Shown piece after piece: positions 1 to 64,000 of a DNA stretch of 64,000 nucleotides. The position numbers were made by a program, and so were the translations under genes. Origin of the DNA: Desulfobacterales bacterium (GTDB lineage Bacteria > Desulfobacterota > Desulfobacteria > Desulfobacterales > SURF-7). Every line of letters starts with the position of its first letter. The first letter of the stretch is position 1. Where the stretch lies: positions 2,787 to 66,786 of the forward strand of contig JAWOIJ010000024.1 in the NCBI GenBank assembly GCA_046484745.1. Direction: 5' to 3'. The notes beneath the pieces were generated by a model. That model was not told the origin of the DNA. It ran no database searches and was given only the letters and a program-made list of their open reading frames with translations.

Positions 1-1319
1 TCTTTGGTTTCCGAGTTTCTTTCGAGCTTGAGAGAGGGATCCTCCTCTTTAATTTTTGATAAGGCGATATAGATTTTATCTTCATCGCCCTTTGCTTTGG
101 ATTCAAGTGCAAATGAAATTAATGTCGGCAGCGGTTCAGCGCATTTGAATCGGATTTTACTTTTCTCGTCACACAGAGTATCGCCCGTTGTTGTCTCTTT
201 TAACTTCGCCACCGCGACGATCGAACCTGGAACAGCCTGGGTTGCAGGTTTCTGCTCTTTACCTGCGATGAACAAAAGCTGATTAAAACGTTCTTTGGTG
301 CTTTTGTTCACATTATAGAAAGTTCCGTCAGAACCAAGTGTTCCGGAGACGACGCGGAAGATGGAAAGTCTTCCCGCGTAGGGATCGGCAACCGTTTTAA
401 AAACAAAAGCGGAAAACGGGTCATCTGGTTTGCGCATGATTTCATTATCATTTGACACATCAAACCCGGGCCACGCTCCCCGATCCAGCGGAGAAGGCAT
501 GCAGCTGACAATAAAATCACAGAGAAGATCAATTCCGATATTTCTTGTCGAAGATCCGCACAGAACCGGAACAAACGTTTTTTCAAGGGTTCCTTTTTTA
601 AGAGCGGCTTTGAGCTCATCATCGGTCAGGGTTTCACCTTCCAGGTATTTTTCGATAAGCTCGTCATCCGCTTCCGCAATATTTTCGATGAATGCTTCCC
701 GTTCCGAATCCACCAGTTCCTGAAGATCGGAAGGGATATCGACAGGTGATGCGTTGCCGTTTTCATCATATTGATAAGCCTTCATGGATATAAGGTCCAC
801 GATACCTTTGAAATCAGCTTCTTTTCCAATGGGCAGCTGAACAATGATCGGTTTGGGATTGAAAGAACCAACCGCATCCTGGAACGAACGTCTGAAATCA
901 GCTCGTTCACGGTCAAGCTTATTGATAAAAATAGCACACGGCAGATTGTACTCCTCGGTAAACAGCCAGGCTTGCTCGGTCTGAACCTTTATGCCATCAA
1001 CACCATCGATCAAAACAACTGCGCTGTCCGCTGCCTGCATAGAACTTTTAGTATCGGAAAAAAAGTTTGAGTCTCCAGGGGTATCAATAATGCTTATGGT
1101 ATGTTTTTTCCATTCGATTTGGTGAAATCCGCTGCTGATGCTTGAAGTTCGTTTCAGTTCTTCAGGCTCAAAATCCATGACAGTATTACCATCTTCGACT
1201 TTGCCGATCCGTGTTGTGACCCCGGCATTGAAAAGCATAACTTCCGCAAGTGATGTTTTACCGGCTCCGCCGTGGGCCACAAGCGCTATGTTTCTTAATT
1301 TTTCAGCAATATCGTTCAT
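1..1319 (-). CDS. fusA: Elongation factor G paralogue (EF-G2-like), 3' end runs off the window
   Basis: Manual translation from ATG 1319 (SD GAGGAG): MNDIAEKLRNIALVAHGGAGKTSLAE...DTPG...INKLDRE, giving the G1/G3/G4 motifs. Not in the ORF track because it is truncated. Confidence 0.9.
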   Translation of the reverse strand, partial: MNDIAEKLRNIALVAHGGAGKTSLAEVMLFNAGVTTRIGKVEDGNTVMDFEPEELKRTSSISSGFHQIEWKKHTISIIDTPGDSNFFSDTKSSMQAADSAVVLIDGVDGIKVQTEQAWLFTEEYNLPCAIFINKLDRERADFRRSFQDAVGSFNPKPIIVQLPIGKEADFKGIVDLISMKAYQYDENGNASPVDIPSDLQELVDSEREAFIENIAEADDELIEKYLEGETLTDDELKAALKKGTLEKTFVPVLCGSSTRNIGIDLLCDFIVSCMPSPLDRGAWPGFDVSNDNEIMRKPDDPFSAFVFKTVADPYAGRLSIFRVVSGTLGSDGTFYNVNKSTKERFNQLLFIAGKEQKPATQAVPGSIVAVAKLKETTTGDTLCDEKSKIRFKCAEPLPTLISFALESKAKGDEDKIYIALSKIKEEDPSLKLERNSETK

Positions 1320-1629
1320 TTGCACTCCTCTCGAATAAAACTACGATTAATCAAATGGAAAATACTGTAAAGATATTAAACTATTTTTGTTATATTGTTT
1401 ATCTAAAAAAATCAAGTTCAAAAAAATGGATTACGGATGAAGGAATTATGTCAGAATATCGTGAACCGGAGCTGAGCATTTTAAATTTTCAGCAATGTTG
1501 ATTTTCTTTTATTTTCAAAAAACTGTATGAATTTATCTTTCGAAATTTAAAGCCCGATGGGATCTCCGATCTTACCGCAGCTGCGGTGCCGGATATTGCC
1601 GCGGTTCATGATGGAAACTTGTCAGCTTG

Positions 1630-2376
1630 TTAAACTTTTTCAAGAGTTAAAGAAATCAAAAACTCTTTGTTCCCTTTCGGTCCGAGAATGGGAGAAGGGA
1701 GGGCAGGGCTTACTGTCAATCCAATATCCTTAAAGAACCCGGTAAGATTCCGAATAACCCCTTCATGCAGTTCAGGATCTCTCACAACACCGCCTTTTCC
1801 GACTTTTCCTTTTCCGACTTCAAATTGTGGTTTGATAAGCGCTAGGATCGTGGCCTGTGTATTCATAAATTTCAAAACAGCCGGCACTACGATTTTCAAT
1901 GAGATAAAGGAAACATCAATGGTGACTAAATCAACCGAACAGGGCAGGGCGGATAAGGGCATATTTCGAATGTTTGTGCGTTCAATGACGACAACCCGGG
2001 AGTCGTTGCGGAGTGTCCATGCAAGCTGCCCATAGCCGACATCAACCGCAAACACCTTTTTTGCTCCGTTTTGAAGCAGACAATCGGTGAATCCGCCTGT
2101 AGAAGCCCCGATATCCAGGCAAACCAGGCCATCTGGATTCAGATTGAATGCAATAAGACCTTCTTGAAGTTTCAGGCCTCCACGACTGACAAAAGGCAAT
2201 TCTTCCTTTAGATCGATTGTATCGTCCGGACCGATCAATGTACCTGGTTTGTCGACCTGTTTATCGTTTACCTTAACCTTGCCGGCCATGATCAACGATT
2301 TTGCCCGCTGCCGGCTTGAAACAAGATTTTTTTCACAAAGAACAAGATCTAATCTTTTTCGGTTTCCATTGGACAT
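1630..2376 (-). CDS. tlyA: TlyA family rRNA 2'-O-methyltransferase (S4 + FtsJ)
   Basis: KRLD S4 start, FVSRGGLKL, LDIGASTGGFTD, LIKPQFE, GPKGNKEF; follows dxs as is typical. Confidence 0.93.
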   Translation of the reverse strand: MSNGNRKRLDLVLCEKNLVSSRQRAKSLIMAGKVKVNDKQVDKPGTLIGPDDTIDLKEELPFVSRGGLKLQEGLIAFNLNPDGLVCLDIGASTGGFTDCLLQNGAKKVFAVDVGYGQLAWTLRNDSRVVVIERTNIRNMPLSALPCSVDLVTIDVSFISLKIVVPAVLKFMNTQATILALIKPQFEVGKGKVGKGGVVRDPELHEGVIRNLTGFFKDIGLTVSPALPSPILGPKGNKEFLISLTLEKV

Positions 2377-4253
2377 TGTATTATTAATTCTTCTGCGCAC
2401 ATAACGATGGAATTTGCATCAATCCCATACTTGGATCGAAGTACACTCTGTGGCCCGTGTTCCACAAAAGTATCCGGTATTCCGATTCTTTTGATGGAAA
2501 AGCCTGAGATGCCGGCATCACAGAGGCATTCCAGTACGGCACTACCAAATCCACCGTGCAGCACGTGCTCTTCAATGGTTATGATTCGGGATATCTGTTG
2601 AGCCAGACGGCAGATTAATTCGGAATCGATCGGTTTGACATACCTGCAATTCACAACTGTCGCGGAGATTTCTTTTTCACGCAAAACCCTCATCGCATCC
2701 ATCGCTTCCGACACACAGCGTCCAATGGCAAGGATGAGAATATCATCACCTTCAGCGAGAATTTCTCCTTTTCCGATCTGTAGTGGTTCCGGAACGTCAT
2801 CAAGGCAAACCCCGACCCCTTTTCCACGCGGGTATCGAAGGGCGATCGGCCCCGGATGGAGGATTGCGGTTGCGAGCATCCTTCCAAGTTCATTTTCATC
2901 CTTGGGTGCCATCACAACCATGTTGGGGAAACTTCTCAGATATGAAAAATCGAAAAGCCCGTGATGCGTAGGGCCGTCTTCACCAACAATGCCGCCTCGA
3001 TCGATTGCAAAGACAACCGGCAGAGATTCAAGACACACATCATGCAGAATCTGGTCATATCCACGTTGCAGAAAGGTTGAATAGATAGCAACAACCGGCT
3101 TGAATCCTTCGGTGGCCATTCCCGCTGAAAAGGTTACACCATGCTGTTCCGCTATTCCGACATCATAAAAACGATCCGGGAACATTTCGGAAAATTTTGT
3201 CAGACCGGTACCCTCAGGCATCGCAGCGGTAACTGCAATGACTTTTTCATTTTTTTCCGCAAGTTTGATCATGGTATTTCCAAAAACTTCCGTATAGGTC
3301 GGAATTACACTCTTTTTTCCTTTGCAGTTACCGGTTTCAACCTCAAAACCTCCCACACCGTGAAAATATACCGGATTTCTTTCTGCGGGCAAGTATCCCT
3401 TTCCTTTCTGCGTGGTGACATGCAGAAGGACCGGCTCGTTAATATTTTTGATGTTTTCCATAATTTTGATCATATGTTTCAGGTTATGACCATCAATAGG
3501 ACCAAAATATTCAAAATTAAAAGCTTCGAACAACATTCCAGGCGTAACAAATGTTTTAAAAGATTCCTCCGAGCGTTTTGCGAACTGATAGATGTCGTCT
3601 CCTATTTTTGGCAGGGACTTTAAAAACTCTCCGAATTCTTTCCGCCATTCCTGAAGGGTTTTTGATGAAAATTTTCGGCTGAGAAATGAAGAAAGGGCGC
3701 CCACATTCTGGGTAATGGACATGTCATTGTCATTCAGAATAACAATAAGGTCTTTGTCCTTATGAATGTCTCCTGCCTGGTTCAAGCCTTCATACGCCAT
3801 GCCTGCGGTCATGGAACCATCGCCGATCACGGAAATCACTTTATTTTTTTCATTTTTAAGATGTTTTGCGCATGCGATCCCCAAACCGGCTGAGATAGAG
3901 GTGCTGCTGTGTCCGGTCGAAAAAGCATCGTAGGGGCTTTCACTTCTTCTCGTAAAACCGGATAATCCTCCATACTTGCGGATTGTATGAAAACGATCTT
4001 TTCGACCGGTAAGAAGCTTGTGCGCATAGGACTGGTGCCCCACATCCCAGATCAGTTTGTCATTCGGCAGATCAAAAACATAATGAATGGCTATTGCAAG
4101 CTCGACAACACCGAGACTGGAGGCGAGATGTCCTCCGTTTTGCGAAACCACATTGACAATGGTTTGTCGAATTTCGGCTGCGAGCTCACGCAGGTCTTTT
4201 TGGCTGAGCTGTTTTACATCGGCCGGAGATTCAATTTTTTCCAGAATACCCAC
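2349..4253 (-). CDS. dxs: 1-deoxy-D-xylulose-5-phosphate synthase
   Basis: GGHLASSLG, WDVGHQSY, GDGSMTAG, GIAEQH, DGPTHHG motifs; 634 aa. Confidence 0.97.
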   Translation of the reverse strand: MGILEKIESPADVKQLSQKDLRELAAEIRQTIVNVVSQNGGHLASSLGVVELAIAIHYVFDLPNDKLIWDVGHQSYAHKLLTGRKDRFHTIRKYGGLSGFTRRSESPYDAFSTGHSSTSISAGLGIACAKHLKNEKNKVISVIGDGSMTAGMAYEGLNQAGDIHKDKDLIVILNDNDMSITQNVGALSSFLSRKFSSKTLQEWRKEFGEFLKSLPKIGDDIYQFAKRSEESFKTFVTPGMLFEAFNFEYFGPIDGHNLKHMIKIMENIKNINEPVLLHVTTQKGKGYLPAERNPVYFHGVGGFEVETGNCKGKKSVIPTYTEVFGNTMIKLAEKNEKVIAVTAAMPEGTGLTKFSEMFPDRFYDVGIAEQHGVTFSAGMATEGFKPVVAIYSTFLQRGYDQILHDVCLESLPVVFAIDRGGIVGEDGPTHHGLFDFSYLRSFPNMVVMAPKDENELGRMLATAILHPGPIALRYPRGKGVGVCLDDVPEPLQIGKGEILAEGDDILILAIGRCVSEAMDAMRVLREKEISATVVNCRYVKPIDSELICRLAQQISRIITIEEHVLHGGFGSAVLECLCDAGISGFSIKRIGIPDTFVEHGPQSVLRSKYGIDANSIVMCAEELIIQCPMETEKD

Positions 4254-4271
4254 AATACCTTCGAACTCCTT

Positions 4272-5168
4272 TTATTTTTTTCGTTCTATGATGTAACGCG
4301 CTATCGCTCGAAGCGGTTCAGCCTTCTTATCAAACATTTTAAGGGCATTCAAGGAATCATCGACAAGTTTTTTTGCAAACTGTTTTGATTTGTCAACACC
4401 CACCAGAGACGGATAGGTGGATTTTTTTCTTGCGCTGTCGGTCCCAGCCGCCTTTCCCATAACTTCCGGATCACCCTCGACATTCAAAATGTCATCGGCA
4501 ACCTGGAAAGCGAGTCCAATGGTCCTGCCATACGCGGTAAGCATTTTAATTTGATCCGGGGTTCCATTGCCGAGTACGGCTCCTGCGTAGACGGAAGCTT
4601 CGATCAGTGCGCCGGTTTTCGCAAGATGGAGAACCTTCAAGGCTTCCATATCCAGATTTCCGCCTTCGGAAAGAATGTCCGCCATTTGCCCGGCAATCAT
4701 TCCCCGATACCCGGCGGCAGATGCAATTTTGTGTATTACATCCAGTTTTTTGAATGCATACTCGGACGAGATCAAATTCTCGTTTTTTGAAAGTACTTCA
4801 AAAGCCATCGTCAGCAGTGCATCTCCTGCGAGGATTGCGGTAGCTTCGTCAAAGGCAATATGGCAGGTTTGTTTTCCCCGCCTCATATCATCATCATCCA
4901 TCGCCGGAAGATCATCATGAATCAGGGAATAGGTATGAATCATTTCAAGCGAACATGCGGTCGCAAGAACCAGGTCTTCATCTCCTCCAACGATTTCGGC
5001 AGCGGCCAGACACAGCACCGGACGCAGTCTTTTTCCACCAGCCATGAGTGAATGACGCATCGCAGAAACAATCCGCTGTTCCGAGGTTCCTTCCTGACGG
5101 ACAATGCATCCCAGGGCGCTGTTTACAGCAGTTTGTTTTTCGATAAGATATTTTTTTAAATCAAACAT
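4272..5168 (-). CDS. ispA: Farnesyl diphosphate synthase
   Basis: GGKRLRP, HDDLPAMDDDDMRRG, FQVADD; xseB-ispA-dxs synteny. Confidence 0.95.
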   Translation of the reverse strand: MFDLKKYLIEKQTAVNSALGCIVRQEGTSEQRIVSAMRHSLMAGGKRLRPVLCLAAAEIVGGDEDLVLATACSLEMIHTYSLIHDDLPAMDDDDMRRGKQTCHIAFDEATAILAGDALLTMAFEVLSKNENLISSEYAFKKLDVIHKIASAAGYRGMIAGQMADILSEGGNLDMEALKVLHLAKTGALIEASVYAGAVLGNGTPDQIKMLTAYGRTIGLAFQVADDILNVEGDPEVMGKAAGTDSARKKSTYPSLVGVDKSKQFAKKLVDDSLNALKMFDKKAEPLRAIARYIIERKK

Positions 5169-5211
5169 ATACGATATCCGGATCCGGCAATGAATGAAAA
5201 TCGAGTTTGGA

Positions 5212-5448
5212 TTATTCTTCTAATGACTCGGAAATAAATGGTTTTTCGATAACATCTCCTGCCTGGTCCTTTAGAAGGATGGTGATTTTCCGTTCAATTT
5301 CATCCAATTTTGAAGAACACGACCTGGAAAGCTTGATACCATCCTCAAATTTTTTTAACGCCTTTTCAAGGGGAAGTTCGCCGGATTCCAGTTCTTCAAC
5401 GATTTGTTCCAGTTGTTGTAAGGATTGTTCAAATGTCTTTTTTGACAT
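5212..5448 (-). CDS. xseB: Exodeoxyribonuclease VII small subunit
   Basis: TFEQSLQQLEQIVEELESGELPLEKALKKFEDG; start moved to MSKKTFE. Confidence 0.95.
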   Translation of the reverse strand: MSKKTFEQSLQQLEQIVEELESGELPLEKALKKFEDGIKLSRSCSSKLDEIERKITILLKDQAGDVIEKPFISESLEE

Positions 5449-6796
5449 GGGATGATTTTCCTTCCACATTACAGGTTAGTATCCCTTTTGCAAGAATGAT
5501 TTCAAGATGTTCGCCGATTGAAACCGCTTCCGAATCCTGAATGATTTTTTTATTTATTATTTTTCGCGTAATGCTGTATCCGCGTTCGAGAACCGCAATT
5601 GGACTTAACGCATTCATTTTTCCGGTCGCCTCCAGTAAACGGAAACGATTTCTTGTTATACATAAATCCATAGATTTAAAAATGTTGGAGTAGTTTTGTT
5701 TAAGCTTCTCTTTATTCTTTTTTACCTGATCGCGAAAACGGGATGAAGCCAGACGTTTTTTCTGAAAAGAGAACTGATCGGATTGATATCGAAAATGGAA
5801 TGAAAGGGTCTTGACCATCTGATTGCAGAGATCATCGATTTTCAACCGGAAATTTTCAGCTGTTTTCTTCGGGTTGCTCAACCGGCTGGATAGCTCACGA
5901 ATTTGATGGCGACACTGCTTGACGCGCTGTTGCATGAGAGCTCCAAGCTGATTTCTTTTTGATTCAATATGATGCAGCATATCTGTTTTGACGGGTGTCA
6001 ACAGTTCGGCAGCAGCAGAAGGTGTCGGAGCTCTGAAATCGGCGACAAAGTCTGAAATCGTATAATCGGTTTCATGCCCAACCGCCGAAACAATAGGAAT
6101 ATTGGATGAAAAAATCGCTCTGGCAACCGTTTCCGTGTTAAAAGCCCATAAATCTTCAATTGAACCGCCGCCTCTGGCCAGTATCGCGACGTCTGAATCC
6201 AGGTTGGCGTTCATAAATGCAATGGCATCTGCGATTTCCCTTTCAGCAGAATCTCCCTGAACCGAAACCGGCAGAATTTGAATGAATATATTAGGAAATC
6301 GGCGGGTTGCAATCTTAATAATATCGTGAACCACGGCACCTGTGGACGAGGTAATAACGCAGATTTTTTCAGCTAACAATGGAATGGGTTTTTTAATGGA
6401 AGGATCAAAAAGTCCTTCCCGGCTTAGTTTTTCCTTTAGCTGCTCAAATGCGATCTGAAGCGCTCCAACGCCTTTGGGTTCCAGGTGTTCGATAATGATT
6501 TGATAGGTGCCTCTTGGCTCATATACGCTGATACGTCCCAGAGCCGTGATCTGCATACCATTTTCCGGGATAAAGTTCAGTCTGCGGTTCTGATTCCGAA
6601 ACATAACCGCGTTGATCTGGGCTGACCGGTCTTTGAGAGAAAAATAGTAGTGTCCGGAAACCGGTTTTGATAAATTTGAAATTTCACCGGTAATCCAGAT
6701 AATTGAAAACTTTTCTTCAAGCAGTGATTTAATATTTGCGGTGAGTTCGGATACCTGATAGATCTGTCTTGGTAACGAACCGTTCCAATGATTCAT
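5429..6796 (-). CDS. xseA: Exodeoxyribonuclease VII large subunit
   Basis: GEISN..SGHYYFSLKD, RGGGSIEDLWAFN, VGHETD, APTPSAAAE; start may be TTG 6808. Confidence 0.95.
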   Translation of the reverse strand: MNHWNGSLPRQIYQVSELTANIKSLLEEKFSIIWITGEISNLSKPVSGHYYFSLKDRSAQINAVMFRNQNRRLNFIPENGMQITALGRISVYEPRGTYQIIIEHLEPKGVGALQIAFEQLKEKLSREGLFDPSIKKPIPLLAEKICVITSSTGAVVHDIIKIATRRFPNIFIQILPVSVQGDSAEREIADAIAFMNANLDSDVAILARGGGSIEDLWAFNTETVARAIFSSNIPIVSAVGHETDYTISDFVADFRAPTPSAAAELLTPVKTDMLHHIESKRNQLGALMQQRVKQCRHQIRELSSRLSNPKKTAENFRLKIDDLCNQMVKTLSFHFRYQSDQFSFQKKRLASSRFRDQVKKNKEKLKQNYSNIFKSMDLCITRNRFRLLEATGKMNALSPIAVLERGYSITRKIINKKIIQDSEAVSIGEHLEIILAKGILTCNVEGKSSHVKKDI

Positions 6797-6979
6797 TGAA
6801 TATCCCAATAGTGCTGAAAGGTTTTAAAAGGCGAATTAAACTAGCACACTTCAAAAACGCATTCAATACCCAAATACCGGGCTGGTTTTATAACGTCTGA
6901 TAAGATATATTATGTAAACTTTTAATTCCGGGTATGGTTTCCGCTGCCGCAACAGTTCAATTCCACCCCTCTTGTTGTT

Positions 6980-7282
6980 TTATCGGGCAGTATGATGAGA
7001 TTTGTCGTTTCCTTTTTTGGTTCTGTATTGATCCAGAAAGTCGCGTACAGCAGGAACAATGTAAATATCATCGATGGGCATCTCTCCGAGACAGGAAGCC
7101 AGAATATCCACCTTTACGCTCAAATTTTTGTGCTTGTCCATAATAAACATCTGCCGGCCCTTTACCGTACACAAACCGCTTTTAACTCGAATTCCGGTAT
7201 TTTTAAAATTTTGTTCCGATACCGTGATTCCAAATTTTTCAGCCAGTTCTTTCAGACTGTGATAAAGCTGTTCAATTTTCAT
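6980..7282 (-). CDS. Small hypothetical protein
   Basis: 100-aa ORF, co-oriented upstream of xseA, protein-like composition. Confidence 0.65.
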   Translation of the reverse strand: MKIEQLYHSLKELAEKFGITVSEQNFKNTGIRVKSGLCTVKGRQMFIMDKHKNLSVKVDILASCLGEMPIDDIYIVPAVRDFLDQYRTKKGNDKSHHTAR

Positions 7283-7515
7283 TTCTGATACTCTGCGAGT
7301 TTAGATTTTAACAGATTTCAGCGCTCTTATAGCCTTTTTTGAAAAAAATGTAAATATATCAAATTGCCACGTTCAGGTTTAACATTTCACCCACTAAAAT
7401 CGGTTCACGTTTGTTGCTTCTTGCTTGAAAACTCAAAAAGATGTGTTATATTCTTCGGTAAAATAGCAGTGAATACAACCTTATCGAAGTTTTATCATTT
7501 TACGGAGGAAAATAG

Positions 7516-8223
7516 ATGCAACAGACGGTTCCATTTAAAGGTACTCAAACTCAAGTCATTGTAAACGGATTTATCCGGAGCGTTTATAACTGGATGGCCA
7601 TTGGGTTGGCACTCACCGGTTTTGCGGCGTTTTATGTCGTCAACAATGAAACCCTGGTCAATCTCATATTCAGCAACCCGATGATATTCTTTGGGCTGAT
7701 TATCGTTGAACTTGCGATGGTGTTTTCCATCAGTGCGCGAATCAATAAATTAAAGGCCTCCACAGCCACCTCTCTTTTTATCATATACGCCATATTAAAT
7801 GGCGTTACGCTTTCCAGCGTCCTTTTTATCTACACCATGTCATCGGTCGCTTCGACCTTCTTCATATGCGCGCTGACATTCGGTATATGCAGTGTCTATG
7901 GGATGGTTACCAAGAAAGACCTGACCAGCGTCGGTCAATTCATGTTTATGGGGTTGATTGGGATTATCGTCGCGTCCGTGGTCAACCTTTTTATCGGAAG
8001 TTCCGGGCTGAGCATGATTATCAGCTATCTTGGCGTTTTTATTTTCGTTGGCCTGACAGCCTACGACACCCAGAAACTGAAACAGATGGCCTTGACACAG
8101 CCCGCAGATCTGGATGCCGCCACCATTCGGAAAGGCGCAATCATGGGAGCGCTGACACTGTATCTGGATTTTATAAACATGTTCCTGTTTTTACTTCGTA
8201 TATTTGGAACGACCCGAGAGTAA
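7516..8223 (+). CDS. Bax inhibitor-1/YccA family membrane protein
   Basis: 7 hydrophobic helices, LTAYDTQKLK, GALTLYLDFINMF; SD GGAGG. Confidence 0.93.
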   Translation: MQQTVPFKGTQTQVIVNGFIRSVYNWMAIGLALTGFAAFYVVNNETLVNLIFSNPMIFFGLIIVELAMVFSISARINKLKASTATSLFIIYAILNGVTLSSVLFIYTMSSVASTFFICALTFGICSVYGMVTKKDLTSVGQFMFMGLIGIIVASVVNLFIGSSGLSMIISYLGVFIFVGLTAYDTQKLKQMALTQPADLDAATIRKGAIMGALTLYLDFINMFLFLLRIFGTTRE

Positions 8224-8231
8224 CTCCATAT

Positions 8232-8264
8232 CGCCGGAATACCTGTCAATCAGGTATTCCGGCG
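8232..8264. terminator. 14-bp perfect inverted repeat between convergent yccA and glmM
   Basis: cgccggaatacctg-tcaat-caggtattccggcg; no classic U-tract on either strand. Confidence 0.55.
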
Positions 8265-8324
8265 GAAAAACAAGCATAACAAACTAAATTTATAAAATAT
8301 TTTACCGGATTTGCCGATTCTTCA

Positions 8325-9680
8325 TTATCCGAGGATATTCTTTACAACTCCAGCGATTCGTGAACAGTGCTCTCGGGTTTCGCTGACCGAAGGACCTTCA
8401 ACCATTACTCTGCACACCGGCTGGGTTCCGGAATAGCGCACCAACACCCTTCCCTTGTCCCCCAGTTTTTTCTCAACAGACTTGATAACCTGGGTGACTT
8501 CAGGGACTGTTTCAAGATCAGGCTTCTTTTTCACATCCACATTGATCAGTTCCTGCGGAAAAATATCCATGATCTTTACCAGTTCTGACAAGGGTGTTGA
8601 CCGTTGAATCATCACTTCAAGTAATTTCAGCCCTGCAAGGATGCCATCCCCGGTTGTATGATGATCCAGGAAAAGGAGATGCCCGGAGGCTTCTCCGCCG
8701 ACAACCGCATCGAGCGCCACCATTTTTTCCATCACGTATCGATCGCCGACATCGCTGACATGATGTTCAATTCCCATTTTTTTTAATGCGATCCCAAGCC
8801 CGATATTGCTCATAACCGTACTCACCAGCAGATTATGCTGAAGTCTTCCCCGTTCTTTTAAAAAAGCCGCGCAAACAGCAAGTATCTGGTCTCCTGATGC
8901 GATCTGTCCTTTTTCATCTACAGCAATCAGACGGTCTCCATCACCGTCAAACGCAAGTCCGATATCCGCCCTTTCTGCGATCACCCTTTTTACAAGTAAT
9001 TCAGGGTTTTCTGACCCACATTCTCGATTGATATTGATGCCATCCGGATCGGAAAACAGTTGAATCACATCTCCTCCCAGTTCTGTAAAAACAATCGGAG
9101 CGGTCTGAAATGTCGCACCGTTGGCGCAGTCAATAACAATTTTCAATCCTTTCAGGGAAAAATCGTGGGGTGTACTGGATTTTAAAAAATCGGCATAATT
9201 CCGGACTGCATCTTTCAGAAAACAGATGCGTCCAATCTCCTGCGGGGAGGCGGCTGGTGATACAATTTTGTGGTCCAGAACAAGCTTTTCGATTTGACCT
9301 TCCTTCTCCTTGGAAAGCTTGAATCCTTTTCCGTTAAATATCTTAATCCCATTATCAGAATACGGGTTGTGCGAAGCGGAGATCACAATGCCGGCGTCTG
9401 CATTCAAACTTGCTGCAGCGTGTGCCACACCAGGAGTGGGTAAAATTCCTGTAAGGCTGACGTCCGCTCCCATGGAACAGACACCCGCAGCTATCGCATG
9501 CTCAAGCATCGTGCCGGATAAGCGCGTATCTTTTCCAACAAGTATCCTATCCTTTTTTTTATTTTTTTCTTGTCCGATTAAAAAAGCGACAGACCTCCCG
9601 ACCCGCAAGGCCATTTCGGCAGTAATCGGATATTGATTTGCACATCCCCGGATACCGTCTGTTCCGAACAGTTTTGTCAT
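8325..9680 (-). CDS. glmM: Phosphoglucosamine mutase
   Basis: KLFGTDGIRG, ISASHNP, FDGDGDR, RYSGT; start at MTKLFG. Confidence 0.95.
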   Translation of the reverse strand: MTKLFGTDGIRGCANQYPITAEMALRVGRSVAFLIGQEKNKKKDRILVGKDTRLSGTMLEHAIAAGVCSMGADVSLTGILPTPGVAHAAASLNADAGIVISASHNPYSDNGIKIFNGKGFKLSKEKEGQIEKLVLDHKIVSPAASPQEIGRICFLKDAVRNYADFLKSSTPHDFSLKGLKIVIDCANGATFQTAPIVFTELGGDVIQLFSDPDGININRECGSENPELLVKRVIAERADIGLAFDGDGDRLIAVDEKGQIASGDQILAVCAAFLKERGRLQHNLLVSTVMSNIGLGIALKKMGIEHHVSDVGDRYVMEKMVALDAVVGGEASGHLLFLDHHTTGDGILAGLKLLEVMIQRSTPLSELVKIMDIFPQELINVDVKKKPDLETVPEVTQVIKSVEKKLGDKGRVLVRYSGTQPVCRVMVEGPSVSETREHCSRIAGVVKNILG

Positions 9681-9684
9681 GCAA

Positions 9685-10914
9685 TCACTCCGTTTCAACA
9701 TTAAAACCAAAAGACGGTATGATACCGGACAGCTTGAAAACAATATGATCGATAATACCCTGAAGCCAATTGGAGCCTATTGCTGCATCTTCTGGTTTCA
9801 GTGCCTGGATTGCTCGGATATACTCTTTATTTTTGAATCCTCCGTTCTTCTCCAACCGTGTTTTTAAGTTTTCCAGAATATCCTCTTCCCCAATAAAATT
9901 ATAAAAAGAATCAAAACAGGATTCAATCTCCGACCAGTTTTTCCGCAGCTCTTCACTCCTGAGATCTGAGCAGTCGGCATTATGAATGATATTAGGAAGA
10001 TCCCTTAATCTTTTAATCCGTTCCTTTATATTCATTCCAAGTACTTCTTTCAGTCCGTTCAATAGTTCTTCCGGAAAATCATCGGTGACAAACTCGGACC
10101 TGACGTGATGATACCAGCTGTTCAGCGCGAAAAGATTCGCAATGTACACCAGGTTGTTCAGCACGGTTCTTTTGATGTTATAATGTTTTCCAGGAACAAA
10201 AGGGATATTGATGTTGTTTCGAACGCCTGCAAGTATCATTCGACCCGGTTGGAGTTCATCTTTCCGGCAGATTGTACCGGCCGCGGTTATCGTACCGAAG
10301 GCAAATCGTGCCGGGCCGACAATTCCGCCCTGCCCTCCCAGAAATATCGGTTTCTGATTCAGCATAACGCCCTGGGGCACGTTTCCCATCATGGAAGGGG
10401 TCGCCTTGTCCTGATTGGGTGTATAGTTGAAATGGATAAAAGAACTTCCGACTTCGCTGTGATCTTCACGGCTTGTCCCGCCTGACATCAAACAGTCACA
10501 AAAATTGATAAGACTTCCCAGGGTAACGAAAGGAAAGAGAATGGTCTGTTTTAATCCAACGGTGTGCGCGACAGAGGATTCTTCTTCAAGTATCGTTCCT
10601 TCTCGGACATGCGAGCCGTATCCCATGATGACTTTTTTTAAAAAAACCGCCTGCCGGAAAAAACCGCCTCTCAATTCTGTTTCAGGCCCGATGTGGCAGT
10701 TCTCGATGGTAACAGGCGCTTCATAACCCAGCTTCACGTCATTCAGGATCAGCGTATTTCCCCCGAAAATTTTACATCCGGAATAAACAACCGTACCCCT
10801 TCCGGAGATTCTGTCAATATTTACATCATCTCCGATCATAACGGTTTCCGGGTTGGGAATGGAAACCCCTTTATCCATGAGTTTTTGGACTTTTTGACTC
10901 GACTTGTTTTTCAT
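9685..10914 (-). CDS. GlmU-related left-handed beta-helix (acetyltransferase-like) protein
   Basis: LMDKGVSIPNPETVMIGDDV resembles the GlmU linker/LbH start; hexapeptide-like repeats; adjacent to glmM; start may be GTG 10941. Confidence 0.65.
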   Translation of the reverse strand: MKNKSSQKVQKLMDKGVSIPNPETVMIGDDVNIDRISGRGTVVYSGCKIFGGNTLILNDVKLGYEAPVTIENCHIGPETELRGGFFRQAVFLKKVIMGYGSHVREGTILEEESSVAHTVGLKQTILFPFVTLGSLINFCDCLMSGGTSREDHSEVGSSFIHFNYTPNQDKATPSMMGNVPQGVMLNQKPIFLGGQGGIVGPARFAFGTITAAGTICRKDELQPGRMILAGVRNNINIPFVPGKHYNIKRTVLNNLVYIANLFALNSWYHHVRSEFVTDDFPEELLNGLKEVLGMNIKERIKRLRDLPNIIHNADCSDLRSEELRKNWSEIESCFDSFYNFIGEEDILENLKTRLEKNGGFKNKEYIRAIQALKPEDAAIGSNWLQGIIDHIVFKLSGIIPSFGFNVETE

Positions 10915-10924
10915 TTCAGATTCA

Positions 10925-11206
10925 TCATTCGTCAAATACACCCAGTTTTAAGGGGATCCACCACATAATGCCGAATACCATGGTTTTGGCAATTGTTTTT
11001 TCAAGAGAAACACCGGCCTTTTTCCCGATTGGAATTGAAAAAGCCATCTCAAGAGGATGGCCGATACCCCACAGCAGGACCACGACCCACCACAGAAATT
11101 TTATTGAACCGCTGTCCAATGTAAAAAAAAGTCCGTAGAAAAAGAAAATCCAGCCAAAAACCGCAAAAGCCATATTTGCGTACCAAAATGATTTGTTTTT
11201 CAACAC
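10925..11206 (-). CDS. Small membrane protein
   Basis: 93 aa, about 3 hydrophobic segments, SD AGGAGG before GTG. Confidence 0.75.
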   Translation of the reverse strand: MLKNKSFWYANMAFAVFGWIFFFYGLFFTLDSGSIKFLWWVVVLLWGIGHPLEMAFSIPIGKKAGVSLEKTIAKTMVFGIMWWIPLKLGVFDE

Positions 11207-11352
11207 AGCGAATTCCTCCTGAGAAAAATTTTTAAAGTTACATCTGTTTTAGGGTCTTTCCGATAACAGGGTGTCCACAAACAAAAACCAGATTATCATC
11301 GGATCATGTCTTTTCAATCCCAACTGCCGTCTGCTAAGGGATAGCATGGCCG

Positions 11353-11754
11353 TCATGTCCGGCGGCTTTTTCTCCTGTTCCACTGCTCGATTTTATCAAA
11401 GGCGTCAAGTGCGACTCGGAACAAGATTTTCAAGTCTACCGGTTTGATAAAATAATCATCAAAACCCGCTCTTCTGCAAACACTGAATTCAAAATCAGAA
11501 GCATAACCAGTGACTGCAAAAAGTATGGACAGGGGATATTTTTCACGTATCGCTTTGCATAGCTCCACTCCCGACATTTTGGGCAGTTTGAGGTCAAGAA
11601 ACATAACCGGATAAGACTCTTTTTCCAAAATTGCCAGTGCATCCTCCGCGGTTCTTGCCCTGCGAACCGTATAACCGGCCTTGTTAAATCCCTGTTTGAA
11701 AACATCGATGACCATGTTGTCGTCATCCACGATGAGTATGTTTCTGCTTATCAT
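11353..11754 (-). CDS. Single-domain response regulator (REC)
   Basis: ILIVDDD, FLDLKLPKMSG, VTG, FIKP; SD GGAGG. Confidence 0.9.
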   Translation of the reverse strand: MISRNILIVDDDNMVIDVFKQGFNKAGYTVRRARTAEDALAILEKESYPVMFLDLKLPKMSGVELCKAIREKYPLSILFAVTGYASDFEFSVCRRAGFDDYFIKPVDLKILFRVALDAFDKIEQWNRRKSRRT

Positions 11755-11902
11755 TCAACCTCCCCTTTATGATCATTTCAGTTTTGCTGTTACCTGCAAG
11801 AAAAGGGCGGAACGGAACATGATACAATGTACCTGAGTTTTTATGAGAATCATATATAAAATTGTTTTCCTGCGGCAAAAAAATCAGGGGACAGCCGCGT
11901 TC

Positions 11903-12376
11903 TTAAAATCGATAAAAACCGGTATCTCTTCGTCTATCGAATCCGCATCGTCTTTCAACATTCAATCTTCTTTCAGGCCCGGTATAAGCAGGGGCTTCAT
12001 AAAGCCTTATGAATTCATGTAATCTTTTCTGTTGAAAAGATGAGGGTTTTACAAATTCAAGACATTGCTTTCTCATTTTTATATGCCGGGTCAAGGAAGT
12101 GTCATTCAATTCAAAATCAGATACGGCCCTCACAGCAAGCTTTTCAAGATAGAAGTCATCATTGACAAGCATAATATCAAGCGAATCAACTGACCATTTG
12201 GAATCGCTGATGTAGCAAAAAGCCAAACCACCTGCACTCAGGTTCTCGATGTTTACCAGCAGCCTGTCGGAGTGAGGTTTAACGATTGCAAACGCATCAT
12301 CTCGTATCTGAATTCTTTTATGGGATCGCATTTCAACATTTCTTTTTTCTTCAGGCATAAACGGTTCCCCCTTCAT
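11903..12376 (-). CDS. PilZ domain protein
   Basis: RSHKR (RxxxR) and NLSAGG (D/NxSxxG) motifs; C-terminal ERR/DRR repeats. Confidence 0.8.
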   Translation of the reverse strand: MKGEPFMPEEKRNVEMRSHKRIQIRDDAFAIVKPHSDRLLVNIENLSAGGLAFCYISDSKWSVDSLDIMLVNDDFYLEKLAVRAVSDFELNDTSLTRHIKMRKQCLEFVKPSSFQQKRLHEFIRLYEAPAYTGPERRLNVERRCGFDRRRDTGFYRF

Positions 12377-13060
12377 TCAGGATTGCATGATTTTTTCAAC
12401 TAATTTACTGAAGCCGGATACATTCATTGTTGCCTCACACGCGGGCAGGGTCGACGGAAAGCATCAGAAAGCCCTATTCCCATTATAAACCTGTCAGAAA
12501 CAAAAAAACTCATATTTTTATCATTGGAAGCACGAGAATCAGAGATCGTACATTAATATATTAAAAACCGTCACCATGTCAAATCCGGTTTATCACAACC
12601 ATTATAAATTATGTTTTTGCAGAATTGACACGGTATTGTTTGCCCGGATGATTCAATGCATTCGCTGAACCAAACGATCAACAAAAGATTCTGTTTGCAT
12701 TTTACTGAAAAAAAGGTTGAAGTTTTACATGGCGAATGTAATGAAGTGAAATTTGCAGTGAACGGTTCGAATGCTGAGAATATCATTCTTCATCATGCAG
12801 TTTATGCTGAAAAATGAGCTTTAACCTCTAAGCACGATATATTTTCGGATGTTTCACGGCAAATCACCCACTGTTCACAGGCGATATTAACCCGGAAATT
12901 TTTTTTATCGGGTGGATATAGATTTTTTAAGCAGGTTCAATATTGTTTTCGTCAAGACAGGCATGCTATGGTAGTATCGAAAAATATAATCAGACACCAA
13001 TACAACCATATCATATTTAAGGATATTTGTCCGATTCCGGCATGTCCGGGTTAGGGGCTG

Positions 13061-14413
13061 TTGATGATACGAATCGCTTTCGCGTGCATATTCGCTGTTT
13101 TTATTCTTTTCTCCTTTTCATTGTCGGGATGCCAGATGTTCAGTGTCCAGAAAACAGCCGAAGAACTTTCTCCCCAGATGAGCCTTACGGAGAGATTTAA
13201 CCGTGGCAGATCATTTCTTGAATCCCAGTTGTATGACAATGCGGTTGCGGATTTCAACGAGGTGATTAAGCTTGATCCCTATCATCAGCATGCCCACAAT
13301 GGTTTGGGAATTGCCTGGAAAAACAAGGGGGAGTATCAGAAAGCCATTGATGAATTTAACAAAGCGATCGCCCTGGATCCAACCTTTACAGAAGCATACA
13401 ACAACCGGGGAATCATCTATTTTATAACAAATGATTATGATAATGCGGTTACCGATTTTAACCGAATCATCCAGCAGACAAATCCGATGCTCTCCTCCGC
13501 ATACAACAACCGGGGAATCATATGGAAAAACAAGGGAAATTATGACAAGGCCATTGCCGATTACACCATGGCGATCCAGACAAATCCGAATTATTCTGCA
13601 GCTTACAGCAGCCGTGGAATTGCCTGGCGTGATAAAAAGGAATTTGATACCGCAATTAAAGATTTTACAACGGCAATCCGTATAAACCCTGAAAATGTCG
13701 ATGCCTATACCAACCGGGGAATAACGTATTACAACCTCAGAAAATTTGATAAAGCGATTTCAGACTATTCCATGGCCCTCAAGATTCATCCGGAAAATGA
13801 GGATGCGCTGAGTTGCAGGGGTGTTGCCTGGTATAAAATAGGGGAAAGCGATAAGGCCCTGGCTGATTTTTCACAGGCAATACGGATTAACCCCGACATG
13901 CCCGAATCGTATAATCGTCGAGGCATAATTTACTACAGTTCCGGAAAATATGATGACGCAATCAAGGATTTTAATCGTGCGATTGAGATAGCACCTCGAT
14001 ATACCAATGCATATAATAATCGTGGTGTCACCCGGAGAGCCAAGGGAGAATATACAAAAGCAATAGAGGATTATTCAAAAACGCTCGAGATCAACCCCCA
14101 GGATGCAGGAGCCTACAACAGCCTTGCGTGGATTCTGGCGACTTGTCCGGATGACAAAGCTCGGGATGGTAAAAGGGCCGTTGATTATGCTACCAGAGCG
14201 ATTCTGCTTCGTCCGGATTCTTTTAAGCTTGATACGCTTGCCGCAGCCTATGCGGAAGTGAGCAATTTCAAAGAAGCGATCTCCACACAGGAAAAAGCGA
14301 TTCTGCTCATGGAAAAAAGCAGATTCCAAAATGAAAAAGCGCTCGTTGAGTTTCATAACCATCTGAAATCATATAAATCCGGAAAACCATGGCGGGACTA
14401 TCCAAAAAAATAA
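13061..14413 (+). CDS. Tetratricopeptide repeat lipoprotein
   Basis: Lipobox LSGC; about 9 repeats of AYNNRG...AIxDyxxAIxxnP. Confidence 0.9.
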   Translation: MMIRIAFACIFAVFILFSFSLSGCQMFSVQKTAEELSPQMSLTERFNRGRSFLESQLYDNAVADFNEVIKLDPYHQHAHNGLGIAWKNKGEYQKAIDEFNKAIALDPTFTEAYNNRGIIYFITNDYDNAVTDFNRIIQQTNPMLSSAYNNRGIIWKNKGNYDKAIADYTMAIQTNPNYSAAYSSRGIAWRDKKEFDTAIKDFTTAIRINPENVDAYTNRGITYYNLRKFDKAISDYSMALKIHPENEDALSCRGVAWYKIGESDKALADFSQAIRINPDMPESYNRRGIIYYSSGKYDDAIKDFNRAIEIAPRYTNAYNNRGVTRRAKGEYTKAIEDYSKTLEINPQDAGAYNSLAWILATCPDDKARDGKRAVDYATRAILLRPDSFKLDTLAAAYAEVSNFKEAISTQEKAILLMEKSRFQNEKALVEFHNHLKSYKSGKPWRDYPKK

Positions 14414-14481
14414 ATTGAAAAATCCATATTCATCTTTTGTAACTGATTCAGCAGGCGCTTGATCATGATGAGGTTTCCCGA

Positions 14482-14510
14482 TTGACACGCACGGTGTGAT
14501 ACTTTATAAT
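14482..14510 (+). promoter_or_regulatory. Consensus sigma70 promoter
   Basis: TTGACA-17 nt-TATAAT, 37 nt upstream of the ATG at 14548. Confidence 0.8.
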
Positions 14511-14547
14511 CTGTTATAAATTGAATACCTTTATATGAATTGATTAA

Positions 14548-14970
14548 ATGGACCGGACAAGTCTTGACAAATTTAAATTAATCTCCTGCAGGATCCGGGA
14601 GGCAATACCTTCTTCGTTTACCTGGTCTTGGGATGAAGACTTTGATGTCGCCCGAATTGTTTTCCATAAATCTGAAATGGATCCATTGCTGATGACATTA
14701 GAAAAGGAGTTCCATGGCAAGTGGGATTTCACAAGCATTGACAGTGCGCCGGCATCCATCGAAAACCATATCCATTCAATATTTGGTATCATACCCGGTC
14801 AGATTCTTTTTACAACGGGTGAAAATTCAGGTCCGATTCTCTTTGCAGTCTGGTGGCCATGGGGAAACGAAAATTACATATCCCTGCGAATCGGCATTTT
14901 TTCTCCGAATGAAGAAGATTTTTCAAAAAACGAATCCAAAAAATTTCTAAAAAAATGGATAGGACTGTGA
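14548..14970 (+). CDS. Hypothetical protein
   Basis: 140-aa ORF with a WWPWG motif, downstream of a consensus promoter. Confidence 0.7.
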   Translation: MDRTSLDKFKLISCRIREAIPSSFTWSWDEDFDVARIVFHKSEMDPLLMTLEKEFHGKWDFTSIDSAPASIENHIHSIFGIIPGQILFTTGENSGPILFAVWWPWGNENYISLRIGIFSPNEEDFSKNESKKFLKKWIGL

Positions 14971-15241
14971 AAACTTTTCAGGGAAAAGCCTTTGCGCTGT
15001 TTCTGCGTTGCATCCAATGATAAATTTCCCAGGGTCCGCATGAATTTCAATCTCTTCCTTACTCACTTTTGGACGGACGGGGTAAAAACCCTGTTGTCCA
15101 TAGCCATTAAAATTATAAAAAGTTTACTTGAAAATATGGTTTGCCGTTTGTTGACAGTTTTTTTTACTTGTGAAATATATAACATATATTGCAGAAAAAA
15201 TTCAGACGTTTCCGTCAACATATTTTTTCAGGAGCAAATAA

Positions 15242-17524
15242 TTGGTTTTTTCTTCTTCTACGATATTTCCGGAAAGCGTGCCGGAATTAAAAACGTACTC
15301 CGTTCATTTTTCATTGAACAGGCTGGTTCCGGGCGTTGACAACATCAACTATGATGTTCACCTGAGTCCGAAACTTCAAGAATCATCAAACGATATCGTA
15401 AGACATCTTGTCTCGAGACACATAAAAGCAAGCGAGACAGATGAAATCTTAACAGATTCAAAAGACTGGATCAATGTTCAGGATACCTTTCGACAAATCA
15501 TTACGGATGTGCTTCTCAATGCCATAAACAAGGCTAAAGCGGAACGCGAAATCCAGATCGACTTTCTCATTCAGGCATCACTGACCAAAATGTTTCTGGA
15601 AAAAATCCACGTCAGTTTTGAGAGATTCGTCGAACACTATAAAAATATCATACGGAAACTGGAAGTTTCAAAAAGCAGTGGCAGCAAAACCATTATTCGG
15701 CTAAAGGAAGAACTTTCCGAAACGTTAAAGAATAGAAGAAAAATTACACAAAAAATTGCCGAAGAATTATTCCAATATCTGATCGAAATACAAAGCAACG
15801 AAATACAAAAAAACCGTGAAGCCAATTTTGGCCCGGGCGCCATCATGCCGGCAAGTTTTTTTACAAATCCAGTAATTAATTCGGAAAACACGACAAGTGA
15901 TTTTTTCCTGATAGAAGATTATGTTTTATTCGGGAACCGGTTGAATGATCCATTGAAATACAATCCCCTTATCGAACTCATCACCGATTTTTACAGACAG
16001 GTAACAGATCCGGACAAAGAAAATTTAGAGGTGATCAATGAAAATTCGGATCTAACCGAGTCACCGGATTCTGAATCTGAAACCCCGCTTTTCAAATGGA
16101 TTAATCGGGTGGAGAATCTGGATATTCTCTTGAATTATTTTGAGTGCGAGAATGAGATAAAAATTTTAAAAAAACAGAATAAAGACAAAGACAAAATTCT
16201 TGCCCTGAAAACGGAAGCTAAAAATCGTAAAAACAGATTGAATTATTTGCATAAGCAATTAAAATCCAACGGAATGTTAGAAGGCATTGTCGTGGCTTAT
16301 GAAATGCGTCAATTTTATTTCGAGTTCTGCCCGCCGTTAAATCCTCTCGAAGTATTGAAATATATTGTTTCACCAAAGGAAAGAAATGCGATCGCGGGAA
16401 AATTGAAACGTACCAAGGGCCCGATTGGAAAGTCCATTTCAATAAAGTTGCTTCAAAAGACAATGAAGGAACAGAAAAAGATTCCTTTAAATAAAAAAAA
16501 AGAACACCTGATCAACTATTTAAAAGGACTTGTTCGCTATCACAGAGACCTTCAGAACTATAAAATGCTCAAAGAGGCTATGGATTGGATCAATCTGACG
16601 GAAGACGAAAAAGTTCTCAAACTTTCACGGGTAAATCACACGTTATATGAATTTTTGCACTCCAGCGAACGTATGGAAGAAGAGAAGCCGATTGTAAATC
16701 ATATCATTATAAAAACCGATGTTCGGGGATCTACGGATATCACCCATCAGATTAAAGAAAGAGGTCTGAATCCAGCATCCTATTTCAGTTTAAATTTCTT
16801 CGATCCCATTACCGCAATCCTTTCGGAATACGGAGCTGAAAAAGTTTTTATTGAGGGCGATGCAATTATCCTTTCCATTTTTGAGAAAGAAGACACACCC
16901 AAGGGCTGGTATGCGGTTGCCCGCGCTTGCGGACTTGCGATCAACATGCTTTTAATCACCCAGCGTTACAATGCGCAATCTAAAAAGCACAGACTTCCCA
17001 TACTTGAGCAGGGAATCGGCATCTGTTATCGGAATACGCCTCCTACGTATCTTTTTGACGGCAACAACAGGATTATGATTTCACCTGCCATCAATCTTGC
17101 AGATCGTCTTTCCGGATGCACAAAATCACTTCGGAAAAAATTTGCCGAAGAAAAACTGCCATTCAATCTTTACGTATTTCAAACAGCTCCGGATTCAAGC
17201 TTGAACACAACCACAGATGATCTTCTTTCAAGGTTCAACATCAACGGGATCGAACTGAATGCGGAAGGTTTTGACAAACTGAAAGAAGAGATCAATCTCC
17301 AAAAAATCAGATGTTATATCCCTGATATACAGAAAGAAAAATTTATCGTCTACACGGGTACATTTCCAACCATATCCGGAAAATATCAACGCCTTATTAT
17401 CCGAGAGGCAGAGGTGCCGTTAATTTCCACCCATGATTTCAGGATAATTCGGATGACAAATCGTAAATATTATGAAGTATGTACAAACCGTAAGCTCTAT
17501 GAATTTATCAAAGATAACCGGTAA
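15242..17524 (+). CDS. Large soluble protein with C-terminal class III nucleotide cyclase-like domain
   Basis: IKTDVRGST, KVFIEGDAIIL, ISPAINLADRLSG match class III cyclase metal and transition-state motifs; TTG start with GGAG. Confidence 0.7.
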   Translation: MVFSSSTIFPESVPELKTYSVHFSLNRLVPGVDNINYDVHLSPKLQESSNDIVRHLVSRHIKASETDEILTDSKDWINVQDTFRQIITDVLLNAINKAKAEREIQIDFLIQASLTKMFLEKIHVSFERFVEHYKNIIRKLEVSKSSGSKTIIRLKEELSETLKNRRKITQKIAEELFQYLIEIQSNEIQKNREANFGPGAIMPASFFTNPVINSENTTSDFFLIEDYVLFGNRLNDPLKYNPLIELITDFYRQVTDPDKENLEVINENSDLTESPDSESETPLFKWINRVENLDILLNYFECENEIKILKKQNKDKDKILALKTEAKNRKNRLNYLHKQLKSNGMLEGIVVAYEMRQFYFEFCPPLNPLEVLKYIVSPKERNAIAGKLKRTKGPIGKSISIKLLQKTMKEQKKIPLNKKKEHLINYLKGLVRYHRDLQNYKMLKEAMDWINLTEDEKVLKLSRVNHTLYEFLHSSERMEEEKPIVNHIIIKTDVRGSTDITHQIKERGLNPASYFSLNFFDPITAILSEYGAEKVFIEGDAIILSIFEKEDTPKGWYAVARACGLAINMLLITQRYNAQSKKHRLPILEQGIGICYRNTPPTYLFDGNNRIMISPAINLADRLSGCTKSLRKKFAEEKLPFNLYVFQTAPDSSLNTTTDDLLSRFNINGIELNAEGFDKLKEEINLQKIRCYIPDIQKEKFIVYTGTFPTISGKYQRLIIREAEVPLISTHDFRIIRMTNRKYYEVCTNRKLYEFIKDNR

Positions 17525-17561
17525 GATTTTGAAAACAATATAATATCCGCATAGCAGAACG

Positions 17562-19001
17562 ATGAAAAAACCGAAACAATTGTCCAGAAAATTTACAACG
17601 CTTCTGATTTATGGTCGCCCTCCCCTTGCTTTTGCCGGGATGATTTGTGCAATCGGGGTTATGTTGACGCGGAATCCGATTTTTTATCTGATCGGGGTAT
17701 CGTGTCTTTTTATCTCCATGACATTCGACCTGGTGGATGGTTGGTTTGCAGCACGTTTTCAACCGAACAGCGCCCTGGCTCATCTGGCGGATCGGATCAT
17801 GGACAAAATTGTTTACTCGATCATCTTCCCGCTGCTTGCGACAGGAATGATGTGGCGAATGCTTTTTATCTCGCCAGGCTTCGTAAAGATCGAGCTTTTA
17901 CATGCTTTGTTTGTGTTGTTTTTATGTGTTACCGTTCTGGTTCGCGATAATTTTGCCTCTTTTATGCGTGGATTTGCCGTCAGAAGAGGCCATGAACCCG
18001 AATCGAGTGAATTTACACGGTTGCGAACCATTGTCGCAGCACCCCTCAGCGCGCTTTTATATGCGCATGCATTTTATCTGCCCGATGGACCGACCTTAAA
18101 ACTGTATTCCTGGATAACCTGGCTCGGCAACATTCCTGTCCGAGGATTTTTTATTCTTGAAATCATCTTTTTGATAATCAACTTCGGTTCCATTGCACGA
18201 TATTGCCGGAGGTACGGCTCTTATTGTCTTGACGAACTCTGTCTTGAAGATGAACAGCTTAGAAAAAAAATCCTTTCCATTTTCCCCAATGCGCTTACCG
18301 TGATGAATGCAATGATGGGACTTCTGGCTGTCTTTTTCGCATACCAGGACAGGATAAAAGAGGCCTATCTGATTATGATCGGTGCCGCCATATTTGATAA
18401 GCTTGACGGCGCAATGGCAAGAAAACTCGGATTGGCGGAGTCCGCTCCCATATCGGAAGGAAAGCACCGGATTACATTTGGCGGCATTATGGATGATATC
18501 GCAGATACCGTAAGCTTCTGTATTGCACCGGCATGGATTTATTATATTTGTCTTTCCGATGTTTCGAACCGGCTTCCGGTGGGGATTATCGCAGTTATTT
18601 ACGCTGTATTTGGCGTTGCACGATTAATCTATTTCACACTGGATAAAACACCGATCCCCGGATATTTTAAAGGTATGCCGACGCCTGCCGCCGCTCTTTT
18701 TGTCACCTCGCCCCTGATCATATTATCCCAGGAACTGGCAGCGAACTCTGAATATGTAATTTTCTGGTATTTCTTTTGTTCGGGTTTGATGATCCTGGCA
18801 GCAATACTGATGAATTTATTCCCGGCAAAATACATCCATGTAGGGCGCTTTATGGACAGAAACCCCTGGTTTGGCCGGATTGATCTGCCTTTGGTTTTTC
18901 TCTTTGCGTTTACACCTTATCTTGGGTATTTTGCTCTGATTCAACTGTTTCTTTACGCGATCTCCCCTTTATGGACAAGAGTTAAAAAACCGGAAAATTA
19001 G
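17562..19001 (+). CDS. Two-domain CDP-alcohol phosphatidyltransferase (PgsA-like + PssA-like)
   Basis: Two DxxDGxxA(R)...DxxxD motifs (DLVDGWFAAR..DRIMD; DKLDGAMAR..DDIAD); PssA-like FKGMPTPAAA. Confidence 0.8.
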   Translation: MKKPKQLSRKFTTLLIYGRPPLAFAGMICAIGVMLTRNPIFYLIGVSCLFISMTFDLVDGWFAARFQPNSALAHLADRIMDKIVYSIIFPLLATGMMWRMLFISPGFVKIELLHALFVLFLCVTVLVRDNFASFMRGFAVRRGHEPESSEFTRLRTIVAAPLSALLYAHAFYLPDGPTLKLYSWITWLGNIPVRGFFILEIIFLIINFGSIARYCRRYGSYCLDELCLEDEQLRKKILSIFPNALTVMNAMMGLLAVFFAYQDRIKEAYLIMIGAAIFDKLDGAMARKLGLAESAPISEGKHRITFGGIMDDIADTVSFCIAPAWIYYICLSDVSNRLPVGIIAVIYAVFGVARLIYFTLDKTPIPGYFKGMPTPAAALFVTSPLIILSQELAANSEYVIFWYFFCSGLMILAAILMNLFPAKYIHVGRFMDRNPWFGRIDLPLVFLFAFTPYLGYFALIQLFLYAISPLWTRVKKPEN

Positions 19002-19162
19002 ATTCCCGGTACTCCTGTCTTATCCGCTTCATTCAGAGGAGATTGAAAACCGGCGGTTGCTTGCCGCTGCTATTCATTCGTTTCAATGAGATCGCCACGT
19101 CGATCCCTGATGGAACATTCAACGATAACGTTTTCTATGCTTATGAATTGTTATGAAAGGAG

Positions 19163-19555
19163 ATGGATATGGATAACAGACATCGGATCGTTCTATACAT
19201 TTTATTTGTTGCTCTTGCACTCGTTTTACAGGGAAATATAGCCTTTGCCGGCAAATCTTCAGTTCAAATCGAAGTTCCGGAATCTGCTGCCGTGGGAGAA
19301 GTAATTTTGATCCAGCTTCATGTATCCCATGAAGGAAACAACTTGTTTCATTATACGGATTGGGTTTACGTGACGATTAATGGAAGCGAGGTCAAAAGGT
19401 GGACGTTCAGTAATTTTGACAAACCTGAATCAGAACATTTCACACGGACGATTAATCATACGATGAACGGCCCCATCAGGATTACAGCCGAATCTGACTG
19501 TAACATACACGGCAGTACAGGTGTTGTTGAAAAAAATGTGGCGATTAAGAAATAG
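19163..19555 (+). CDS. Exported desulfoferrodoxin/superoxide reductase-like protein
   Basis: Signal peptide ending AFA; HVSH..HYTDW..CNIHG resembles the SOR iron site. Confidence 0.65.
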   Translation: MDMDNRHRIVLYILFVALALVLQGNIAFAGKSSVQIEVPESAAVGEVILIQLHVSHEGNNLFHYTDWVYVTINGSEVKRWTFSNFDKPESEHFTRTINHTMNGPIRITAESDCNIHGSTGVVEKNVAIKK

Positions 19556-19563
19556 GTGATTTC

Positions 19564-19749
19564 ATGAAAATCGGAGGTGTTTCTATCCAGCTGATCACAG
19601 GGATTCTGAATGGTCTGCTGGTTCTCTTTCAGGCAGGCTCGGGATTGGGTTATTTTAAAGTTTCGTTCAGCGTGCACCGGAAAACAGGCATCGCTCTGCT
19701 GTTCACGGCAATGATCCATGCCTTTTTTGCGCTATTTGCCCATTCGTAG
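19564..19749 (+). CDS. Small two-helix membrane protein with H-x13-H
   Basis: 61 aa, 8 nt after the SOR-like gene; H38 and H52 on one helix. Confidence 0.6.
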   Translation: MKIGGVSIQLITGILNGLLVLFQAGSGLGYFKVSFSVHRKTGIALLFTAMIHAFFALFAHS

Positions 19750-20013
19750 GCCGGTTCGAACACATATCATTCCGCATTTTTCCGGTCAATCAAGGAATGA
19801 AAAGAATCATACTCGCGGGTCGCCGCCTGCTGTGCAGACTTGCGAACCGAATCCATTTCATAAAAATTTCTTTTCAACGATATGCTGCTTCGCAGCGCTA
19901 AACCGATGAAATTAAAATATGGAAAATAACTTGACACGGGTTGAAGTTTATTATAGAGGTTTCGCAAGTCTATCAAATTACATTAGAGATCAACTTATTT
20001 TATTTATTTTATT

Positions 20014-20100
20014 ATGATGAACATATTCTCAGGCAGCTTTAGCTATTCTTATTTCTGGTGGTACTATTTTATCACCGGTCTGCCTGGCTGTACGCGCTGA
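20014..20100 (+). CDS. Putative attenuator leader peptide MMNIFSGSFSYSYFWWYYFITGLPGCTR
   Basis: 28 codons, 10 aromatic (4F, 4Y, 2W), directly upstream of terminators and the aro operon; weak SD. Confidence 0.85.
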   Translation: MMNIFSGSFSYSYFWWYYFITGLPGCTR

Positions 20101-20125
20101 TTCATAAGAAACATATAAAGCAAAC

Positions 20126-20161
20126 AAAGCCGTGAGCAGAACCAAAATTCACGGCTTTTTT
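20126..20161 (+). terminator. Attenuator terminator hairpin 1
   Basis: aaagccgtga...tcacggcttt followed by further T residues. Confidence 0.7.
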
Positions 20162-20165
20162 AATT

Positions 20166-20201
20166 GGGGCCGTGAAAATCGTTTTCACGGCCCTTTTTTT
20201 T
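20166..20201 (+). terminator. Attenuator terminator hairpin 2
   Basis: gggccgtgaaaa-tcg-ttttcacggccc followed by T8. Confidence 0.85.
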
Positions 20202-20231
20202 ACTTTCTATAACAAAAGGGAGAACAGTGCC

Positions 20232-21032
20232 ATGACAATCCTCGGGAAAAAAATCAGAATGGAAAGAATTATTAATCGGAATACACGCAAAACCGTGATT
20301 GTTCCAATGGATCACGGAATTTCAGTCGGACCGATACCAGGCGTGATTGACATGAAAAGTGCGGTTCAAAACGTCGCTGAGGGAGGAGCAAACGCGATTG
20401 TCGAACATAAAGGCCTTGTGGGTGAAGGCCATCGCGGGCAGGGAAATGATATCGGGCTGATCATTCATCTCTCCGCATCAACCAATTTGTCACCCTACCC
20501 TCACGCGAAAACGCTTGTCTGCTCGGTAGAGGAAGCCATCAAGCTCGGTGCGGATGCGATATCGATTCATATCAATCTGGGAAACGGGCAGGAGAAAGAG
20601 ATGCTTAAGGATTTTGGCAGAGTCAGCTACGAAGCAAGAACCTGGGGAATGCCGCTTCTCGCGATGATATACCCGCGTGGCGAGAAAATTACAGACGAAT
20701 ATCATGTGGATGTCATCAAACATGCGGCAAGGGTTGGTAACGAAATGGGTGCGGACATTGTAAAGGTCTCCTATACGGGAAGCCCGGAGTCTTTCCGCAA
20801 GGTAGTCGAAGGATGTTCCATACCGGTCGTAATCGCTGGGGGTGCAAAAATGGATTCCGATCAGGAAATTCTTGAAATGGTAAAGGGTTCGATAGAGGCA
20901 GGCGGTGCGGGTGTTTCTATCGGTCGAAATGTTTTTCAGCATGAAAACCCGAAAAAAATGGTTAAAGCCATCTCCTCCATTGTACATGGAGGAAAAAGTG
21001 TAGCTGAAGCGCTTGATATTCTAAGCAGCTGA
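20232..21032 (+). CDS. 2-amino-3,7-dideoxy-D-threo-hept-6-ulosonate synthase (class I aldolase, DhnA family)
   Basis: [31 protein letters not shown]; directly precedes DHQ synthase II; start at MTILGK (SD GGGAG). Confidence 0.88.
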
Positions 21033-21150
21033 AGTAATCGTTCGATATCACATTCACGATACGATTTGTGATCGAAACCATTTCAGACGGAAACGGAAAT
21101 GGATTTCGAATTCAGGAAAGGGCCGATAAGGCAAACGGAGGCACAAAACA

Positions 21151-22143
21151 ATGCGTAAGATCTGGGTTAAAGTTGATCCGTGGAATAAAAAACTGGTTAC
21201 AACCGCACTTGAAGGTGGAGCAGACGCAATCATGGTTCCGAAAGGCTATTCCAGACAGGTTAAAGAACTGGGAAGGATTACAACCATCTCGGACGATGGC
21301 GATTTGAAGCCGGATCAGGATGTTGTGTTCTTTACCATAAAAAGCGGAAAAGATGAAGAAGAGATCTTAAAGCTTTGCCAGAGCAAGAAAGTTATTTTAC
21401 ACTGCACAGACTGGACGATCATTCCCCTTGAAAACCTGATTGCAAAAGGAGCGGAAGTGATTGCGCAGGTTCAGAATCTTGAAGAAGCACAGACGGCATT
21501 TGGCATTCTGGAAAAAGGGGTGAGCCATATTCTCTTTCATACACAGAATCCAATTGAGTTGAAACGATCTCTTTCCAGGCTTCTTGAAGAAGGAGAAACA
21601 ACCGCCCTTCAACATGCCGAGGTCATTGAGATTGTTCCGGTAGGCATGGGTGACCGTGTTTGCGTGGATACCTGCACTTCGATGTCAATTGGAGAAGGAA
21701 TGCTTGTCGGTAACAGCAGCAGCGCGCTTTTTCTGATTCATTCGGAAAGTATTTCAAACCCATATGTATCTCCTAGACCCTTCCGGGTCAATGCCGGAGC
21801 GGTTCATGCCTATACCAGGGTTCCCGGCGGAAAAACACGGTATCTTTCCGAACTGTCTGCAGGAGACCAGATTCTCATTACGGATTTTAAAGGAAAAACA
21901 AGTACAGGAATCGTCGGAAGGTTAAAAATTGAAAAACGTCCCATGATGCTCCTCAAAGCCAAAATTGGTGATCATGTCGCGACAACGATCCTTCAAAATG
22001 CGGAGACAATCAGGTTGACCGACCCATCCGGAAAGCCGGTATCTGTTGTCTCCCTGAAACCCGGGGACAAAATATTAGCGGCATTGGAGGAAGGCGGGCG
22101 ACATTTTGGCTATAAAATCGATGAAACAATCACTGAAAAATAA
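21151..22143 (+). CDS. 3-dehydroquinate synthase II (archaeal type)
   Basis: DWTIIPLENLIA, GDRVCVDT, RPFRVNAGAVHAY, LQNAETIRL, GRHFG. Confidence 0.93.
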   Translation: MRKIWVKVDPWNKKLVTTALEGGADAIMVPKGYSRQVKELGRITTISDDGDLKPDQDVVFFTIKSGKDEEEILKLCQSKKVILHCTDWTIIPLENLIAKGAEVIAQVQNLEEAQTAFGILEKGVSHILFHTQNPIELKRSLSRLLEEGETTALQHAEVIEIVPVGMGDRVCVDTCTSMSIGEGMLVGNSSSALFLIHSESISNPYVSPRPFRVNAGAVHAYTRVPGGKTRYLSELSAGDQILITDFKGKTSTGIVGRLKIEKRPMMLLKAKIGDHVATTILQNAETIRLTDPSGKPVSVVSLKPGDKILAALEEGGRHFGYKIDETITEK

Positions 22144-22155
22144 CGTGGAGAAAAG

Positions 22156-23265
22156 ATGACCGGAGAGAAAAAAAATATTGCCGGGATGGCCGCAGATTCC
22201 ATTGAATCTCTTATAAATTCAATAAATTTGATTGACAATCAACTGCTGAACCTGATCAATAAGCGGGTTGAATTCGTGCTGAAGATGGGGGCGCTGCAAC
22301 AAGAAACAAATGTGGAAACCCTCCTTCATTCTGATGAAGAAAGATCGATAAGGCGGCTTTTGGAAGTGAATTCCGGTCCCCTTGATCCAAAAAAAATACG
22401 AACGTTGTTTAAAAATATATTTTCCCTGTCACAAGAGGCTATCAAGCCTCGACGCATTTCTTACCTGGGACCGGAAGCAACCTTTACTCATATCGCGGCC
22501 ATCAATCATTTTGGAGACTCAGCCTCGTTTCTGCCGCAACCCGGTATCCGGGATGTGTTTCTTGAAGTGGAAAAAGAAAGATGTGATTTCGGAGTGGTTC
22601 CGGTTGAAAATTCAATTGAAGGATCTGTAAATTATACCCTGGACCTGTTTTTTGAATCCAACTTGAAAATTTGTGCTGAAAAATACCTGACCATTTCCCA
22701 TGATCTGCTTTCCAAATCTAAAAAACCGGATGAAATAAAAGTTGTTTATTCTCACCCCCAGCCAATCGCCCAGTGCCGCGGATGGCTTCGCAAGAATATA
22801 CCGAATGCGAGAATTGAGGAATGCAAAAGCACTTCCTTTGCGGCACAAAAGGTTGTCGACATTCAAAATGCGGCGGCAATCGCAAGCAGCGAGGCAGCAA
22901 GAATCTATCATTTGAACGTCGTGGCTTCCCGGATTGAGGACCATCCCAACAACACAACCCGTTTTCTGATTATCGGAAAAAATGAAACCCCCCGGACTGG
23001 AGATGACAAAACATCCATCATGTTTGCAGCAGCTCATGTTCCCGGGTCTCTTTACAAAACACTGGAACCCATCGCGAAATCCGGAATCAATATGTTGAAA
23101 CTGGAGTCAAGGCCCAGCAAACATGAAAACTGGAGTTATTTTTTCTTTGTAGACCTTGAAGGACATATGGATGACACAAAAATACAGGATACAATTTCAA
23201 AAATGAAAAAGCTTTGCCTTTTTTTGAAAATTCTTGGATCCTATCCAAAATCAATCGACATGTAA
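22156..23265 (+). CDS. pheA: Chorismate mutase/prephenate dehydratase (CM domain degenerate)
   Basis: YLGPEATFTH, PVENSIEGSV, NTTRF, ACT domain KLESRP, LGSYP. Confidence 0.92.
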   Translation: MTGEKKNIAGMAADSIESLINSINLIDNQLLNLINKRVEFVLKMGALQQETNVETLLHSDEERSIRRLLEVNSGPLDPKKIRTLFKNIFSLSQEAIKPRRISYLGPEATFTHIAAINHFGDSASFLPQPGIRDVFLEVEKERCDFGVVPVENSIEGSVNYTLDLFFESNLKICAEKYLTISHDLLSKSKKPDEIKVVYSHPQPIAQCRGWLRKNIPNARIEECKSTSFAAQKVVDIQNAAAIASSEAARIYHLNVVASRIEDHPNNTTRFLIIGKNETPRTGDDKTSIMFAAAHVPGSLYKTLEPIAKSGINMLKLESRPSKHENWSYFFFVDLEGHMDDTKIQDTISKMKKLCLFLKILGSYPKSIDM

Positions 23266-23318
23266 GACGATTTTCAAACAACAATTTGCAACTTAGCGTT
23301 AACAGGAATAAATTTCAC

Positions 23319-24128
23319 ATGAAAATAGATACAACAACTTCCCTCTTTGGTGTTATCGGAGATCCGGTCGCACACAGTTTAAGTCCGGTCATGCATAACA
23401 GAGCCTTTTCCGAGATCGGGTATAACGCTATCTACCTGGCCTTTCATGTCACCGATCTCGCATCGGCGATCAAAGGTGTAAAGGGACTCGGGATAAAAGG
23501 TCTCAGCGTAACCATACCGCACAAGGTGTCGATCATGAGCTTGTTGGATGAGATCGATGAAATGGCTGAAAAGATCGGTGCGGTCAATACGGTTGTGAAC
23601 AAGAGCGGAAAGCTCTTTGGATATAATACAGACTGTCTTGGCGCTATCCATGCGCTTCGAGAAAAAACCGATATCAAAAATAAAAATATTTTAATGATCG
23701 GCGCAGGAGGTGCTGCCCGGGCCATTGGTTTCGGAATTTTATCAGAAGGCGGGAATCTCACCATTATCAATATTTTAGAAGATGAGGGAAAGGCGCTGTC
23801 TGAAATCCTTGGAGTCCCCTATTATCATCTTTCTGAATTCCGCGGCTTTGAATATGATATCCTGATCAACACCACGCCTGTTGGAATGTCTCCCAGGATG
23901 AATAAAATGCCGGTAGAGCCGATCGACCTGAGACCCGACAAGGTAGTGATGGATATCATTTATAACCCCTTAAAGACAATGCTCATGGCAGAGGCTGAAA
24001 AAATCGGATGTTCTACCGTAGATGGTGTTTCCATGTTTGTACACCAGGGCGCGGCGCAATTTGAAATGTGGACAGGAAAAAAAGCACCTGTTGAAATTAT
24101 GCGGCATACGGTATTAAATGAACTATAG
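23319..24128 (+). CDS. aroE: Shikimate dehydrogenase
   Basis: HSLSPVMHN, SVTIPHK, GAVNT, NTD, GAGGAA; start at MKIDTT. Confidence 0.95.
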   Translation: MKIDTTTSLFGVIGDPVAHSLSPVMHNRAFSEIGYNAIYLAFHVTDLASAIKGVKGLGIKGLSVTIPHKVSIMSLLDEIDEMAEKIGAVNTVVNKSGKLFGYNTDCLGAIHALREKTDIKNKNILMIGAGGAARAIGFGILSEGGNLTIINILEDEGKALSEILGVPYYHLSEFRGFEYDILINTTPVGMSPRMNKMPVEPIDLRPDKVVMDIIYNPLKTMLMAEAEKIGCSTVDGVSMFVHQGAAQFEMWTGKKAPVEIMRHTVLNEL

Positions 24129-24221
24129 GAAAGGATCTTCCTGAAATAAAAACAGTCGCAAGAATTTTAATCTGTTGTTTTATAAGGGAACCCCGGGCAT
24201 GAAATCTAACTGGATTTTACG

Positions 24222-25484
24222 ATGATCGAAATTAAAAATGGAAAAATTAAGAATTCGGACATAACCGTTCCGGGTTCTAAAAGTTATACGCATCGTCTCC
24301 TGATTGCGGCAGCGCTCTCAGACGGCATATGTTTCATCGAAAATATGCTCAAAAGCGAAGATACCCTTTTCACGTTGAAAGCATTAAATCAGATGGGTAT
24401 TCAAACCGAGGATTCCGGCAACCTGCTTAAAATCGAGGGTTCGGCAGGGAACTTGAAACCATGCTCCGATCCCATATATCTCGGAAACTCGGGGACCTCC
24501 ATGAGGCTTTTGACAGGGGTTGCCGTGCTTGGGAAAGGAACCTACTCCCTCACGGGCACCAAAAGGATGGGAGAACGTCCCATCGGTGACCTCCTGGAAG
24601 GATTGAGCCAGGTCGGTGTAAACGCGAAATCCATCAATGGGAATGGCTGCCCTCCGGTTGAAATCCGCGGCGGAAACCGTTCAGGTGGAAAGGTTAATCT
24701 CAAGTGCCATATCAGCAGTCAATACCTCTCTTCGCTTCTTCTGATTGCACCATGCTTGGAGAATGGCCTTGAAATAAACGTAACAAAAGGCCCTGTTTCC
24801 AAACCATACATTGATATGACAATTGACATTATGAACCGGCTCGGTGTGGAACTGGAGCGCCAAGGCTACACATATTATAAAATTCCCGGCAACCAGAATT
24901 ACCAGCCGGGAAAATATACGGTTGAACCGGACTGCTCACAGGCAGGTTATTTCTGGGCTGCTGCTGCAATCACCGGCGCGACCATTAAAGTGAACGGCGT
25001 GACAAAAAACTCCCGCCAGGGCGATATCGGATTCGCGGATGTTCTTGAAAAAATGGGATGCACCGTAATCTACGAGAACGATGGGATTACGGTTACCGGT
25101 GGAGAACTGTTCGGCATCGAAGTTGATATGTCCAATATGCCGGATATCGTTCCAACCCTATCCGTTGTGGCTGCCTTTGCAAAAGGAAAAACGATAATTC
25201 AAAATGTTGCCCACCTGAAGGAAAAGGAAAGCGACCGGATCGGATCTGTTGCAAAGGAGTTGAATAAAATGGGGATCGATGCAAAAGCCGGTGAAAGCGG
25301 TCTGGTTATCACGGGGGGCACTCCCAGAGGCGCGGAAATTGAAACGTATGATGATCACCGGATGGCGATGAGCTTTTCAGTAGCAGGACTTGTTGTCCCG
25401 AAAGTACATATCAAAAATGAGGGTTGCGTTGACAAGTCATTCCCCAATTACTGGGAGGTTTTTGGAGGGCTCTATCAATCATGA
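24222..25484 (+). CDS. aroA: EPSP synthase
   Basis: PGSKSYTHR, GNSGTSMR, SSQYLS, KESDR, DDHRMAM, KSFP. Confidence 0.96.
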   Translation: MIEIKNGKIKNSDITVPGSKSYTHRLLIAAALSDGICFIENMLKSEDTLFTLKALNQMGIQTEDSGNLLKIEGSAGNLKPCSDPIYLGNSGTSMRLLTGVAVLGKGTYSLTGTKRMGERPIGDLLEGLSQVGVNAKSINGNGCPPVEIRGGNRSGGKVNLKCHISSQYLSSLLLIAPCLENGLEINVTKGPVSKPYIDMTIDIMNRLGVELERQGYTYYKIPGNQNYQPGKYTVEPDCSQAGYFWAAAAITGATIKVNGVTKNSRQGDIGFADVLEKMGCTVIYENDGITVTGGELFGIEVDMSNMPDIVPTLSVVAAFAKGKTIIQNVAHLKEKESDRIGSVAKELNKMGIDAKAGESGLVITGGTPRGAEIETYDDHRMAMSFSVAGLVVPKVHIKNEGCVDKSFPNYWEVFGGLYQS

Positions 25485-26002
25485 ACATTTATCTCATCGG
25501 GTATCGTTGTACCGGGAAAACAACTGTAGGAAAGATTCTCGCCGGAAAACTCGGGTGGCCGGTTATGGATTCAGATATCGAGCTTGTACATGAAGAGGGA
25601 CGTCCCATATCTGAAATTGTAGAGAGTCAGGGATGGGAGGCATTCCGAAGTATTGAAAAAAACGTAATTCAAAAGCTCAGCTTGCTGGATCATCATGTGA
25701 TTGCAACCGGAGGCGGTGCCGTGTTGAATGGCGAGAATGTCAGCACGATGAAAAAAAGTGGAAAACTGGTATGGCTCAAGGCAACGCCTGAAACCATACA
25801 CAGAAGAATGACCATGGACTGCGAGACCGAAAAATCAAGACCGGCACTGACGGACAAGGGGGTTTTCGGGGAGATAGAAGAAACGCTGAACATCCGAAAT
25901 CCCATTTATCAGGCAGCCATGGATATTGCCATTGATACGGATCAGCTGACGCCTGAAGATATTTGCAGCATTATCCAGGAAAAGCTGACAGGTGAACCAT
26001 GA
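25481..26002 (+). CDS. aroK: Shikimate kinase
   Basis: GYRCTGKTT P-loop, FRSIE, ATGGG, RP. Confidence 0.92.
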   Translation: MNIYLIGYRCTGKTTVGKILAGKLGWPVMDSDIELVHEEGRPISEIVESQGWEAFRSIEKNVIQKLSLLDHHVIATGGGAVLNGENVSTMKKSGKLVWLKATPETIHRRMTMDCETEKSRPALTDKGVFGEIEETLNIRNPIYQAAMDIAIDTDQLTPEDICSIIQEKLTGEP

Positions 26003-26023
26003 TCTGCCCGAAAAGGAGAGGCT

Positions 26024-27076
26024 ATGCCCGGTAACACCTTTGGAAAATTATTCAGGATAACAACCTTTGGAGAATCTCATGGAAAGGCTGTTGGTGTCGT
26101 AATTGACGGCTGCCCTCCAAAGATCCCTCTTGACGAGCAGATCGTTCAAACAATGCTTGATCAAAGACGTCCGGGTAGATCCATTGCAAGTACAACCCGA
26201 AAAGAACAGGATCAGGCGGAGATCCTGTCAGGGATATTTGAAAACAGGACAACCGGAACACCCATAACAATCCTGGTAAAAAACAAGGATGCCGACTCAT
26301 CATCCTATCAGGGCATCGCAGATTTATTTAGACCCGGGCATGGTGATTTTACCTATCAGGCAAAATATGGAATCCGTGACTTTCGAGGAGGAGGACGCGC
26401 CTCTGCTCGTGAAACGGTTGCACGGGTGGCCGCCGGTGCAGTTGCCGGGGCTGTTCTATCAAAAATCGGGACAGAGGTCTCAGCCTATACGATAGAACTT
26501 GGAGGTATAAAAGCCCGAAAGCGTGATGCCGATGAGATCACAAACAACATGTTCTGCTGTCCGGATTCCGTCGCAGCCGGGAAAATGGAACACCGTATAA
26601 ACGAAGTTCGCAAGATGGGGAACTCCGTTGGCGGTATTGTTGAAATTATCGCAAAAGGTGTTCCGAAAGGGCTGGGAGATCCTGTTTTTGACAAACTGGA
26701 TGCAGGTCTTGCCGGAGCATTGATGAGCATAGGGGCTGTAAAAGGTGTTGAGATCGGAGCGGGTTTTCGTGCTGCCGGCATGCTCGGATCTGAAAACAAC
26801 GATCCGATTACACCAGAGGGATTTGAAACAAACCATTCAGGAGGCATTCTGGCGGGTATTTCAAACGGAGATCATATCGTCATCCGTGTGGCGGTAAAAC
26901 CCATACCCTCTATAGCCATTGATCAAAAAACGGTTGATCGTTTTAACAAACCGAAAACGGTTTCAATACAAGGAAGACATGACATATCCGCAATTCCCAG
27001 AATAAATGTCGTCTGCAAAGCCATGGTTCAACTTGTGCTTGTCGATCATTTACTCCGGCAGAATGCGATTTCATGA
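26024..27076 (+). CDS. aroC: Chorismate synthase
   Basis: [38 protein letters not shown]. Confidence 0.97.
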
Positions 27077-27174
27077 AAAAGTTGCCGGTTCTGATCGCAG
27101 ACGATCCAAGTCGTGCAATTCTTTTTCCTTCAAACAGGTATCGATACCATCAGACTCAAACATAGTTGTATCAC

Positions 27175-28395
27175 ATGATGTCAGATTTATTTTTAGAAAA
27201 CTCATTGTCAAAAACAGATGTATATGTTGCGAAAGGGGATACTCCCTATGGCAACACCCGCAAGGTATTGTCCCAGATGGACCTTTCTTTTTTTAAAAAA
27301 AAGAAAGTCCTGCTGAAACCGAATGTCGGAAGAATCGCACCTGTCGGGAAAGGCATCACCACGGATCCGATGGTAGTCGCAGCCGCAATAGATTTTTTTC
27401 GTGAAAATGACGCGGATGTCGCTATCGGTGAAAGCCCGATCGTAGGTGTCGATACAATGGCGGCATTTCGTTCCGCAGGAATCGAAACGATCGCAAAAAA
27501 GCGTAACTGCAAATTGATTGATTTGAATGTGGGAAAATATGTCACAATGCCCGCGCCTGATGGAAAAGCGATCCAGGAGTTCAAGGTTTGCCATCCGGTT
27601 TTTGAATATGATTGTATCGTATCCATCCCCGTTATGAAAATGCATATGCACACATGCGTGTCGCTGTCGATCAAAAACATGAAAGGCTGCCTGTGGCGGC
27701 GCAGCAAGGTTGACCTGCATATGCTGCCTCCGGTCGAAGGCATGGATGAAAAACCGATAGATGTTGCCATTGCGGATATGGCGGGTGTTCTGCGGCCACA
27801 TTTGGCAATCATCGATGGCACGGTTGGAATGGAAGGATTGGGACCGAGTGCCGGCACGGCAAAACCTCTTGGCGTAGTTGTCGCCGGCATTGATTCTTTT
27901 GCGGCAGATGCCGTTGCCTGCAGGCTGATGGGAACCAGCGCGGAAAAAGTTCCTCATTTACGAATGGGCGCGGAACGCAATTATGGAATTATTGACATTG
28001 CCAGGCTGTCCATAACACCTGAAGGATGGGAAGACTGGTCTTCTCCATTCTCCCCGCCGCCGGAGAACTTGTCCATCGAGTTCCCGAATATCAGGGTTCA
28101 TGACAGAAATTCATGCAGTGCCTGCCAATCGACGCTGCTTCTCTTCCTGAAACGATACAGAACAAAAATACTCGACTACTTTCCTCAAGACACAATCATC
28201 AATTTCGCCATTGGCAAAGGGCATGATGGTATTCCCGAAAACACAATTTGCATCGGCAACTGTACAAATGACATTCGACAAAACAGAACCTTCATAAAAG
28301 GCTGCCCTCCTGTTGCCAGTGAAATCATGCGCGGGATAACCGGGAAAGCCTCGATTGATGTTCTGGATGGTAAGATTGAAATCCCTGATGATTGA
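27175..28395 (+). CDS. DUF362 family protein with C-terminal Cys motifs (probable Fe-S)
   Basis: VLLKPN, PVMKMH, SIKNMKG, DG..GMEGLGP; CSAC, CIGNC, GCPP. Confidence 0.8.
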   Translation: MMSDLFLENSLSKTDVYVAKGDTPYGNTRKVLSQMDLSFFKKKKVLLKPNVGRIAPVGKGITTDPMVVAAAIDFFRENDADVAIGESPIVGVDTMAAFRSAGIETIAKKRNCKLIDLNVGKYVTMPAPDGKAIQEFKVCHPVFEYDCIVSIPVMKMHMHTCVSLSIKNMKGCLWRRSKVDLHMLPPVEGMDEKPIDVAIADMAGVLRPHLAIIDGTVGMEGLGPSAGTAKPLGVVVAGIDSFAADAVACRLMGTSAEKVPHLRMGAERNYGIIDIARLSITPEGWEDWSSPFSPPPENLSIEFPNIRVHDRNSCSACQSTLLLFLKRYRTKILDYFPQDTIINFAIGKGHDGIPENTICIGNCTNDIRQNRTFIKGCPPVASEIMRGITGKASIDVLDGKIEIPDD

Positions 28396-28407
28396 TTTGC
28401 ATCATTG

Positions 28408-29412
28408 CTACAAGCGGTAAACAATACTTCCCCAGGTCAGACCGGCACCCAGTCCGATGAATAAAATCGTATCCCCTGCAACGGCTTTCCTGCTTTCAAT
28501 CACTTCATCCAAAGCGATCGGAATACTTGCGGCTGTGGTATTTCCATATTTATGAATGTTGTTGAATATTTTCTTATCTTCAAGATTCATGGCTTTCTGA
28601 AAAGCCTGATTAATTCTAAGATTTGCCTGATGAGGAATTACCAGATCGATATCGTTTATTGTCAAACCGGCTTTATCCAATACTTCACCGGCAACTTCCG
28701 GAAGCCTTCGGACAGCGTTTTTAAAAACAGCCCTGCCATCCATTTTCGGGTAATGTCTTCCTTCTTTGATCATCTCTTCATTGATGCTTGGAGCGCACCT
28801 GAATGTCGGGGCTTCAATCATCAAACTGCGATAAAATTCTCCCTGGGAATGCAGCGCTGAAGCCAGAATTCCGATAGGTTCATCCGTTTCAACACCTTCG
28901 AGGCAAACCGCTCCGGCGCCATCTCCGAAAAGTACAGCCACATCGCGACCTCGTGTAGAGATATCAATCCCTCGACTGTGAATTTCCGCACCGACAAAAA
29001 GAACGCGGTTGGCCTGTCCGCTGCGAATGAACGCATCTGCGGTTGCCATTCCATAAAAAAAACCGGAACATTGCTGCCGGATATCCAGAGCAGGCGTGGT
29101 ATGAAGTCCGAGCAAATGCTGAAGCAGGCACCCGGAGCCGGGGAAAAAAAGGTCCGGGCTGAGTGATGCAAAAATAATCAAATCGAGATCTTCCGGTGTC
29201 CATCTCGCCTTCTCAAGCGCCTTTTTCGCTGCCTCTGCTCCAAGATCGGAAGGCCCGATTTCCTCATCTTCCGGAACCCAGTAGCGTTGCTCTATTCCGG
29301 TTCTCTGTCTTATCCATTCATCCGAGGTGTCCATCAGTTTGGAAATATCGTCATTGGTTACCAGCCGCTTGGGAAGATGACGTCCGGTACCCTTGATAAC
29401 AGTTTTTTTCAT
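28408..29412 (-). CDS. fabH: 3-oxoacyl-ACP synthase III (FabH-like)
   Basis: DTSDEWIRQRTGI, QCSGF, HQAN, GNTTAASIP (Cys-His-Asn triad). Confidence 0.88.
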   Translation of the reverse strand: MKKTVIKGTGRHLPKRLVTNDDISKLMDTSDEWIRQRTGIEQRYWVPEDEEIGPSDLGAEAAKKALEKARWTPEDLDLIIFASLSPDLFFPGSGCLLQHLLGLHTTPALDIRQQCSGFFYGMATADAFIRSGQANRVLFVGAEIHSRGIDISTRGRDVAVLFGDGAGAVCLEGVETDEPIGILASALHSQGEFYRSLMIEAPTFRCAPSINEEMIKEGRHYPKMDGRAVFKNAVRRLPEVAGEVLDKAGLTINDIDLVIPHQANLRINQAFQKAMNLEDKKIFNNIHKYGNTTAASIPIALDEVIESRKAVAGDTILFIGLGAGLTWGSIVYRL

Positions 29413-29537
29413 TTAATTTCTCCTTGGCGATGCTTGATACGCATTCAATCCAGATATCAAAGGATGTAGAATTCTAATTTTTGTCGAATATGCAATTTTA
29501 CTTCATGCCCGAATACGTTGTCACATGCCTGCTGTAG

Positions 29538-29574
29538 AAAAAAACCATCCTGTAAACGTGTGAGAGCAGGATGG
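29538..29574 (-). terminator. Intrinsic terminator upstream of fabH
   Basis: Minus strand ccatcctg...caggatgg followed by T7. Confidence 0.6.
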
Positions 29575-29649
29575 ATGACCCTGAAGCTATAAGAATTAGG
29601 TACAATATTTGACTGCACATCGTCAAGAATAAGAATAACAGGAGAGAAT

Positions 29650-29686
29650 AAAAAAAGAGCTCCTCGTAAAAACGAAGAGCCCTTTT
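29650..29686 (-). terminator. Intrinsic terminator of the cold-shock gene
   Basis: Minus strand aaaagggctcttcgt-tttt-acgaggagctc followed by T7, 18 nt after the stop. Confidence 0.8.
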
Positions 29687-29704
29687 CAGCAAAAAGCTTA
29701 TGAA

Positions 29705-29905
29705 CTAAGTTCGTTGAACGTTTTTCGCAGCCGGCCCTTTTTCTGTTTCCTCAACTTCGAATGAGACGCGATCACCTTCTGATAACGTTTTGAATCCATC
29801 CATGTTAATCGCGCTATGATGAACAAAAATATCGCCGCCCTCTTCCTGTTCAATAAATCCAAATCCTTTTTTATTACTGAACCATTTCACAATTCCATTA
29901 GCCAA
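29705..29905 (-). CDS. Cold-shock protein (CspA family)
   Basis: [21 protein letters not shown]; TTG start with SD AAGGAG. Confidence 0.95.
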
Positions 29906-30158
29906 AATCGTTTCTCCTTTTTACCCTTTTGTTCCGTCATTCCTGATAAATTTTATCGAAGATTGAGGAACGATTTTAATAAGCAACAATCCTCTGATTT
30001 ATCTAAGTTATTCCTATAACTTATAAAGGCAAGCCATGTCAAATACAATTTATTTTTTTGTACGTGAAAAGGAAGTCATTCCTGTCCGGTTTGTGCCCAT
30101 GATGAGAAAAGACGGCAAAAAATATTAAAAACAGATCTCGTTCTGCCGGCCAATTGAA

Positions 30159-31199
30159 TTATCTCCTGTTTGCTTCAACCTTCGGGTCCATGACAGACCG
30201 CCACAAGGGAGGAACCGCTGCCAGGAGGATCATTCCTGCGTAACCGGTCGGCAGTTGAGGGCTTTCATCGTGGTGCCGCAGCACCTGGTACCGGCGTCCG
30301 GGCTTATAATGGTGATCGGAGTGCCGCTGAAGATTGAACAAGAAACGGTTGGTCAACCAGTTGCTGGAGTTCCAGGAATGTCGGGGTTTTACCGGTTCAT
30401 ATCTGTTCTCTCCGGACTGTTTTCGCAAAAGCCCGTAATGCTCGATATAGTTCACAATTTCCAGCAGGGTGATGGCGATCGCCGCCTGCAGGATCCAGTA
30501 TGTCAGCGCGAGCCCGCCAAAAACCAGGGCGACAAGGAACAGCAGGGAGGTCTGGACAAAAAGCGCAACAGCGATTCGATTGTCCGGACTCCAGGCCGGT
30601 TTTCCGATCTTCCTCAGCCGGTCAGCCTCAAACGACCAGGCGCTGTTAAATCCATCGAAAACGGTCCTTGGCAGGAATCGGTAAAAAGACTCTTCAAATC
30701 GTGCGGTTGCCGGATCTTCAGGGGTGGCGACCATGCGATGATGACCCACTACATGCTCCAGACCCCAATGCATGTACAAAACGCTCCAAAGCATGATCCG
30801 GGAAAGGACCGGTTCTATTTTTGTATTCACCCGATGGGCAAGTTCATGAGCTACGTTGATCCCCAATACACCGGATGACGTTCCCATGGAAAAAATGAAT
30901 CCGCAAAGTTCGAGAAAGGCAAGCTCTTTATAAGCAACGACATAGGAGCCCCAGAATACCAGACCGATCTGGACAGGTGCGCAAAACCAGGTTGCAAGAC
31001 GGTATCCGAATACTTCTTCCATCTCCCGGGTCCGGTCCTCCGGAATATTTCCGGTGTCTTTTCCGATCACGATGTCCAGAAGCGGAACGATCAAAAAAAC
31101 AAACGCCGGTGTCAGAAAGGTGTAGACACCCCCTACCATATACCCTGCAATGACACTGAACGGAACTAGGTAAACCAGATAAAATGACAAAATATCCAC
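30159..31199 (-). CDS. alkB: Alkane 1-monooxygenase (AlkB family)
   Basis: All four His boxes present: HELAH, EHVVGHH, NYIEHYG, LQRHSDHH; PQLPTGY; SD AAGGAG. Confidence 0.92.
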   Translation of the reverse strand: MDILSFYLVYLVPFSVIAGYMVGGVYTFLTPAFVFLIVPLLDIVIGKDTGNIPEDRTREMEEVFGYRLATWFCAPVQIGLVFWGSYVVAYKELAFLELCGFIFSMGTSSGVLGINVAHELAHRVNTKIEPVLSRIMLWSVLYMHWGLEHVVGHHRMVATPEDPATARFEESFYRFLPRTVFDGFNSAWSFEADRLRKIGKPAWSPDNRIAVALFVQTSLLFLVALVFGGLALTYWILQAAIAITLLEIVNYIEHYGLLRKQSGENRYEPVKPRHSWNSSNWLTNRFLFNLQRHSDHHYKPGRRYQVLRHHDESPQLPTGYAGMILLAAVPPLWRSVMDPKVEANRR

Positions 31200-31254
31200 G
31201 ATATCTCCTTATGGTTGACTGATTGACGGCAGAACCGGCCCTTGCCATGGGAGT

Positions 31255-31283
31255 ATTATATTGTCGACAATCGACCATTGCAA
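31255..31283 (-). promoter_or_regulatory. sigma70 promoter of alkB with an internal palindromic operator
   Basis: TTGCAA-17 nt-TATAAT on the minus strand; ATTGTCGACAAT palindrome at 31260-31271. Confidence 0.7.
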
Positions 31284-31433
31284 CACGGAATTTGAAAATA
31301 TACAGTTCACTTCAGAAGGAAAATTCGATTCGCCTTAACGTTTCGATTCCCGTATCACCATACCGGAAAGCGAAGAAAAATATAAAAACGATCTGGATTT
31401 AAGATTGGAGCGGTTTGTAAAGACGCTCGATGG

Positions 31434-31824
31434 TTAATTGGGTTTTCGCGTGATATTGTATTTCTTCATCAGACCATAAAGGCGGGAACGTGAAAGTCCG
31501 GAAATCCTGCATGCTTCCTGTATATTGCCATTGATGGAAGCGATAAGTTTTTCAAGATACTCCTGTTCAAGGGAATTCAAGCCGGTTTCTCTGTATGATT
31601 TCGGGAGAAGATGGCGCTTCACGAAATTTTGCAAGGCTTTCCAATCCATCGCCATCAGGCATTCGTACATCCAGATAAACCACATCGTAATCATTCGAGT
31701 TGACCTCTTTAAGGCCTTCCTGGATACTTTGACGGCATTCCACTTCATGACCCGTTCGAAGTATCGCCCGGGACAGCGCATCATTCATTATTTTATCGTC
31801 ATCTACAATCAGTATCCGTGACAC
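31434..31824 (-). pseudogene. NtrC-family response regulator relic (REC N-terminus + Fis HTH, AAA+ deleted, out of frame)
   Basis: One frame gives RILIVDDD..LDVRMPDGDG..PEII; another gives LEQEYL..GNIQEACRISGLSRSRLYGLMKKY; junction near 31594. Confidence 0.8.
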
Positions 31825-32207
31825 CGGCTCTTTTTTCCTCAGGTTGTGGTTTTTCCAGAATTCGAGTGTCCAATAATATAGAATTTGTTATCATTTTGCA
31901 ATCCTGTTTTTTTTTGCCATGATTTCCTGAGTTTGTACAGGATCAAAACAAACCAGAATTTAAAATTGATTCATAAGCGGATTTAAAAATTCAAAAAAAA
32001 CTTGCTTTTACCTTCAAATTCGTTTTATATGACCACATGGTCACTTTTTTTAAAACAACATACAACCTGAATTCATTGAATGCGATTTCTTCAACAAGCG
32101 TGCAAATCAAAGGACCATGATCCGATACAGAATATAGATGAAAAAATAACGTTTTTTTGTGGATCCGCTTACAGTTGCAAACACGGAAAACAACAGTGGT
32201 GTTATCA

Positions 32208-33845
32208 ATGAAAAACAATAACGGAATCGGCTGGTGGAAAAGCAGCGGCAACCGTCCTTTAGAGGGCGATCAGGCCATGAAAGACGCACTCATGCAGGTC
32301 ACGAAACCATTGTTTCTGGTCAGTCTGAATGGCGGCTACGGAGTTACACACAGTGGAACGGCGATCATTGGAAATGAGATGGAACCGGATAAGGGATGTC
32401 ATCCTCTGAAGGCGTATGCGCCATCTCTTGATCCATCCGAACTCGGAGACTCGCAATTTAAAAAAAGGTTCAACCTGCGGTATGCCTATATAGCCGGAGC
32501 GATGGCAAATGGAATTGCTTCGGTTGAGATGGTGGAAGCTGCCGGCAACGCGGGAATGCTCGGTTTTTTTGGGGCCGGGGGCCTGTCAATCGATCAGATT
32601 GCAAAAGCCATCGACAGCCTTCAGGAGAGGATGGGAGATCGATCTTATGGAATCAACCTCATACACAGCCCCAATGAGCCTGAGCTTGAATTCGAAACCG
32701 TCAAGCTGTATCTTGACCGGAAGGTGAGACTGGTCAGCGCGGCTGCTTATATGAGACTTACACTTCCGCTGGTTTATTACCGAATCAAAGGAATTTATCA
32801 GAATGCAGACGGTAAAATCATCTGCCCCAATAAAGTGATTGCAAAAATTTCGAGAATTGAGGTCGCAAAACACTTTTTTTCACCGCCGCCTGAAAAAATC
32901 CTCAAGCAGCTGCTCGAAAAAAATATGATATCAAACGAAGAGGCAAAACTGGCGCGTCTTGTACCGGTTGCCGATACCATGACCGCAGAAGCCGATTCAG
33001 GGGGGCATACGGATAACCGGCCTGCCCTCGCACTCCTTCCGACGATTTGCGCGTTGAGAAATGAAATGGCCGGAGAATATGCATACCCCTTCCCTCTTTT
33101 TGTAGGACTCGGAGGCGGAATCGCGACACCTGAATCAGCGGCTGCGGCATTTGCCATGGGAGCTTCCTATGTGCTCACGGGAACGATAAATCAATCCTGC
33201 GTTGAATCCGGAACCTCGGAAATGGTTCGGAATATGCTCGCCGAGGCAGGTCAGGCCGACATTACCATGGCGCCTGCCGCAGACATGTTCCAGATGGGAG
33301 TCAAGGTTCAGGTTTTAAAACGCGGCACCATGTTTCCGGTCAGGGCCTCAAAGCTATACGAGCTCTATACGAAATATGAAAGTTTTGACGATATCCCGGA
33401 GAAAGATCGGATAACGCTTGAAAAAAACTTTTTTAAATGCAGCTTTCAGGAAGAATGGGAACAGACAAAAAAATTTTTTATGATTCGGGATCCAAGACAG
33501 GTTACGAGAGCGGAATCCGAACCAAAACATCAAATGGCTCTTGTGTTCAGATCATACCTGGGCCGTTCCTCCAATTGGGCTGTATCCGGTGACCCTTCCC
33601 GAACAATTGATTACCAGGTCTGGTGTGGACCGGCTATCGGAGCGTTTAACGAATGGGTAAAAGGCTCTTTTCTTGAAAAACCGGAAAATCGGAAAACCGC
33701 TGTTGTAGCCATGAACATTTTATTGGGCGCATCTTTTTTTACCCGGTTGAACTGGCTTCGGAACCAGGGAATAAATTTCCCGGACAATTTCTGTAAGTTT
33801 GAGCCCATGCAGGATGATGAAATAAAAAAATTGCTGAACCAGTAG
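32208..33845 (+). CDS. pfaD: PfaD family enoyl reductase
   Basis: GAMANGI, AEADSGGHTDN, APAADMF, QVLKRG, DYQVWCGPAIGAFN. Confidence 0.93.
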   Translation: MKNNNGIGWWKSSGNRPLEGDQAMKDALMQVTKPLFLVSLNGGYGVTHSGTAIIGNEMEPDKGCHPLKAYAPSLDPSELGDSQFKKRFNLRYAYIAGAMANGIASVEMVEAAGNAGMLGFFGAGGLSIDQIAKAIDSLQERMGDRSYGINLIHSPNEPELEFETVKLYLDRKVRLVSAAAYMRLTLPLVYYRIKGIYQNADGKIICPNKVIAKISRIEVAKHFFSPPPEKILKQLLEKNMISNEEAKLARLVPVADTMTAEADSGGHTDNRPALALLPTICALRNEMAGEYAYPFPLFVGLGGGIATPESAAAAFAMGASYVLTGTINQSCVESGTSEMVRNMLAEAGQADITMAPAADMFQMGVKVQVLKRGTMFPVRASKLYELYTKYESFDDIPEKDRITLEKNFFKCSFQEEWEQTKKFFMIRDPRQVTRAESEPKHQMALVFRSYLGRSSNWAVSGDPSRTIDYQVWCGPAIGAFNEWVKGSFLEKPENRKTAVVAMNILLGASFFTRLNWLRNQGINFPDNFCKFEPMQDDEIKKLLNQ

Positions 33846-33920
33846 TCAAGAGAAATAAAAGGCCCGGAACGCTTTAACCGATAAACCAAAATAATAACCT
33901 CAGGTATGGTAGAGTTAACC

Positions 33921-36900
33921 ATGAGCAAGAAAAAAAAACAAAGCCAGTCGGTCGCAATAATTGGGATGGGGTGCATCTTCCCGAAAGCTCGAGACATCAA
34001 GGAATTCTGGAGATTGCTGTTCAAGGGTGAGGATGGAATTACCGAAATCCCCGAAACCCATTGGTCTGTGAAAGACTATTACCATAAAGATCCCAAACAT
34101 CCGGATCACACCTACTGCAGGAGAGGCGGTTTTATTCCTCCCATTTCATACGACCCGGCCGAATTCGGGATTCCTCCGAACACATTGGAAGCAACCGATA
34201 CATCACAGCTTCTCAGCCTTGTGATAGCCAAAAAAGCGCTCGAGGATGCGGGCTACGGTTCTGATCGAAAATTCAACCATGAAAAAACCAGTGTAATACT
34301 GGGAGCAACCGGCACACAGGAGCTTGTTATACCTCTTGGCGCAAGGCTGGGTCATCCCATATGGCGAAAGGCCCTTCTGGATTCCGGTGTTGCACAGGAC
34401 CAGGCTGAAGAGGTAATCGAAAGAATCTCAAAATCATATGTTCCCTGGCAGGAAAATTCTTTTCCAGGGCTGCTGGGAAACGTGATCGCCGGGAGGATTA
34501 CAAACCGTTTGGATCTGGGGGGCACCAACTGCGTAGTGGATGCTGCATGCGCAAGTTCAATGGGTGCCGTCAATCTGGCGATGCTGGAGCTGCTCAGCGG
34601 CAGATGTGACATGACGGTAACCGGAGGCGTTGATACATTAAACGATATTTTTATGCACATGTGCTTTTCACAGACCGGAGTTCTCTCCCATACCAGCGAT
34701 GCCAAGCCTTTTTCCGAAGACGCAGACGGTACGGTTCTGGGAGAGGGTATCGGACTGCTTGTCATGAAAAGGCTGCAAGACGCGGAAAAAGATGGTGACC
34801 GGATATACGCGGTAATCAAATCCATTGGGTCATCCAGTGACGGCAAATCCCAAAGCATATATGCGCCCAATGCCGCAGGACAGGCAAAAGCGCTCCGTAT
34901 GGCCTATCAGGAAGCCGATGTTACACCCGGAACCATCGAACTGATCGAGGCGCATGGGACAGGAACCCGGGTTGGTGATGCGGTCGAGTTTTCAGCCTTA
35001 AAAGAGGTGTTCGCCGAGTACGGAAACAAAGAAAACAAATGCGCGCTGGGCTCCGTAAAATCAAGCATCGGTCACGCCAAAGCTGCGGCAGGAGCAGCGG
35101 GTTTGATCAAGGCCGCGCTTGCGCTGCATCATAAAGTGCTTCCTGCAACCTTGAAAGCGGAAAAACCCGATCCAAAACTCAATATTCATGAATCGCCATT
35201 TTATCTGAACATCTCAACCCGCCCATGGATCTCTCACAAAGATCATCCCCGCCGTTCCGGTGTCAGTGCCTTTGGATTCGGAGGCAGCAACTATCATGTC
35301 GTGCTGGAAGAATACAAGCCCGGAAAACAGGAACCATCATGGGATGGAACCGTTGCGATTTCAGCCATATCCGGCTCGAGCCGAAATAATATTATTGCAT
35401 CACTGGAAGATCTTTTAAAAAATATAGAACAAATTTCAACCTTCGAAGAAATCATCCTGGCAACATCAAAAAACAATGCGCTTTTTTCCGCTAAAGAAGA
35501 TTACCGGCTTCTCATTGTTTTAGAACGCCCGGAACAGCATGACAAGCAGACAGAATCCACTCTTGAAATTCTGCAGCAGGCCCTCAACCTTCTCAAAAAG
35601 GAAGATGCCGAAAGTTTCTCCGTGAACAACATCTATTTCCGTGGACCCCGAAAAAAAGGCGGGCTCGCCTTTTTTTTCCCCGGCCAGGGCAGCCAGTATA
35701 CCGACATGGGAAAAGATCTGATATCGATTTTTCCCGAGGCGTTGGACATCATGGAAAAAGCAAACCTTGAACACCGGGCTGCCGCGGGCGACAAAACTGC
35801 ACGTTTAAGCGATCTGGTTTACCCGCTTCCTTTTACGGACAGGAAAGCAAATGAGGAAAAACTCCGATCAACCGACACGGTACAGCCTGCCATAGGAGCC
35901 ATCAGCCTCGGGATGCTTAAAATTCTTGAAAGATTCGGGGTTCAACCGGATGCGGTTGGCGGCCATAGTTTTGGAGAACTGACCGCGCTTTGCGCTTCCG
36001 GAAGAATCGATGAGGACACGTTTCTATCTCTTGCCGCGAAACGCGGAAAATATATGGCATCTGCAGGAAACGGTGACACGACAATGCTTGCGGTGAAAGC
36101 ACCTCTTCAGGAGTTGGAAAATCTGATACAGGAAAACAATCTGGATGTTGTTCTCGCCAATCGGAACGCACCTGCGCAGGGTGTTCTTTCCGGCAGCACG
36201 AATGCCATTCATGAAGCGCAAAAAATATGCAAAGAAAAAGGATTTCGCTCCGTACTTCTCCCTGTTGCCGCGGCATTTCACAGCAGGCATGTCGACAAGG
36301 CAGCGAAACCTTTCAAGCAGGCCGTCCAGTCAGCGACCATCAAGCCGTCACCGATTCCGGTTTACTCCAATACAACCGGTTCCCCCTATCCGGATGATTC
36401 CCAAAAAGCCGCGGAAATCCTGGGTGAACATCTTTTAAATCCGGTAAATTTCATAACGGAAATTGAAAACCTGTATCAATCCGGTGTTCGATCCTTTATG
36501 GAGATCGGTCCAAAGCCTGTTCTTTCGGGTCTTATTGATTCAATCCTGGCTGGTAAAGAGTTCAATACGATTTCCATGGACAGCTCTTCCGGGAAAAAAT
36601 CCGGGCTATTCGATCTGGCGCACGCACTTTGCCGGCTTGCTGCGGAAGGGTATGAGATCGATCTTTCCAAATGGGAAAATCCCATGACAGCGCCCAAAAA
36701 ACAGAAAATGAGCATACCGATCACCGGGGCAAACTACCGATCGGATTATACGCAAAAACCGCCAAAGCCCAAAATGGCCGCACAAGACGCTTTTGTGAGT
36801 CCAGCCGCGGTCAAACCGCCTGAAGTTCAGAAAAGCAAAACCATCCCAAGCGCTGTCACACCGGAATCCGCTTCCGGCGCAACGACTTTTCAGAAAAAAC

Positions 36901-39900
36901 CTGCTGGAATTCCGAACGAACCGGAAAAGGCGGCCCGGGCTTCCGCATCCAACACCGACGTCATCGCAGAAGCCTTGAAAGTTGTTTCAGAAAGCCTGAA
37001 ATCCATGCAGGCCCTTCAAACCCAGACAGCCGAAACGCATAAAAAATTTCTGGAGACGCAATCGGACGCGAGCCGCAATCTTCAGAAAATGATGGACAGA
37101 ACCCGCAGCCTGGCAGAGGCGTCCCTGGGATTTCGGCCGATGCTGCCGGAAACCGGATACTTACAGACAGCTCCGCCCGCTGATCTCCTGTCGGAAAAAA
37201 CAGAACATTTCATAACTGAAACCATTTTAGAAACCACCGCCCCCTCTTCCCATCGATCTTATCATGAGATATCGGCCGCTGAAAAAACCGATCTCACGCG
37301 TGTTGACAGTGAGGATATTAAAAGCAATATATTGGATGTTGTCAGTGAGCTGACCGGCTATCCGGTAGAAATGCTTGAGACCGATATGGATATCGAAGCC
37401 GATCTTGGGATCGATTCCATTAAACGGGTTGAAATCCTGTCAACCCTGGAAGAAAAGCTGCCGAATATCGGTCCGATCTCACCGGAAATGCTCGGAGAGA
37501 TGAAAACCCTTGGTCAAATCATCGATTATCTCTCTCAAACAAACGGAAAAACCCCTCCGGCTCCTGAAACCCTTGAAACCGCCTCAACACATTCCAGAAA
37601 AAAAATGGAAATCGCCATGCTTCAGGTTGTCAGCGAACTGACCGGATACCCCGTGGAAATGCTGGAACCGGACATGGATATCGAGGCGGATCTCGGCATT
37701 GACTCGATCAAGCGGGTTGAAATTCTTTCCGCGTTTGAGGAAAAAATGCCCGGACTGCCGCTGATTTCAACTGAGATTATGGGAGAACTCAAAACACTCG
37801 GGCAGATCATCGACTACCTTGCGGAACTTTCCGGAACCGGCCAGACCGAGGTCTCTGCTGCTGCCGCCTCCCCAGGTTCCCGCGACAAAATGGAGCAGAC
37901 CATGCTTCAGGTTGTCAGCGAACTGACCGGATACCCCTTGGAAATGCTGGAACCGGACATGGATATCGAGGCGGATCTCGGCATTGACTCAATCAAGCGG
38001 GTTGAAATTCTTTCCGCGTTTGAGGAAAAAATGCCCGGACTGCCGCCGATTTCAACTGAGATTATGGGAGAACTCAAAACACTCGGGCAAATCATCGATT
38101 ATCTTGCGAAACTTTCCGGAACCGGCCGGACCGAGGTCTCTGCTGCTGCCGCCTCCCCAGGTTCCCGCGACAAAATGGAGCAGACCATGCTTCAGGTTGT
38201 CAGCGAACTGACCGGATACCCCTTGGAAATGCTGGAACCGGACATGGATATCGAGGCGGATCTCGGCATTGACTCGATCAAGCGGGTTGAAATTCTTTCC
38301 GCGTTTGAGGAAAAAATGCCCGGACTGCCGCCGATTTCAACTGAGATTATGGGAGAACTCAAAACACTCGGGCAGATCATCGATTATCTTGCGAAACTTT
38401 CCGGAACCGGCCGGACCGAGGTCTCTGCTGCTGCCGCCTCCCCAGGTTCCCGCGACAAAATGGAGCAGACCATGCTTCAGGTTGTCAGCGAACTGACCGG
38501 ATATCCCGTGGAAATGCTGGAACCGGACATGGATATCGAGGCGGATCTCGGCATTGACTCGATCAAGCGGGTTGAAATTCTTTCCGCGTTTGAGGAAAAA
38601 ATGCCCGGACTGCCGCCGATTTCAACTGAGATTATGGGAGAACTCAAAACACTCGGGCAGATCATCGACTACCTTGCGGAACTTTCCGGTACACCCAAAC
38701 CGGACAAGAATCTCCAGATGGATCATGGCGAAGATTCTTCTCTTGATGTTTCATATACTTATCCATCAGAATTTAAAGAACAACATGAAGTTGATCTGGA
38801 AGATGTTGAACGTCAGGTTGTCTCCCTTGTCGAGAAACCCTTCAACAGGGGTCGGCAACTTATTGTTCCAAAAGATCGAATTGTTTATATCCTGGATGAT
38901 CAAACCGGTCTTGGAAAAGAGATTGCCTTTGTGCTTGAAAACCGGGATATCCGGACCGAATTGATACCCGGAGATCTGTTTGCGGATACTGAAAGCCTGA
39001 AAGACAACCTGCGCAATGCGGGCGGGCTGATCCTGATACCGGATGTCGATCTTCTAACAGACAAATTCAATCAGAAAACCATCTGGAACGAAAAAGATGT
39101 GCAGTTTCTGAAAAATTCATTTATTGCGGCAAGCCTGGCTGCAAAAGATATCATCCATTCCGCATCCAATGGAGGGGGCCTTTTGACAACGATAACCCGT
39201 CTTGACGGCTGTTTGGGTTTTTCCGGAAAGGGAGTACTACACCCCATTCAGGGAGGACTTGCCGGTCTTGTAAAGACAGCTTCCATGGAATGGGAAAATG
39301 TTTGTTGCCACGCGATCGATATCGCTCCTGCCTGGAAAGATAACAAAGAAGCTGCTCTGGCCGCGGTCGATGAAATCTTGAACCCTGGTCCAGTTGAAGT
39401 CGGACTGGATAAAAATTCACGATATCTGCTCATGCTGGCCCCATCGACTTCTCCGGAAGGAAAAATCCTGCTCAATGAAAAGGATGTGGTACTTGTAACA
39501 GGAGGTGCAAGAGGCGTGACCGCTGCCTGTTCATATACACTGGCAAAGCATGCCAAACCAACCATTATTTTGATGGGTCGCTCCCCCCTGCCCGCTCCGG
39601 AGCCCCATTGGCTCGAAGGGATAACCGACGAAGCCGCGATCAAAAAATCCATTATTCAAAATGAATTTTCCGGGCAGAAAGTAACGCCCGTACAAGTTGA
39701 CAGTGTATTCAATAAATATATGGCCGGCCGTGAAATCATGAAAAACCTCTCCCGGTTGAAATCAACCGGAGCAACCGTTGACTATATATCGCTTGATGTT
39801 CGAAATTCGGACTCCGTCATTTCCGTGCTCGAAGAGATCCGAAACAATTACGGCCCGATTCGGGGGCTGATTCATGGTGCCGGTGTTCTGGAAGATCGAT

Positions 39901-41192
39901 TCATTGTCGATAAAACGATTGAGCAGTTCAACAAGGTGTTCGACACCAAGGTAAAGGGCCTTCAAGTGCTGCTGAAAGCCACCCGGGAAGACAAATTGAA
40001 ATACATTGTCCTTTTTTCCTCTGTCGCGGCAAGAATGGGCAACAAAGGGCAGGTGGATTATGCCATGGCAAATGAGGTTCTGAACAAGATTGCCCAGCAT
40101 GAAGCTTTTTCCCGTAAAGAGTGCCGGGTCATCTCCATAAACTGGGGGCCCTGGGACGGAGGCATGGTAACCGCATCCCTGAAAAAAGAGTTTTCGAGAA
40201 TGAATGTTTCCCTGATTCCGATCAAGGCCGGTGCAATGAGCATGCTCTATGAAATGATGGGAGGAAAAGACTGCCCGGTTGAAGTGGTTATCGGCGCAAC
40301 ATTATCCACCAATCCGAAAGAAGATGCGGCTGCCCGCGAAAACCAGGCGAAATCCACTCCCTTTGAGCAGGAGATCGATATCACAAACTATCCGATACTG
40401 GAATCACACGTCCTGGGAGGCAAACCAGTTGTTCCCTTCGCCATTATGTCGGAGTGGTTCGGACATGCGGCAATCAGCTGGAATCCGAATTTGTCGCTGT
40501 TTGGAATCGATGACATGAGGCTTCTTTCGGGAATCAAACTGGATAAAACGAAAAAAAAGATTCGACTGATCCCGGGCAAGTTCACACAAAAAGATGAATT
40601 TCTTGAAATCGATATGGAACTTGTGAATGGTTTTCAGAACAATGCCAGAACGATCTACTCCAAAGCCAGAGTTGTTCTGTGCGATAAGCCCTCCCCTGCC
40701 CCTGCCTTTGAAGTATCGGATCGGATAGGCGAAAAAACCTATTCCAAAACCATTGAAGAAGCCTATGAAAAGGTTCTTTTTCATGGAAATATGCTTCGAG
40801 GGATTCAACGCATTGAAGGGTATTCTGAAAAAGGAATGATTGCTGAACTGGTTTCCGCGCCAAAACCGGAAAAATGGATCACGAACCCCTATCGTGACAG
40901 GTGGCTCGGAGATCCTCTTGTAATGGATGCAGCCTATCAAATGGCAATACTCTGGTGTCATGAAATTACAGGGCTTGTATCCCTTCCGAGCTATAGCGAG
41001 GCTTACCGGCAGTATCAGAAAACGTTCCCGGAAAACGGCATTCAAGCGGTCCTCGAGGTCAGCGAACTCACGGATCACAAGATGAAAGGGGATTTCACCT
41101 TTCTCGATAAAAGCAAAAACGTGGTGGCGACAATTACCGGATATGAAGCGGTTATGGATGCCACGCTGATGAAGGCATTTAAAAACGCATAG
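33921..41192 (+). CDS. pfaA: PfaA-like PUFA synthase (KS-MAT-ACPx5-KR-DH)
   Basis: DAACASS/EAHGTGT/GHAK, GHSFG, five LGIDS ACPs, TGGARGVT...YAMAN, SHVLGGKPVVP; start may be 33906. Confidence 0.93.
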   Translation: MSKKKKQSQSVAIIGMGCIFPKARDIKEFWRLLFKGEDGITEIPETHWSVKDYYHKDPKHPDHTYCRRGGFIPPISYDPAEFGIPPNTLEATDTSQLLSLVIAKKALEDAGYGSDRKFNHEKTSVILGATGTQELVIPLGARLGHPIWRKALLDSGVAQDQAEEVIERISKSYVPWQENSFPGLLGNVIAGRITNRLDLGGTNCVVDAACASSMGAVNLAMLELLSGRCDMTVTGGVDTLNDIFMHMCFSQTGVLSHTSDAKPFSEDADGTVLGEGIGLLVMKRLQDAEKDGDRIYAVIKSIGSSSDGKSQSIYAPNAAGQAKALRMAYQEADVTPGTIELIEAHGTGTRVGDAVEFSALKEVFAEYGNKENKCALGSVKSSIGHAKAAAGAAGLIKAALALHHKVLPATLKAEKPDPKLNIHESPFYLNISTRPWISHKDHPRRSGVSAFGFGGSNYHVVLEEYKPGKQEPSWDGTVAISAISGSSRNNIIASLEDLLKNIEQISTFEEIILATSKNNALFSAKEDYRLLIVLERPEQHDKQTESTLEILQQALNLLKKEDAESFSVNNIYFRGPRKKGGLAFFFPGQGSQYTDMGKDLISIFPEALDIMEKANLEHRAAAGDKTARLSDLVYPLPFTDRKANEEKLRSTDTVQPAIGAISLGMLKILERFGVQPDAVGGHSFGELTALCASGRIDEDTFLSLAAKRGKYMASAGNGDTTMLAVKAPLQELENLIQENNLDVVLANRNAPAQGVLSGSTNAIHEAQKICKEKGFRSVLLPVAAAFHSRHVDKAAKPFKQAVQSATIKPSPIPVYSNTTGSPYPDDSQKAAEILGEHLLNPVNFITEIENLYQSGVRSFMEIGPKPVLSGLIDSILAGKEFNTISMDSSSGKKSGLFDLAHALCRLAAEGYEIDLSKWENPMTAPKKQKMSIPITGANYRSDYTQKPPKPKMAAQDAFVSPAAVKPPEVQKSKTIPSAVTPESASGATTFQKKPAGIPNEPEKAARASASNTDVIAEALKVVSESLKSMQALQTQTAETHKKFLETQSDASRNLQKMMDRTRSLAEASLGFRPMLPETGYLQTAPPADLLSEKTEHFITETILETTAPSSHRSYHEISAAEKTDLTRVDSEDIKSNILDVVSELTGYPVEMLETDMDIEADLGIDSIKRVEILSTLEEKLPNIGPISPEMLGEMKTLGQIIDYLSQTNGKTPPAPETLETASTHSRKKMEIAMLQVVSELTGYPVEMLEPDMDIEADLGIDSIKRVEILSAFEEKMPGLPLISTEIMGELKTLGQIIDYLAELSGTGQTEVSAAAASPGSRDKMEQTMLQVVSELTGYPLEMLEPDMDIEADLGIDSIKRVEILSAFEEKMPGLPPISTEIMGELKTLGQIIDYLAKLSGTGRTEVSAAAASPGSRDKMEQTMLQVVSELTGYPLEMLEPDMDIEADLGIDSIKRVEILSAFEEKMPGLPPISTEIMGELKTLGQIIDYLAKLSGTGRTEVSAAAASPGSRDKMEQTMLQVVSELTGYPVEMLEPDMDIEADLGIDSIKRVEILSAFEEKMPGLPPISTEIMGELKTLGQIIDYLAELSGTPKPDKNLQMDHGEDSSLDVSYTYPSEFKEQHEVDLEDVERQVVSLVEKPFNRGRQLIVPKDRIVYILDDQTGLGKEIAFVLENRDIRTELIPGDLFADTESLKDNLRNAGGLILIPDVDLLTDKFNQKTIWNEKDVQFLKNSFIAASLAAKDIIHSASNGGGLLTTITRLDGCLGFSGKGVLHPIQGGLAGLVKTASMEWENVCCHAIDIAPAWKDNKEAALAAVDEILNPGPVEVGLDKNSRYLLMLAPSTSPEGKILLNEKDVVLVTGGARGVTAACSYTLAKHAKPTIILMGRSPLPAPEPHWLEGITDEAAIKKSIIQNEFSGQKVTPVQVDSVFNKYMAGREIMKNLSRLKSTGATVDYISLDVRNSDSVISVLEEIRNNYGPIRGLIHGAGVLEDRFIVDKTIEQFNKVFDTKVKGLQVLLKATREDKLKYIVLFSSVAARMGNKGQVDYAMANEVLNKIAQHEAFSRKECRVISINWGPWDGGMVTASLKKEFSRMNVSLIPIKAGAMSMLYEMMGGKDCPVEVVIGATLSTNPKEDAAARENQAKSTPFEQEIDITNYPILESHVLGGKPVVPFAIMSEWFGHAAISWNPNLSLFGIDDMRLLSGIKLDKTKKKIRLIPGKFTQKDEFLEIDMELVNGFQNNARTIYSKARVVLCDKPSPAPAFEVSDRIGEKTYSKTIEEAYEKVLFHGNMLRGIQRIEGYSEKGMIAELVSAPKPEKWITNPYRDRWLGDPLVMDAAYQMAILWCHEITGLVSLPSYSEAYRQYQKTFPENGIQAVLEVSELTDHKMKGDFTFLDKSKNVVATITGYEAVMDATLMKAFKNA
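37615..38689 (+). repeat. Tandem 285-bp near-identical repeat (about 3.8 units) encoding ACP domains 2-5
   Basis: Units start at 37615, 37900, 38185 and 38470 and differ by a few SNPs. Confidence 0.97.
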
Positions 41193-41236
41193 CGTGTTGC
41201 CACGAATTTTTGACATTAACCTGTTTTCAGAGGAAA

Positions 41237-44200
41237 ATGAGAAAATACCCACCCATTGCGGTTGTCGGGATGGCCGGGATATTACCCGGCGCTTCCAGCA
41301 TAGAAAGCTTCTGGCAAAATATCATCAATAAGGTAAGTGCCATTTCAAGGGTCCCGGAGGGACGATGGATTGTCGAGCCTGAAGCGATCCATGCGCCCGG
41401 ATATGAAAATGACAAGGCATGTTCTCTGTATGCCGGATTGATTCATCATTTCAAATATAATCCGGAAGGAATCGATATTGATCCGGACATGGCGCAGAAC
41501 CTTGATCCGTTATATCAGCTTGTCCTTTCCGCGGGAAGGGACGCGCTTCAGGAATGCCGGATTTCAAACCTCGACAAAAAACGAACCGGTGTGGTTCTTG
41601 CCGCAATTGCGCTGCCGACAGATGCATCATCCACGCTGACTAGAGAGATACTGGGGCGCGCCTTTGAATCAAGGCTGCTTGAAGAGCTGAAAAAAAATCA
41701 TCTGATCAACGATTTTGAAACAGATTCTTTTCATCTTTCGCGTTATCACAGCCTCTCATCCCGTGTAACCAGCCTTCCGGGAGCGATGCTGGCAAAAGGT
41801 CTTGGACTGGGTGGCGGCAGCTTTACCCTGGATGCAGCATGTTCATCTTCTCTGTATGCCGTCAAGCTGGCCTGTGACGAACTCAATGCGAAACGAACGG
41901 ATATCATGCTGGCAGGCGGCGTTTCCCGCCCGGAATGCCTGTATACGCAGGTTGGATTCACGCAGCTGCAAGCTATTTCCCCCACCGGGAGATGCGCCCC
42001 GTTTGATAAAACCGCCGATGGTCTTGTCGTTGGTGAAGGAGCCGGTATTTTTGTCCTGAAGAGACTTGAAGATGCCTTGCGGGATCAAAACGACATTCTG
42101 GGATTGATTCACGGCACAGGCCTTTCAAACGACATTGGCGGGAACCTTCTGGCACCTGACAGTGAAGGTCAGATCCGGGCGATGAAAGACGCTTATCAAA
42201 AGACAGGATGGCATCCCCATGAAGTTGAACTGATTGAATGCCATGGAGCCGGAACACCGGTAGGTGACGGAATTGAGCTGGCAAGTCTCAGATCTCTCTG
42301 GGGAGAGTCCGGCTGGAAAAAAGAACAATGCGCCATCGGTTCCATAAAATCCATGACCGGGCATCTTCTCACCGGCGCGGGAGCCGCCGGCATGATTAAA
42401 ACGCTGCTCGCGCTTAAACATAAAGTGCTTCCTCCCTCTCTCAATTTCTCAAGCCCTTCCGACAAAAGCCCGCTGATTGACAGTCCTTTCCGGGTCCAGA
42501 CCCGTACGGATGAATGGACGCGAAAAGATAAAAAACCGTTAAAAGCAGCGGTGAGCGCGTTCGGTTTTGGCGGCATCAATGCCCATCTGCTTTTTGAAGA
42601 GTGGAATCCGGAATTATTCAACCCGGAAGTCTATATTCGAAACCCGGCCGCGGATCTCTCCGGCAGCGAAGATCGCCAGCCACCCGCCGCGGTAAGTGAA
42701 AGAACCGGGAATGAGAAATTGCCGCCCGTTGCCGTCACCGGAATGGGCGCCCTGTTCGGGAAATCGGATTCTCTGAAAAAATTTCAACAAACGATTTTTA
42801 ACGGAAAAAACATATTCAACAAAAGACCGCAAAACAGATGGGGCGGAAGTGACGAAACAGCAGATCAACTGCTTGGGACCTCTGTCGATTTTGGTTCTTT
42901 TATCGAAGAGCTTTCGGTTTTTATCGGTGAGTTTCATATACAGCCCAATGAGATTCCGGATATGCTTCCCCAGCATCTCCTGATGCTGAAAGTGGTATCC
43001 AATGCCATGGCGGACGCAGGCCTTCCTCACCGTAAAGACCGTCCAAGAATGGGTGTTACCATTGGAATGGAGTTTGACCCGGAAGCGACAAATTTTCATC
43101 TTCGCTGGAATCTGTACAATGAAATCAAAAAGTGGAAAGAAAAACATAAGCTTACTCTCAGTGACAAAGAGACGGCGAACTGGCTCGAATCCGTCCGCAA
43201 TGCCTCAGGCCCTCCCCTTACATCCGCCCGAACCGTAGGCGCTTTAGGCGGAATCATTGCAAGCAGGATCGCGAAAGAATTTCGATTTGGCGGTCCAGCT
43301 TTTGTCGTCTCCTGCGAAGCTTCATCCGGCATCAAGGCACTTGAAATAGGCGTTCGCTCTCTTCAGCTTTCAGAGACCGATGCCTTTCTTGTGGGTGCTG
43401 TCGATCTTCCGGCCGATGTTCGCAACATGGTTGCAGTGGATAACATTCGCCCCTTTACCCGAGAAAAAACCTGTCATCCGTTTGACGCGAAAGCAGATGG
43501 AACGCTTCCCGGTGAAGGAGCTGCCGCAGTGGTATTAAAACGGCTGGATGATGCCATTTCCGACGGCGACAGAATCTATGCGGTAATAAGAGGCATCGGC
43601 AGCGCCGGCAGTCAGGGGATTGAAATTCCGATGCCTTCTTCGGAAGCGTATCAGCTTTCTCTGGAGCGGGCTTTCAAAGACGCCGCCATTCCTGAAACCT
43701 CTATCAGCTATATCGAAACACATGGCAGTGGAGACAGGGCTGAAGATGATCTGGAAGCTGACGCCTTAAACTCCTTTTTCAATTTCAGCAAAAATCATCC
43801 ATCCAGTTTAACCGACATCAATTCCATCGCGATTGGATCGGTCAAGGCAAATATCGGTCATACCGGTGCGGCTGCCGGACTGGCTTCTGTCGTAAAAACC
43901 AGCCTCTGTCTGTATCATGAAATTATCCCCCCCTTATCCGGTTTTATATCTCCCAAATCCAGCAACTGGGACAACGGGCCGTTTCACTTCCCCTTTTTCC
44001 CGCACTTCTGGATGAGAAATCGGCAGGATGGCCCAAGAAAGGCCTGTGTCGCCTCCATGACAATGGACGGCAACTGCAGTCATGTGCTTTTAGAGGGTTT
44101 TGACTATCTTACGGATGTCTTAAACAAGGACCTTCTTCAAAAAATCGAGTGGGAAAGAAAAAGACCGCTCGGCATCGAATCGGCTGGGCTCTTTGTTGTA

Positions 44201-47200
44201 GAAGGAGATCAAAAAGAAGAACTCATTGAGAATCTTGACGCCCTGTACCAGTTTGTTCACGACTTCTCCGACAAGGAGGAGAACATGGAAATGGTGGCCC
44301 GTGCATGGTACGCCAAAAATCCTCTGGATCCTTCGAAAAACCATTCTGTTTCGTTGATTGCCGAAAACAGCTTCAACCTGGGAAAGTGGATCAAAGAGGC
44401 CAAAAAAGCGATTCTTTCCGATACGGAAAGAAAAATAAACGGTTCTTTCGGCATCAAATACAATCCAGAACCAATAGGAAATTCAGGTGATATCGCCTTT
44501 GTCTTTCCCGGATCCGGAAATCACTATGTGGGCATGGGCAGAAAAATCGGTACAACCTGGCCGGAGACGTTGAGAAAAATGGATGCCGAAACCATGAGGC
44601 TTCGCACCCAGTTCATACCAGACCGATATGTTCCCTGCCGCACCTCATGGGATACCGGATGGGAGGCCGAAGCGCACAAAGATCTTGTCTCAAACCCTCT
44701 CAACCTGATCTTTGGACAGGTAGCTCACGGCAGTGTTGTGTCAAATCTTATCCGGGAAATGGCTCTGGAGCCTTCGGCTGTAATCGGCTACAGCCTGGGA
44801 GAATCAGCCGGTTATTTCGCACTGGGCGCATGGCCTGAACGAGGCAGCATGCTGGAGAGACTGGAAGATTCCAACCTTTTCCGCACTGAACTGGCCGGGC
44901 CCTGTAATGCCGCGCGCAAGGTGTGGAAAATTCCGGCCGCGGATGAGGTTGACTGGTGCGCTGCGACCGTCAACCGGGATGCCGGTCGTGTGAAAACCGT
45001 ATTGCGGAAATTTCCAGAGGCCTATCTTCTGATTGTCAATACCCCCAGTGAATGCGTGATCGGGGGACGCCGACCCCAGGTGGAAGCCGCCATCAAACGG
45101 CTTGGCTGCGATGCTTTTTTCCTGGAAGGTGTGGTTACCGTTCACTGTGCCGCCGCGGTTCCGGTCAAGGAAGCGTACCGGGAACTGCATGTTTTTCCCA
45201 CACACCCACCGGAAGGCATCCGATTCTACAGCTGCTCTTTTGAAAAAGCACCTGAAAAAATCACAACCAAATCGACGGCAACCTCCATACTCAATCAGGC
45301 GCTCTTTGGTTTTGATTTTTCGGCAACCATCCGGCAGGCCTATAAAGACGGTGTAACCATTTTTCTGGAGATGGGGCCTCACGCATCCTGCTCCCGAATG
45401 ATCGATGCGATTTTAGAGGATCAGCCGCACTTTGCGATTTCCGCGTGTTTAAAAGGCGAGGATACTTATCTTACCCTGCTTAAATTTCTGGGTTCTCTCA
45501 TTGCCGAAAGGGTCACCCTCAATCTTGACCAACTGTATGGTGAACATACCTATCCCCAAAAAATATATACAAAGGATATTCAAAAAACCGGCCGGCAGAT
45601 TACCCTGCACATCGGCGGGAGATCATCCAAACCGCCGCTTCCAAAACTCCTCTCCAGGCAGGTGGAAAATCAGATACAACGCCGGGAACCCTTTAGAGAG
45701 ATTCAGACGGTTTCCTATGATTTCGAGGCGGCGCTCTCTTCAGCGGATTTTGGAACACTGTCCGAACATCCTTATGTGGAACTATTGGACACGGTGAGAG
45801 AAAATATGGCCGCCATGTCGGAAGCGCATAATGAATTCCTTTCGTTTTCCAGCCATCTCAACAAGGCTTTTGCCCAGGCCGTTGATTTTCAGACCAGTCT
45901 TCTCGAGCAACTGGTTTCATCCAATGACGGCGCTTCTCTTGCAGAAATTCAACGCCTGAAAAAGGTTGAGAATGATACACGCGTTTCTTCAGCCCGGACG
46001 ATTATAACAGAGCAGCCCCCTCCTCAGAAAATCACAAAACCCGCCTTTTCCCGGGAGATGTGCATGGAGTTCGCGACAGGCTCTGTTGGAAAAGTGCTTG
46101 GACCGGAGTTTGCGGTAGTGGATTCCTATAAAGCGAGAGTAAGGCTTCCGGACGAACCGCTTATGCTGGTGGATCGAATCCTTTCGGTAAAGGGCGAAAA
46201 AGGGTCGATGGGTTCCGGAGAACTGGTAACTGAACACGATGTCCACCCGGGAGCCTGGTATCTGGATGGCAACCGGGTGCCTGTCTGCATATCGATTGAG
46301 GCAGGCCAGGCAGACCTTTTTCTATGCGCTTACCTGGGAATCGACCTCAGGGTAAAGGGGAAACGGACTTATCGCCTTCTGGATGCGATCGCGACCTTTC
46401 ACCATGGACTGCCCCAACCCGGGGATGTGATCCGCTACGTTATTCAAATCGAAAAATTTATTCGGCAGGGAGAAACCTATCTCTTCTTTTTTCATTTTAA
46501 CGGCTATATCGGAGATACCCACATTATCAGTATGAGAAACGGCTGCGCGGGGTTTTTTACAGAAGAAGAGGTTAAAAATTCCGGCGGGATTGTTCTGACT
46601 GAAAAAGAAAGGCAAAAGATCCCCGGGAAAAAGCCTTCAGGCTGGAAAGATCTGGTTCCCATGGAGGTCGAATCCTATGATGACGAGGGCATCGACGCGC
46701 TTCGAACCGGAGATGTTGAAAAATGCTTTGGTCCCCTGTTCCGCGATATCACCCTTGCCAGGTCCATATCACTGCCGTCCGGAAGGATGAAACTGATCGA
46801 TCGGGTTCTGGAACTGGATCCCACAGGCGGTCGATTCGGTCTGGGTGTCATACGGGCCCAGGCGGATATTCATCCAAACGACTGGTTTCTGACATGCCAT
46901 TTTGTCGATGACATGGTGATGCCCGGAACCCTGATGTATGAATGCTGCGCTCACACGCTGCGCGTTCTTCTTCTCCGCATGGGATGGGTAACTGAAAAAC
47001 AGGGCGTTTGCTATGAACCGGTTCCCAACGTCGGTGCTGTTCTCAAGTGCCGGGGTCCGGTTACACCGGAAACAAAACACGTCTTATACGAAGTTTCCAT
47101 AAAAGAGATCGGCTATTCCCCTGAACCGTATGTGATTGCAGATGCCATCATGTATGGGGATGATGAACGGATTGTCATTTTTCAGGACATGTCGATGAAA

Positions 47201-48427
47201 ATGACCGGTTTGACACGACAGGAGATCGAAGCCTTCTGGGCCAAAAGAGAAAAAGGCAGGTCCCATCCGCGCTTATCCTGCGAAAAGCCGACGATCTACA
47301 CCCGCGAGCAGCTTCTGGCCTATGCGATCGGAAATCCCAGCGAAGGGTTTGGCGACCGGTATAAAATCTTTGATCAGGAACGGAAAATCGCAAGACTTCC
47401 AGGACCGCCCTACTTTTTTATGGACCGAATCACCCATGTGGAACCTGAACCCTGGGTCCTGAAACCATCCGGATGGATTGAAGCGGAATATACCATTCCA
47501 CCTGACGAGTGGTATTTCCGGGCCAATCGGGTTCCGGAAATGGCTTTCTGCGTACTTCTCGAAATTGCCCTGCAGCCTTGCGGATGGCTCGCAGCCTACC
47601 TTGGATCCGCGCTGCGGAGTGAAACCGATCTGAAATTCAGAAATCTTGGAGGAAAAGCGATTCTCCATGAAAATATCATGCCCGATTTTGGAACGCTGAC
47701 CATGAGAGCCAGGCTTACAAAAGTATCGGAAGCCGGAGGCCTCATTATTGAAGAGTTTGACATGGAAGTCCTGAGAGAAAATCAAATCATATATAAAGGG
47801 GATACGGTTTTCGGTTTTTTTACCGCGGAAACCCTGGCAAACCAGGTGGGAATCGGAAATGCTTCCAGGATGGCGTATTCCCCCACGCCGGATGAAATCA
47901 AACGCGGAACATTCCATAGGCTTGAAGATGAAGCCCCGCTTTTCCCGGAAGATCCGGATCTCCATGATGCAGCTCCGGCAGCCATGCCGGCAAAGGCGCT
48001 CCGCATGATTGACAGGATCGATCTCTATGTGCCGGATGGCGGCCCCGAAGGGCTCGGGTTTATCCGGGGAATCAAAGAAATTGATCCAGATGAATGGTTT
48101 TTCAAAGCGCACTTCTACCAGGACCCGGTATGTCCGGGGTCTCTGGGGATAGAATCCTTTATTCAGCTCATGAAATTCGCGGCCCTTGACCGCTGGAAGG
48201 AGTTAACCGAAACCCACACCTTTGAATTTGTCACCGGAAATGAGCATACCTGGCTTTACCGTGGACAGGTTATCCCCACGAACAAAATCGTGGAAGTGGA
48301 TGCCGTTATCACCCGGGTCGAGGATTCCACCTCTCCGGCCCTGTTTGCGGACGGCTTCTTGAAGGTGGATGGACTGTTTATCTACCAGATGAAAAATTTC
48401 GGAATCAGGCTGGTGCCGAAGAAGTAA
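41237..48427 (+). CDS. pfaC: PfaB/C-like PUFA synthase (KS-CLF-AT-FabA-type DH domains)
   Basis: DAACSSS/ECHGAGT; second KS with non-canonical SCEASS; AT GYSLG; DH motifs CHFVDDMVMPG and AHFYQDPVCPG. Confidence 0.9.
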   Translation: MRKYPPIAVVGMAGILPGASSIESFWQNIINKVSAISRVPEGRWIVEPEAIHAPGYENDKACSLYAGLIHHFKYNPEGIDIDPDMAQNLDPLYQLVLSAGRDALQECRISNLDKKRTGVVLAAIALPTDASSTLTREILGRAFESRLLEELKKNHLINDFETDSFHLSRYHSLSSRVTSLPGAMLAKGLGLGGGSFTLDAACSSSLYAVKLACDELNAKRTDIMLAGGVSRPECLYTQVGFTQLQAISPTGRCAPFDKTADGLVVGEGAGIFVLKRLEDALRDQNDILGLIHGTGLSNDIGGNLLAPDSEGQIRAMKDAYQKTGWHPHEVELIECHGAGTPVGDGIELASLRSLWGESGWKKEQCAIGSIKSMTGHLLTGAGAAGMIKTLLALKHKVLPPSLNFSSPSDKSPLIDSPFRVQTRTDEWTRKDKKPLKAAVSAFGFGGINAHLLFEEWNPELFNPEVYIRNPAADLSGSEDRQPPAAVSERTGNEKLPPVAVTGMGALFGKSDSLKKFQQTIFNGKNIFNKRPQNRWGGSDETADQLLGTSVDFGSFIEELSVFIGEFHIQPNEIPDMLPQHLLMLKVVSNAMADAGLPHRKDRPRMGVTIGMEFDPEATNFHLRWNLYNEIKKWKEKHKLTLSDKETANWLESVRNASGPPLTSARTVGALGGIIASRIAKEFRFGGPAFVVSCEASSGIKALEIGVRSLQLSETDAFLVGAVDLPADVRNMVAVDNIRPFTREKTCHPFDAKADGTLPGEGAAAVVLKRLDDAISDGDRIYAVIRGIGSAGSQGIEIPMPSSEAYQLSLERAFKDAAIPETSISYIETHGSGDRAEDDLEADALNSFFNFSKNHPSSLTDINSIAIGSVKANIGHTGAAAGLASVVKTSLCLYHEIIPPLSGFISPKSSNWDNGPFHFPFFPHFWMRNRQDGPRKACVASMTMDGNCSHVLLEGFDYLTDVLNKDLLQKIEWERKRPLGIESAGLFVVEGDQKEELIENLDALYQFVHDFSDKEENMEMVARAWYAKNPLDPSKNHSVSLIAENSFNLGKWIKEAKKAILSDTERKINGSFGIKYNPEPIGNSGDIAFVFPGSGNHYVGMGRKIGTTWPETLRKMDAETMRLRTQFIPDRYVPCRTSWDTGWEAEAHKDLVSNPLNLIFGQVAHGSVVSNLIREMALEPSAVIGYSLGESAGYFALGAWPERGSMLERLEDSNLFRTELAGPCNAARKVWKIPAADEVDWCAATVNRDAGRVKTVLRKFPEAYLLIVNTPSECVIGGRRPQVEAAIKRLGCDAFFLEGVVTVHCAAAVPVKEAYRELHVFPTHPPEGIRFYSCSFEKAPEKITTKSTATSILNQALFGFDFSATIRQAYKDGVTIFLEMGPHASCSRMIDAILEDQPHFAISACLKGEDTYLTLLKFLGSLIAERVTLNLDQLYGEHTYPQKIYTKDIQKTGRQITLHIGGRSSKPPLPKLLSRQVENQIQRREPFREIQTVSYDFEAALSSADFGTLSEHPYVELLDTVRENMAAMSEAHNEFLSFSSHLNKAFAQAVDFQTSLLEQLVSSNDGASLAEIQRLKKVENDTRVSSARTIITEQPPPQKITKPAFSREMCMEFATGSVGKVLGPEFAVVDSYKARVRLPDEPLMLVDRILSVKGEKGSMGSGELVTEHDVHPGAWYLDGNRVPVCISIEAGQADLFLCAYLGIDLRVKGKRTYRLLDAIATFHHGLPQPGDVIRYVIQIEKFIRQGETYLFFFHFNGYIGDTHIISMRNGCAGFFTEEEVKNSGGIVLTEKERQKIPGKKPSGWKDLVPMEVESYDDEGIDALRTGDVEKCFGPLFRDITLARSISLPSGRMKLIDRVLELDPTGGRFGLGVIRAQADIHPNDWFLTCHFVDDMVMPGTLMYECCAHTLRVLLLRMGWVTEKQGVCYEPVPNVGAVLKCRGPVTPETKHVLYEVSIKEIGYSPEPYVIADAIMYGDDERIVIFQDMSMKMTGLTRQEIEAFWAKREKGRSHPRLSCEKPTIYTREQLLAYAIGNPSEGFGDRYKIFDQERKIARLPGPPYFFMDRITHVEPEPWVLKPSGWIEAEYTIPPDEWYFRANRVPEMAFCVLLEIALQPCGWLAAYLGSALRSETDLKFRNLGGKAILHENIMPDFGTLTMRARLTKVSEAGGLIIEEFDMEVLRENQIIYKGDTVFGFFTAETLANQVGIGNASRMAYSPTPDEIKRGTFHRLEDEAPLFPEDPDLHDAAPAAMPAKALRMIDRIDLYVPDGGPEGLGFIRGIKEIDPDEWFFKAHFYQDPVCPGSLGIESFIQLMKFAALDRWKELTETHTFEFVTGNEHTWLYRGQVIPTNKIVEVDAVITRVEDSTSPALFADGFLKVDGLFIYQMKNFGIRLVPKK

Positions 48428-48467
48428 ATTTTTTCTTTTCAGATCTCACAAAGAGTACAAAGACTTT

Positions 48468-48494
48468 CTCGCGCAGAGACGCCAAGGCGCAGAG
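48468..48494 (+). repeat. REP-like short repeat, copy 1
   Basis: ctcgcgcagagacgccaaggcgcagag. Confidence 0.55.
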
Positions 48495-48824
48495 AAAAGC
48501 GAAAACAATAATCGTTCCATGTACCTTGTAAATCGTTACGTTTTGTTCCTGCCAGTAAGTTGCTCCATTTTCGTATCAAAAAAAGGGTTATTGCCCTGAT
48601 ATAAGGCGGTTTTAAGGCAGCATCTTGTTTATTTTCATATAACTATTTTAGTTCGACCCCATTTTTATTTTTTTTTACTTTCATTTTCATGTATCGGAAG
48701 AAAAACCAAATAACAATAATTTTTATGGATTTAAGACCGGTCTCCTTCCGCCGCTCATTCAAATCGCTCTGCATCATGCTTTGGTTGTGTGCTGTTTTGA
48801 AAAAACGCTCCAGCCCGATTAACG

Positions 48825-48849
48825 TTGCGCCTCTGCGCCTCTGCGTGAG
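48825..48849 (-). repeat. REP-like short repeat, copy 2 (inverted)
   Basis: Minus strand ctcacgcagaggcgcagaggcgcaa. Confidence 0.55.
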
Positions 48850-49078
48850 CATCTCTTTTGTTTGATACAACCTGAAAGAATTTCGATAGTTGTGATTTAA
48901 ATTTTCGATTGCTTTCGGCAGCCTGTGATAGGAGAAAAACTAGTGAAATCATTTCACAATAAACTTACCTTTTGTTCCTAATGCCGCCGCCTTTGCTGTT
49001 TGCCGGAATAAATAGCCGGTTTTTCAAAGGAAGATAACTATTTAAATTCATAAGATATTCATTCGATTTCAGAATAGA

Positions 49079-49094
49079 TGGCATGTTAATTGCT
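49079..49094 (+). promoter_or_regulatory. sigma54 -24/-12 promoter
   Basis: TGGCATGTTAATTGCT fits GG-N10-GC. Confidence 0.75.
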
Positions 49095-49156
49095 ATAACC
49101 ATTGACATCGCTTGCAAAATGGAATATCTTATTGCAATGAAATTAATAGGTTATCT

Positions 49157-51295
49157 ATGAACACGAATGAGCTGAAACAAGATGATGGTTCGGGAATGGA
49201 AGCCGCCGGCAGAAAGCATATCATTTATCGGCCGATCAATGGCGGAAATCATAAAAAAAAGCGTGTTGAAGAAAAACCATTCCACATGATCAAATCCTCC
49301 TCGAAGGAGAGCAGGATCGGTCGCAGAAATGTCGGCAGTCGGGAGCAATTGGTCGACATTCTCAACCTGATCAACTTCCAGGACGGTACGATACGCGCCA
49401 GTTTCAGACATAAAAAATTCAACCGCTCCATTGCACGCAGTGTATATACAAAAATGTGCCACGGCAGCAGGCTGGACTGTGTTTGGGCAAACAAGACCGG
49501 AATACAGCAGATCATCAAATCGTATACCTTTCAGAGTCTTCTCATAAACGACGGCAACAATCTTCTCCTTGTCAATCCTGAACTGATCGACATCGACATG
49601 CATGGCGTCAGCTTCGCCCTCCCGAACACCTATTCGGAAATCGGGAAACGAAAAGTCAAAAGGCACGCCTGTACGGGCATAGACGTTCAGATGTTTCAGA
49701 ACGGCTCATTTTTTAATGGAACCCTGTCGGACTTCAATCCCCTGACCTTCAAGGTCGTGAGTGAAATCAACGGTCAGCATTCCTCCGCGGGCATCAATCC
49801 GGATGCCCGAATCAACCTGATCTTTTCTTCTGCGGGTGAATCCCTCTATTCCAGTGAATGCAGGATATTAAGACAGAATGGCGGCCCCAAAGCCAAAACG
49901 TACATTTTTGAACCGATAACGCACCAGATTCAAAAATTCAAACCCGGTGAATACCGCAGCTCGCGGCTGGCGCTTATTCCCACACCGGATATCATCTTTC
50001 AGCACCCATTTACCGGAAAGATGTTCAGCCGCAAAGTCCTGGACATTTCCGGTTCAGGGGTTGCCGTAGAAGAAGCAGAAGAAAGCGCGGCTCTTTTACC
50101 CGGCATGATCATACCGAAACTTCAAGTGGGTTTTGCAGGCGGCCTCGCGCTTACATGCAGAGCGCAGGTTGTATATCGAAAACTTTCCGGAAAAAACAAC
50201 ACGGGCAACCTTGTAAAATGCGGAATTGCAATCATCGACATATCCCCGTTGGATCATATGAAACTTCTGGCCATTCTCAGTCAGGCCGAGAACAAAAATT
50301 CCTATATTGACAACAAGATCGATATCGATGCTTCATGGGATTTCTTTTTTAAAGCAGGAAGCATCAAGCCGGCGGAATACGCAGTCCTGAAAGCGGATAA
50401 AGAAAACATCAAAAACACCTATAAAAAGTTATACGACTGCAATCCGGATCTGGCCAGACATTTTATATACCAGACCGATGATACCATAAAAGGGCACATG
50501 GCCATGGTGCGCTTCTATGAAAATTCATGGCTTATTCATCATGAAGCCGCTGGATCGCCTATCATCGAAGCACGGCTGGGGGTACTGAACCGAATTGCAC
50601 AGTTTATACATGATTCTCACAGATTCTCTTCTATCCATATGGATTTTGTGATGAACTATTTTGATAAAAGCAACAAGTTCAGTGATCTGGTTTTCAAGGG
50701 TGCTGCCTCTAAAATAAATGATCCAAAAGGCTGCTCCCTGGATTCATTCGGGTATTTTCGATACCGGGAATCCTACGCGGACATGAAGCGTCTCTCCGAA
50801 CCATGGCGGCTGACCAAAACGCTTCCTCAGGACTTGATGGAACTGAAAAACTCATACCATATCGGATCAAAAGGCCTCATGCTCGAGGCGCTCGACCTGC
50901 TGCCTGACAGAAACCAAGGCCGCGGACTCTCCGAAGAATATCAAAAACTGGGTTTAAAAAGGGGAAAATATCTGCTGTCGCTGAGAAAGGCGGATGTGCT
51001 CAAGGCTGTAATCCTCATCAATGTATCGGACATCGGCCTTACGCTTTCAAACATGACAAGCTGCATCAAGGTTTTTATTCCGGACCAGGAATACCTTCCC
51101 CAGGAAATTCTGTATTCCGCGCTTTCCCGGATTCTTGCGAAAGTCGAACGCAGCGAAATTCCCGTACTTCTTTTTCCCCATGAATACGCAATCCAGCAGT
51201 CCATTGCCATTGAGAAAGAGTATTACCTGTGGATTCTGAACACGCAGTATTCCGATCAGTTCTTCAGCCATATCAAGCAGCTTGTCAAACAATAA
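49157..51295 (+). CDS. Large PilZ-domain-containing protein
   Basis: RKVKR, and RSSR..DISGSG PilZ-like motifs; C-terminal region unassigned; start uncertain. Confidence 0.7.
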   Translation: MNTNELKQDDGSGMEAAGRKHIIYRPINGGNHKKKRVEEKPFHMIKSSSKESRIGRRNVGSREQLVDILNLINFQDGTIRASFRHKKFNRSIARSVYTKMCHGSRLDCVWANKTGIQQIIKSYTFQSLLINDGNNLLLVNPELIDIDMHGVSFALPNTYSEIGKRKVKRHACTGIDVQMFQNGSFFNGTLSDFNPLTFKVVSEINGQHSSAGINPDARINLIFSSAGESLYSSECRILRQNGGPKAKTYIFEPITHQIQKFKPGEYRSSRLALIPTPDIIFQHPFTGKMFSRKVLDISGSGVAVEEAEESAALLPGMIIPKLQVGFAGGLALTCRAQVVYRKLSGKNNTGNLVKCGIAIIDISPLDHMKLLAILSQAENKNSYIDNKIDIDASWDFFFKAGSIKPAEYAVLKADKENIKNTYKKLYDCNPDLARHFIYQTDDTIKGHMAMVRFYENSWLIHHEAAGSPIIEARLGVLNRIAQFIHDSHRFSSIHMDFVMNYFDKSNKFSDLVFKGAASKINDPKGCSLDSFGYFRYRESYADMKRLSEPWRLTKTLPQDLMELKNSYHIGSKGLMLEALDLLPDRNQGRGLSEEYQKLGLKRGKYLLSLRKADVLKAVILINVSDIGLTLSNMTSCIKVFIPDQEYLPQEILYSALSRILAKVERSEIPVLLFPHEYAIQQSIAIEKEYYLWILNTQYSDQFFSHIKQLVKQ

Positions 51296-51307
51296 TCGAA
51301 CCGGTTT

Positions 51308-52066
51308 CTACGCCAGCATTCCCCCGTCACATGTGATGCATGAGCCGGTTGTAAAGGAGGAGGCCTCCGAAACCAGGTACAGAACGGCACCTGCCATTTC
51401 CGAGGGAGCTGCTTCTCTTCCCAGAGGAATCTGCTGAACGATATACTTATAGATCTCATCGTTATCAAGCATGACCTTTGAAAAATTTGTTCTTGTAAAA
51501 CCGGGAAGCAGCGCGTTCACACGGATATTCTTTGGAGCCAGTTCCTTTGCATAGGCCTTGGTCATTGAGATCAGTCCGGCTTTGGTAATGGAATATATTC
51601 CCTGCATAGGTGCCGGCCGGATGCCGTTCACAGACGCCACATTCACAATCGCCCCGCCGCCCGCATTTATCATCAACGGTACGGAATGCTGAATCATAAA
51701 AAACGGACCTTTTAAATTAACGGCAAGGGTCTTATCCCAGGCCCATTCTTCCGCACCGAGCATTTCTCCAAAATAGGGGTTGGCAGCCGCATTATTGACC
51801 AGGATATCGAGTTTCCCGAATTTTTTTTTCACTTCATCAAAAAGCGACCGGATCTGACCCATGTCGCTCATGTTACACTCGATGGTTGTAGCGTTTCCGC
51901 CCTTCTCGGTTATCTTGTCGGAAACCTGATTCAAGGCATCGATTTTGCGACTTGCAAGAATGCAGTGCGCGCCGTTTTCAGCCAGCGTGTATGCGATTGC
52001 TTCTCCAATTCCTCTGCTGCCTCCGGTGATTAACGCAATTTTGCCGTTTAAGGAAAAATTTATCAT
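51308..52066 (-). CDS. Short-chain dehydrogenase/reductase
   Basis: TGGSRGIG, NNAA, YSITK. Confidence 0.93.
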   Translation of the reverse strand: MINFSLNGKIALITGGSRGIGEAIAYTLAENGAHCILASRKIDALNQVSDKITEKGGNATTIECNMSDMGQIRSLFDEVKKKFGKLDILVNNAAANPYFGEMLGAEEWAWDKTLAVNLKGPFFMIQHSVPLMINAGGGAIVNVASVNGIRPAPMQGIYSITKAGLISMTKAYAKELAPKNIRVNALLPGFTRTNFSKVMLDNDEIYKYIVQQIPLGREAAPSEMAGAVLYLVSEASSFTTGSCITCDGGMLA

Positions 52067-52130
52067 GGTTCTACCTCATGTTGATTATGTTGGTTTTAAG
52101 AAAAAATGAAACCGCATCGTGCTCGACCGG

Positions 52131-53198
52131 CTATAAATCCGATTTCTCAATGAGCTGCATCGCTGCCCGTTCAAGGATGACAACAGCCCCGATGAGCATC
52201 GCAAATCGCTTATCCCTGGTCTGTCCGTGATAATACCGGTAGTATATCTGCTGCGCGATACCGGCCAGTTTAAAAAGACCGAAGCAAAAATAAAAATCTA
52301 TTGAGTCAATCTTTCTTCCGGAAAGTTCCAGGTAATACTCAACCAGTTCCTTCCGGGTCATCATCCCCTCTTCCGTTGTCGGCATCATGCGTGTCAACTG
52401 GAGTTCCGGAGAATCATTTCGATCGACCCAATACGCGAGGGAGGAACCCAGATCCATTAACGGATCACCAATGGTTGCCATTTCCCAGTCCAGGATTCCG
52501 ACGATTTCAAGTGGATTGTCCGGGCTTAAAACAACATTATCGAATTTATAGTCATTATGAATGATGCAGGGCCGTTTCGACTCCGCCGGCATCTTTTCCT
52601 GCAGCCATTGCATTACCTTTTCAAAATCCGGAGCATCATCGGTTTTCGCATCCCGATACCGTGAACTCCATCCTTCGACCTGGCGTTTGACATACCCTTC
52701 GGGTTTTCCATATCCATCAAGGCCTATTTCCTTATAATCGATGCAGTGGAGCTGATTCAGTATCCGGATAAAATTTTTACACAGACCGTCGGCATCTTCC
52801 GGCGCGAAGGAAAGGCCTTCCGGGAGATCCTTCCGAAGGATGATGCCGGGAATCCGTTCCATCACATAAAAAGGGCATTCCATGATGTCCGTGTTCTCGG
52901 AATAGGCAAGGGGCTTTGGAGCATATTGAAAAACCGGATGCAACGCATCCAAAATTTTATACTCCCTTGACATATCATGGGCGGTTTTCGCTTTTTTCCC
53001 GAACGGAGGTCTGCGAAGAATCATTTCCTTCTCTCCAACCGTTATCAGGTATGTCAGGTTGGAGAAGCCGCCGGGGAATTGTTTGATGACAAACTCCCCT
53101 TCAAGGCCGGGTATGGTATCTCGCAGAAATGCTTCAACCTTCCGGTTGTCCAGTTCCTCTCCCTCTCTGATTTTGATTGGCGCATCCATGATCGCCAT
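52131..53198 (-). CDS. APH-family phosphotransferase (ACAD10/11 kinase-domain / LvaA-like)
   Basis: GGFSNLTY, LRRPP, AHDMSRE, HNDYKFDN, LDWEMATIGDPLMDLG; SD AAGGAGG. Confidence 0.9.
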   Translation of the reverse strand: MAIMDAPIKIREGEELDNRKVEAFLRDTIPGLEGEFVIKQFPGGFSNLTYLITVGEKEMILRRPPFGKKAKTAHDMSREYKILDALHPVFQYAPKPLAYSENTDIMECPFYVMERIPGIILRKDLPEGLSFAPEDADGLCKNFIRILNQLHCIDYKEIGLDGYGKPEGYVKRQVEGWSSRYRDAKTDDAPDFEKVMQWLQEKMPAESKRPCIIHNDYKFDNVVLSPDNPLEIVGILDWEMATIGDPLMDLGSSLAYWVDRNDSPELQLTRMMPTTEEGMMTRKELVEYYLELSGRKIDSIDFYFCFGLFKLAGIAQQIYYRYYHGQTRDKRFAMLIGAVVILERAAMQLIEKSDL

Positions 53199-53210
53199 GA
53201 TCAAACCTCC

Positions 53211-53903
53211 TTATCTTTCTTGAGCCGGCATGATGAATGTCTCAACAAAGTGAATGATGAAACCGGCATATTCGTCCACGGAAACCTTTCGCCGCGAATA
53301 TTTCCATCTTTTCAAATACCAGTCCTGAAGCATCGGTTTGATCACCGAGGCCATCAGCATTGGATTTTCAACTGAGAAAACTTTCTGTCTGTTGCCCTCT
53401 TCAAAAATATCCATAAATATTTTTTCCGTGAACAGTTCCGATGCAATTGCTTTCTTCTGCTCTTCTTTTTTCATCGTTCGGGTTTCCATGAAAAAAAAGA
53501 TGAACCACTCGGGCATGATCTCGCTGAGATAGAGATGGGACTGTATCGCGGTTCGCAATTTTTTCTGAATGGTTTCAGCCTGTTCAATCATCTCCAGCAT
53601 TACGGTTGATATAAAACGCTGACTCTGCTCCCGGATAATGTTCAGCAGGTCTTCTTTTGTTGAAAAATAGGAATACAGGGCTCCCATCGAAAGACCTGTT
53701 TCCCGGCAGAGATCCCGGAGACTCATTGCAGCAAAACCTTTTTTACTGCTGAGTTTAAGCGTTGCATTATAGATCGTTAAAAGATTTTTAACAGCCCGCT
53801 CTTCTTTTTTGATTTTGATGGACCGGCTGTTCTCATTAAAGATATTACGGCAAATATCTTCACTCGATATGGTCTGCAATTTTCGAAAGTCGTTATAATT
53901 CAT
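53211..53903 (-). CDS. TetR/AcrR family regulator
   Basis: KGFAAMSLRDLCRETGLSMGALYSYFSTKEDL. Confidence 0.9.
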   Translation of the reverse strand: MNYNDFRKLQTISSEDICRNIFNENSRSIKIKKEERAVKNLLTIYNATLKLSSKKGFAAMSLRDLCRETGLSMGALYSYFSTKEDLLNIIREQSQRFISTVMLEMIEQAETIQKKLRTAIQSHLYLSEIMPEWFIFFFMETRTMKKEEQKKAIASELFTEKIFMDIFEEGNRQKVFSVENPMLMASVIKPMLQDWYLKRWKYSRRKVSVDEYAGFIIHFVETFIMPAQER

Positions 53904-53925
53904 GGAACCGGTTTCTTCTTGTAGT

Positions 53926-55140
53926 TTACTTTACCTTGTCGGCTTTTTTCTGAGCTTCAGTAAGCAGCCGTTTGCCCAGCATGAGACGATGAACCTCATC
54001 CGCGCCATCATAAATCCGCGCTGCGCGTTCATGGCGGTAGAAATAGGACAGGATGGTGTCATCCGACATCCCAAGACCGCCGTGTACCTGCAAAGCCCTG
54101 TCAATGACACGCTGCATGGTATTGGCCACCACGACTTTAATCATGGAGATGTCATTTCTCGCGGCACTGGCCCCGACCGTTTCAATCCGCCATGCCGCAT
54201 AAAGGGTCATGAGTCTTGCTGCCTGTATCTCGGCGGCTGAATCCGCAACCCAGTTTTTTATCGTCTGCTGCGTGGCGAGGGTTTTGCCGTCAGGTGTGAT
54301 CTGCCGCTCATTGGCCCGTTTACACATGAGATCATAGGCGCGATTGCAGATACCGAGCCACCTCATGCAGTGATGTATCCTTCCGGGTCCGAGACGATCC
54401 TGCGCAATCACAAAGCCGTGCCCTTCAGGGCCCAGAAGATTCTCACGGGGAACCCGGCAGGACTGGTAAATAATTTCCGCATGACTGGCATAATCGCTTC
54501 CGACATGCCCCATGATCGAAATATTTCGAACCAGGTTAAAGCCGGGGGTATCGGTAGGAACAATAATCATGCTGGCATTCAGGTACTTGGGTGCGTCCGG
54601 ATTCGTTACCGCCATTACAATCGCAAATTTTGACCCATCAGCAGAACTCGTATACCATTTATGCCCGTTAATTAAATAATTATCCCCATCTTTGACAGCG
54701 GTCGTTTCCAGCATCACCGGATTGGAGCCCGGCATATTGACTTCCGTCATTGAAAAACAGCTTCGGATTTTGCCTGCGACCAGCGGTGCAAGGTACTTTT
54801 CTTTCTGTTCCTCGGTCCCGTATTTGTGCAGAATCTCGATGTTTCCGGCATCCGGTGCCTGGCAGCCGAAAATATAATGTCCGAGCGGAGTCCGTCCCAG
54901 GGCCTCGGATACGAGCCCATGCTCCACAAGATCAAGCCCCATCCCTCCGTACTCTTTCGGATGGTTCGGAGCCCATAATTCCATTTGCTTGACCATTTTC
55001 CGTTTTTCTTCAAAAATTTTCAGGCCGTCACGAAATTCCATTTTCGTAAACTGAGATTCCATGGGAATCAGCTCTTTATCAACAAACTCATTGATCATTC
55101 CGAGAATGACTTTCATCTTCTCCGATATCGTAAAATCCAT
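53926..55140 (-). CDS. Acyl-CoA dehydrogenase (ACAD10/11 / LvaC-like)
   Basis: CQAPDAGNIE, FSMTE, AQDRLGPGRIHHCMR, RIYDGADEVH. Confidence 0.92.
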   Translation of the reverse strand: MDFTISEKMKVILGMINEFVDKELIPMESQFTKMEFRDGLKIFEEKRKMVKQMELWAPNHPKEYGGMGLDLVEHGLVSEALGRTPLGHYIFGCQAPDAGNIEILHKYGTEEQKEKYLAPLVAGKIRSCFSMTEVNMPGSNPVMLETTAVKDGDNYLINGHKWYTSSADGSKFAIVMAVTNPDAPKYLNASMIIVPTDTPGFNLVRNISIMGHVGSDYASHAEIIYQSCRVPRENLLGPEGHGFVIAQDRLGPGRIHHCMRWLGICNRAYDLMCKRANERQITPDGKTLATQQTIKNWVADSAAEIQAARLMTLYAAWRIETVGASAARNDISMIKVVVANTMQRVIDRALQVHGGLGMSDDTILSYFYRHERAARIYDGADEVHRLMLGKRLLTEAQKKADKVK

Positions 55141-55203
55141 GCTTTCCTCCTTTCTGTTTTCGCGAAACAGATGTTAACCTTTTTGAGTGCCGAAAAAATA
55201 AAT

Positions 55204-55914
55204 TTACCTGTAGGTCACAAGTGCTCTATTCCCATTGATTTCAAGATGCGCATGTTCATTAAAAGACATCAGCATGATCCGGTCATGCGTGCACTTGAAC
55301 CGTGTTACCGAAGTGTTGATGATCTGCCAGTTAAGCTGTATGGCGGAAGAACTGGAAAGGGACAACGCTTTTTGAACAACAACGGAAATCGGGCCACCTG
55401 ATGAAAAGATAGCGATTTTTTTCCCTTTTCCGTCGGATTCCATCACCTGTTGAACGCCATGCTCAACCCTGGCGGCAAACTCCTCCCACCGGACAAGCCC
55501 GGGAATGTTGAAATCACCTGAAACCCATCGCATCATGACTTTTTCAAAAACTTGTTGAAAAGATTTTTTATCGGCAAACATCTTTTCAACACGATGAGAA
55601 AAATCGGGTTCTTCTTCGATAAGAAGCGGTATGATTGCGGTCAGCACGGATTCCGGATCATACTCGTTGAACGCTTCAATCTGCTTCAATTCCGGATAGT
55701 GAATGTGATGTTTTTCGTACATCCGGGTGAATGCTTCGGCTGTCTCGAGATGCCGCTGCAATGTTCCCGAATACAAAACATCGAACCGAAGACCCAGGTC
55801 GAAGAGATAATCGGCAAGAATGCGTGACTGATCAAACCCTCTTTCCGATAGTCTGTCATAGTTTTCTTTTCCAAAAGACGCCTGACCATGTCGTATCATG
55901 AAGATGGTGCTCAT
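55204..55914 (-). CDS. Histidine phosphatase family protein
   Basis: RHGQASFG, LQRH, FNE. Confidence 0.9.
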   Translation of the reverse strand: MSTIFMIRHGQASFGKENYDRLSERGFDQSRILADYLFDLGLRFDVLYSGTLQRHLETAEAFTRMYEKHHIHYPELKQIEAFNEYDPESVLTAIIPLLIEEEPDFSHRVEKMFADKKSFQQVFEKVMMRWVSGDFNIPGLVRWEEFAARVEHGVQQVMESDGKGKKIAIFSSGGPISVVVQKALSLSSSSAIQLNWQIINTSVTRFKCTHDRIMLMSFNEHAHLEINGNRALVTYR

Positions 55915-55980
55915 TTGTTTCCTTTATTAGACGGTTTCCACCCAACTTATCGTATTCTAAAAATATGTCAATAAAAAAAT

Positions 55981-55998
55981 AAAACGAGCGCTCGTTTT
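55981..55998. promoter_or_regulatory. 18-bp perfect palindrome, candidate TetR operator
   Basis: AAAACGAGCGCTCGTTTT, 9 nt upstream of a minus-strand TTGACA (55966-55971). Confidence 0.6.
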
Positions 55999-56156
55999 TT
56001 TAAAGCCCGGCACCCTTTCGGCTGCATGGCATCTGGGCAATGATTCTCCTCGTAACCAATTTTTCAGGTTGCACCAGAAAAAGACAGCCCCGGCAGGAAA
56101 AGGGTCAGGCATCGCAAAGCAAGTTTTGGCAACTGAATCGTGTTGAAAACCGTTTG

Positions 56157-56852
56157 TCAGGGATCAAATAAAAATTCAATGGAATTCAAACCGCCGCTGA
56201 TTTCAAACGTGAGCATCTGGGCAAGGGCATTTAATATCACAATGGCGTTTTTGTCCGCGTCCTTTTTTGCGATACTGCCTGTTCTGTCAAGAATTCCCCG
56301 GTTAACCTGCTGAACCTTGTCATAGTGTTCATCCAGTTTTTCAAGCTCGAGGTCCGGTTTCCGGCCCTTTTTATATTCAAAATACTGCCGGAGCAGATAG
56401 ATTGATGTTGATCGAAAGATGGTTTCCTGAATCGTTGAAAACGGCAGATGGAATCTGGCCATCGGCTTGAAAAAATTCATGATCGGGCAATTACTGGTCG
56501 CCATGATAATGCCAAAGATTGAAAACAGCCCTTCCTGAATCGCGGCTTCCCGAAGATAGGTTCGTTCGGGCGTGATGCATTGAACAACGCAATTATCCGA
56601 AGAAATTTCATCTTTAAACTCTTCAATAAGCTCTGCAATATTGACTGCAATCGGACAGTAGGGAACCGCCTCCTTTGTGATGGGGCAGCAGGCGCACTGA
56701 TGAAACTCCAATTTTGCCCAATCCGGCCTGAGCTCCTTGGTTCTGGAAATAAGGGTAATGGTGTCCGGATCCAGCAGGATATCGAATTGTTTTGTTTTTC
56801 CATTTTCAAACTGGAATTTGTAGGTAATTCGGTATGGTACTTTTTCTTCCAT
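56157..56852 (-). CDS. Cys-rich hypothetical protein (DUF6901-like)
   Basis: WAKLEFHQCACCP..YCP, SNCP, KPMARFHLPF. Confidence 0.7.
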   Translation of the reverse strand: MEEKVPYRITYKFQFENGKTKQFDILLDPDTITLISRTKELRPDWAKLEFHQCACCPITKEAVPYCPIAVNIAELIEEFKDEISSDNCVVQCITPERTYLREAAIQEGLFSIFGIIMATSNCPIMNFFKPMARFHLPFSTIQETIFRSTSIYLLRQYFEYKKGRKPDLELEKLDEHYDKVQQVNRGILDRTGSIAKKDADKNAIVILNALAQMLTFEISGGLNSIEFLFDP

Positions 56853-56874
56853 TCAGACCCCTCTTGAGAAAGGG

Positions 56875-57522
56875 TTACGGTTCAATTTTTTTCAATGCCC
56901 TGGCCAAAGCGTTTTTATGAAGCTCGGCAGCCAGATGGACCGGACTTTTGCCATATATCGGATCCCAGTTCGCAGGATCAGCGGTGCAGAAATACTGCGT
57001 TTCAAGACCCATTGTAATCAATGCCTGATCAGCCGGAAGGTGTAATACTTTTTTTGCAGCCTCCCATGTTGCCCCGCACGGAGCACCTTTCAGGACTTCT
57101 ATACGGACGATCCTATCCTTCTCCATCTTCAATTGAAATTCAGGATTCCCGAACTTTTCACCATATACTCCAAGACAGACCTGCCTTGCAAGTGCGCATC
57201 ATGTCGGAGGTGTGATAACGCCCTCAACCCGGGTTTTTTTACCGGAAGCGACTACCGGAATATTACGCTTTCGGCACATCAGCGCAAGATCGTGCGAAAG
57301 GTCCGGGTGCTGTGTAAAGTCAAGCACCAGATCCGCCTCGATGTTGTCCGGTAAATATTCAACCGCATTGTCAACAACCGGCGGGAGGGAGACATCTATT
57401 GAAATGGTATGGATCTTAAATCGATCCTGTCCATACTTTCGAATGCCCGCGATCTTGCTTTCTCCCCGCTTGCCTTGCTGGAAAACAAGAATAACCTGTT
57501 TTTCATCATTACCGTTTTTCAT
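56875..57522 (-). CDS. DUF166 family selenoprotein (UGA at 57199-57201 read as Sec), 215 aa
   Basis: ORFs 57199-57522 and 56875-57132 are in one frame joined by 22 sense codons: VITPPT-U-CALARQVCLGVYGEKFGNPEF; GAPCGATW; SECIS-like hairpin follows the UGA. Confidence 0.82.
57163..57198 (-). promoter_or_regulatory. Bacterial SECIS-like hairpin
   Basis: UGA-UGCGCACUUG-CAAGGCAG-GU-CUGUCUUG-GAGU; apical GGUC begins 17 nt after the UGA. Confidence 0.7.
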
Positions 57523-57587
57523 CTTTCTGCCATTACATTTTAAAAGGTTCCCATCTTTTGGAAGCGATACACATAATGCAATACCGC

Positions 57588-58973
57588 CTATAAAACAAGC
57601 TCCTGGATAAATCGTGTAAGCTGATTCAGATTCTGACAGGGGCGCACCTCATGACAATACGCCTTGTACAGATTCATTTCGCTGTCGCCGGAATTCCAGA
57701 ATCGTTCCGGCTCCGGATTCAGCCAGACGACCCGACGGCATTTTTCTCTCATCTCACCCAGAATCTGATCCTGAGGATTAAAATGATTTGACCGGCCGTC
57801 ACCGACAATGATCAGGGTCGTTTTTTTATTCAGAACATCCATATAGTTCTTTTTAAAGCGGACAAACGTTTCTCCGTAGTCGGTGAGCGCTTCATAATTG
57901 ATATCCGCTTCTTCCATAACCTTTTCCACCGCTTCATTGATTTCATTTTTTTCAAAAATCTGCGTCACATCGGCAATCTCCGATACAAAGACAAAACTTC
58001 TGACCTTGCTGAAGCAGTCCTGAAGGGAAAATAACATGTTGAGCATAAACCGTGCCGCAGACCAGACCGATCCCGACACATCACAAATGGTAACGATTTT
58101 ACCCTTTCGCGGAGGACGTTTTTTATAAATCACTTCGATGGGTATCCCTTGATAACGGCCTGCCCGTCGCAAGGTTTTTTTGACATCTAAAACACCTCTG
58201 TTTCTGGAAGCCCACCTTCGGGTGATCATGTCATTCATTTTTCGGACAAGCTGCTTGATAACCTCGCGCATTTCCTCTACTTCGCGTTGAGAAAGAGAAG
58301 AAAAGAATTTTTCTCCAAGGCCCTTCTTTTCGTCAGCCCCGGTATCCAGCCGTTTCAGGCTTTCATTGTCGGGCTTCACTTCTTCTGTCAGCATGTTCAA
58401 TGCCTTGTCAAGCCGCTGGTTGAAAAATTCAGATGCTTTCCGTTCTGACCCGCTGCCGGCCACTCCGGATTTTCCTTCCATAAACCGCATGATTCTGCTT
58501 CTTGTCCGGTTGATCGCAAGCATAATCTCAAGACGTCCGGACAAACCGCTCAGATTGGACTTGAGGATCTGTGAAGAAACCTCCTCCTGATTTTTCAGCT
58601 GCTGCAGTTTTTCAAGAAACAACAGCGGGTCTCCGGACAGGAAATCAACAAGTGCTTCTTCAAGAGAATTTCCCTTTTCTTCATCGCGCAGCCTGTTCAG
58701 AATTTCCTCATGCAAACCAGGCCCTTTTGTTTCCATATTCATTGCGTCAAGCGCTGGTGTCAGAGAATGGAAATACAGGGCGTACAGCATTTCAAAATGG
58801 CTTTGATCTCGACGGGTTTTTACAAAATTGGTGTTCAAAACCGCCTTGAACTGTGATTCATCCGTCAGGTTGATCAGGTTTAGCTGGGATATGCAGTCAA
58901 GTACTTCCGAAGTGGATATTTTTAAATCCGACGTTCTGCACACGGATACAAATTTAAGGATCAGATCAACCAT
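57588..58973 (-). CDS. VWA domain protein, CoxE-like
   Basis: CDVSGSV MIDAS, TDYG, GDGRSN, WLNPEP. Confidence 0.88.
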   Translation of the reverse strand: MVDLILKFVSVCRTSDLKISTSEVLDCISQLNLINLTDESQFKAVLNTNFVKTRRDQSHFEMLYALYFHSLTPALDAMNMETKGPGLHEEILNRLRDEEKGNSLEEALVDFLSGDPLLFLEKLQQLKNQEEVSSQILKSNLSGLSGRLEIMLAINRTRSRIMRFMEGKSGVAGSGSERKASEFFNQRLDKALNMLTEEVKPDNESLKRLDTGADEKKGLGEKFFSSLSQREVEEMREVIKQLVRKMNDMITRRWASRNRGVLDVKKTLRRAGRYQGIPIEVIYKKRPPRKGKIVTICDVSGSVWSAARFMLNMLFSLQDCFSKVRSFVFVSEIADVTQIFEKNEINEAVEKVMEEADINYEALTDYGETFVRFKKNYMDVLNKKTTLIIVGDGRSNHFNPQDQILGEMREKCRRVVWLNPEPERFWNSGDSEMNLYKAYCHEVRPCQNLNQLTRFIQELVL

Positions 58974-58984
58974 ATTTCAGATGT

Positions 58985-59896
58985 TCAGCTTTGAATGATT
59001 GTGGAGATCGATCGTTTCACCAAATCCGTGTCTGACCGATACTTGCAGATCACATTCAGCGTATCGATCACAACCTCGGGTGACAGGTCGTCAATCTGAA
59101 GTGCGATGAGAGAATGCGCCCAATCCAGGGTTTCCGAAATGGAAGGCGGCTTTTTCAGATCCATTTCACGAATTTTTATAATCGTATCTACGAGCCGGCT
59201 AATCAGTGCCTCCCGGATGCCGGGAACTTTCATTTTGACAATCATGGATTCCAGTTCATGGCCCGGATAATCGATGTAAAGATGCAGACAGCGTCGTTTG
59301 AGGGCGTCGCTCATGTCCCGGTAGTTGTTGGAGGTTAAAACGACAAAAGGGATTTGGATGGCTTTTCGGGTTCCAATCTCCGGTATGGAGACCTGGAAAT
59401 CACTTAGAAGCTCGAGAAGAAATGCTTCAAATTCAGGGTCTGACTTGTCCACCTCATCGATCAGCAGAACAACCGGTTCCGGTGAGCTGATTGCCTTCAA
59501 AAGAGGTCTTGTCTGGATAAAACGTTCTGAAAAGAATGCGTCTTCCTGATCCGCTATTTTATCAACCGCTTCGGAAAGTGATTTGGATTCCGATATAACA
59601 TCCTGGATTCTCTCCTTGACGATTTGCGTGTAGAGAAGCTGTTTTGCGTATTCCCATTCATAGAGGGCTTTGGCCTCATCCAGGCCTTCATAGCATTGAA
59701 GCCTGATCAACTCCCGGCCGAGGGTTTTCGCGACCGCTTTGGAAAGTTCGGTCTTGCCGACGCCAGCAGGACCTTCCACGAGCATGGGCTTTTGAGTCGC
59801 ATCTGCAAGAAACACAATCGTTGCAATCTCTTTTGATGCAATGTAGTTGGCTTCCGCGAGCCTTTTTTGAACATCTTCCACACTCTTGAATTTCAT
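58985..59896 (-). CDS. MoxR family AAA+ ATPase, CoxD-like
   Basis: EGPAGVGKT, RLQCYEGLD, LLIDEVDK, SDALKRRC. Confidence 0.92.
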   Translation of the reverse strand: MKFKSVEDVQKRLAEANYIASKEIATIVFLADATQKPMLVEGPAGVGKTELSKAVAKTLGRELIRLQCYEGLDEAKALYEWEYAKQLLYTQIVKERIQDVISESKSLSEAVDKIADQEDAFFSERFIQTRPLLKAISSPEPVVLLIDEVDKSDPEFEAFLLELLSDFQVSIPEIGTRKAIQIPFVVLTSNNYRDMSDALKRRCLHLYIDYPGHELESMIVKMKVPGIREALISRLVDTIIKIREMDLKKPPSISETLDWAHSLIALQIDDLSPEVVIDTLNVICKYRSDTDLVKRSISTIIQS

Positions 59897-60001
59897 AAAT
59901 GAATTTCCCCCGGTTGATTGCCCTGGATCTGAAATGAACCATACTAACCATTATCCATCCCAATATCAAACAGAAAAACCCGGAACCGGTAAATTCGCGA
60001 T

Positions 60002-60676
60002 CTATTTTATTCTAAATTTTTCTCGCCATTCCTCGCGGCCGTCTCTAAAAATCACCTCATCCTTATTGATTTTTGCAACGACGATTCCATCACAGGTCTG
60101 CCCCTCTCGAAAGATTCGATTGTTGATCACGGCAAAGCTTTTTGTCGAATCTTCCGCCCATACAAGCGCCTGAAGTTCGATTCGCGGGTCGTTCTTCAAT
60201 TTCGGCAGAAAAGGCTGATTATTCTCCTCACGGCCGGCGGGAATTGTTTCGATATTGTTGGATTCTGGTTGTTTTGTCGAAAGTAAGCCCCTTTCAGTCA
60301 TTGGCTTTTTTCCAACCACGGGAGGCTTTTGCTGGATCGATCGTGTGTTCTCCGGGAAAATCTTTTTTTCAGGCAGGCGGAACCGTTCCTGGAGTGCGTC
60401 AGTATCGTTTTTCCGGCTCAATGCCGCCTTGACTTGCTTTTCTTTTGTCAACGTGTTCACGGCCTGCGTTGAATCCCGAAAGGAGTAAAAAATGAACCCC
60501 CCTGAAAAAAGAAACAAAACCATGAACAGGAGTAAAAAAAACATGGCGTTATTTTTGAAACGGATTCTTTTTCCTCTCTCCTTCATGAATTGAAACGAAT
60601 CCGGCCAACCCTTTTCGCTGTGTTTTTCGGCTCCCTCGTGTTCAAGCTTCTTCAGGGCTTTTAATATCGAGCTCAA
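60002..60676 (-). CDS. GspB/ExeB-like protein
   Basis: MSSILKALKKLE N-terminus, single TM, FAVINN..REG C-terminal domain; abuts exeA. Confidence 0.8.
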   Translation of the reverse strand: MSSILKALKKLEHEGAEKHSEKGWPDSFQFMKERGKRIRFKNNAMFFLLLFMVLFLFSGGFIFYSFRDSTQAVNTLTKEKQVKAALSRKNDTDALQERFRLPEKKIFPENTRSIQQKPPVVGKKPMTERGLLSTKQPESNNIETIPAGREENNQPFLPKLKNDPRIELQALVWAEDSTKSFAVINNRIFREGQTCDGIVVAKINKDEVIFRDGREEWREKFRIK

Positions 60677-62551
60677 TTATCCTCCGGTTGAATGCTGCCT
60701 TTCATCAATACCATGCCCGGGTTCAGGCGGTAAAATACGAGGAATGTTAAAATCCCGGCCTTCATTATACAAAACAATTCTCGTGAGAGGACCGACAATT
60801 CCGTCTTCAATGAGTCCATATTTCTTCTGTATGTCGGTCACGGCATTTTTAGCCGATTCATCATAAAAAGGACTCATGACGATCTCACGATAACCGATCT
60901 CCCGGAGATGCATTTTCAGCGTCAGGATGGAGTCTCTTGTCGTATTGATCGGTATGATACCCGAGTAGTTGTAAAAATTTTTCCAGATAACATAAAAAAC
61001 TCCGGTCCAGTATTTGGAAAGCTCGCTTTCGTTCACCGAAATTTTCCCGTTGTCAAACTCCAGGATCATGCTGGTGCCCTGTATCCTGGAAAGGAGCAGA
61101 TATTTGGGGGATAATCCTCCGGGAATAAACAGTTCCATGATTGCCGGGTGATTCAACACCTTGATCAGGTCGAGATCACCTTCCAGCTTTTTCGAATTCA
61201 GGTTGTTCTGTTTGGCTGCGAGCCTGAAGAACGACTGATCATCATCGATATCATTTAAAAAATACTTGACCCCGGTTTCAGCCCTCCAGAGGTCAAATGC
61301 ACGGTTTGCCGCAAATTTTCTGGAATCTCTTGAATTGAGGGCGTGTAAAACATCCGGCAGGGGCCTCAGCTCAACATCGTCCGGATTCAATGCGTCATCC
61401 GGTTGATATTCACCCTCACTGTCCACGGCCTCTGCACCGGCAATCCCTTCCGCTTCTGCCGTAATGCGTGTATTGATCTCTTTGTCAAAGACGGGTTCCG
61501 TGGATTCGCTATCCAACGAGGAGGAAGCCGAATCAGAGGCTGTAGAATATGGTTTTGGTGAAAGCGGTTTTTTCTTTTTCTCTGGGATATCTATTTTATA
61601 AACCCTGTATTCCTTTTTGGCTGTTTCGGAAACTTTTTCCAATATCTCCGGAGGATACAAAATAAACAGCAAAAGGACCCCGGCAAGTACAGCCAGAAGC
61701 GAAATCGACTTTTTCCCAAAGCCCAGCATCCCGGCAACCGGCATTCCTTTCCCCGAAAGCTCTTCAATAGCGGACATGACAATATTACCCGTAATTTTCT
61801 TTTTACTGCTGCTGTAAGCAGTCAGAAGAGCCCGGTCACAGGTGATATTGATTACCCTGGGGATCCCTTTTGAAAACCGGTACACGGCGCGGCATGCGTT
61901 TCGAGTGAATCGAACCCCTTCCCGGTGAGACGCGATTCTGATTCGATGAGCAATATATTCTCTTGTCTCTTTAGGTGTCAGGGGATGCAGGTAGCAATTC
62001 AGCGTGATTCGCTGCGCCAGCTGCCTCAGTTCAAATGAATCCAGCATTTCATCCAGCTCGGGCTGTCCCACGAGTATAATCTGTAAAAGCTTGCTGGTGG
62101 TTGTTTCCAGATTGGAGAGAAGCCGCAGCTGCTCCAGAACCTCCTTGCTGAGATTCTGGGCTTCGTCGATTAAAATGATAGCCTTTTTGCCCTCTGCCTT
62201 GATCCGCATCAGGAAATCATTCAGGTGATCGATCAGCTCTTTGGTATTTTCCCCCGAGGAATCAATGCCGAATTCATCATTAATGGTTTTCAGCAGTTGA
62301 ATCGAATCCAGTTTTGGATTAAAAATGTAGGCGACTTCGCTGCTTTCATCGAGCCTTTCGAGAAACATTCGACAAATCGTTGTCTTCCCGGTTCCGACCT
62401 CCCCGGTGATGATGACGAATCCATCGCCTTGCCGAACCGCATAATTCAAATGACCAAGCGCTTCCTCATGGCTCCTGCCCAGGTACAGAAAGGCAGGATC
62501 CGGCACGAGCTTGAATGGTCTTTCCTTAAATCCGAAAAATGGTTTATACAT
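60677..62551 (-). CDS. ExeA/GspA family AAA ATPase with peptidoglycan-binding domain
   Basis: MYKPFFGFKERPF, GEVGTGKTT, IDEAQNL, GQPEL, TM, C-terminal QKKYGLIEDGIVGP. Confidence 0.9.
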   Translation of the reverse strand: MYKPFFGFKERPFKLVPDPAFLYLGRSHEEALGHLNYAVRQGDGFVIITGEVGTGKTTICRMFLERLDESSEVAYIFNPKLDSIQLLKTINDEFGIDSSGENTKELIDHLNDFLMRIKAEGKKAIILIDEAQNLSKEVLEQLRLLSNLETTTSKLLQIILVGQPELDEMLDSFELRQLAQRITLNCYLHPLTPKETREYIAHRIRIASHREGVRFTRNACRAVYRFSKGIPRVINITCDRALLTAYSSSKKKITGNIVMSAIEELSGKGMPVAGMLGFGKKSISLLAVLAGVLLLFILYPPEILEKVSETAKKEYRVYKIDIPEKKKKPLSPKPYSTASDSASSSLDSESTEPVFDKEINTRITAEAEGIAGAEAVDSEGEYQPDDALNPDDVELRPLPDVLHALNSRDSRKFAANRAFDLWRAETGVKYFLNDIDDDQSFFRLAAKQNNLNSKKLEGDLDLIKVLNHPAIMELFIPGGLSPKYLLLSRIQGTSMILEFDNGKISVNESELSKYWTGVFYVIWKNFYNYSGIIPINTTRDSILTLKMHLREIGYREIVMSPFYDESAKNAVTDIQKKYGLIEDGIVGPLTRIVLYNEGRDFNIPRILPPEPGHGIDERQHSTGG

Positions 62552-62720
62552 TTTGGATACCCTGGCCTGGTAAAGTCCGTAAGTATTTGTTTTAAAAATA
62601 TTATGCCAATCCGTTTTTTGTAAACAATAGCTAACATAAAATCACCAAACTTCAAAGCATAAAATAGTTGATCTTCCTACAATTTTATTGACAGACAGCG
62701 GCCGGCTATTATAGGTCAAT

Positions 62721-62732
62721 TGTTATATAACA
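62721..62732. promoter_or_regulatory. 12-bp palindrome, candidate autoregulatory operator
   Basis: TGTTATATAACA between a TTGACA (62688) and the TetR start. Confidence 0.45.
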
Positions 62733-62768
62733 TGTGTTTTTTATAATTCAAAGGTTTCCCCCGTAAAA

Positions 62769-63383
62769 ATGCCGCCAAAATGCAAATTTGAAAATAAAAA
62801 AATCATTACCGCTGCTTTCTCGGTTCTTCGAAAGCAGGGATGGGAAATGATATCGGCGAGGTCCATTGCGAAATCCCTGAACTCATCGACCACTCCAATC
62901 TACACCTACCTGAAATCAATGAAAAACCTTAAAAAAGAACTGATCAAAAAGACGATATTGGTCCTGGATGATTATCTTTCCCGCAAAAATACCGGCGATA
63001 AACTGCTAGATATGGGAGTGGGCTATATCCTGTTTGCCAAAGAGGAAAAACATCTTTTTCGGTTCTTAAACGATGAAAAACATATGGAACTGATTGTCGA
63101 GCATGGCAGGAAAATTTTTCAATCCAAGGCGAAAAACCTTTCTGATTATCATCTTACCCGCGATTACAGCGAAGAGGATAAAATCAAATACCTGTTTGCC
63201 GGCTGGATGTTCGCGCATGGACTTGCCGATCTGATCAATAATTCTTATGATTTATATTTTCCGGTTTTTACCGATGAAAAAAAAATTACGGAATTTGTGT
63301 TCGAATCCATCGTACGCTACTGGGAAGGGGAAAAGAACATTAAACAGAAAAGTCTCCTGAGAGGTTCAAACAAAAAGGAATGA
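62769..63383 (+). CDS. TetR/AcrR family regulator (WHG-like C-terminus)
   Basis: MPPK..ISARSIAKSLNSSTTPIY, YILFA..E..LFR, W..AHG. Confidence 0.85.
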   Translation: MPPKCKFENKKIITAAFSVLRKQGWEMISARSIAKSLNSSTTPIYTYLKSMKNLKKELIKKTILVLDDYLSRKNTGDKLLDMGVGYILFAKEEKHLFRFLNDEKHMELIVEHGRKIFQSKAKNLSDYHLTRDYSEEDKIKYLFAGWMFAHGLADLINNSYDLYFPVFTDEKKITEFVFESIVRYWEGEKNIKQKSLLRGSNKKE

Positions 63384-63491
63384 AAAGAATCTTTTTCAGG
63401 CATCTGATCTTTGCAACCATTAAAATGAGCTGGCTTGCCGATTTTGAAATGCATTAACAAAATAAAATTCTTCAACACCTCGGACATCTGC

Positions 63492-64000
63492 ATGATTCAC
63501 TGGTTTTTTATGGTTGCCCTCTGTTTTTTTCTCGGCACTTCTCCGGCAAGGTCATCGTTTGGCTCGGAAGCACCCGGTACCGGGACGACAATCAATCAGG
63601 CGTCTCCGGATGCCGATGAAACATCCCTGGAGATGGAAGCGGATGAAGAAGCGGAATACGAAGAAGATGCCGAGGACGACGAAGACGAAGACTCATCTGA
63701 ACTGACAGCAAATGGCTTTATTGAATTTGAAAATTTTATCAGCACCCACCCGGACCAGGAATTTACCGATGCGTTCAAAAAAAATGAGATCCGAACCCGG
63801 TTGGAAATGAGATACGGAAAGGAGAATCTCTACCTGTTCACAACGAGCGATCTTTATCTGAATCCGGATCTGTTTCATCATGATCGTCCAAACGATTACC
63901 GGTATTCGAGCGAATCCGATATTTCAAGAAACCTGCGTATAACCTCTTCCCGTTCTGAATTATCGTTGAATGAGCTTTATGTGAACATTGGATATGAAAA
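63492..64000 (+). CDS. Exported / outer-membrane protein, partial (runs off the window)
   Basis: Open frame from ATG 63492: signal peptide, acidic tract EADEEAEYEEDAEDDEDED, then beta-strand-like sequence ending ELSLNELYVNIGYE. Confidence 0.65.
   Translation, partial: MIHWFFMVALCFFLGTSPARSSFGSEAPGTGTTINQASPDADETSLEMEADEEAEYEEDAEDDEDEDSSELTANGFIEFENFISTHPDQEFTDAFKKNEIRTRLEMRYGKENLYLFTTSDLYLNPDLFHHDRPNDYRYSSESDISRNLRITSSRSELSLNELYVNIGYE

Follow-up and report, generated by a model that had tools for sequence, protein, structure and literature searches.

The leader and the shikimate operon

The window, by which we mean the whole 64,000-nucleotide stretch of Desulfobacterales DNA analyzed here, carries on its forward strand a putative operon for making chorismate and phenylalanine, headed by an aromatic-rich sORF. 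This leader comprises 28 codons plus TGA (20014–20100, with the ATG at 20014 and the TGA at 20098–20100); its frame was confirmed, and the predicted product, MMNIFSGSFSYSYFWWYYFITGLPGCTR, begins MMNIFSGSFSYSYFWWYYF. Ten of the 28 residues are aromatic, nine of them falling within the 11 residues from position 9 to position 19. Read from the sequence, the control codons in this run (20038–20070) specify F S Y S Y F W W Y Y F, the aromatic ones being, in order, TTT, TAT, TAT, TTC, TGG, TGG, TAC, TAT, and TTT.

A gap of 131 nt separates the leader stop from the ATG (20232) of the first structural gene, which together with its SD (AAGGGAGA, 20216–20223) occupies 20216–21032. Its product matches the ADH synthase equivalog TIGR01949 at 364.5 bits against a cut-off of 299, and the second gene passes the NCBIfam equivalog for 3-dehydroquinate synthase II (DHQS II). 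The remainder of the operon (21151–27076, forward strand) was assigned with Pfam, supplemented by NCBIfam for DHQS II, and comprises DHQS II, CM/PDT/ACT (pheA), aroE, aroA, aroK, and aroC. The full gene order is thus DeoC-family aldolase, DHQS II, CM/PDT/ACT, shikimate DH, EPSP synthase, shikimate kinase, and chorismate synthase. We infer operon continuity solely from the common strand and the short gaps. After chorismate synthase comes a DUF362 gene on the same strand (27166–28395). Upstream, also on the same strand (19163–19749), are an ORF of 130 amino acids with a desulfoferrodoxin domain and a family-less ORF of 61 amino acids, which end about 180 nt before the promoter of the leader. A preliminary description of this region had given the ORF coordinates, the 10 aromatic residues in 28, the 131-nt gap, and the presence of terminators downstream, all of which were reproduced; the domain matches likewise agree with the chorismate and phenylalanine operon proposed there.

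The genome, estimated to be 95% complete, encodes two ADH synthase paralogues. No DAHP synthase was found in it: the sole PF00793 match is a KDO8P synthase, and PF01474 has no match. A search for the N-terminal domain of prephenate dehydrogenase (PF02153) was likewise negative; the enzyme may be encoded in sequence missing from the assembly or come from a different family.

Conservation of the leader

Aromatic-rich sORFs are common in this organism. A six-frame scan of the 4.3-Mb genome returned 416 sORFs of up to 60 amino acids with at least six aromatic residues in 10, and six with at least eight in 10. The best-scoring other candidate, on contig C32 with 10 aromatic residues in 10, was rejected as a chance occurrence, having neither a terminator nor a gene behind it. 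The aromatic run by itself is therefore within chance, and the reality of the feature rests on its conservation. The abundance of such sORFs is what speaks for regarding the leader as a chance ORF followed by two hairpins that are ordinary terminators of the upstream gene, a reading to which we assign a vanishingly small probability given the conservation across order and phylum described here and the promoter and pairing evidence set out below.

An alignment of the regions upstream of ADH synthase orthologues had been proposed as a check on the leader, and it bore the leader out, with an aromatic sORF in all 29 order-level loci and in 31 of 60 phylum-level regions. At the level of the order, a search of 61 related genomes for ADH synthase gave 30 loci, from which one (L023, with 71 nt upstream) was excluded. 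At each of the remaining loci, an aromatic-rich sORF occupies the same position in frame and ends 115–361 nt before the ADH synthase gene; 27 of the 29 reach an aromatic score of 7 or more over 10 residues. The consensus of these leaders is approximately M..FSG.FYYFYFWYYYFSTGLPG(V/C)(V/M)R.

We then considered named public records, taking the best 80, all from Desulfobacterales and mostly MAGs, with titles that include Desulfonema magnum, Desulfosudis oleivorans, Desulfocicer vacuolatum, and Desulfatirhabdium butyrativorans. Upstream sequence of 300 nt or more is available for 76 of these. A score of 7 or higher is reached by 68 of the 76, or by 67 once L087, which is a W/R repeat instead of a leader, is set aside. 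Four records score 6, and another (L065) scores 5 yet clearly has a leader; in three of the 76 (L085, L097, and L103), no leader was seen. The reverse complements of the same regions, used as a control, reach a score of 7 in 4 of 76 cases. The named records partly overlap the first 30 loci, and the de-duplicated total is 85 distinct leaders, none of which contains an in-frame stop in the frame picked by score.

Across Desulfobacterota, ADH synthase was detected at E ≤ 1e-60 in 96 of 301 sampled genomes, and 60 upstream regions were hand-chosen to spread over families. By eye, 31 of these were judged to hold a candidate aromatic leader, and in the other 29 hand-chosen regions none was seen. The flanks of the aromatic run are often quite different in these leaders (e.g., ...YFYYFWYYWFRRGLPTIS, ...FYFSYYYFTGPGVRLDF, and ...GYWFYFYYWAGGSAHG). 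At least one terminator-like hairpin follows each of the 31 eye-picked leaders, usually with a GCCGUGG/CCACGGC stem.

Promoter and ribosome binding site

A likely sigma-70-type promoter lies on the forward strand at 19931–19957, with a −35 element (TTGACA, 19931–19936) and an A/T-rich −10-like element at approximately 19949–19957. A consensus promoter scan made no call at 19931–19957 because the spacer is short. The CTTGACA upstream of the leader aligns in most of 26 relatives, and a conserved promoter between the upstream gene and the sORF argues against hairpins that merely terminate that upstream gene. In a metagenome contig of a relative (X2), 434 other letters replace 39 nt at 19878–19918, just upstream of the promoter.

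No SD adjoins the leader ATG in the window. A 17-nt AT-rich insert, missing in the two closest relatives (L002 and L003), parts an AGAGA motif from the ATG and accounts for the lack of a nearby SD; the caveat of the preliminary description that no strong SD is present therefore holds for the window. In most relatives, purine-rich SD-like motifs lie 6–11 nt before the start codon, as judged by eye and without a count. The AT-rich 17-nt stretch sits at 19995–20013, and contig X2 is without 9 nt at 19995. This spot differs between strains, shifting the SD-like AGAGA off the start codon.

Two mutually exclusive RNA folds

The RNA from 19990 to 20235 folds with a z-score of −4.59, and none of 200 shuffled sequences folds as well. 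Two intrinsic terminators follow the leader: T1 (AAAGCCGUGAG...UUCACGGCUUU, about 20126–20158, with a U6 run) and T2 (20166–20194, with a U8 run). For comparative analysis, we used an alignment (A1) of the 29 order-level loci, reaching 90 nt upstream and 118 nt downstream of the leader stop, in the coding part of which all gap lengths are multiples of three. Within this region, six segments can be arranged into two mutually exclusive folds, one forming both terminators and the other two antiterminators.

Segment 0 (CAGGCAG, codons 6–8, 20030–20036) pairs with segment 1 as a predicted anti-antiterminator; the 0:1 helix (A1 columns 35–41:88–94) is 89.7% paired, with changes on both sides in three of seven pairs. 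Segment 1 (GGTCTGCCTG, equivalent to GGUCUGCCUG; codons G-L-P-G, 20077–20086) can pair with either segment 0 or segment 2. Segment 2 (AAAGCCGTGAGCAGAAC, 20126–20142) spans the 5′ arm of T1 and the start of its loop, and its GCAGAAC pairs with segment 1 to give antiterminator 1; this 1:2 helix (A1 columns 85–91:146–152) is 91.4% paired, with five of seven pairs altered on both sides. Segment 3 (20148–20161) consists of the 3′ arm of T1 (20148–20158) and its U run (20156–20161) and has segment 4 as an alternative partner, in a predicted hairpin at 20148–20176 whose 3:4 helix is 97.5% paired in A1. Segments 4 and 5, delineated by hairpin prediction and pairing in A1, are the 5′ arm of T2 (20166–20178) and its 3′ arm with the U8 run (20182–20193 and 20194–20201, together 20182–20201). 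The T2 helix is 97.7% paired in A1 and has changed on both sides in four of nine pairs.

Taken as a whole, the terminator fold (0:1 + 2:3 + 4:5) is 93.1% paired over 809 cells, compared with 32–53% when slid, and 13 of its 28 pairs change on both sides. The antiterminator fold (1:2 + 3:4) is 94.5% paired, compared with 33–50% when slid, and 7 of its 14 pairs change on both sides. For either fold, 0 of 500 shuffles equal the observed pairing, a figure that is not a probability and that overstates support because the sequences are related and thus not independent. That the alternative pairings covary argues further against the sORF being a chance ORF. One extra hairpin across the stop codon (A1 columns 102–106:129–133) was rejected, being 65.5% paired and matched by 28 of 500 shuffles.

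Median helix energies across the alignment are −10.6 (0:1), −13.6 (1:2), −18.9 (T1), −14.9 (3:4), and −17.8 kcal/mol (T2); the corresponding values in the window are −10.6, −11.9, −13.9, −11.9, and −17.7 kcal/mol. The predicted equilibrium fold retains both terminators. Since the terminators are the more stable helices, a decision in favor of antitermination would have to be kinetic, as in classical attenuators.

The covariation also bears on how the peptide sequence should be read. Within segment 1, third codon positions are kept, and P-to-S (CCT-to-TCT) and CCT-to-CCC changes are matched in segment 0, which indicates that the constraint on segment 1 is mainly at the RNA level. The peptide motifs FSG and GLPG thus appear to reflect, for the most part, the presence of segments 0 and 1. 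This weakens the case for a TnaC-like arrest, in which the ribosome would be stalled by the peptide it is making, acting jointly with a ligand such as a free aromatic amino acid, and the C-terminal G-L-P-G would be the arrest motif. The strong conservation of the peptide tail (...TGLPG(V/C)(V/M)R) would fit such an arrest; however, the conservation extends to synonymous third positions, the compensated changes allow RNA pairing to account for the motif, and the tails are unrelated in leaders from other families of the phylum. We therefore regard peptide-mediated arrest as very improbable.

The same chassis at other operons

A regular expression for the double-terminator chassis finds two places only in the 4.3-Mb genome: the shikimate operon and trpE. 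The second place lies outside the window on contig C96 (about 23760–24099, minus strand), where a leader containing three Trp codons (M..NQTGNIISQYWWWQAYLKELACGT, reading ...SQYWWWQAY...) is followed by the double-terminator chassis and then by trpE.

To extend this comparison, we used a covariance model (R1) of 140 positions from segment 1 to T2. In its own genome, R1 scores 122.8 bits at the aro site, 55.4 bits at the trp site, and 26.6 bits at a second aro site; weak matches on contigs C32, C53, C105, and C18 were discarded as plain terminators at gene ends. R1 also gives 39.9 bits on the antisense strand of the window at 20114–20232 (G000:C16:22901–23019). The hairpins are near-palindromic, with A and U runs on both sides, and could terminate transcription from the other direction as well.

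At E ≤ 0.001, 146 of the 151 genomes sampled from the order contain an R1 match, with one to eight matches each, a proportion that is an upper bound for aro leaders, as R1 also catches trp leaders. Twenty further R1 matches were hand-picked, being either second matches in a genome or matches in genomes without ADH synthase. Sixteen of these precede TrpE (anthranilate synthase I) and one precedes TrpD, and the leaders before these genes all contain W runs (WWW, WWRW, or WCW). Two others are aromatic-mix leaders, MQTSWGRYYFYFWYYFNTGLPGVR and MNNFSGNYYFYYW..., located before an AroFGH-type DAHP synthase in genomes G020 and G018; the two partial DAHP synthase proteins match TIGR00034 at 393.6 and 291.1 bits, and a search with the ADH synthase of the window as query found no ADH synthase in either genome. 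The last of the 20 is an aromatic leader before a gene of unassigned product. The leader before the DAHP synthase of G018 (L237, contig C7) seems to end early (MNNFSGNYYFYYWLL and then a stop codon), and farther along a GLPEVR-type sequence stands in another frame; the record may contain either a frameshift or a sequencing error here.

The contrast between the TrpE/TrpD and the DAHP synthase matches implies that control codons track the operon product. Judged from these sequences, the aromatic-mix leader goes with the step that opens the pathway, whichever enzyme performs it. The preliminary description had linked the leader specifically to ADH synthase, reasoning that a shared leader makes sense where this enzyme replaces feedback-regulated DAHP synthase isozymes. 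Because the same leader and chassis occur before an AroFGH-type DAHP synthase in G020 and G018, that specific link is unsupported.

Comparison across operons also informs a reading in which a trans factor sets the switch, for example a protein (TRAP-like) or an uncharged tRNA (T-box-like), and the sORF is an untranslated by-product of a U/A-rich structured leader. The weak SD in the window would suit such a factor. Against it stand the lack of any T-box or other Rfam match at E values up to 10, the restriction of indels to threes with the reading frame kept, and the placement on one RNA chassis of WWW before trp and of an F/Y/W mix before aro. We give this reading a slim chance, on a par with that of peptide-mediated arrest.

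The second aro site belongs to the second ADH synthase paralogue (L031; C2:61688–62470, minus strand), which is 60% identical to the first. Its gene is followed by a second CM/PDT/ACT gene (chorismate mutase/prephenate dehydratase) and by a response-regulator gene. The leader of this operon, MMNSRGKKLQATCFEYFSFFSWNCGLDGGD (C2:62595–62687, minus strand), is Phe-rich and has a single terminator, leader and terminator together spanning C2:62539–62687; the 5′ arm of the terminator can pair with the 3′ end of the leader. Comparable operons with a Phe-rich leader occur in 13 of 20 relatives, with leaders containing four to seven F, one to four Y, and zero or one W.

Codon composition and the amino acids sensed

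All 85 unique Desulfobacterales leaders contain both F and Y, and 66 contain W, leaving 19 leaders without W. The mean content per leader is 4.7 Y, 3.6 F, and 0.9 W, and the control codons in the set are TAT (340), TTT (281), TGG (75), TAC (56), and TTC (24). With W in 66 of 85 leaders at a mean of 0.9, Trp appears to be the weakest input and is sometimes missing altogether.

The preliminary description had proposed that one leader integrates the charging of all three aromatic tRNAs. Such integration of Phe, Tyr, and Trp charging may plausibly take place. Alternatively, the element might be a real attenuator that responds to one or two amino acids (Phe and/or Tyr), with the Trp codons adding little and no integration of three inputs. 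The scarcity of W relative to Y and F points that way, as does the separate WWW leader that the genome maintains for its trp operon. A precedent is the one analogue studied by experiment, the aroR leader of Corynebacterium glutamicum (Phe-Tyr-Phe), which, as reviewed in PMC11802643, answers Phe limitation and not Tyr availability. On the other hand, one or more TGG codons persist within the run in 66 of the 85 leaders, the window has two that are adjacent, and TGG, as a single-codon family, would be costly to retain by chance in a U/A-rich run. The Phe-dominated leaders of the Phe-branch paralogue further indicate that composition is tuned to each operon. We consider a switch limited to Phe and/or Tyr a real possibility, albeit on the unlikely side.

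Proposed mechanism

Together, these observations lead us to propose, with considerable confidence, that the element is a leader-peptide (ribosome-mediated) transcription attenuator for the entry step of the shikimate pathway. The locus has the components found in this class: an sORF with a run of end-product codons upstream of a biosynthetic operon, an intrinsic terminator (here two) between the sORF and the first structural gene, and an exclusive antiterminator with an upstream competing helix, along with a presumed ribosome-footprint geometry. The proposal further supposes translation of the sORF, stalling of the ribosome, kinetically earlier formation of the antiterminators, and particular amino acids as the relevant inputs. 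The attenuator on a shikimate and phenylalanine operon put forward in the preliminary description thus stands in its conserved sORF, its two terminators, and its covarying alternative pairings; the part of the proposal left unsupported is the rationale specific to ADH synthase.

In the proposed attenuator, the promoter near 19931–19957 would drive a leader transcript in which the run of Tyr, Phe, and Trp codons would lie between the complementary segments 0 and 1. When charged tRNA is plentiful, the ribosome would reach the stop codon or be absent; with segment 1 covered or bound by segment 0, T1 (2:3) would form and end transcription, and T2 (4:5) would catch polymerases that escape T1. When charged tRNA-Tyr, tRNA-Phe, or tRNA-Trp is scarce, the ribosome would stall within the aromatic run and keep segment 0 from segment 1. 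Segment 1 could then capture segment 2, leaving segment 3 free for segment 4, so that neither terminator would form and the operon would be transcribed. Such a switch would shut the aromatic pathway off when Phe, Tyr, and Trp are plentiful. In the window, the stop codon lies 12 nt past the core of segment 1, and the rear edge of a terminating ribosome would therefore cover segment 1 only partly; the model consequently leans on the 0:1 helix re-forming.

Public sequencing data offer a limited view of the transcript. No run contained half of the sampled words, and two RNA runs reached fractions of 0.07 and 0.04, as contigs only. One metatranscriptome contig of 177 nt (X19) spans 20137–20312, from the 3′ arm of T1 through T2 into the gene; DNA carry-over is possible for this contig, which shows neither transcript ends nor levels.

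Relation to known systems

An Rfam scan of the window from 19000 to 21000, at E values up to 10, gave 13 sub-threshold, unrelated matches, among which were no leader family and no T-box; the leader families in question we take to be the Trp, Phe, His, Leu, and Thr leaders. Searches of the leader peptides against Pfam and NCBIfam at E values up to 10 likewise returned no families. In architecture, the element resembles trpL, pheL, and hisL of Escherichia coli: there, too, a short ORF has a run of the regulating codons, an intrinsic terminator is present, and the antiterminator and anti-antiterminator helices exclude one another. The his leader alternates between A:B, C:D, and E:F on the one hand and B:C and D:E on the other, and the six-segment layout described here (0:1, 2:3, and 4:5 versus 1:2 and 3:4) matches that topology. 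In contrast to these three leaders, to which it has no Rfam, Pfam, or NCBIfam similarity, the present element mixes control codons for three amino acids, carries them in the loop between segments 0 and 1 and not inside segment 1, and has in most relatives a middle hairpin that, with its U run, is a terminator in its own right, which results in two coupled terminators.

One functional parallel in the literature is C. glutamicum aroR, a Phe-Tyr-Phe leader before aroF (Neshat et al. 2014, as reviewed in PMC11802643). According to that review, aroR responds to Phe limitation, and it likewise is a mixed-aromatic leader, acting by attenuation on the gene that opens the common aromatic pathway. Compared by description, aroR has three control residues and no Trp, whereas the run here is 9–10 long and usually includes Trp; the elements also differ in phylum, in the entry enzyme (here ADH synthase as well as DAHP synthase), and in the tandem terminators. 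A second parallel is the uORFC-13-1 motif before aroF in Acholeplasma, for which PMC8632094 describes a predicted uORF with Phe codon(s). That uORF also adjoins a terminator and precedes a shikimate entry gene, although, by its description, it requires at least one Phe residue only and comes from a different lineage.

Within the phylum, one sentence in a 2010 paper states that Desulfobacterium autotrophicum "potentially" uses pheL (PMC3082878), which may be the same element or its Phe-rich paralogue; that passage is silent on sequence, structure, distribution, and any reading of mixed codons. The literature searched yielded no fuller description of the element; predictions for delta-proteobacteria are possible in Lopatovskaya 2010 (Mol Biol), and Rodionov 2004 (PMC545781) does not mention aromatic attenuators. 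The earlier statement that no characterization of such a leader was known is therefore in agreement with the literature searched, apart from that single sentence on a possible pheL in D. autotrophicum (PMC3082878). What sets the element apart is its long run mixing Tyr, Phe, and Trp codons, its pair of coupled terminators, and a chassis that it shares with the trp leaders and with a Phe-rich paralogue.

Implications for aromatic amino acid regulation

We tentatively entertain a broader view, for which the chances are short of even: that Desulfobacterota possess a modular GCCGUG/CACGGC double-terminator chassis in which the control-codon cassette is swapped between operons (WWW for trp, Phe-rich for the second ADH synthase–pheA operon, and Tyr/Phe/Trp for the main operon), the mixed leader being a true three-input sensor of aromatic tRNA charging. 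In E. coli, the isozymes AroF, AroG, and AroH are controlled by feedback and repression. If the broader view is true, the mixed and paralogue leaders would do at the RNA level what these isozymes do in E. coli.

For annotation, the element represents a candidate new RNA or leader family absent from Rfam. How sulfate reducers regulate the synthesis of their aromatic amino acids has essentially not been described, and the same goes for control of the archaeal-type ADH synthase/DHQS II route in bacteria. The element described here provides a concrete switch together with a natural series, in which one RNA chassis carries different control codons, and it raises the question of whether one leader may weigh three amino acids at once.

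Follow-up and report, generated by a model that had tools for sequence, protein, structure and literature searches.

A probable six-segment attenuator with two serial terminators upstream of an aromatic amino acid operon in Desulfobacterales

The operon aroA'-aroB'-pheA-aroE of a Desulfobacterales bacterium, found in a 64,000-nt stretch of contig JAWOIJ010000024.1 (hereafter, the window), is preceded by what, judging from its sequence and from that of its homologues, is a real and conserved attenuator. It is likely to be a ribosome-mediated attenuator organized as a six-segment relay that ends in two serial intrinsic terminators, T1 and T2 (Table 1). The leader contains a short open reading frame (ORF) in which Phe, Tyr and Trp codons are clustered, which fits the pathway encoded downstream (aroA', aroB', pheA, aroE), and both terminators lie between this ORF and aroA'. 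Pairing of segments 2 and 3 (2:3; other pairs are denoted likewise) excludes T1, while 1:2 competes for segment 2, and the stop codon of the leader ORF is near enough for a ribosome to mask segment 2. Based on their NCBIfam matches, the downstream genes are assigned to the entry and the Phe branch of aromatic synthesis. All segments and U-runs named in the initial annotation could be read in the window sequence where it had placed them.

Table 1. Elements of the leader and genes of the operon, with positions counted from the first nucleotide of the window
Feature	Position	Strand	Description	Basis
Promoter-like element	19931..19957	+	TTGACA 19931-36, 15 nt, tentative -10 hexamer TATAGA 19952-57	by eye
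Leader ORF	20014..20100	+	MMNIFSGSFSYSYFWWYYFITGLPGCTR; 28 codons	translation of the window
Segment 1	20030..20036	+	caggcag; pairs with segment 2	fold
Inner hairpin	20055..20078	+	ctggtggta..tatcaccgg; formed by the aromatic codons, inside 1:2	folds
Segment 2	20077..20089	+	ggtctgcctggct; core ctgcctg 20080-86; partner is segment 1, or segment 3 (antiterminator of T1)	
Segment 3	20128..20143	+	agccgtgagcagaacc; 5' arm and loop of T1; loop part gcagaacc pairs with segment 2	
Terminator 1 (T1)	20127..20161	+	stem 20127-36/20148-57, 11-nt loop, U6 20156-61	-12.5 kcal/mol
Segment 4	20148..20157	+	ttcacggctt; 3' arm of T1; alternative partner is segment 5	fold, terminator scan
Segment 5	20167..20176	+	gggccgtgaa; 5' arm of T2; alternative partner is segment 4	fold, terminator scan
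Terminator 2 (T2)	20166..20201	+	13-pair stem 20166-94, 3-nt loop, U8 20194-201	-21.3 kcal/mol
Operon aroA'-aroB'-pheA-aroE	20232..24128	+	predicted regulated operon	NCBIfam matches above curated cut-offs
aroA'	20232-21032	+	ADH synthase (2-amino-3,7-dideoxy-D-threo-hept-6-ulosonate synthase)	NF005556, 407.9 bits
aroB'	21151-22143	+	dehydroquinate synthase II	NF002627, 500.9 bits
pheA	22156-23265	+	chorismate mutase/prephenate dehydratase	NF008865, 288.0 bits
aroE	23319-24128	+	shikimate dehydrogenase	NF001319, 288.9 bits

With an ample supply of Phe-, Tyr- and Trp-tRNA, a ribosome at the stop codon of the leader would mask segment 2, and T1 and then T2 would form; if the leader is untranslated, helix 1:2 would form with the same outcome, 3:4 (T1) and 5:6 (T2). 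With both hairpins formed, transcription would end at either U-tract. A ribosome stalled in codons 9-17 would cover segment 1 or part it from segment 2, so that 1:2 is not formed, and the free segment 2 would take the loop and the upper 5' arm of T1 (2:3). Segment 4, left partnerless, would then capture the emerging segment 5 (4:5) before segment 6 is made, and, as segment 6 would have no free partner, the polymerase would cross both U-tracts into aroA'. This scheme presumes stalling, the given order of folding, and a 4:5 helix lasting long enough to defeat T2. A plausible role for the second terminator is that the large loop complementary to segment 2 should make T1 leaky, and the compact T2 would catch the escapees, while the shared arms would hold it under the same control as T1.

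The unconstrained fold of positions 20000-20215 consists of 1:2, the inner hairpin, T1 and T2, and has the energy of -58.7 kcal/mol, compared to -40.3 +/- 3.9 kcal/mol for shuffled sequences (z = -4.7, 0 of 200 shuffles as low). Folded in isolation, 2:3 yields 13 pairs with bulges (-18.6 kcal/mol), and the 4:5 hairpin (20148-20176), 11 pairs (-15.0 kcal/mol). Thus, each of the helices proposed in the initial annotation, i.e., 1:2, the bulged 13-pair 2:3, the two terminators 3:4 and 5:6 with their U-runs, and the possible 4:5, is recovered by folding of the window. The two states as a whole are balanced, with -33.8 kcal/mol for T1 and T2 vs. -33.6 kcal/mol for 2:3 and 4:5. Taken separately, 2:3 (-18.6 kcal/mol) is more stable than T1 (-12.5 kcal/mol), and, as it covers the T1 loop, T1 could not nucleate.

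The output of a consensus terminator scan includes T2 and the 4:5 hairpin, and T1 is missed because its 11-nt loop is above the loop limit of the scan (8 nt). In a cmscan search of positions 19000-21500 (E up to 10), no match to the Rfam leader families (Phe, Trp, His, Thr, Leu) was found; the search gave 11 weak matches, none of them to a leader family and all far under the gathering scores. Hairpins of the GCCGTG..CACGGC type occur at three sites in the 4.3-Mb genome, which are T1, T2 and the T2 of the trp attenuator; as all three are in attenuators, a mobile element, a generic terminator or a repeat were considered and rejected.

T2 (-21.3 kcal/mol) is approximately 6 kcal/mol more stable than 4:5 (-15.0 kcal/mol) in the window, where the equilibrium state is 2:3 with T2, at -39.9 kcal/mol. 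Hence, T2 could be relieved only kinetically, and perhaps not completely. The top of T2, left uncovered by 4:5, is formed by A-U pairs only, around the 3-nt loop. Among 63 homologues, the mean energies are -19.0 kcal/mol for T1, -19.2 kcal/mol for T2 and -16.8 kcal/mol for 4:5; in 18 of them 4:5 equals or exceeds T2 in stability, and in 35 it is within 3 kcal/mol of T2. The claim of the initial annotation that stalling leads to 2:3, then to 4:5, and removes both terminators agrees with the covariation of these pairings described below, but is weakened by the advantage of T2 over 4:5 in the window and by the phylum-level signal of 3:6, which equals that of 4:5.

One could suggest that T1 alone is regulated, via 1:2, 2:3 and 3:4, that T2 is a partly read-through backstop lowering the output, and that 4:5 has no function. 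This seems rather unlikely, although T2 is ahead of 4:5 not only in the window, by 6 kcal/mol, but also in 45 of the 63 homologues, one terminator suffices in 8 of the 19 leaders preceding a DAHP-synthase-like gene, and the leader of the second aroA' in the same genome has a single terminator. There would be no need for an unregulated T2 to resemble T1, but in each genome the two have a common core, which changes in both across lineages; relatives whose first hairpin has no U-tract retain the whole chain of pairings, and there T2 must be regulated. Moreover, a strong constitutive terminator would lower the induced and the basal levels of essential biosynthetic genes alike.

The distance between the U-run of T2 and the start codon of aroA' is about 30 nt, and, as a promoter would not fit in it, the operon can be expressed only if T2 is bypassed. 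Metatranscriptome contigs were compared with positions 19700-20900; two of the five listed runs covered a minor part of the stretch, in the form of contigs alone, from which 3' ends are not resolvable, and positions 19700-20136, including the leader, had no coverage. A 177-nt contig of a near relative covers 20137-20312, crossing T2 into aroA', which is at most a weak hint at the existence of read-through RNA.

Homologous leaders were collected by DNA similarity and by pattern search. A 401-nt DNA query had matches in 36 of 61 related genomes, and 30 loci were returned; the leader and the hairpins are present in 28 of these 30 loci, reached by similarity alone, and in 27 of the 28 the T2 hairpin has an energy of -13 kcal/mol or lower. 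A degenerate pattern comprising segment 2, the T1 arms and the U-run, applied to public genomes, produced at least 119 stretches. Among the matches listed, 61 keep the aromatic ORF, and 58 without it, from unrelated, mostly GC-rich taxa, were dropped as chance matches. The carriers of the 61 pattern-derived sequences belong to Desulfobacterales, Desulfatibacillum, Desulfosudis, Desulfocicer and Desulfatirhabdiaceae, and include an Olavius symbiont and one SAR324 bin. In these sequences T1 is present by construction, while T2 and 4:5 were not required by the pattern. L025 and L030, matching only the coding part of aroA', were left out, and so were, before any counts, L101 (a run of N), L142 (a weak match of 50 bits) and reverse-strand matches to the palindromic hairpins.

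Removal of 14 exact duplicates left 75 leaders, of which 73 were aligned by a covariance model (order-level alignment A4). The model, R1, has 178 positions and 30 pairs; it was used instead of a plain MAFFT alignment of the 73 sequences, from which RNAalifold recovered only seven pairs of T1. Both hairpins are found in 63 of the 73 homologues, and at least six U in the 9 nt past the T1 stem, in 69. T2 is present in 44 of 45 homologues with aroA' downstream and in 11 of 19 with a DAHP-synthase-like gene. Forty further regions were added for the phylum-level alignment A6, which contains 50 sequences.

The terminated form (1:2, T1 and T2) is paired in 89.6% of cases in A4, compared to 84.0% in column shuffles, with 169 double-change cells vs. 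60.1 in shuffles (0 of 500). For the alternative form, 2:3 with 4:5, the respective values are 91.9% vs. 89.1% and 56 cells vs. 21.8 +/- 4.5 (0 of 500), and for 4:5 alone, 90.1% vs. 86.1% and 45 cells vs. 20.3 (0 of 500); the number of 4:5 pairs with any double change in A4, five vs. 3.8, is not above shuffles (96 of 500). Helix 1:2 is paired in 92.8%, with double-sided changes at four of seven pairs, T2 in 86.5%, with such changes at ten of 11 pairs, and T1 in 96.3% of cases over the 73 homologues. When partners are slid by 1-3 columns of A4, pairing falls to 33-49% in every case.

A similar picture is given by an alignment-free comparison, in which partners were swapped among 63 species and the mean duplex energies with the own and a foreign partner were calculated. 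The own partner is preferred in 3:4 (-16.45 vs. -13.64 kcal/mol, margin 2.8, z = -10.7), 5:6 (-17.95 vs. -14.88 kcal/mol, margin 3.1, z = -10.2), 4:5 (-15.08 vs. -13.22 kcal/mol, margin 1.9, z = -7.4, 0 of 2000) and 2:3 (-21.60 vs. -20.04 kcal/mol, margin 1.6, z = -7.1, 0 of 2000), while the control pair 3:6 yields -11.61 vs. -11.19 kcal/mol (margin 0.4, z = -1.8, 70 of 2000). Covariation across homologues, suggested in the initial annotation as a check, thus speaks for 1:2, 3:4, 5:6, 2:3 and 4:5 in the sets of 73 and 50 sequences. A tree-based test of independent paired changes, with the tree built from the short leader, gave p = 1 with only one or two supported pairs, too few for a decision, and relatedness may be a source of the covariation.

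If 3:4, 4:5 and 5:6 all hold, complementarity of 3:6 follows automatically, and only wobble pairs discriminate between 4:5 and mere likeness of the hairpins. In A4, 3:6 is not above controls (88.3% vs. 87.3%, 31 of 500), and, of the 73 sequences, five have a mismatch in 4:5 and 17 a mismatch in 3:6 at the main variable position. Among sequences in which the two terminators differ at this pyrimidine/purine position, 17 from A4 and A6 retain 4:5 as G.U (CGTA, CGTG), and only four lose it through A.C (TACG). No such preference for 4:5 is seen in the mixed states of two further variable positions, the 4:5-breaking GCAT type being present in three to five A4 sequences, and in A6 the mixed states at other variable positions are split four vs. 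two. On the 50 distant sequences, 4:5 is paired in 89.2% vs. 84.5% of cases, with 25 double-change cells vs. 7.9, and 3:6 covaries as much, with 90.4% vs. 85.2% and 21 cells vs. 6.8. The latter signal is expected if 3:4, 4:5 and 5:6 hold, and it also fits co-evolution of the hairpins alone.

The same joint covariation of the four arms at the phylum level, with 3:6 as strong as 4:5, may be explained by T2 having arisen as a duplicate of T1, the copies being kept alike by repeated duplication or conversion rather than by selection on 4:5; the duplicated sequence had been seen in the initial annotation as well. We regard this origin of the likeness as improbable, as the likeness is limited to the 8-9 nt needed by 4:5, whereas the loops and upper stems differ in every genome; at the order level 4:5 exceeds controls and 3:6 does not; the mixed states favor retention of 4:5 by 17 vs. 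four; and the motif, with three occurrences only, is not a genomic repeat. That the cores of T1 and T2 covary is firmly supported at the level of sequence; the case for attributing this covariation to 4:5 specifically is modest, consisting of modest counts and of the six relatives without a U-tract at the first hairpin.

The leader ORF contains nine aromatic codons (four Phe, three Tyr, two Trp) within codons 9-19. All 73 order-level homologues, and 47 of the 50 in the phylum-level set, have an aromatic-rich ORF that runs over segment 2. Among the homologues, compensated variants of the inner hairpin, GGTAC/GTACC and GGTATTA/TAATACC, are seen by eye. The stop codon of the leader ends, as the median, 11 nt past the core of segment 2 (exactly 11 nt in 51 of 73 homologues, range 5-26), and at this distance a terminating ribosome would cover segment 2, in agreement with the initial annotation. 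The core of segment 2 is read in three codon phases (18, 17 and 12 of 47 sequences at the phylum level), giving G-L-P in some leaders and V-C-P in others, and thus appears to be conserved as RNA and not as peptide.

Inspection of the window sequence revealed no clear Shine-Dalgarno sequence upstream of the leader ATG. This would agree with the absence of any attenuator, the small ORF being untranslated and the hairpins just ending transcription from upstream genes. Such an arrangement is hardly probable, since the ORF and its aromatic run are kept in all 73 order-level homologues and in 47 of the 50 at the phylum level, the gene that follows the same leader is aroA' in some genomes and DAHP-synthase-like in others, and 68 of 72 homologues have a promoter-like TTGACA in the interval separating the leader from the preceding gene. 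The latter count refers to TTGAC[AT] within the 130 nt preceding the model start, most of the sites being at -65 to -83. The TTGACA element of the window (19931-36) is absent from the output of the consensus promoter scan.

The attenuator family extends beyond the order. At E up to 1e-4, R1 matches 85 of the 151 genomes sampled from the phylum, in 64 of 111 genera. Both hairpins are present in 43 of the 50 A6 sequences, a share that is biased, as R1 includes T2. The leaders in A6 are of several kinds: aromatic, Trp-only (WWW or WWWW, e.g., L174, L184, L193, L197, L198) and Val/Ile-rich (L199). The shared core differs between lineages (GCCGTGG, GCCATGG, GCCGCGG, GCCACGG, CCCCGRG) and is identical in T1 and T2 of each genome; segment 2 and the T1 loop also change together, e.g., from CTGCC/GGCAG to CTACC/GGTAG. 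The genome of the window has two paralogous leaders: a Trp leader (..QYWWWQ..) with T1 and T2 upstream of trpE, and an aromatic leader with one terminator upstream of the second aroA'.

In six relatives (L015, L026, L164, L170, L182, L195) the first hairpin has no U-tract, so that T2 is the sole terminator and could be controlled only via 3:4 and 4:5. Hence, these leaders are his-like, only their last hairpin being a terminator, and they provide the strongest argument for a functional 4:5 in this attenuator family. Taken together, we are inclined, with some reserve, to regard relay attenuation, that is, one ribosome-sensing event acting on two serial terminators via a shared core of 8-9 nt, as a design common throughout Desulfobacterota/Thermodesulfobacteriota, with aromatic, Trp-only and probably branched-chain leaders, and with drift to and from the his-like form with one terminator.

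The high conservation of the GCCGTG motif within the order, and its presence in this genome only in attenuators, could also be accounted for by a trans-acting factor, TRAP-like or another RNA-binding antiterminator, which would read the shared GCCGTG hairpin and leave a minor role for the leader ORF. However, the motif varies by lineage with the pairing retained, and segment 2 and the position of the stop codon are conserved, as needed for control by a ribosome; the aromatic, Trp-only and Val/Ile-rich leaders match their operons only in part, a match being seen for trpE and aroA'. We find a factor of this kind very improbable.

The closest known counterpart of the leader-peptide relay is the his attenuator of Salmonella and E. 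coli, which was reportedly described as a six-segment cascade by Johnston et al. in 1980 and in which only the last hairpin is a terminator. The statement in the initial annotation that the leader extends the classic four-segment model overlooks this cascade, from which the window differs in having a terminator as its middle hairpin. As in his, a leader with regulatory codons is followed by A:B, C:D and E:F vs. the shifted B:C and D:E, with the middle hairpin relaying the signal to the last one; the corresponding sets here are 1:2, 3:4 and 5:6 vs. 2:3 and 4:5. Unlike his, the middle hairpin 3:4 in the window has its own U-tract, as in 69 of the 73 homologues, and the two terminators would be switched together. 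The two-state model of the his attenuator is summarized in PMC3896937.

Leader-peptide attenuation is established for E. coli trpL, pheL-pheA and pheM-pheST, as outlined in a relevant section of PMC11802643, where stalling at codons for the end product selects the antiterminator over the terminator upstream of genes of the same pathway. The window shares these features, but has six segments and two terminators instead of four and one, and its leader mixes Phe, Tyr and Trp codons and would control the common pathway entry, aroA' and aroB'. The same section mentions aroR-aroF of Corynebacterium glutamicum (Neshat et al., 2014, via PMC11802643), with a Phe-Tyr-Phe leader attenuator that likewise precedes the first gene of the common aromatic pathway, although in another phylum, with unrelated sequence, and with DAHP synthase in place of aroA'. 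Two serial terminators in one leader are also a feature of tandem riboswitches and T-boxes, e.g., the two tandem THI elements upstream of thiSGHFE in Desulfovibrio noted in PMC545781, but in these each terminator has its own sensor, whereas here one leader peptide would act on both terminators through the shared arms.

For sulfate reducers, an attenuator upstream of the D. vulgaris aroA' supraoperon is listed as a database prediction in Table 7 of PMC1173090, and a passage of PMC3082878 states that Desulfobacterium autotrophicum may use a pheL gene. These mentions agree with the window in placing an attenuator or leader before an aromatic operon; each is one line long, and the lines themselves contain no structure, second terminator or 4:5 pairing. 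The passages of Rodionov 2004 (PMC545781) and Naville 2010 (PMC2965389) retrieved by search terms contain no mention of an aromatic attenuator in the Desulfobacterales group. No paper with the D. vulgaris locus tags was found among the best matches listed, searches for two or tandem terminators with leader peptides returned nothing relevant, and no description of a two-terminator leader-peptide relay was found in the main texts searched.

Thus, compared to his, the novelty would be in the middle hairpin being itself a terminator and in one sensor acting on two terminators, and for sulfate reducers only passing mentions of attenuators were found. Most known cases of leader-peptide attenuation come from Proteobacteria and Actinobacteria and have a single terminator. 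The leaders considered here would extend the mechanism to sulfate reducers and related bacteria, at the archaeal-type entry to the aromatic pathway, aroA' and aroB'. As the four arms must change together, strong conservation of the 8-nt core is to be expected. R1, with matches in 85 of 151 genomes, allows for annotation of hitherto unannotated leaders and for prediction of amino acid regulons in mostly uncultured organisms. If the relay works as proposed, repression by two serial switched terminators would be multiplicative and the response sharper, with no extra sensor needed, and the relay would be a natural case of repression multiplied by chained RNA switches and a useful design rule for synthetic attenuators.

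The genome carrying the window attenuator holds a second attenuator of the same kind at L151. There, two tandem terminators, whose core is identical to that of the window attenuator, come after a Trp leader and precede a trpE-like gene (MHLNQFPDREAFQ..). Inspection by eye suggests that this leader, too, could form pairings 1:2, 2:3 and 4:5. The aromatic leader of the second aroA' paralogue in this genome (L152) has only one clear terminator.

Several genomes contain divergent pairs of these attenuators, in which two family members lie on opposite strands and are separated by a few hundred bases; at L201 the second attenuator has a Trp leader.

A sediment metatranscriptome library contains a 177-nt contig that matches window positions 20137–20312 and crosses terminator 2 into aroA', DNA carry-over being possible. 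The contig comes from a near relative, with two differing letters and one insertion.

Upstream of the attenuator, profile searches with the 479-aa membrane protein matched CDP-diacylglycerol--serine O-phosphatidyltransferase models in the C-terminal half, with scores under the cut-offs, and weakly pgsA-type models in the N-terminal part; it may comprise two CDP-alcohol phosphatidyltransferase domains in tandem. The 130-aa protein weakly matches a desulfoferrodoxin ferrous-iron-binding domain (E = 1e-4, under cut-off), and a hydrophobic ORF follows.

Coordinates of attenuators, leaders and upstream genes
Feature	Position	Strand
Trp leader MNQTGNIISQYWWWQAYLKELACGT, window's genome	L151:1501-1687 = G000:C96:23844-24030, outside window	(-)
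Aromatic leader MMNSRGKKLQATCFEYFSFFSWNCGLDGGD, second aroA'	L152 = G000:C2:62493-62666, outside window	(-)
Opposite-strand second attenuator	L097:24-178	(-)
Same	L071:28-203	(-)
Same	L014:1186-1339	(-)
Same	L107:27-179	(-)
Same	L201:21-193	(-)
479-aa membrane protein	window 17562-19001	(+)
130-aa protein, signal-like N-terminus	window 19163-19555	(+)
61-aa hydrophobic ORF	window 19564-19749	
Val/Ile-rich ORF (..LIVPGSVVVVIVPRG..)	L199:401-562	(-)
Leu-rich ORF	L183:401-582	(-)

As Val/Ile-rich and Leu-rich ORFs (L199 and L183, respectively) precede paired hairpins like those of the window attenuator, the two-hairpin chassis may also serve putative branched-chain amino-acid operons.

Follow-up and report, generated by a model that had tools for sequence, protein, structure and literature searches.

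Selenoproteins of the DUF166 family have already been catalogued. Zhang and Gladyshev (2007, PMC1976440) first reported such a selenoprotein, as 'Conserved protein COG1810', in the delta-1 and delta-4 symbionts of Olavius algarvensis, and the legend of their Fig. 5D refers to a predicted SECIS element for the COG1810 family. Two reviews list the DUF166/COG1810 selenoprotein family, with a dash in the redox-motif column of the entry. NCBIfam holds an equivalog model, NF041372 ('DUF166 family (seleno)protein DfsP'), with a curated cut-off of 200 bits, and some homologue records at NCBI are already named DfsP. In the literature on the DUF166/DfsP family, we found no experimental report of selenocysteine (Sec) insertion. 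Genetic data exist for an archaeal family member: in the passages on duf166 of a preprint on Methanococcus maripaludis (10.1101/2024.03.05.583561), the knockout is described as unable to fix CO2 and the gene as cofit with CODH-ACS and CooC2.

The window analyzed here is a 64,000-nucleotide stretch of a contig from a Desulfobacterales bacterium. On its minus strand, at 57522..56875, lies a DUF166 gene that translation table 11 renders as two open reading frames (ORFs). The first, of 107 amino acids (57522..57199), terminates at a TGA at 57201..57199. Past the TGA, no stop interrupts the next 22 codons of the frame (residues 109-130; 57133..57198, minus strand), which lead up to a TTG that begins the second ORF, of 85 amino acids (57132..56875). 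If the TGA is decoded as Sec (U), translation yields one protein of 215 residues (215 codons plus a stop), with the motifs ..PPT-U-CAL.. at residues 105-111 and ..APCG.. at 147-150 and a mass of 23.84 kDa, computed with Cys replacing Sec. The initial annotation had described the 22 open codons and both motifs, and had proposed that an in-frame UGA links the two ORFs into one DUF166 protein. Both descriptions agree with the minus-strand sequence: the translation is continuous, and a single Pfam model runs across the TGA.

Specifically, PF02593 (DUF166) matched residues 12-211 over profile positions 1-220 of 221 (E = 6.6e-43; 147.3 bits, gathering threshold 24.4 bits), and NF041372 matched residues 9-211 over profile positions 1-203 of 203 (320.9 bits). 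A profile search of the source genome with NF041372 gave 314.5 bits with one TGA, and DfsP is the only DUF166 gene in that genome. Members of the DfsP subfamily have Sec or Cys followed by Cys at a conserved column; here the pair is U108-C109. Based on these data, the 57522..56875 interval is very probably an intact gene for a DfsP-subfamily DUF166 selenoprotein. Compared with the 2007 description and NF041372, the protein resembles the DfsP and COG1810 proteins of the O. algarvensis symbionts in its full-length match, its Sec column, and the SECIS-like hairpin that follows the UGA. Nothing of substance distinguishes it from known DfsP, and the gene order MoxR-VWA-DfsP-DUF6901 is peculiar to the source genus.

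The gene is another orthologue of a catalogued selenoprotein family. The finding is correct but already known, as the family was described in 2007 and is covered by a curated model. The statement in the initial annotation that DUF166 is a predicted Sec-containing family is in agreement with NF041372 and with the COG1810 entry of PMC1976440. The protein is not a 'hidden' selenoprotein, however, given the curated NCBI model and the NCBI records that bear the DfsP name.

Searches of other collections added little. The two fragments and the joined protein were absent by exact look-up in the protein collection. Searches of the PDB by sequence and by profile found nothing beyond weak similarity to designed ankyrin repeats, taken here as compositional noise, and an ESM Atlas search with a natural Cys-form homologue returned no usable match. 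Rfam yielded no relevant match near DfsP and none over threshold anywhere in the window. One 1701-residue 'relative' with 15 matching stretches (P0173) was rejected as spurious: its ORF is repetitive, rich in Pro, Leu, and Cys, and matches no Pfam family. Several family members carry the JGI label 'thymidylate synthase'. At one Cys-form DfsP locus (L040), a weak match to ThyA-like thymidylate synthase (E = 2.5e-10) follows DfsP in the same orientation, approximately 560 nt downstream.

An open frame over a TGA is common in itself. A survey of the six frames of the window, requiring 60 or more codons on either side of the TGA, identified 24 ORF-TGA-ORF arrangements. A single Pfam model spanned the TGA in one of these, the DfsP locus. 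Another (25481..27073) consisted of two ordinary genes; among the remaining 22, two had sub-threshold chance matches and 20 had none. At 25481-27076, the genes for shikimate kinase and chorismate synthase share a frame, and the TGA at 26000 plus some 20 codons separate them. This candidate selenoprotein was rejected, as it represents two ordinary genes.

At the DfsP locus, the stretch between the two ORFs is coding in the frame of the UGA and contains no start codon within its 22 codons. Among 25 Sec forms, pairwise differences over codons 1-15 after the UGA were 0.234, 0.203, and 0.514 at codon positions 1, 2, and 3, respectively. Over the same 15 codons, amino-acid identity was 0.68 in the UGA frame, compared with 0.41 and 0.39 when the two alternative frames were read. 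Residues C109, L111, Y120, F124, G125, P127, and E128 were unchanged across 45 aligned proteins.

The position of the UGA is shared among relatives. DfsP was found in 20 of the 41 nearest (order-level) genomes, in 16 cases with one in-frame TGA and in four without. When 401 genomes of the phylum were sampled, the NF041372 cut-off was exceeded by 50 matches in 49 genomes, 24 of these matches having one TGA and 26 none; weaker DUF166 matches in this sample contained no in-frame stop. The TGA occupied an identical column in all TGA-bearing relatives compared (16/16 at the order level and 9/9 at the phylum level, 25/25 overall), these genomes being related and hence non-independent samples. The check that the initial annotation had proposed, for Cys at the UGA position of homologues, was borne out in each TGA-less relative (4/4 order-level and 7/7 phylum-level, 11/11 overall). 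A U-C or C-C pair is therefore invariant in the 36 DfsP loci, with 25 U and 11 C. Across the wider DUF166 family the column is variable. Of 38 full-length representatives, 17 have Cys, 12 have Phe, and 9 have some other residue there, and in the phylum each of 22 more distant DUF166 genes encodes Phe or Leu. Thus, the vicinal U-C motif noted previously is present at residues 108-109 but is restricted to the DfsP subfamily.

The DfsP family occurs widely among sulfate-reducing bacteria and related groups and has switched repeatedly between Sec and Cys. The Sec forms did not separate from the Cys forms in a quick tree but were interspersed with them, and parsimony required eight changes, at least two of them forced by supported branches. 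The Cys forms are not caused by loss of the Sec trait, as selA was present in 10 of 10 Cys-form genomes tested. One genome (G376) has sister DfsP copies, L044 and L045, one with Sec and the other with Cys. The Cys copy is flanked by genes for an HdrA-like flavoprotein and an MvhD/FlpD-ferredoxin protein.

A predicted SECIS hairpin lies at 57171..57188 on the minus strand, with a 7-bp stem, a GGUC loop, and 17 nt from the UGA to the loop. The initial annotation had placed a hairpin directly after the UGA with a GU loop; the hairpin is present at 57188..57171, but a 2-nt loop cannot form. The 27-nt segment of the window folds at -8.4 kcal/mol. Considered singly, this fold is unremarkable (z = -0.60), with 51 of 200 shuffles folding equally well, so the significance of the hairpin rests on comparison with relatives. 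In the 25 Sec forms, the consensus is a 6-bp stem with a 6-nt loop, located at columns 14-19/26-31 after the UGA, and an invariant GG opens the loop. Cells in the stem columns of the Sec forms paired at 93.3%, a value reached by 0 of 500 shuffles and compared with 20-70% in slid controls. The same columns paired at 36.4% in the 11 Cys forms, no better than the controls. Similarly, 25 of 25 Sec forms versus 4 of 11 Cys forms folded at or below -7.5 kcal/mol over the 27-nt segment. Covariation was seen in just two of the six stem pairs: pair 15:30 (CG 13, AU 9, GC 1) and pair 18:27 (GU 11, GC 10, AU 1, CG 1). As the stem overlaps codons, some of its conservation could be at the protein level.

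The GGUC loop presumably resembles that of the E. coli fdhF element. The hairpin after the in-frame UGA of the selD gene of the source genome is comparable and also has GG in its loop. As set out in the relevant passages of a 2026 review (PMC13188914), a bacterial SECIS element (bSECIS) has an apical loop of 3-9 nt, an upper stem of 4-16 bp, a G in the first two loop positions, a distance of 16-37 nt from the UGA, and a minimum free energy of -7.5 kcal/mol or lower. The DfsP hairpin agrees with this consensus on every point, and we found no difference from it. The distance of 17 nt confirms the normal SECIS spacing claimed in the initial annotation, and the comparison with bacterial SECIS criteria that it had suggested was likewise favorable, the hairpin being retained in UGA forms only.

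The source genome encodes the machinery for Sec insertion. A tRNA-Sec was detected over its cut-off (74.3 bits), and ARAGORN reports a tRNA-SeC with the anticodon tca. Each of selA, selB, and selD also scored over its cut-off. All four sel genes that had been named for checking were therefore found. The selD gene (L009, contig C14) is itself a selenoprotein gene, with an in-frame UGA in ..KASG-U-ASK... In the proposed mechanism, the mRNA hairpin, starting 10 nt past the UGA, would recruit SelB carrying Sec-tRNA(Sec), and UGA-108 (57199..57201) would be read as Sec to give a protein of approximately 24 kDa. Judged from the comparative sequence data, Sec decoding at UGA-108 is almost certain.

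The most widely conserved residues of the protein lie outside the Sec column. Three Cys residues, Cys109 (57196..57198), Cys149 of the APCG motif (57076..57078), and Cys179 (56986..56988), were invariant in 38 of 38 full-length representatives, and His196 (56935..56937) was present in 35 of the 38. All four were kept in 22 of 22 distant DUF166 loci of the phylum. As the Cys3-His set is kept where column 108 varies, it constitutes the core of the family, and U/C108 is a subfamily feature. The N-terminal half gave sub-threshold matches only, to NAD(P)-binding Rossmann models. The protein may consist of a Rossmann-like alpha/beta region at the N terminus and a C-terminal region that bears Cys109, Cys149, Cys179, and His196. 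These four residues would form a metal- or iron-sulfur-binding centre, and Sec108, directly beside its first ligand, could serve as an extra ligand or as a redox-active residue.

The evidence from the family as a whole suggests a metal or cluster centre used in assembling or repairing metalloenzymes or in supplying electrons to them. No link to CODH/ACS or Suf was found for DfsP, and for this reason we hold the assignment of its Cys3-His set as a putative metal or Fe-S centre only tentatively, at somewhat less than even likelihood, and the selenenylsulfide alternative considered below as a lesser possibility. Leads toward the function are the family-wide Cys3-His set, the CODH/ACS and Suf contexts of other clades, and the MoxR-VWA-DUF6901 setting of this locus.

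In the window, DfsP is the third of four genes on the minus strand. A MoxR-type AAA+ ATPase gene (58985..59896; Pfam AAA, AAA_5) is followed by a VWA (CoxE-like) gene (57588..58973; Pfam VWA_CoxE, E = 2.7e-36), which ends 65 nt upstream of DfsP (56875..57522), and a DUF6901 gene (56157..56852; PF21842, E = 6e-79) begins 22 nt downstream. The DUF6901 gene and DfsP are probably co-transcribed; a scan for promoters and terminators gave counts no higher than in shuffles. The order AAA-VWA-DfsP-DUF6901 occurs in three of three genomes of the source genus, and VWA lies upstream of DfsP in those three alone. Adjacency of DfsP and DUF6901 is somewhat broader, at 5 of 20 order-level loci in two genera. 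Among 20 other DUF6901 loci fetched, four from sister genera (L082, L084, L085, and L087) have AAA-VWA-DUF6901 without DfsP and a VWA-DUF6901 spacing of 100-260 nt; DfsP therefore sits inside an older module in the source genus. In the 16 loci without AAA-VWA, the neighbours of DUF6901 were variable. Of 20 genomes that have DfsP, 16 also encode DUF6901, as do 9 of 21 that lack DfsP, the genomes being related and thus not independent. A literature search found no paper mentioning DUF6901.

The MoxR and VWA genes resemble CoxD/CoxE-type pairs in their AAA/AAA_5 and VWA_CoxE domains and in their adjacent arrangement. Unlike CoxD/CoxE, they have no CO dehydrogenase gene beside them in the window. 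CoxD/E and similar MoxR-VWA pairs insert metal cofactors. We also considered MadB and MadC, the nearest NCBIfam equivalogs, as identities for the pair and rejected them: the MadB model scored 346.6 bits on the MoxR gene (cut-off 475) and the MadC model 173.1 bits on the VWA gene (cut-off 600), both under the equivalog cut-offs. The MoxR-VWA-DUF6901 context fits a role for DfsP in maturing or serving a metalloprotein. This is the weakest step of the argument, and the MoxR-VWA link of DfsP is confined to one genus.

A more far-reaching version of the metal-centre assignment is that Sec108 joins the Cys3-His set as a metal or Fe-S ligand or relay, that DfsP acts with MoxR/VWA on the Cys-rich DUF6901 protein, and that DUF166 proteins are general accessories for metallocluster assembly or repair. 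We consider this unlikely as a whole. If true, the system served by DUF166 accessories would differ between clades, being CODH/ACS or Suf elsewhere and the MoxR-VWA-DUF6901 module in the source genus.

The alternative that fares best against the metal-centre assignment, and that is close to the view of the initial annotation, is that DfsP is a thiol/selenol oxidoreductase in which a vicinal Sec108-Cys109 selenenylsulfide cycles between redox states and the other Cys and His residues are structural. Mammalian thioredoxin reductase, with its vicinal Cys-Sec, offers a comparison. Such an activity would be consistent with the invariance of the U-C or C-C pair in the 36 DfsP loci and with the redox context of one non-DfsP clade, found near an FMN-reductase-LMWPc fusion, a flavodiiron protein, and rubredoxin. 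Passages of the reviews also hold Sec/Cys exchange to be typical of redox-active sites, although their entry for this family, with its dash, gives no redox motif. Against it, all 22 distant loci have Phe or Leu at column 108, and Cys occurs there in just 17 of 38 representatives. As Cys109, Cys149, Cys179, and His196 are conserved more widely than column 108, the core function of the family cannot depend on the vicinal pair. Overall, a selenenylsulfide oxidoreductase appears somewhat unlikely.

Less probable still is that DfsP is a CODH/ACS accessory factor, like the archaeal and cdh-linked DUF166 proteins. The M. maripaludis knockout and cofitness data, in the parts of 10.1101/2024.03.05.583561 that concern duf166, provide one argument for such a role, and the context of distant bacterial DUF166 genes provides another. 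The latter was assessed in 23 loci, which come from few genera and hence are not independent; L057, on a 3.3-kb contig, was left out of the counts as it had no tblastn match to the DfsP query. Six of the 23 loci lie inside cdh-type CODH/ACS operons (L058-L060, L066, L068, and L069), and at a further five CdhD is encoded no more than 5 kb away. Others adjoin SufBD/SufC (three loci), an FMN-reductase-LMWPc fusion (seven loci), a flavodiiron protein with a flavin-reductase-rubredoxin fusion (two loci), or a CbiA/MinD-type ATPase (one locus). In the distant clade comprising L062-L065, L067, and L071-L073, the flanking genes encode SufBD/SufC and an FMN reductase fused to a low-molecular-weight phosphatase/ArsC-like domain, with the flavodiiron protein and rubredoxin fusion at two loci. 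ACS is also encoded in the source genome.

The context of DfsP is different. None of the 36 DfsP loci scanned had a CODH/ACS or Suf neighbour, and linkage to CODH/ACS or CooC, the hallmark of an accessory DUF166 of the M. maripaludis type, was found in 0 of 36. The neighbours of DfsP in these loci vary, including ABC-F (four loci), TetR (three), AFOR (three), and others. A strong match to CdhC (ACS) was as common without DfsP (16 of 21 genomes) as with it (15 of 20), and the phylogenetic profiles therefore provide no link. M. maripaludis MMP_RS05055 and the bacterial cdh-operon DUF166 proteins belong to the same Pfam family as DfsP and have the three Cys and one His in common with it, the archaeal protein being compared by its description. 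The cdh-operon proteins differ from DfsP in sharing only ~23-28% identity, in having Phe or Leu at column 108, and in a His-rich stretch before the third Cys that DfsP lacks. At column 108, Phe or Leu takes the place of Cys or Sec in both the CODH-linked and the Suf-linked clades. To the extent that the archaeal gene is covered by the cited passages, CODH/ACS linkage is a trait of the M. maripaludis and cdh-operon DUF166 proteins and not of DfsP, and a CODH/ACS accessory role for DfsP is improbable.

Finally, a gene broken by a nonsense mutation or sequencing error, or two separate genes, with a 107-residue and perhaps an 85-residue piece being made, would account for the two table 11 ORFs, the frequency of TGA-bridged pairs in the window (24), and the fragments reported by generic gene callers, but is very unlikely given that the same TGA column recurs in 25 genomes of many families and a TGA in 24 of 50 phylum-sample matches, that the 22 start-less codons between the pieces are conserved as protein, that the hairpin is kept just where the TGA is, and that the Sec machinery is complete.

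The fragments themselves bear on annotation. Of the 150 cluster representatives listed at 50% identity, 25 comprise just an N-terminal piece whose last residue immediately precedes the Sec column, and another 30 just a C-terminal piece. Thus, the expectation that pipelines would split the gene holds for generic gene callers, which to this day cut the DUF166 DfsP family at the UGA, but not for the NCBI rule set, which covers the family. In the window, the two ORFs should be merged as one selenoprotein gene.

Two other regions of the window were noted. Upstream of the MoxR-VWA-DfsP-DUF6901 module, the 60002-62551 region encodes an ATPase with a peptidoglycan-binding domain, which scored 313.4 bits against the cut-off of 324.5 for the XrtA/PEP-CTERM-associated ATPase, as well as a small GspB-like protein. 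The 32157-48427 region holds a PUFA-synthase-like (Pfa-type) cluster that includes an enoyl-reductase-like gene. Its products include a 2405-aa protein with KS and FabA-like domains (two matched stretches each) and a 2428-aa KS-AT-ACP(n)-KR protein, the ACP domains of which are encoded by a tandem repeat at 37615-38689 (285 nt, 3.8 copies, 98% identity).
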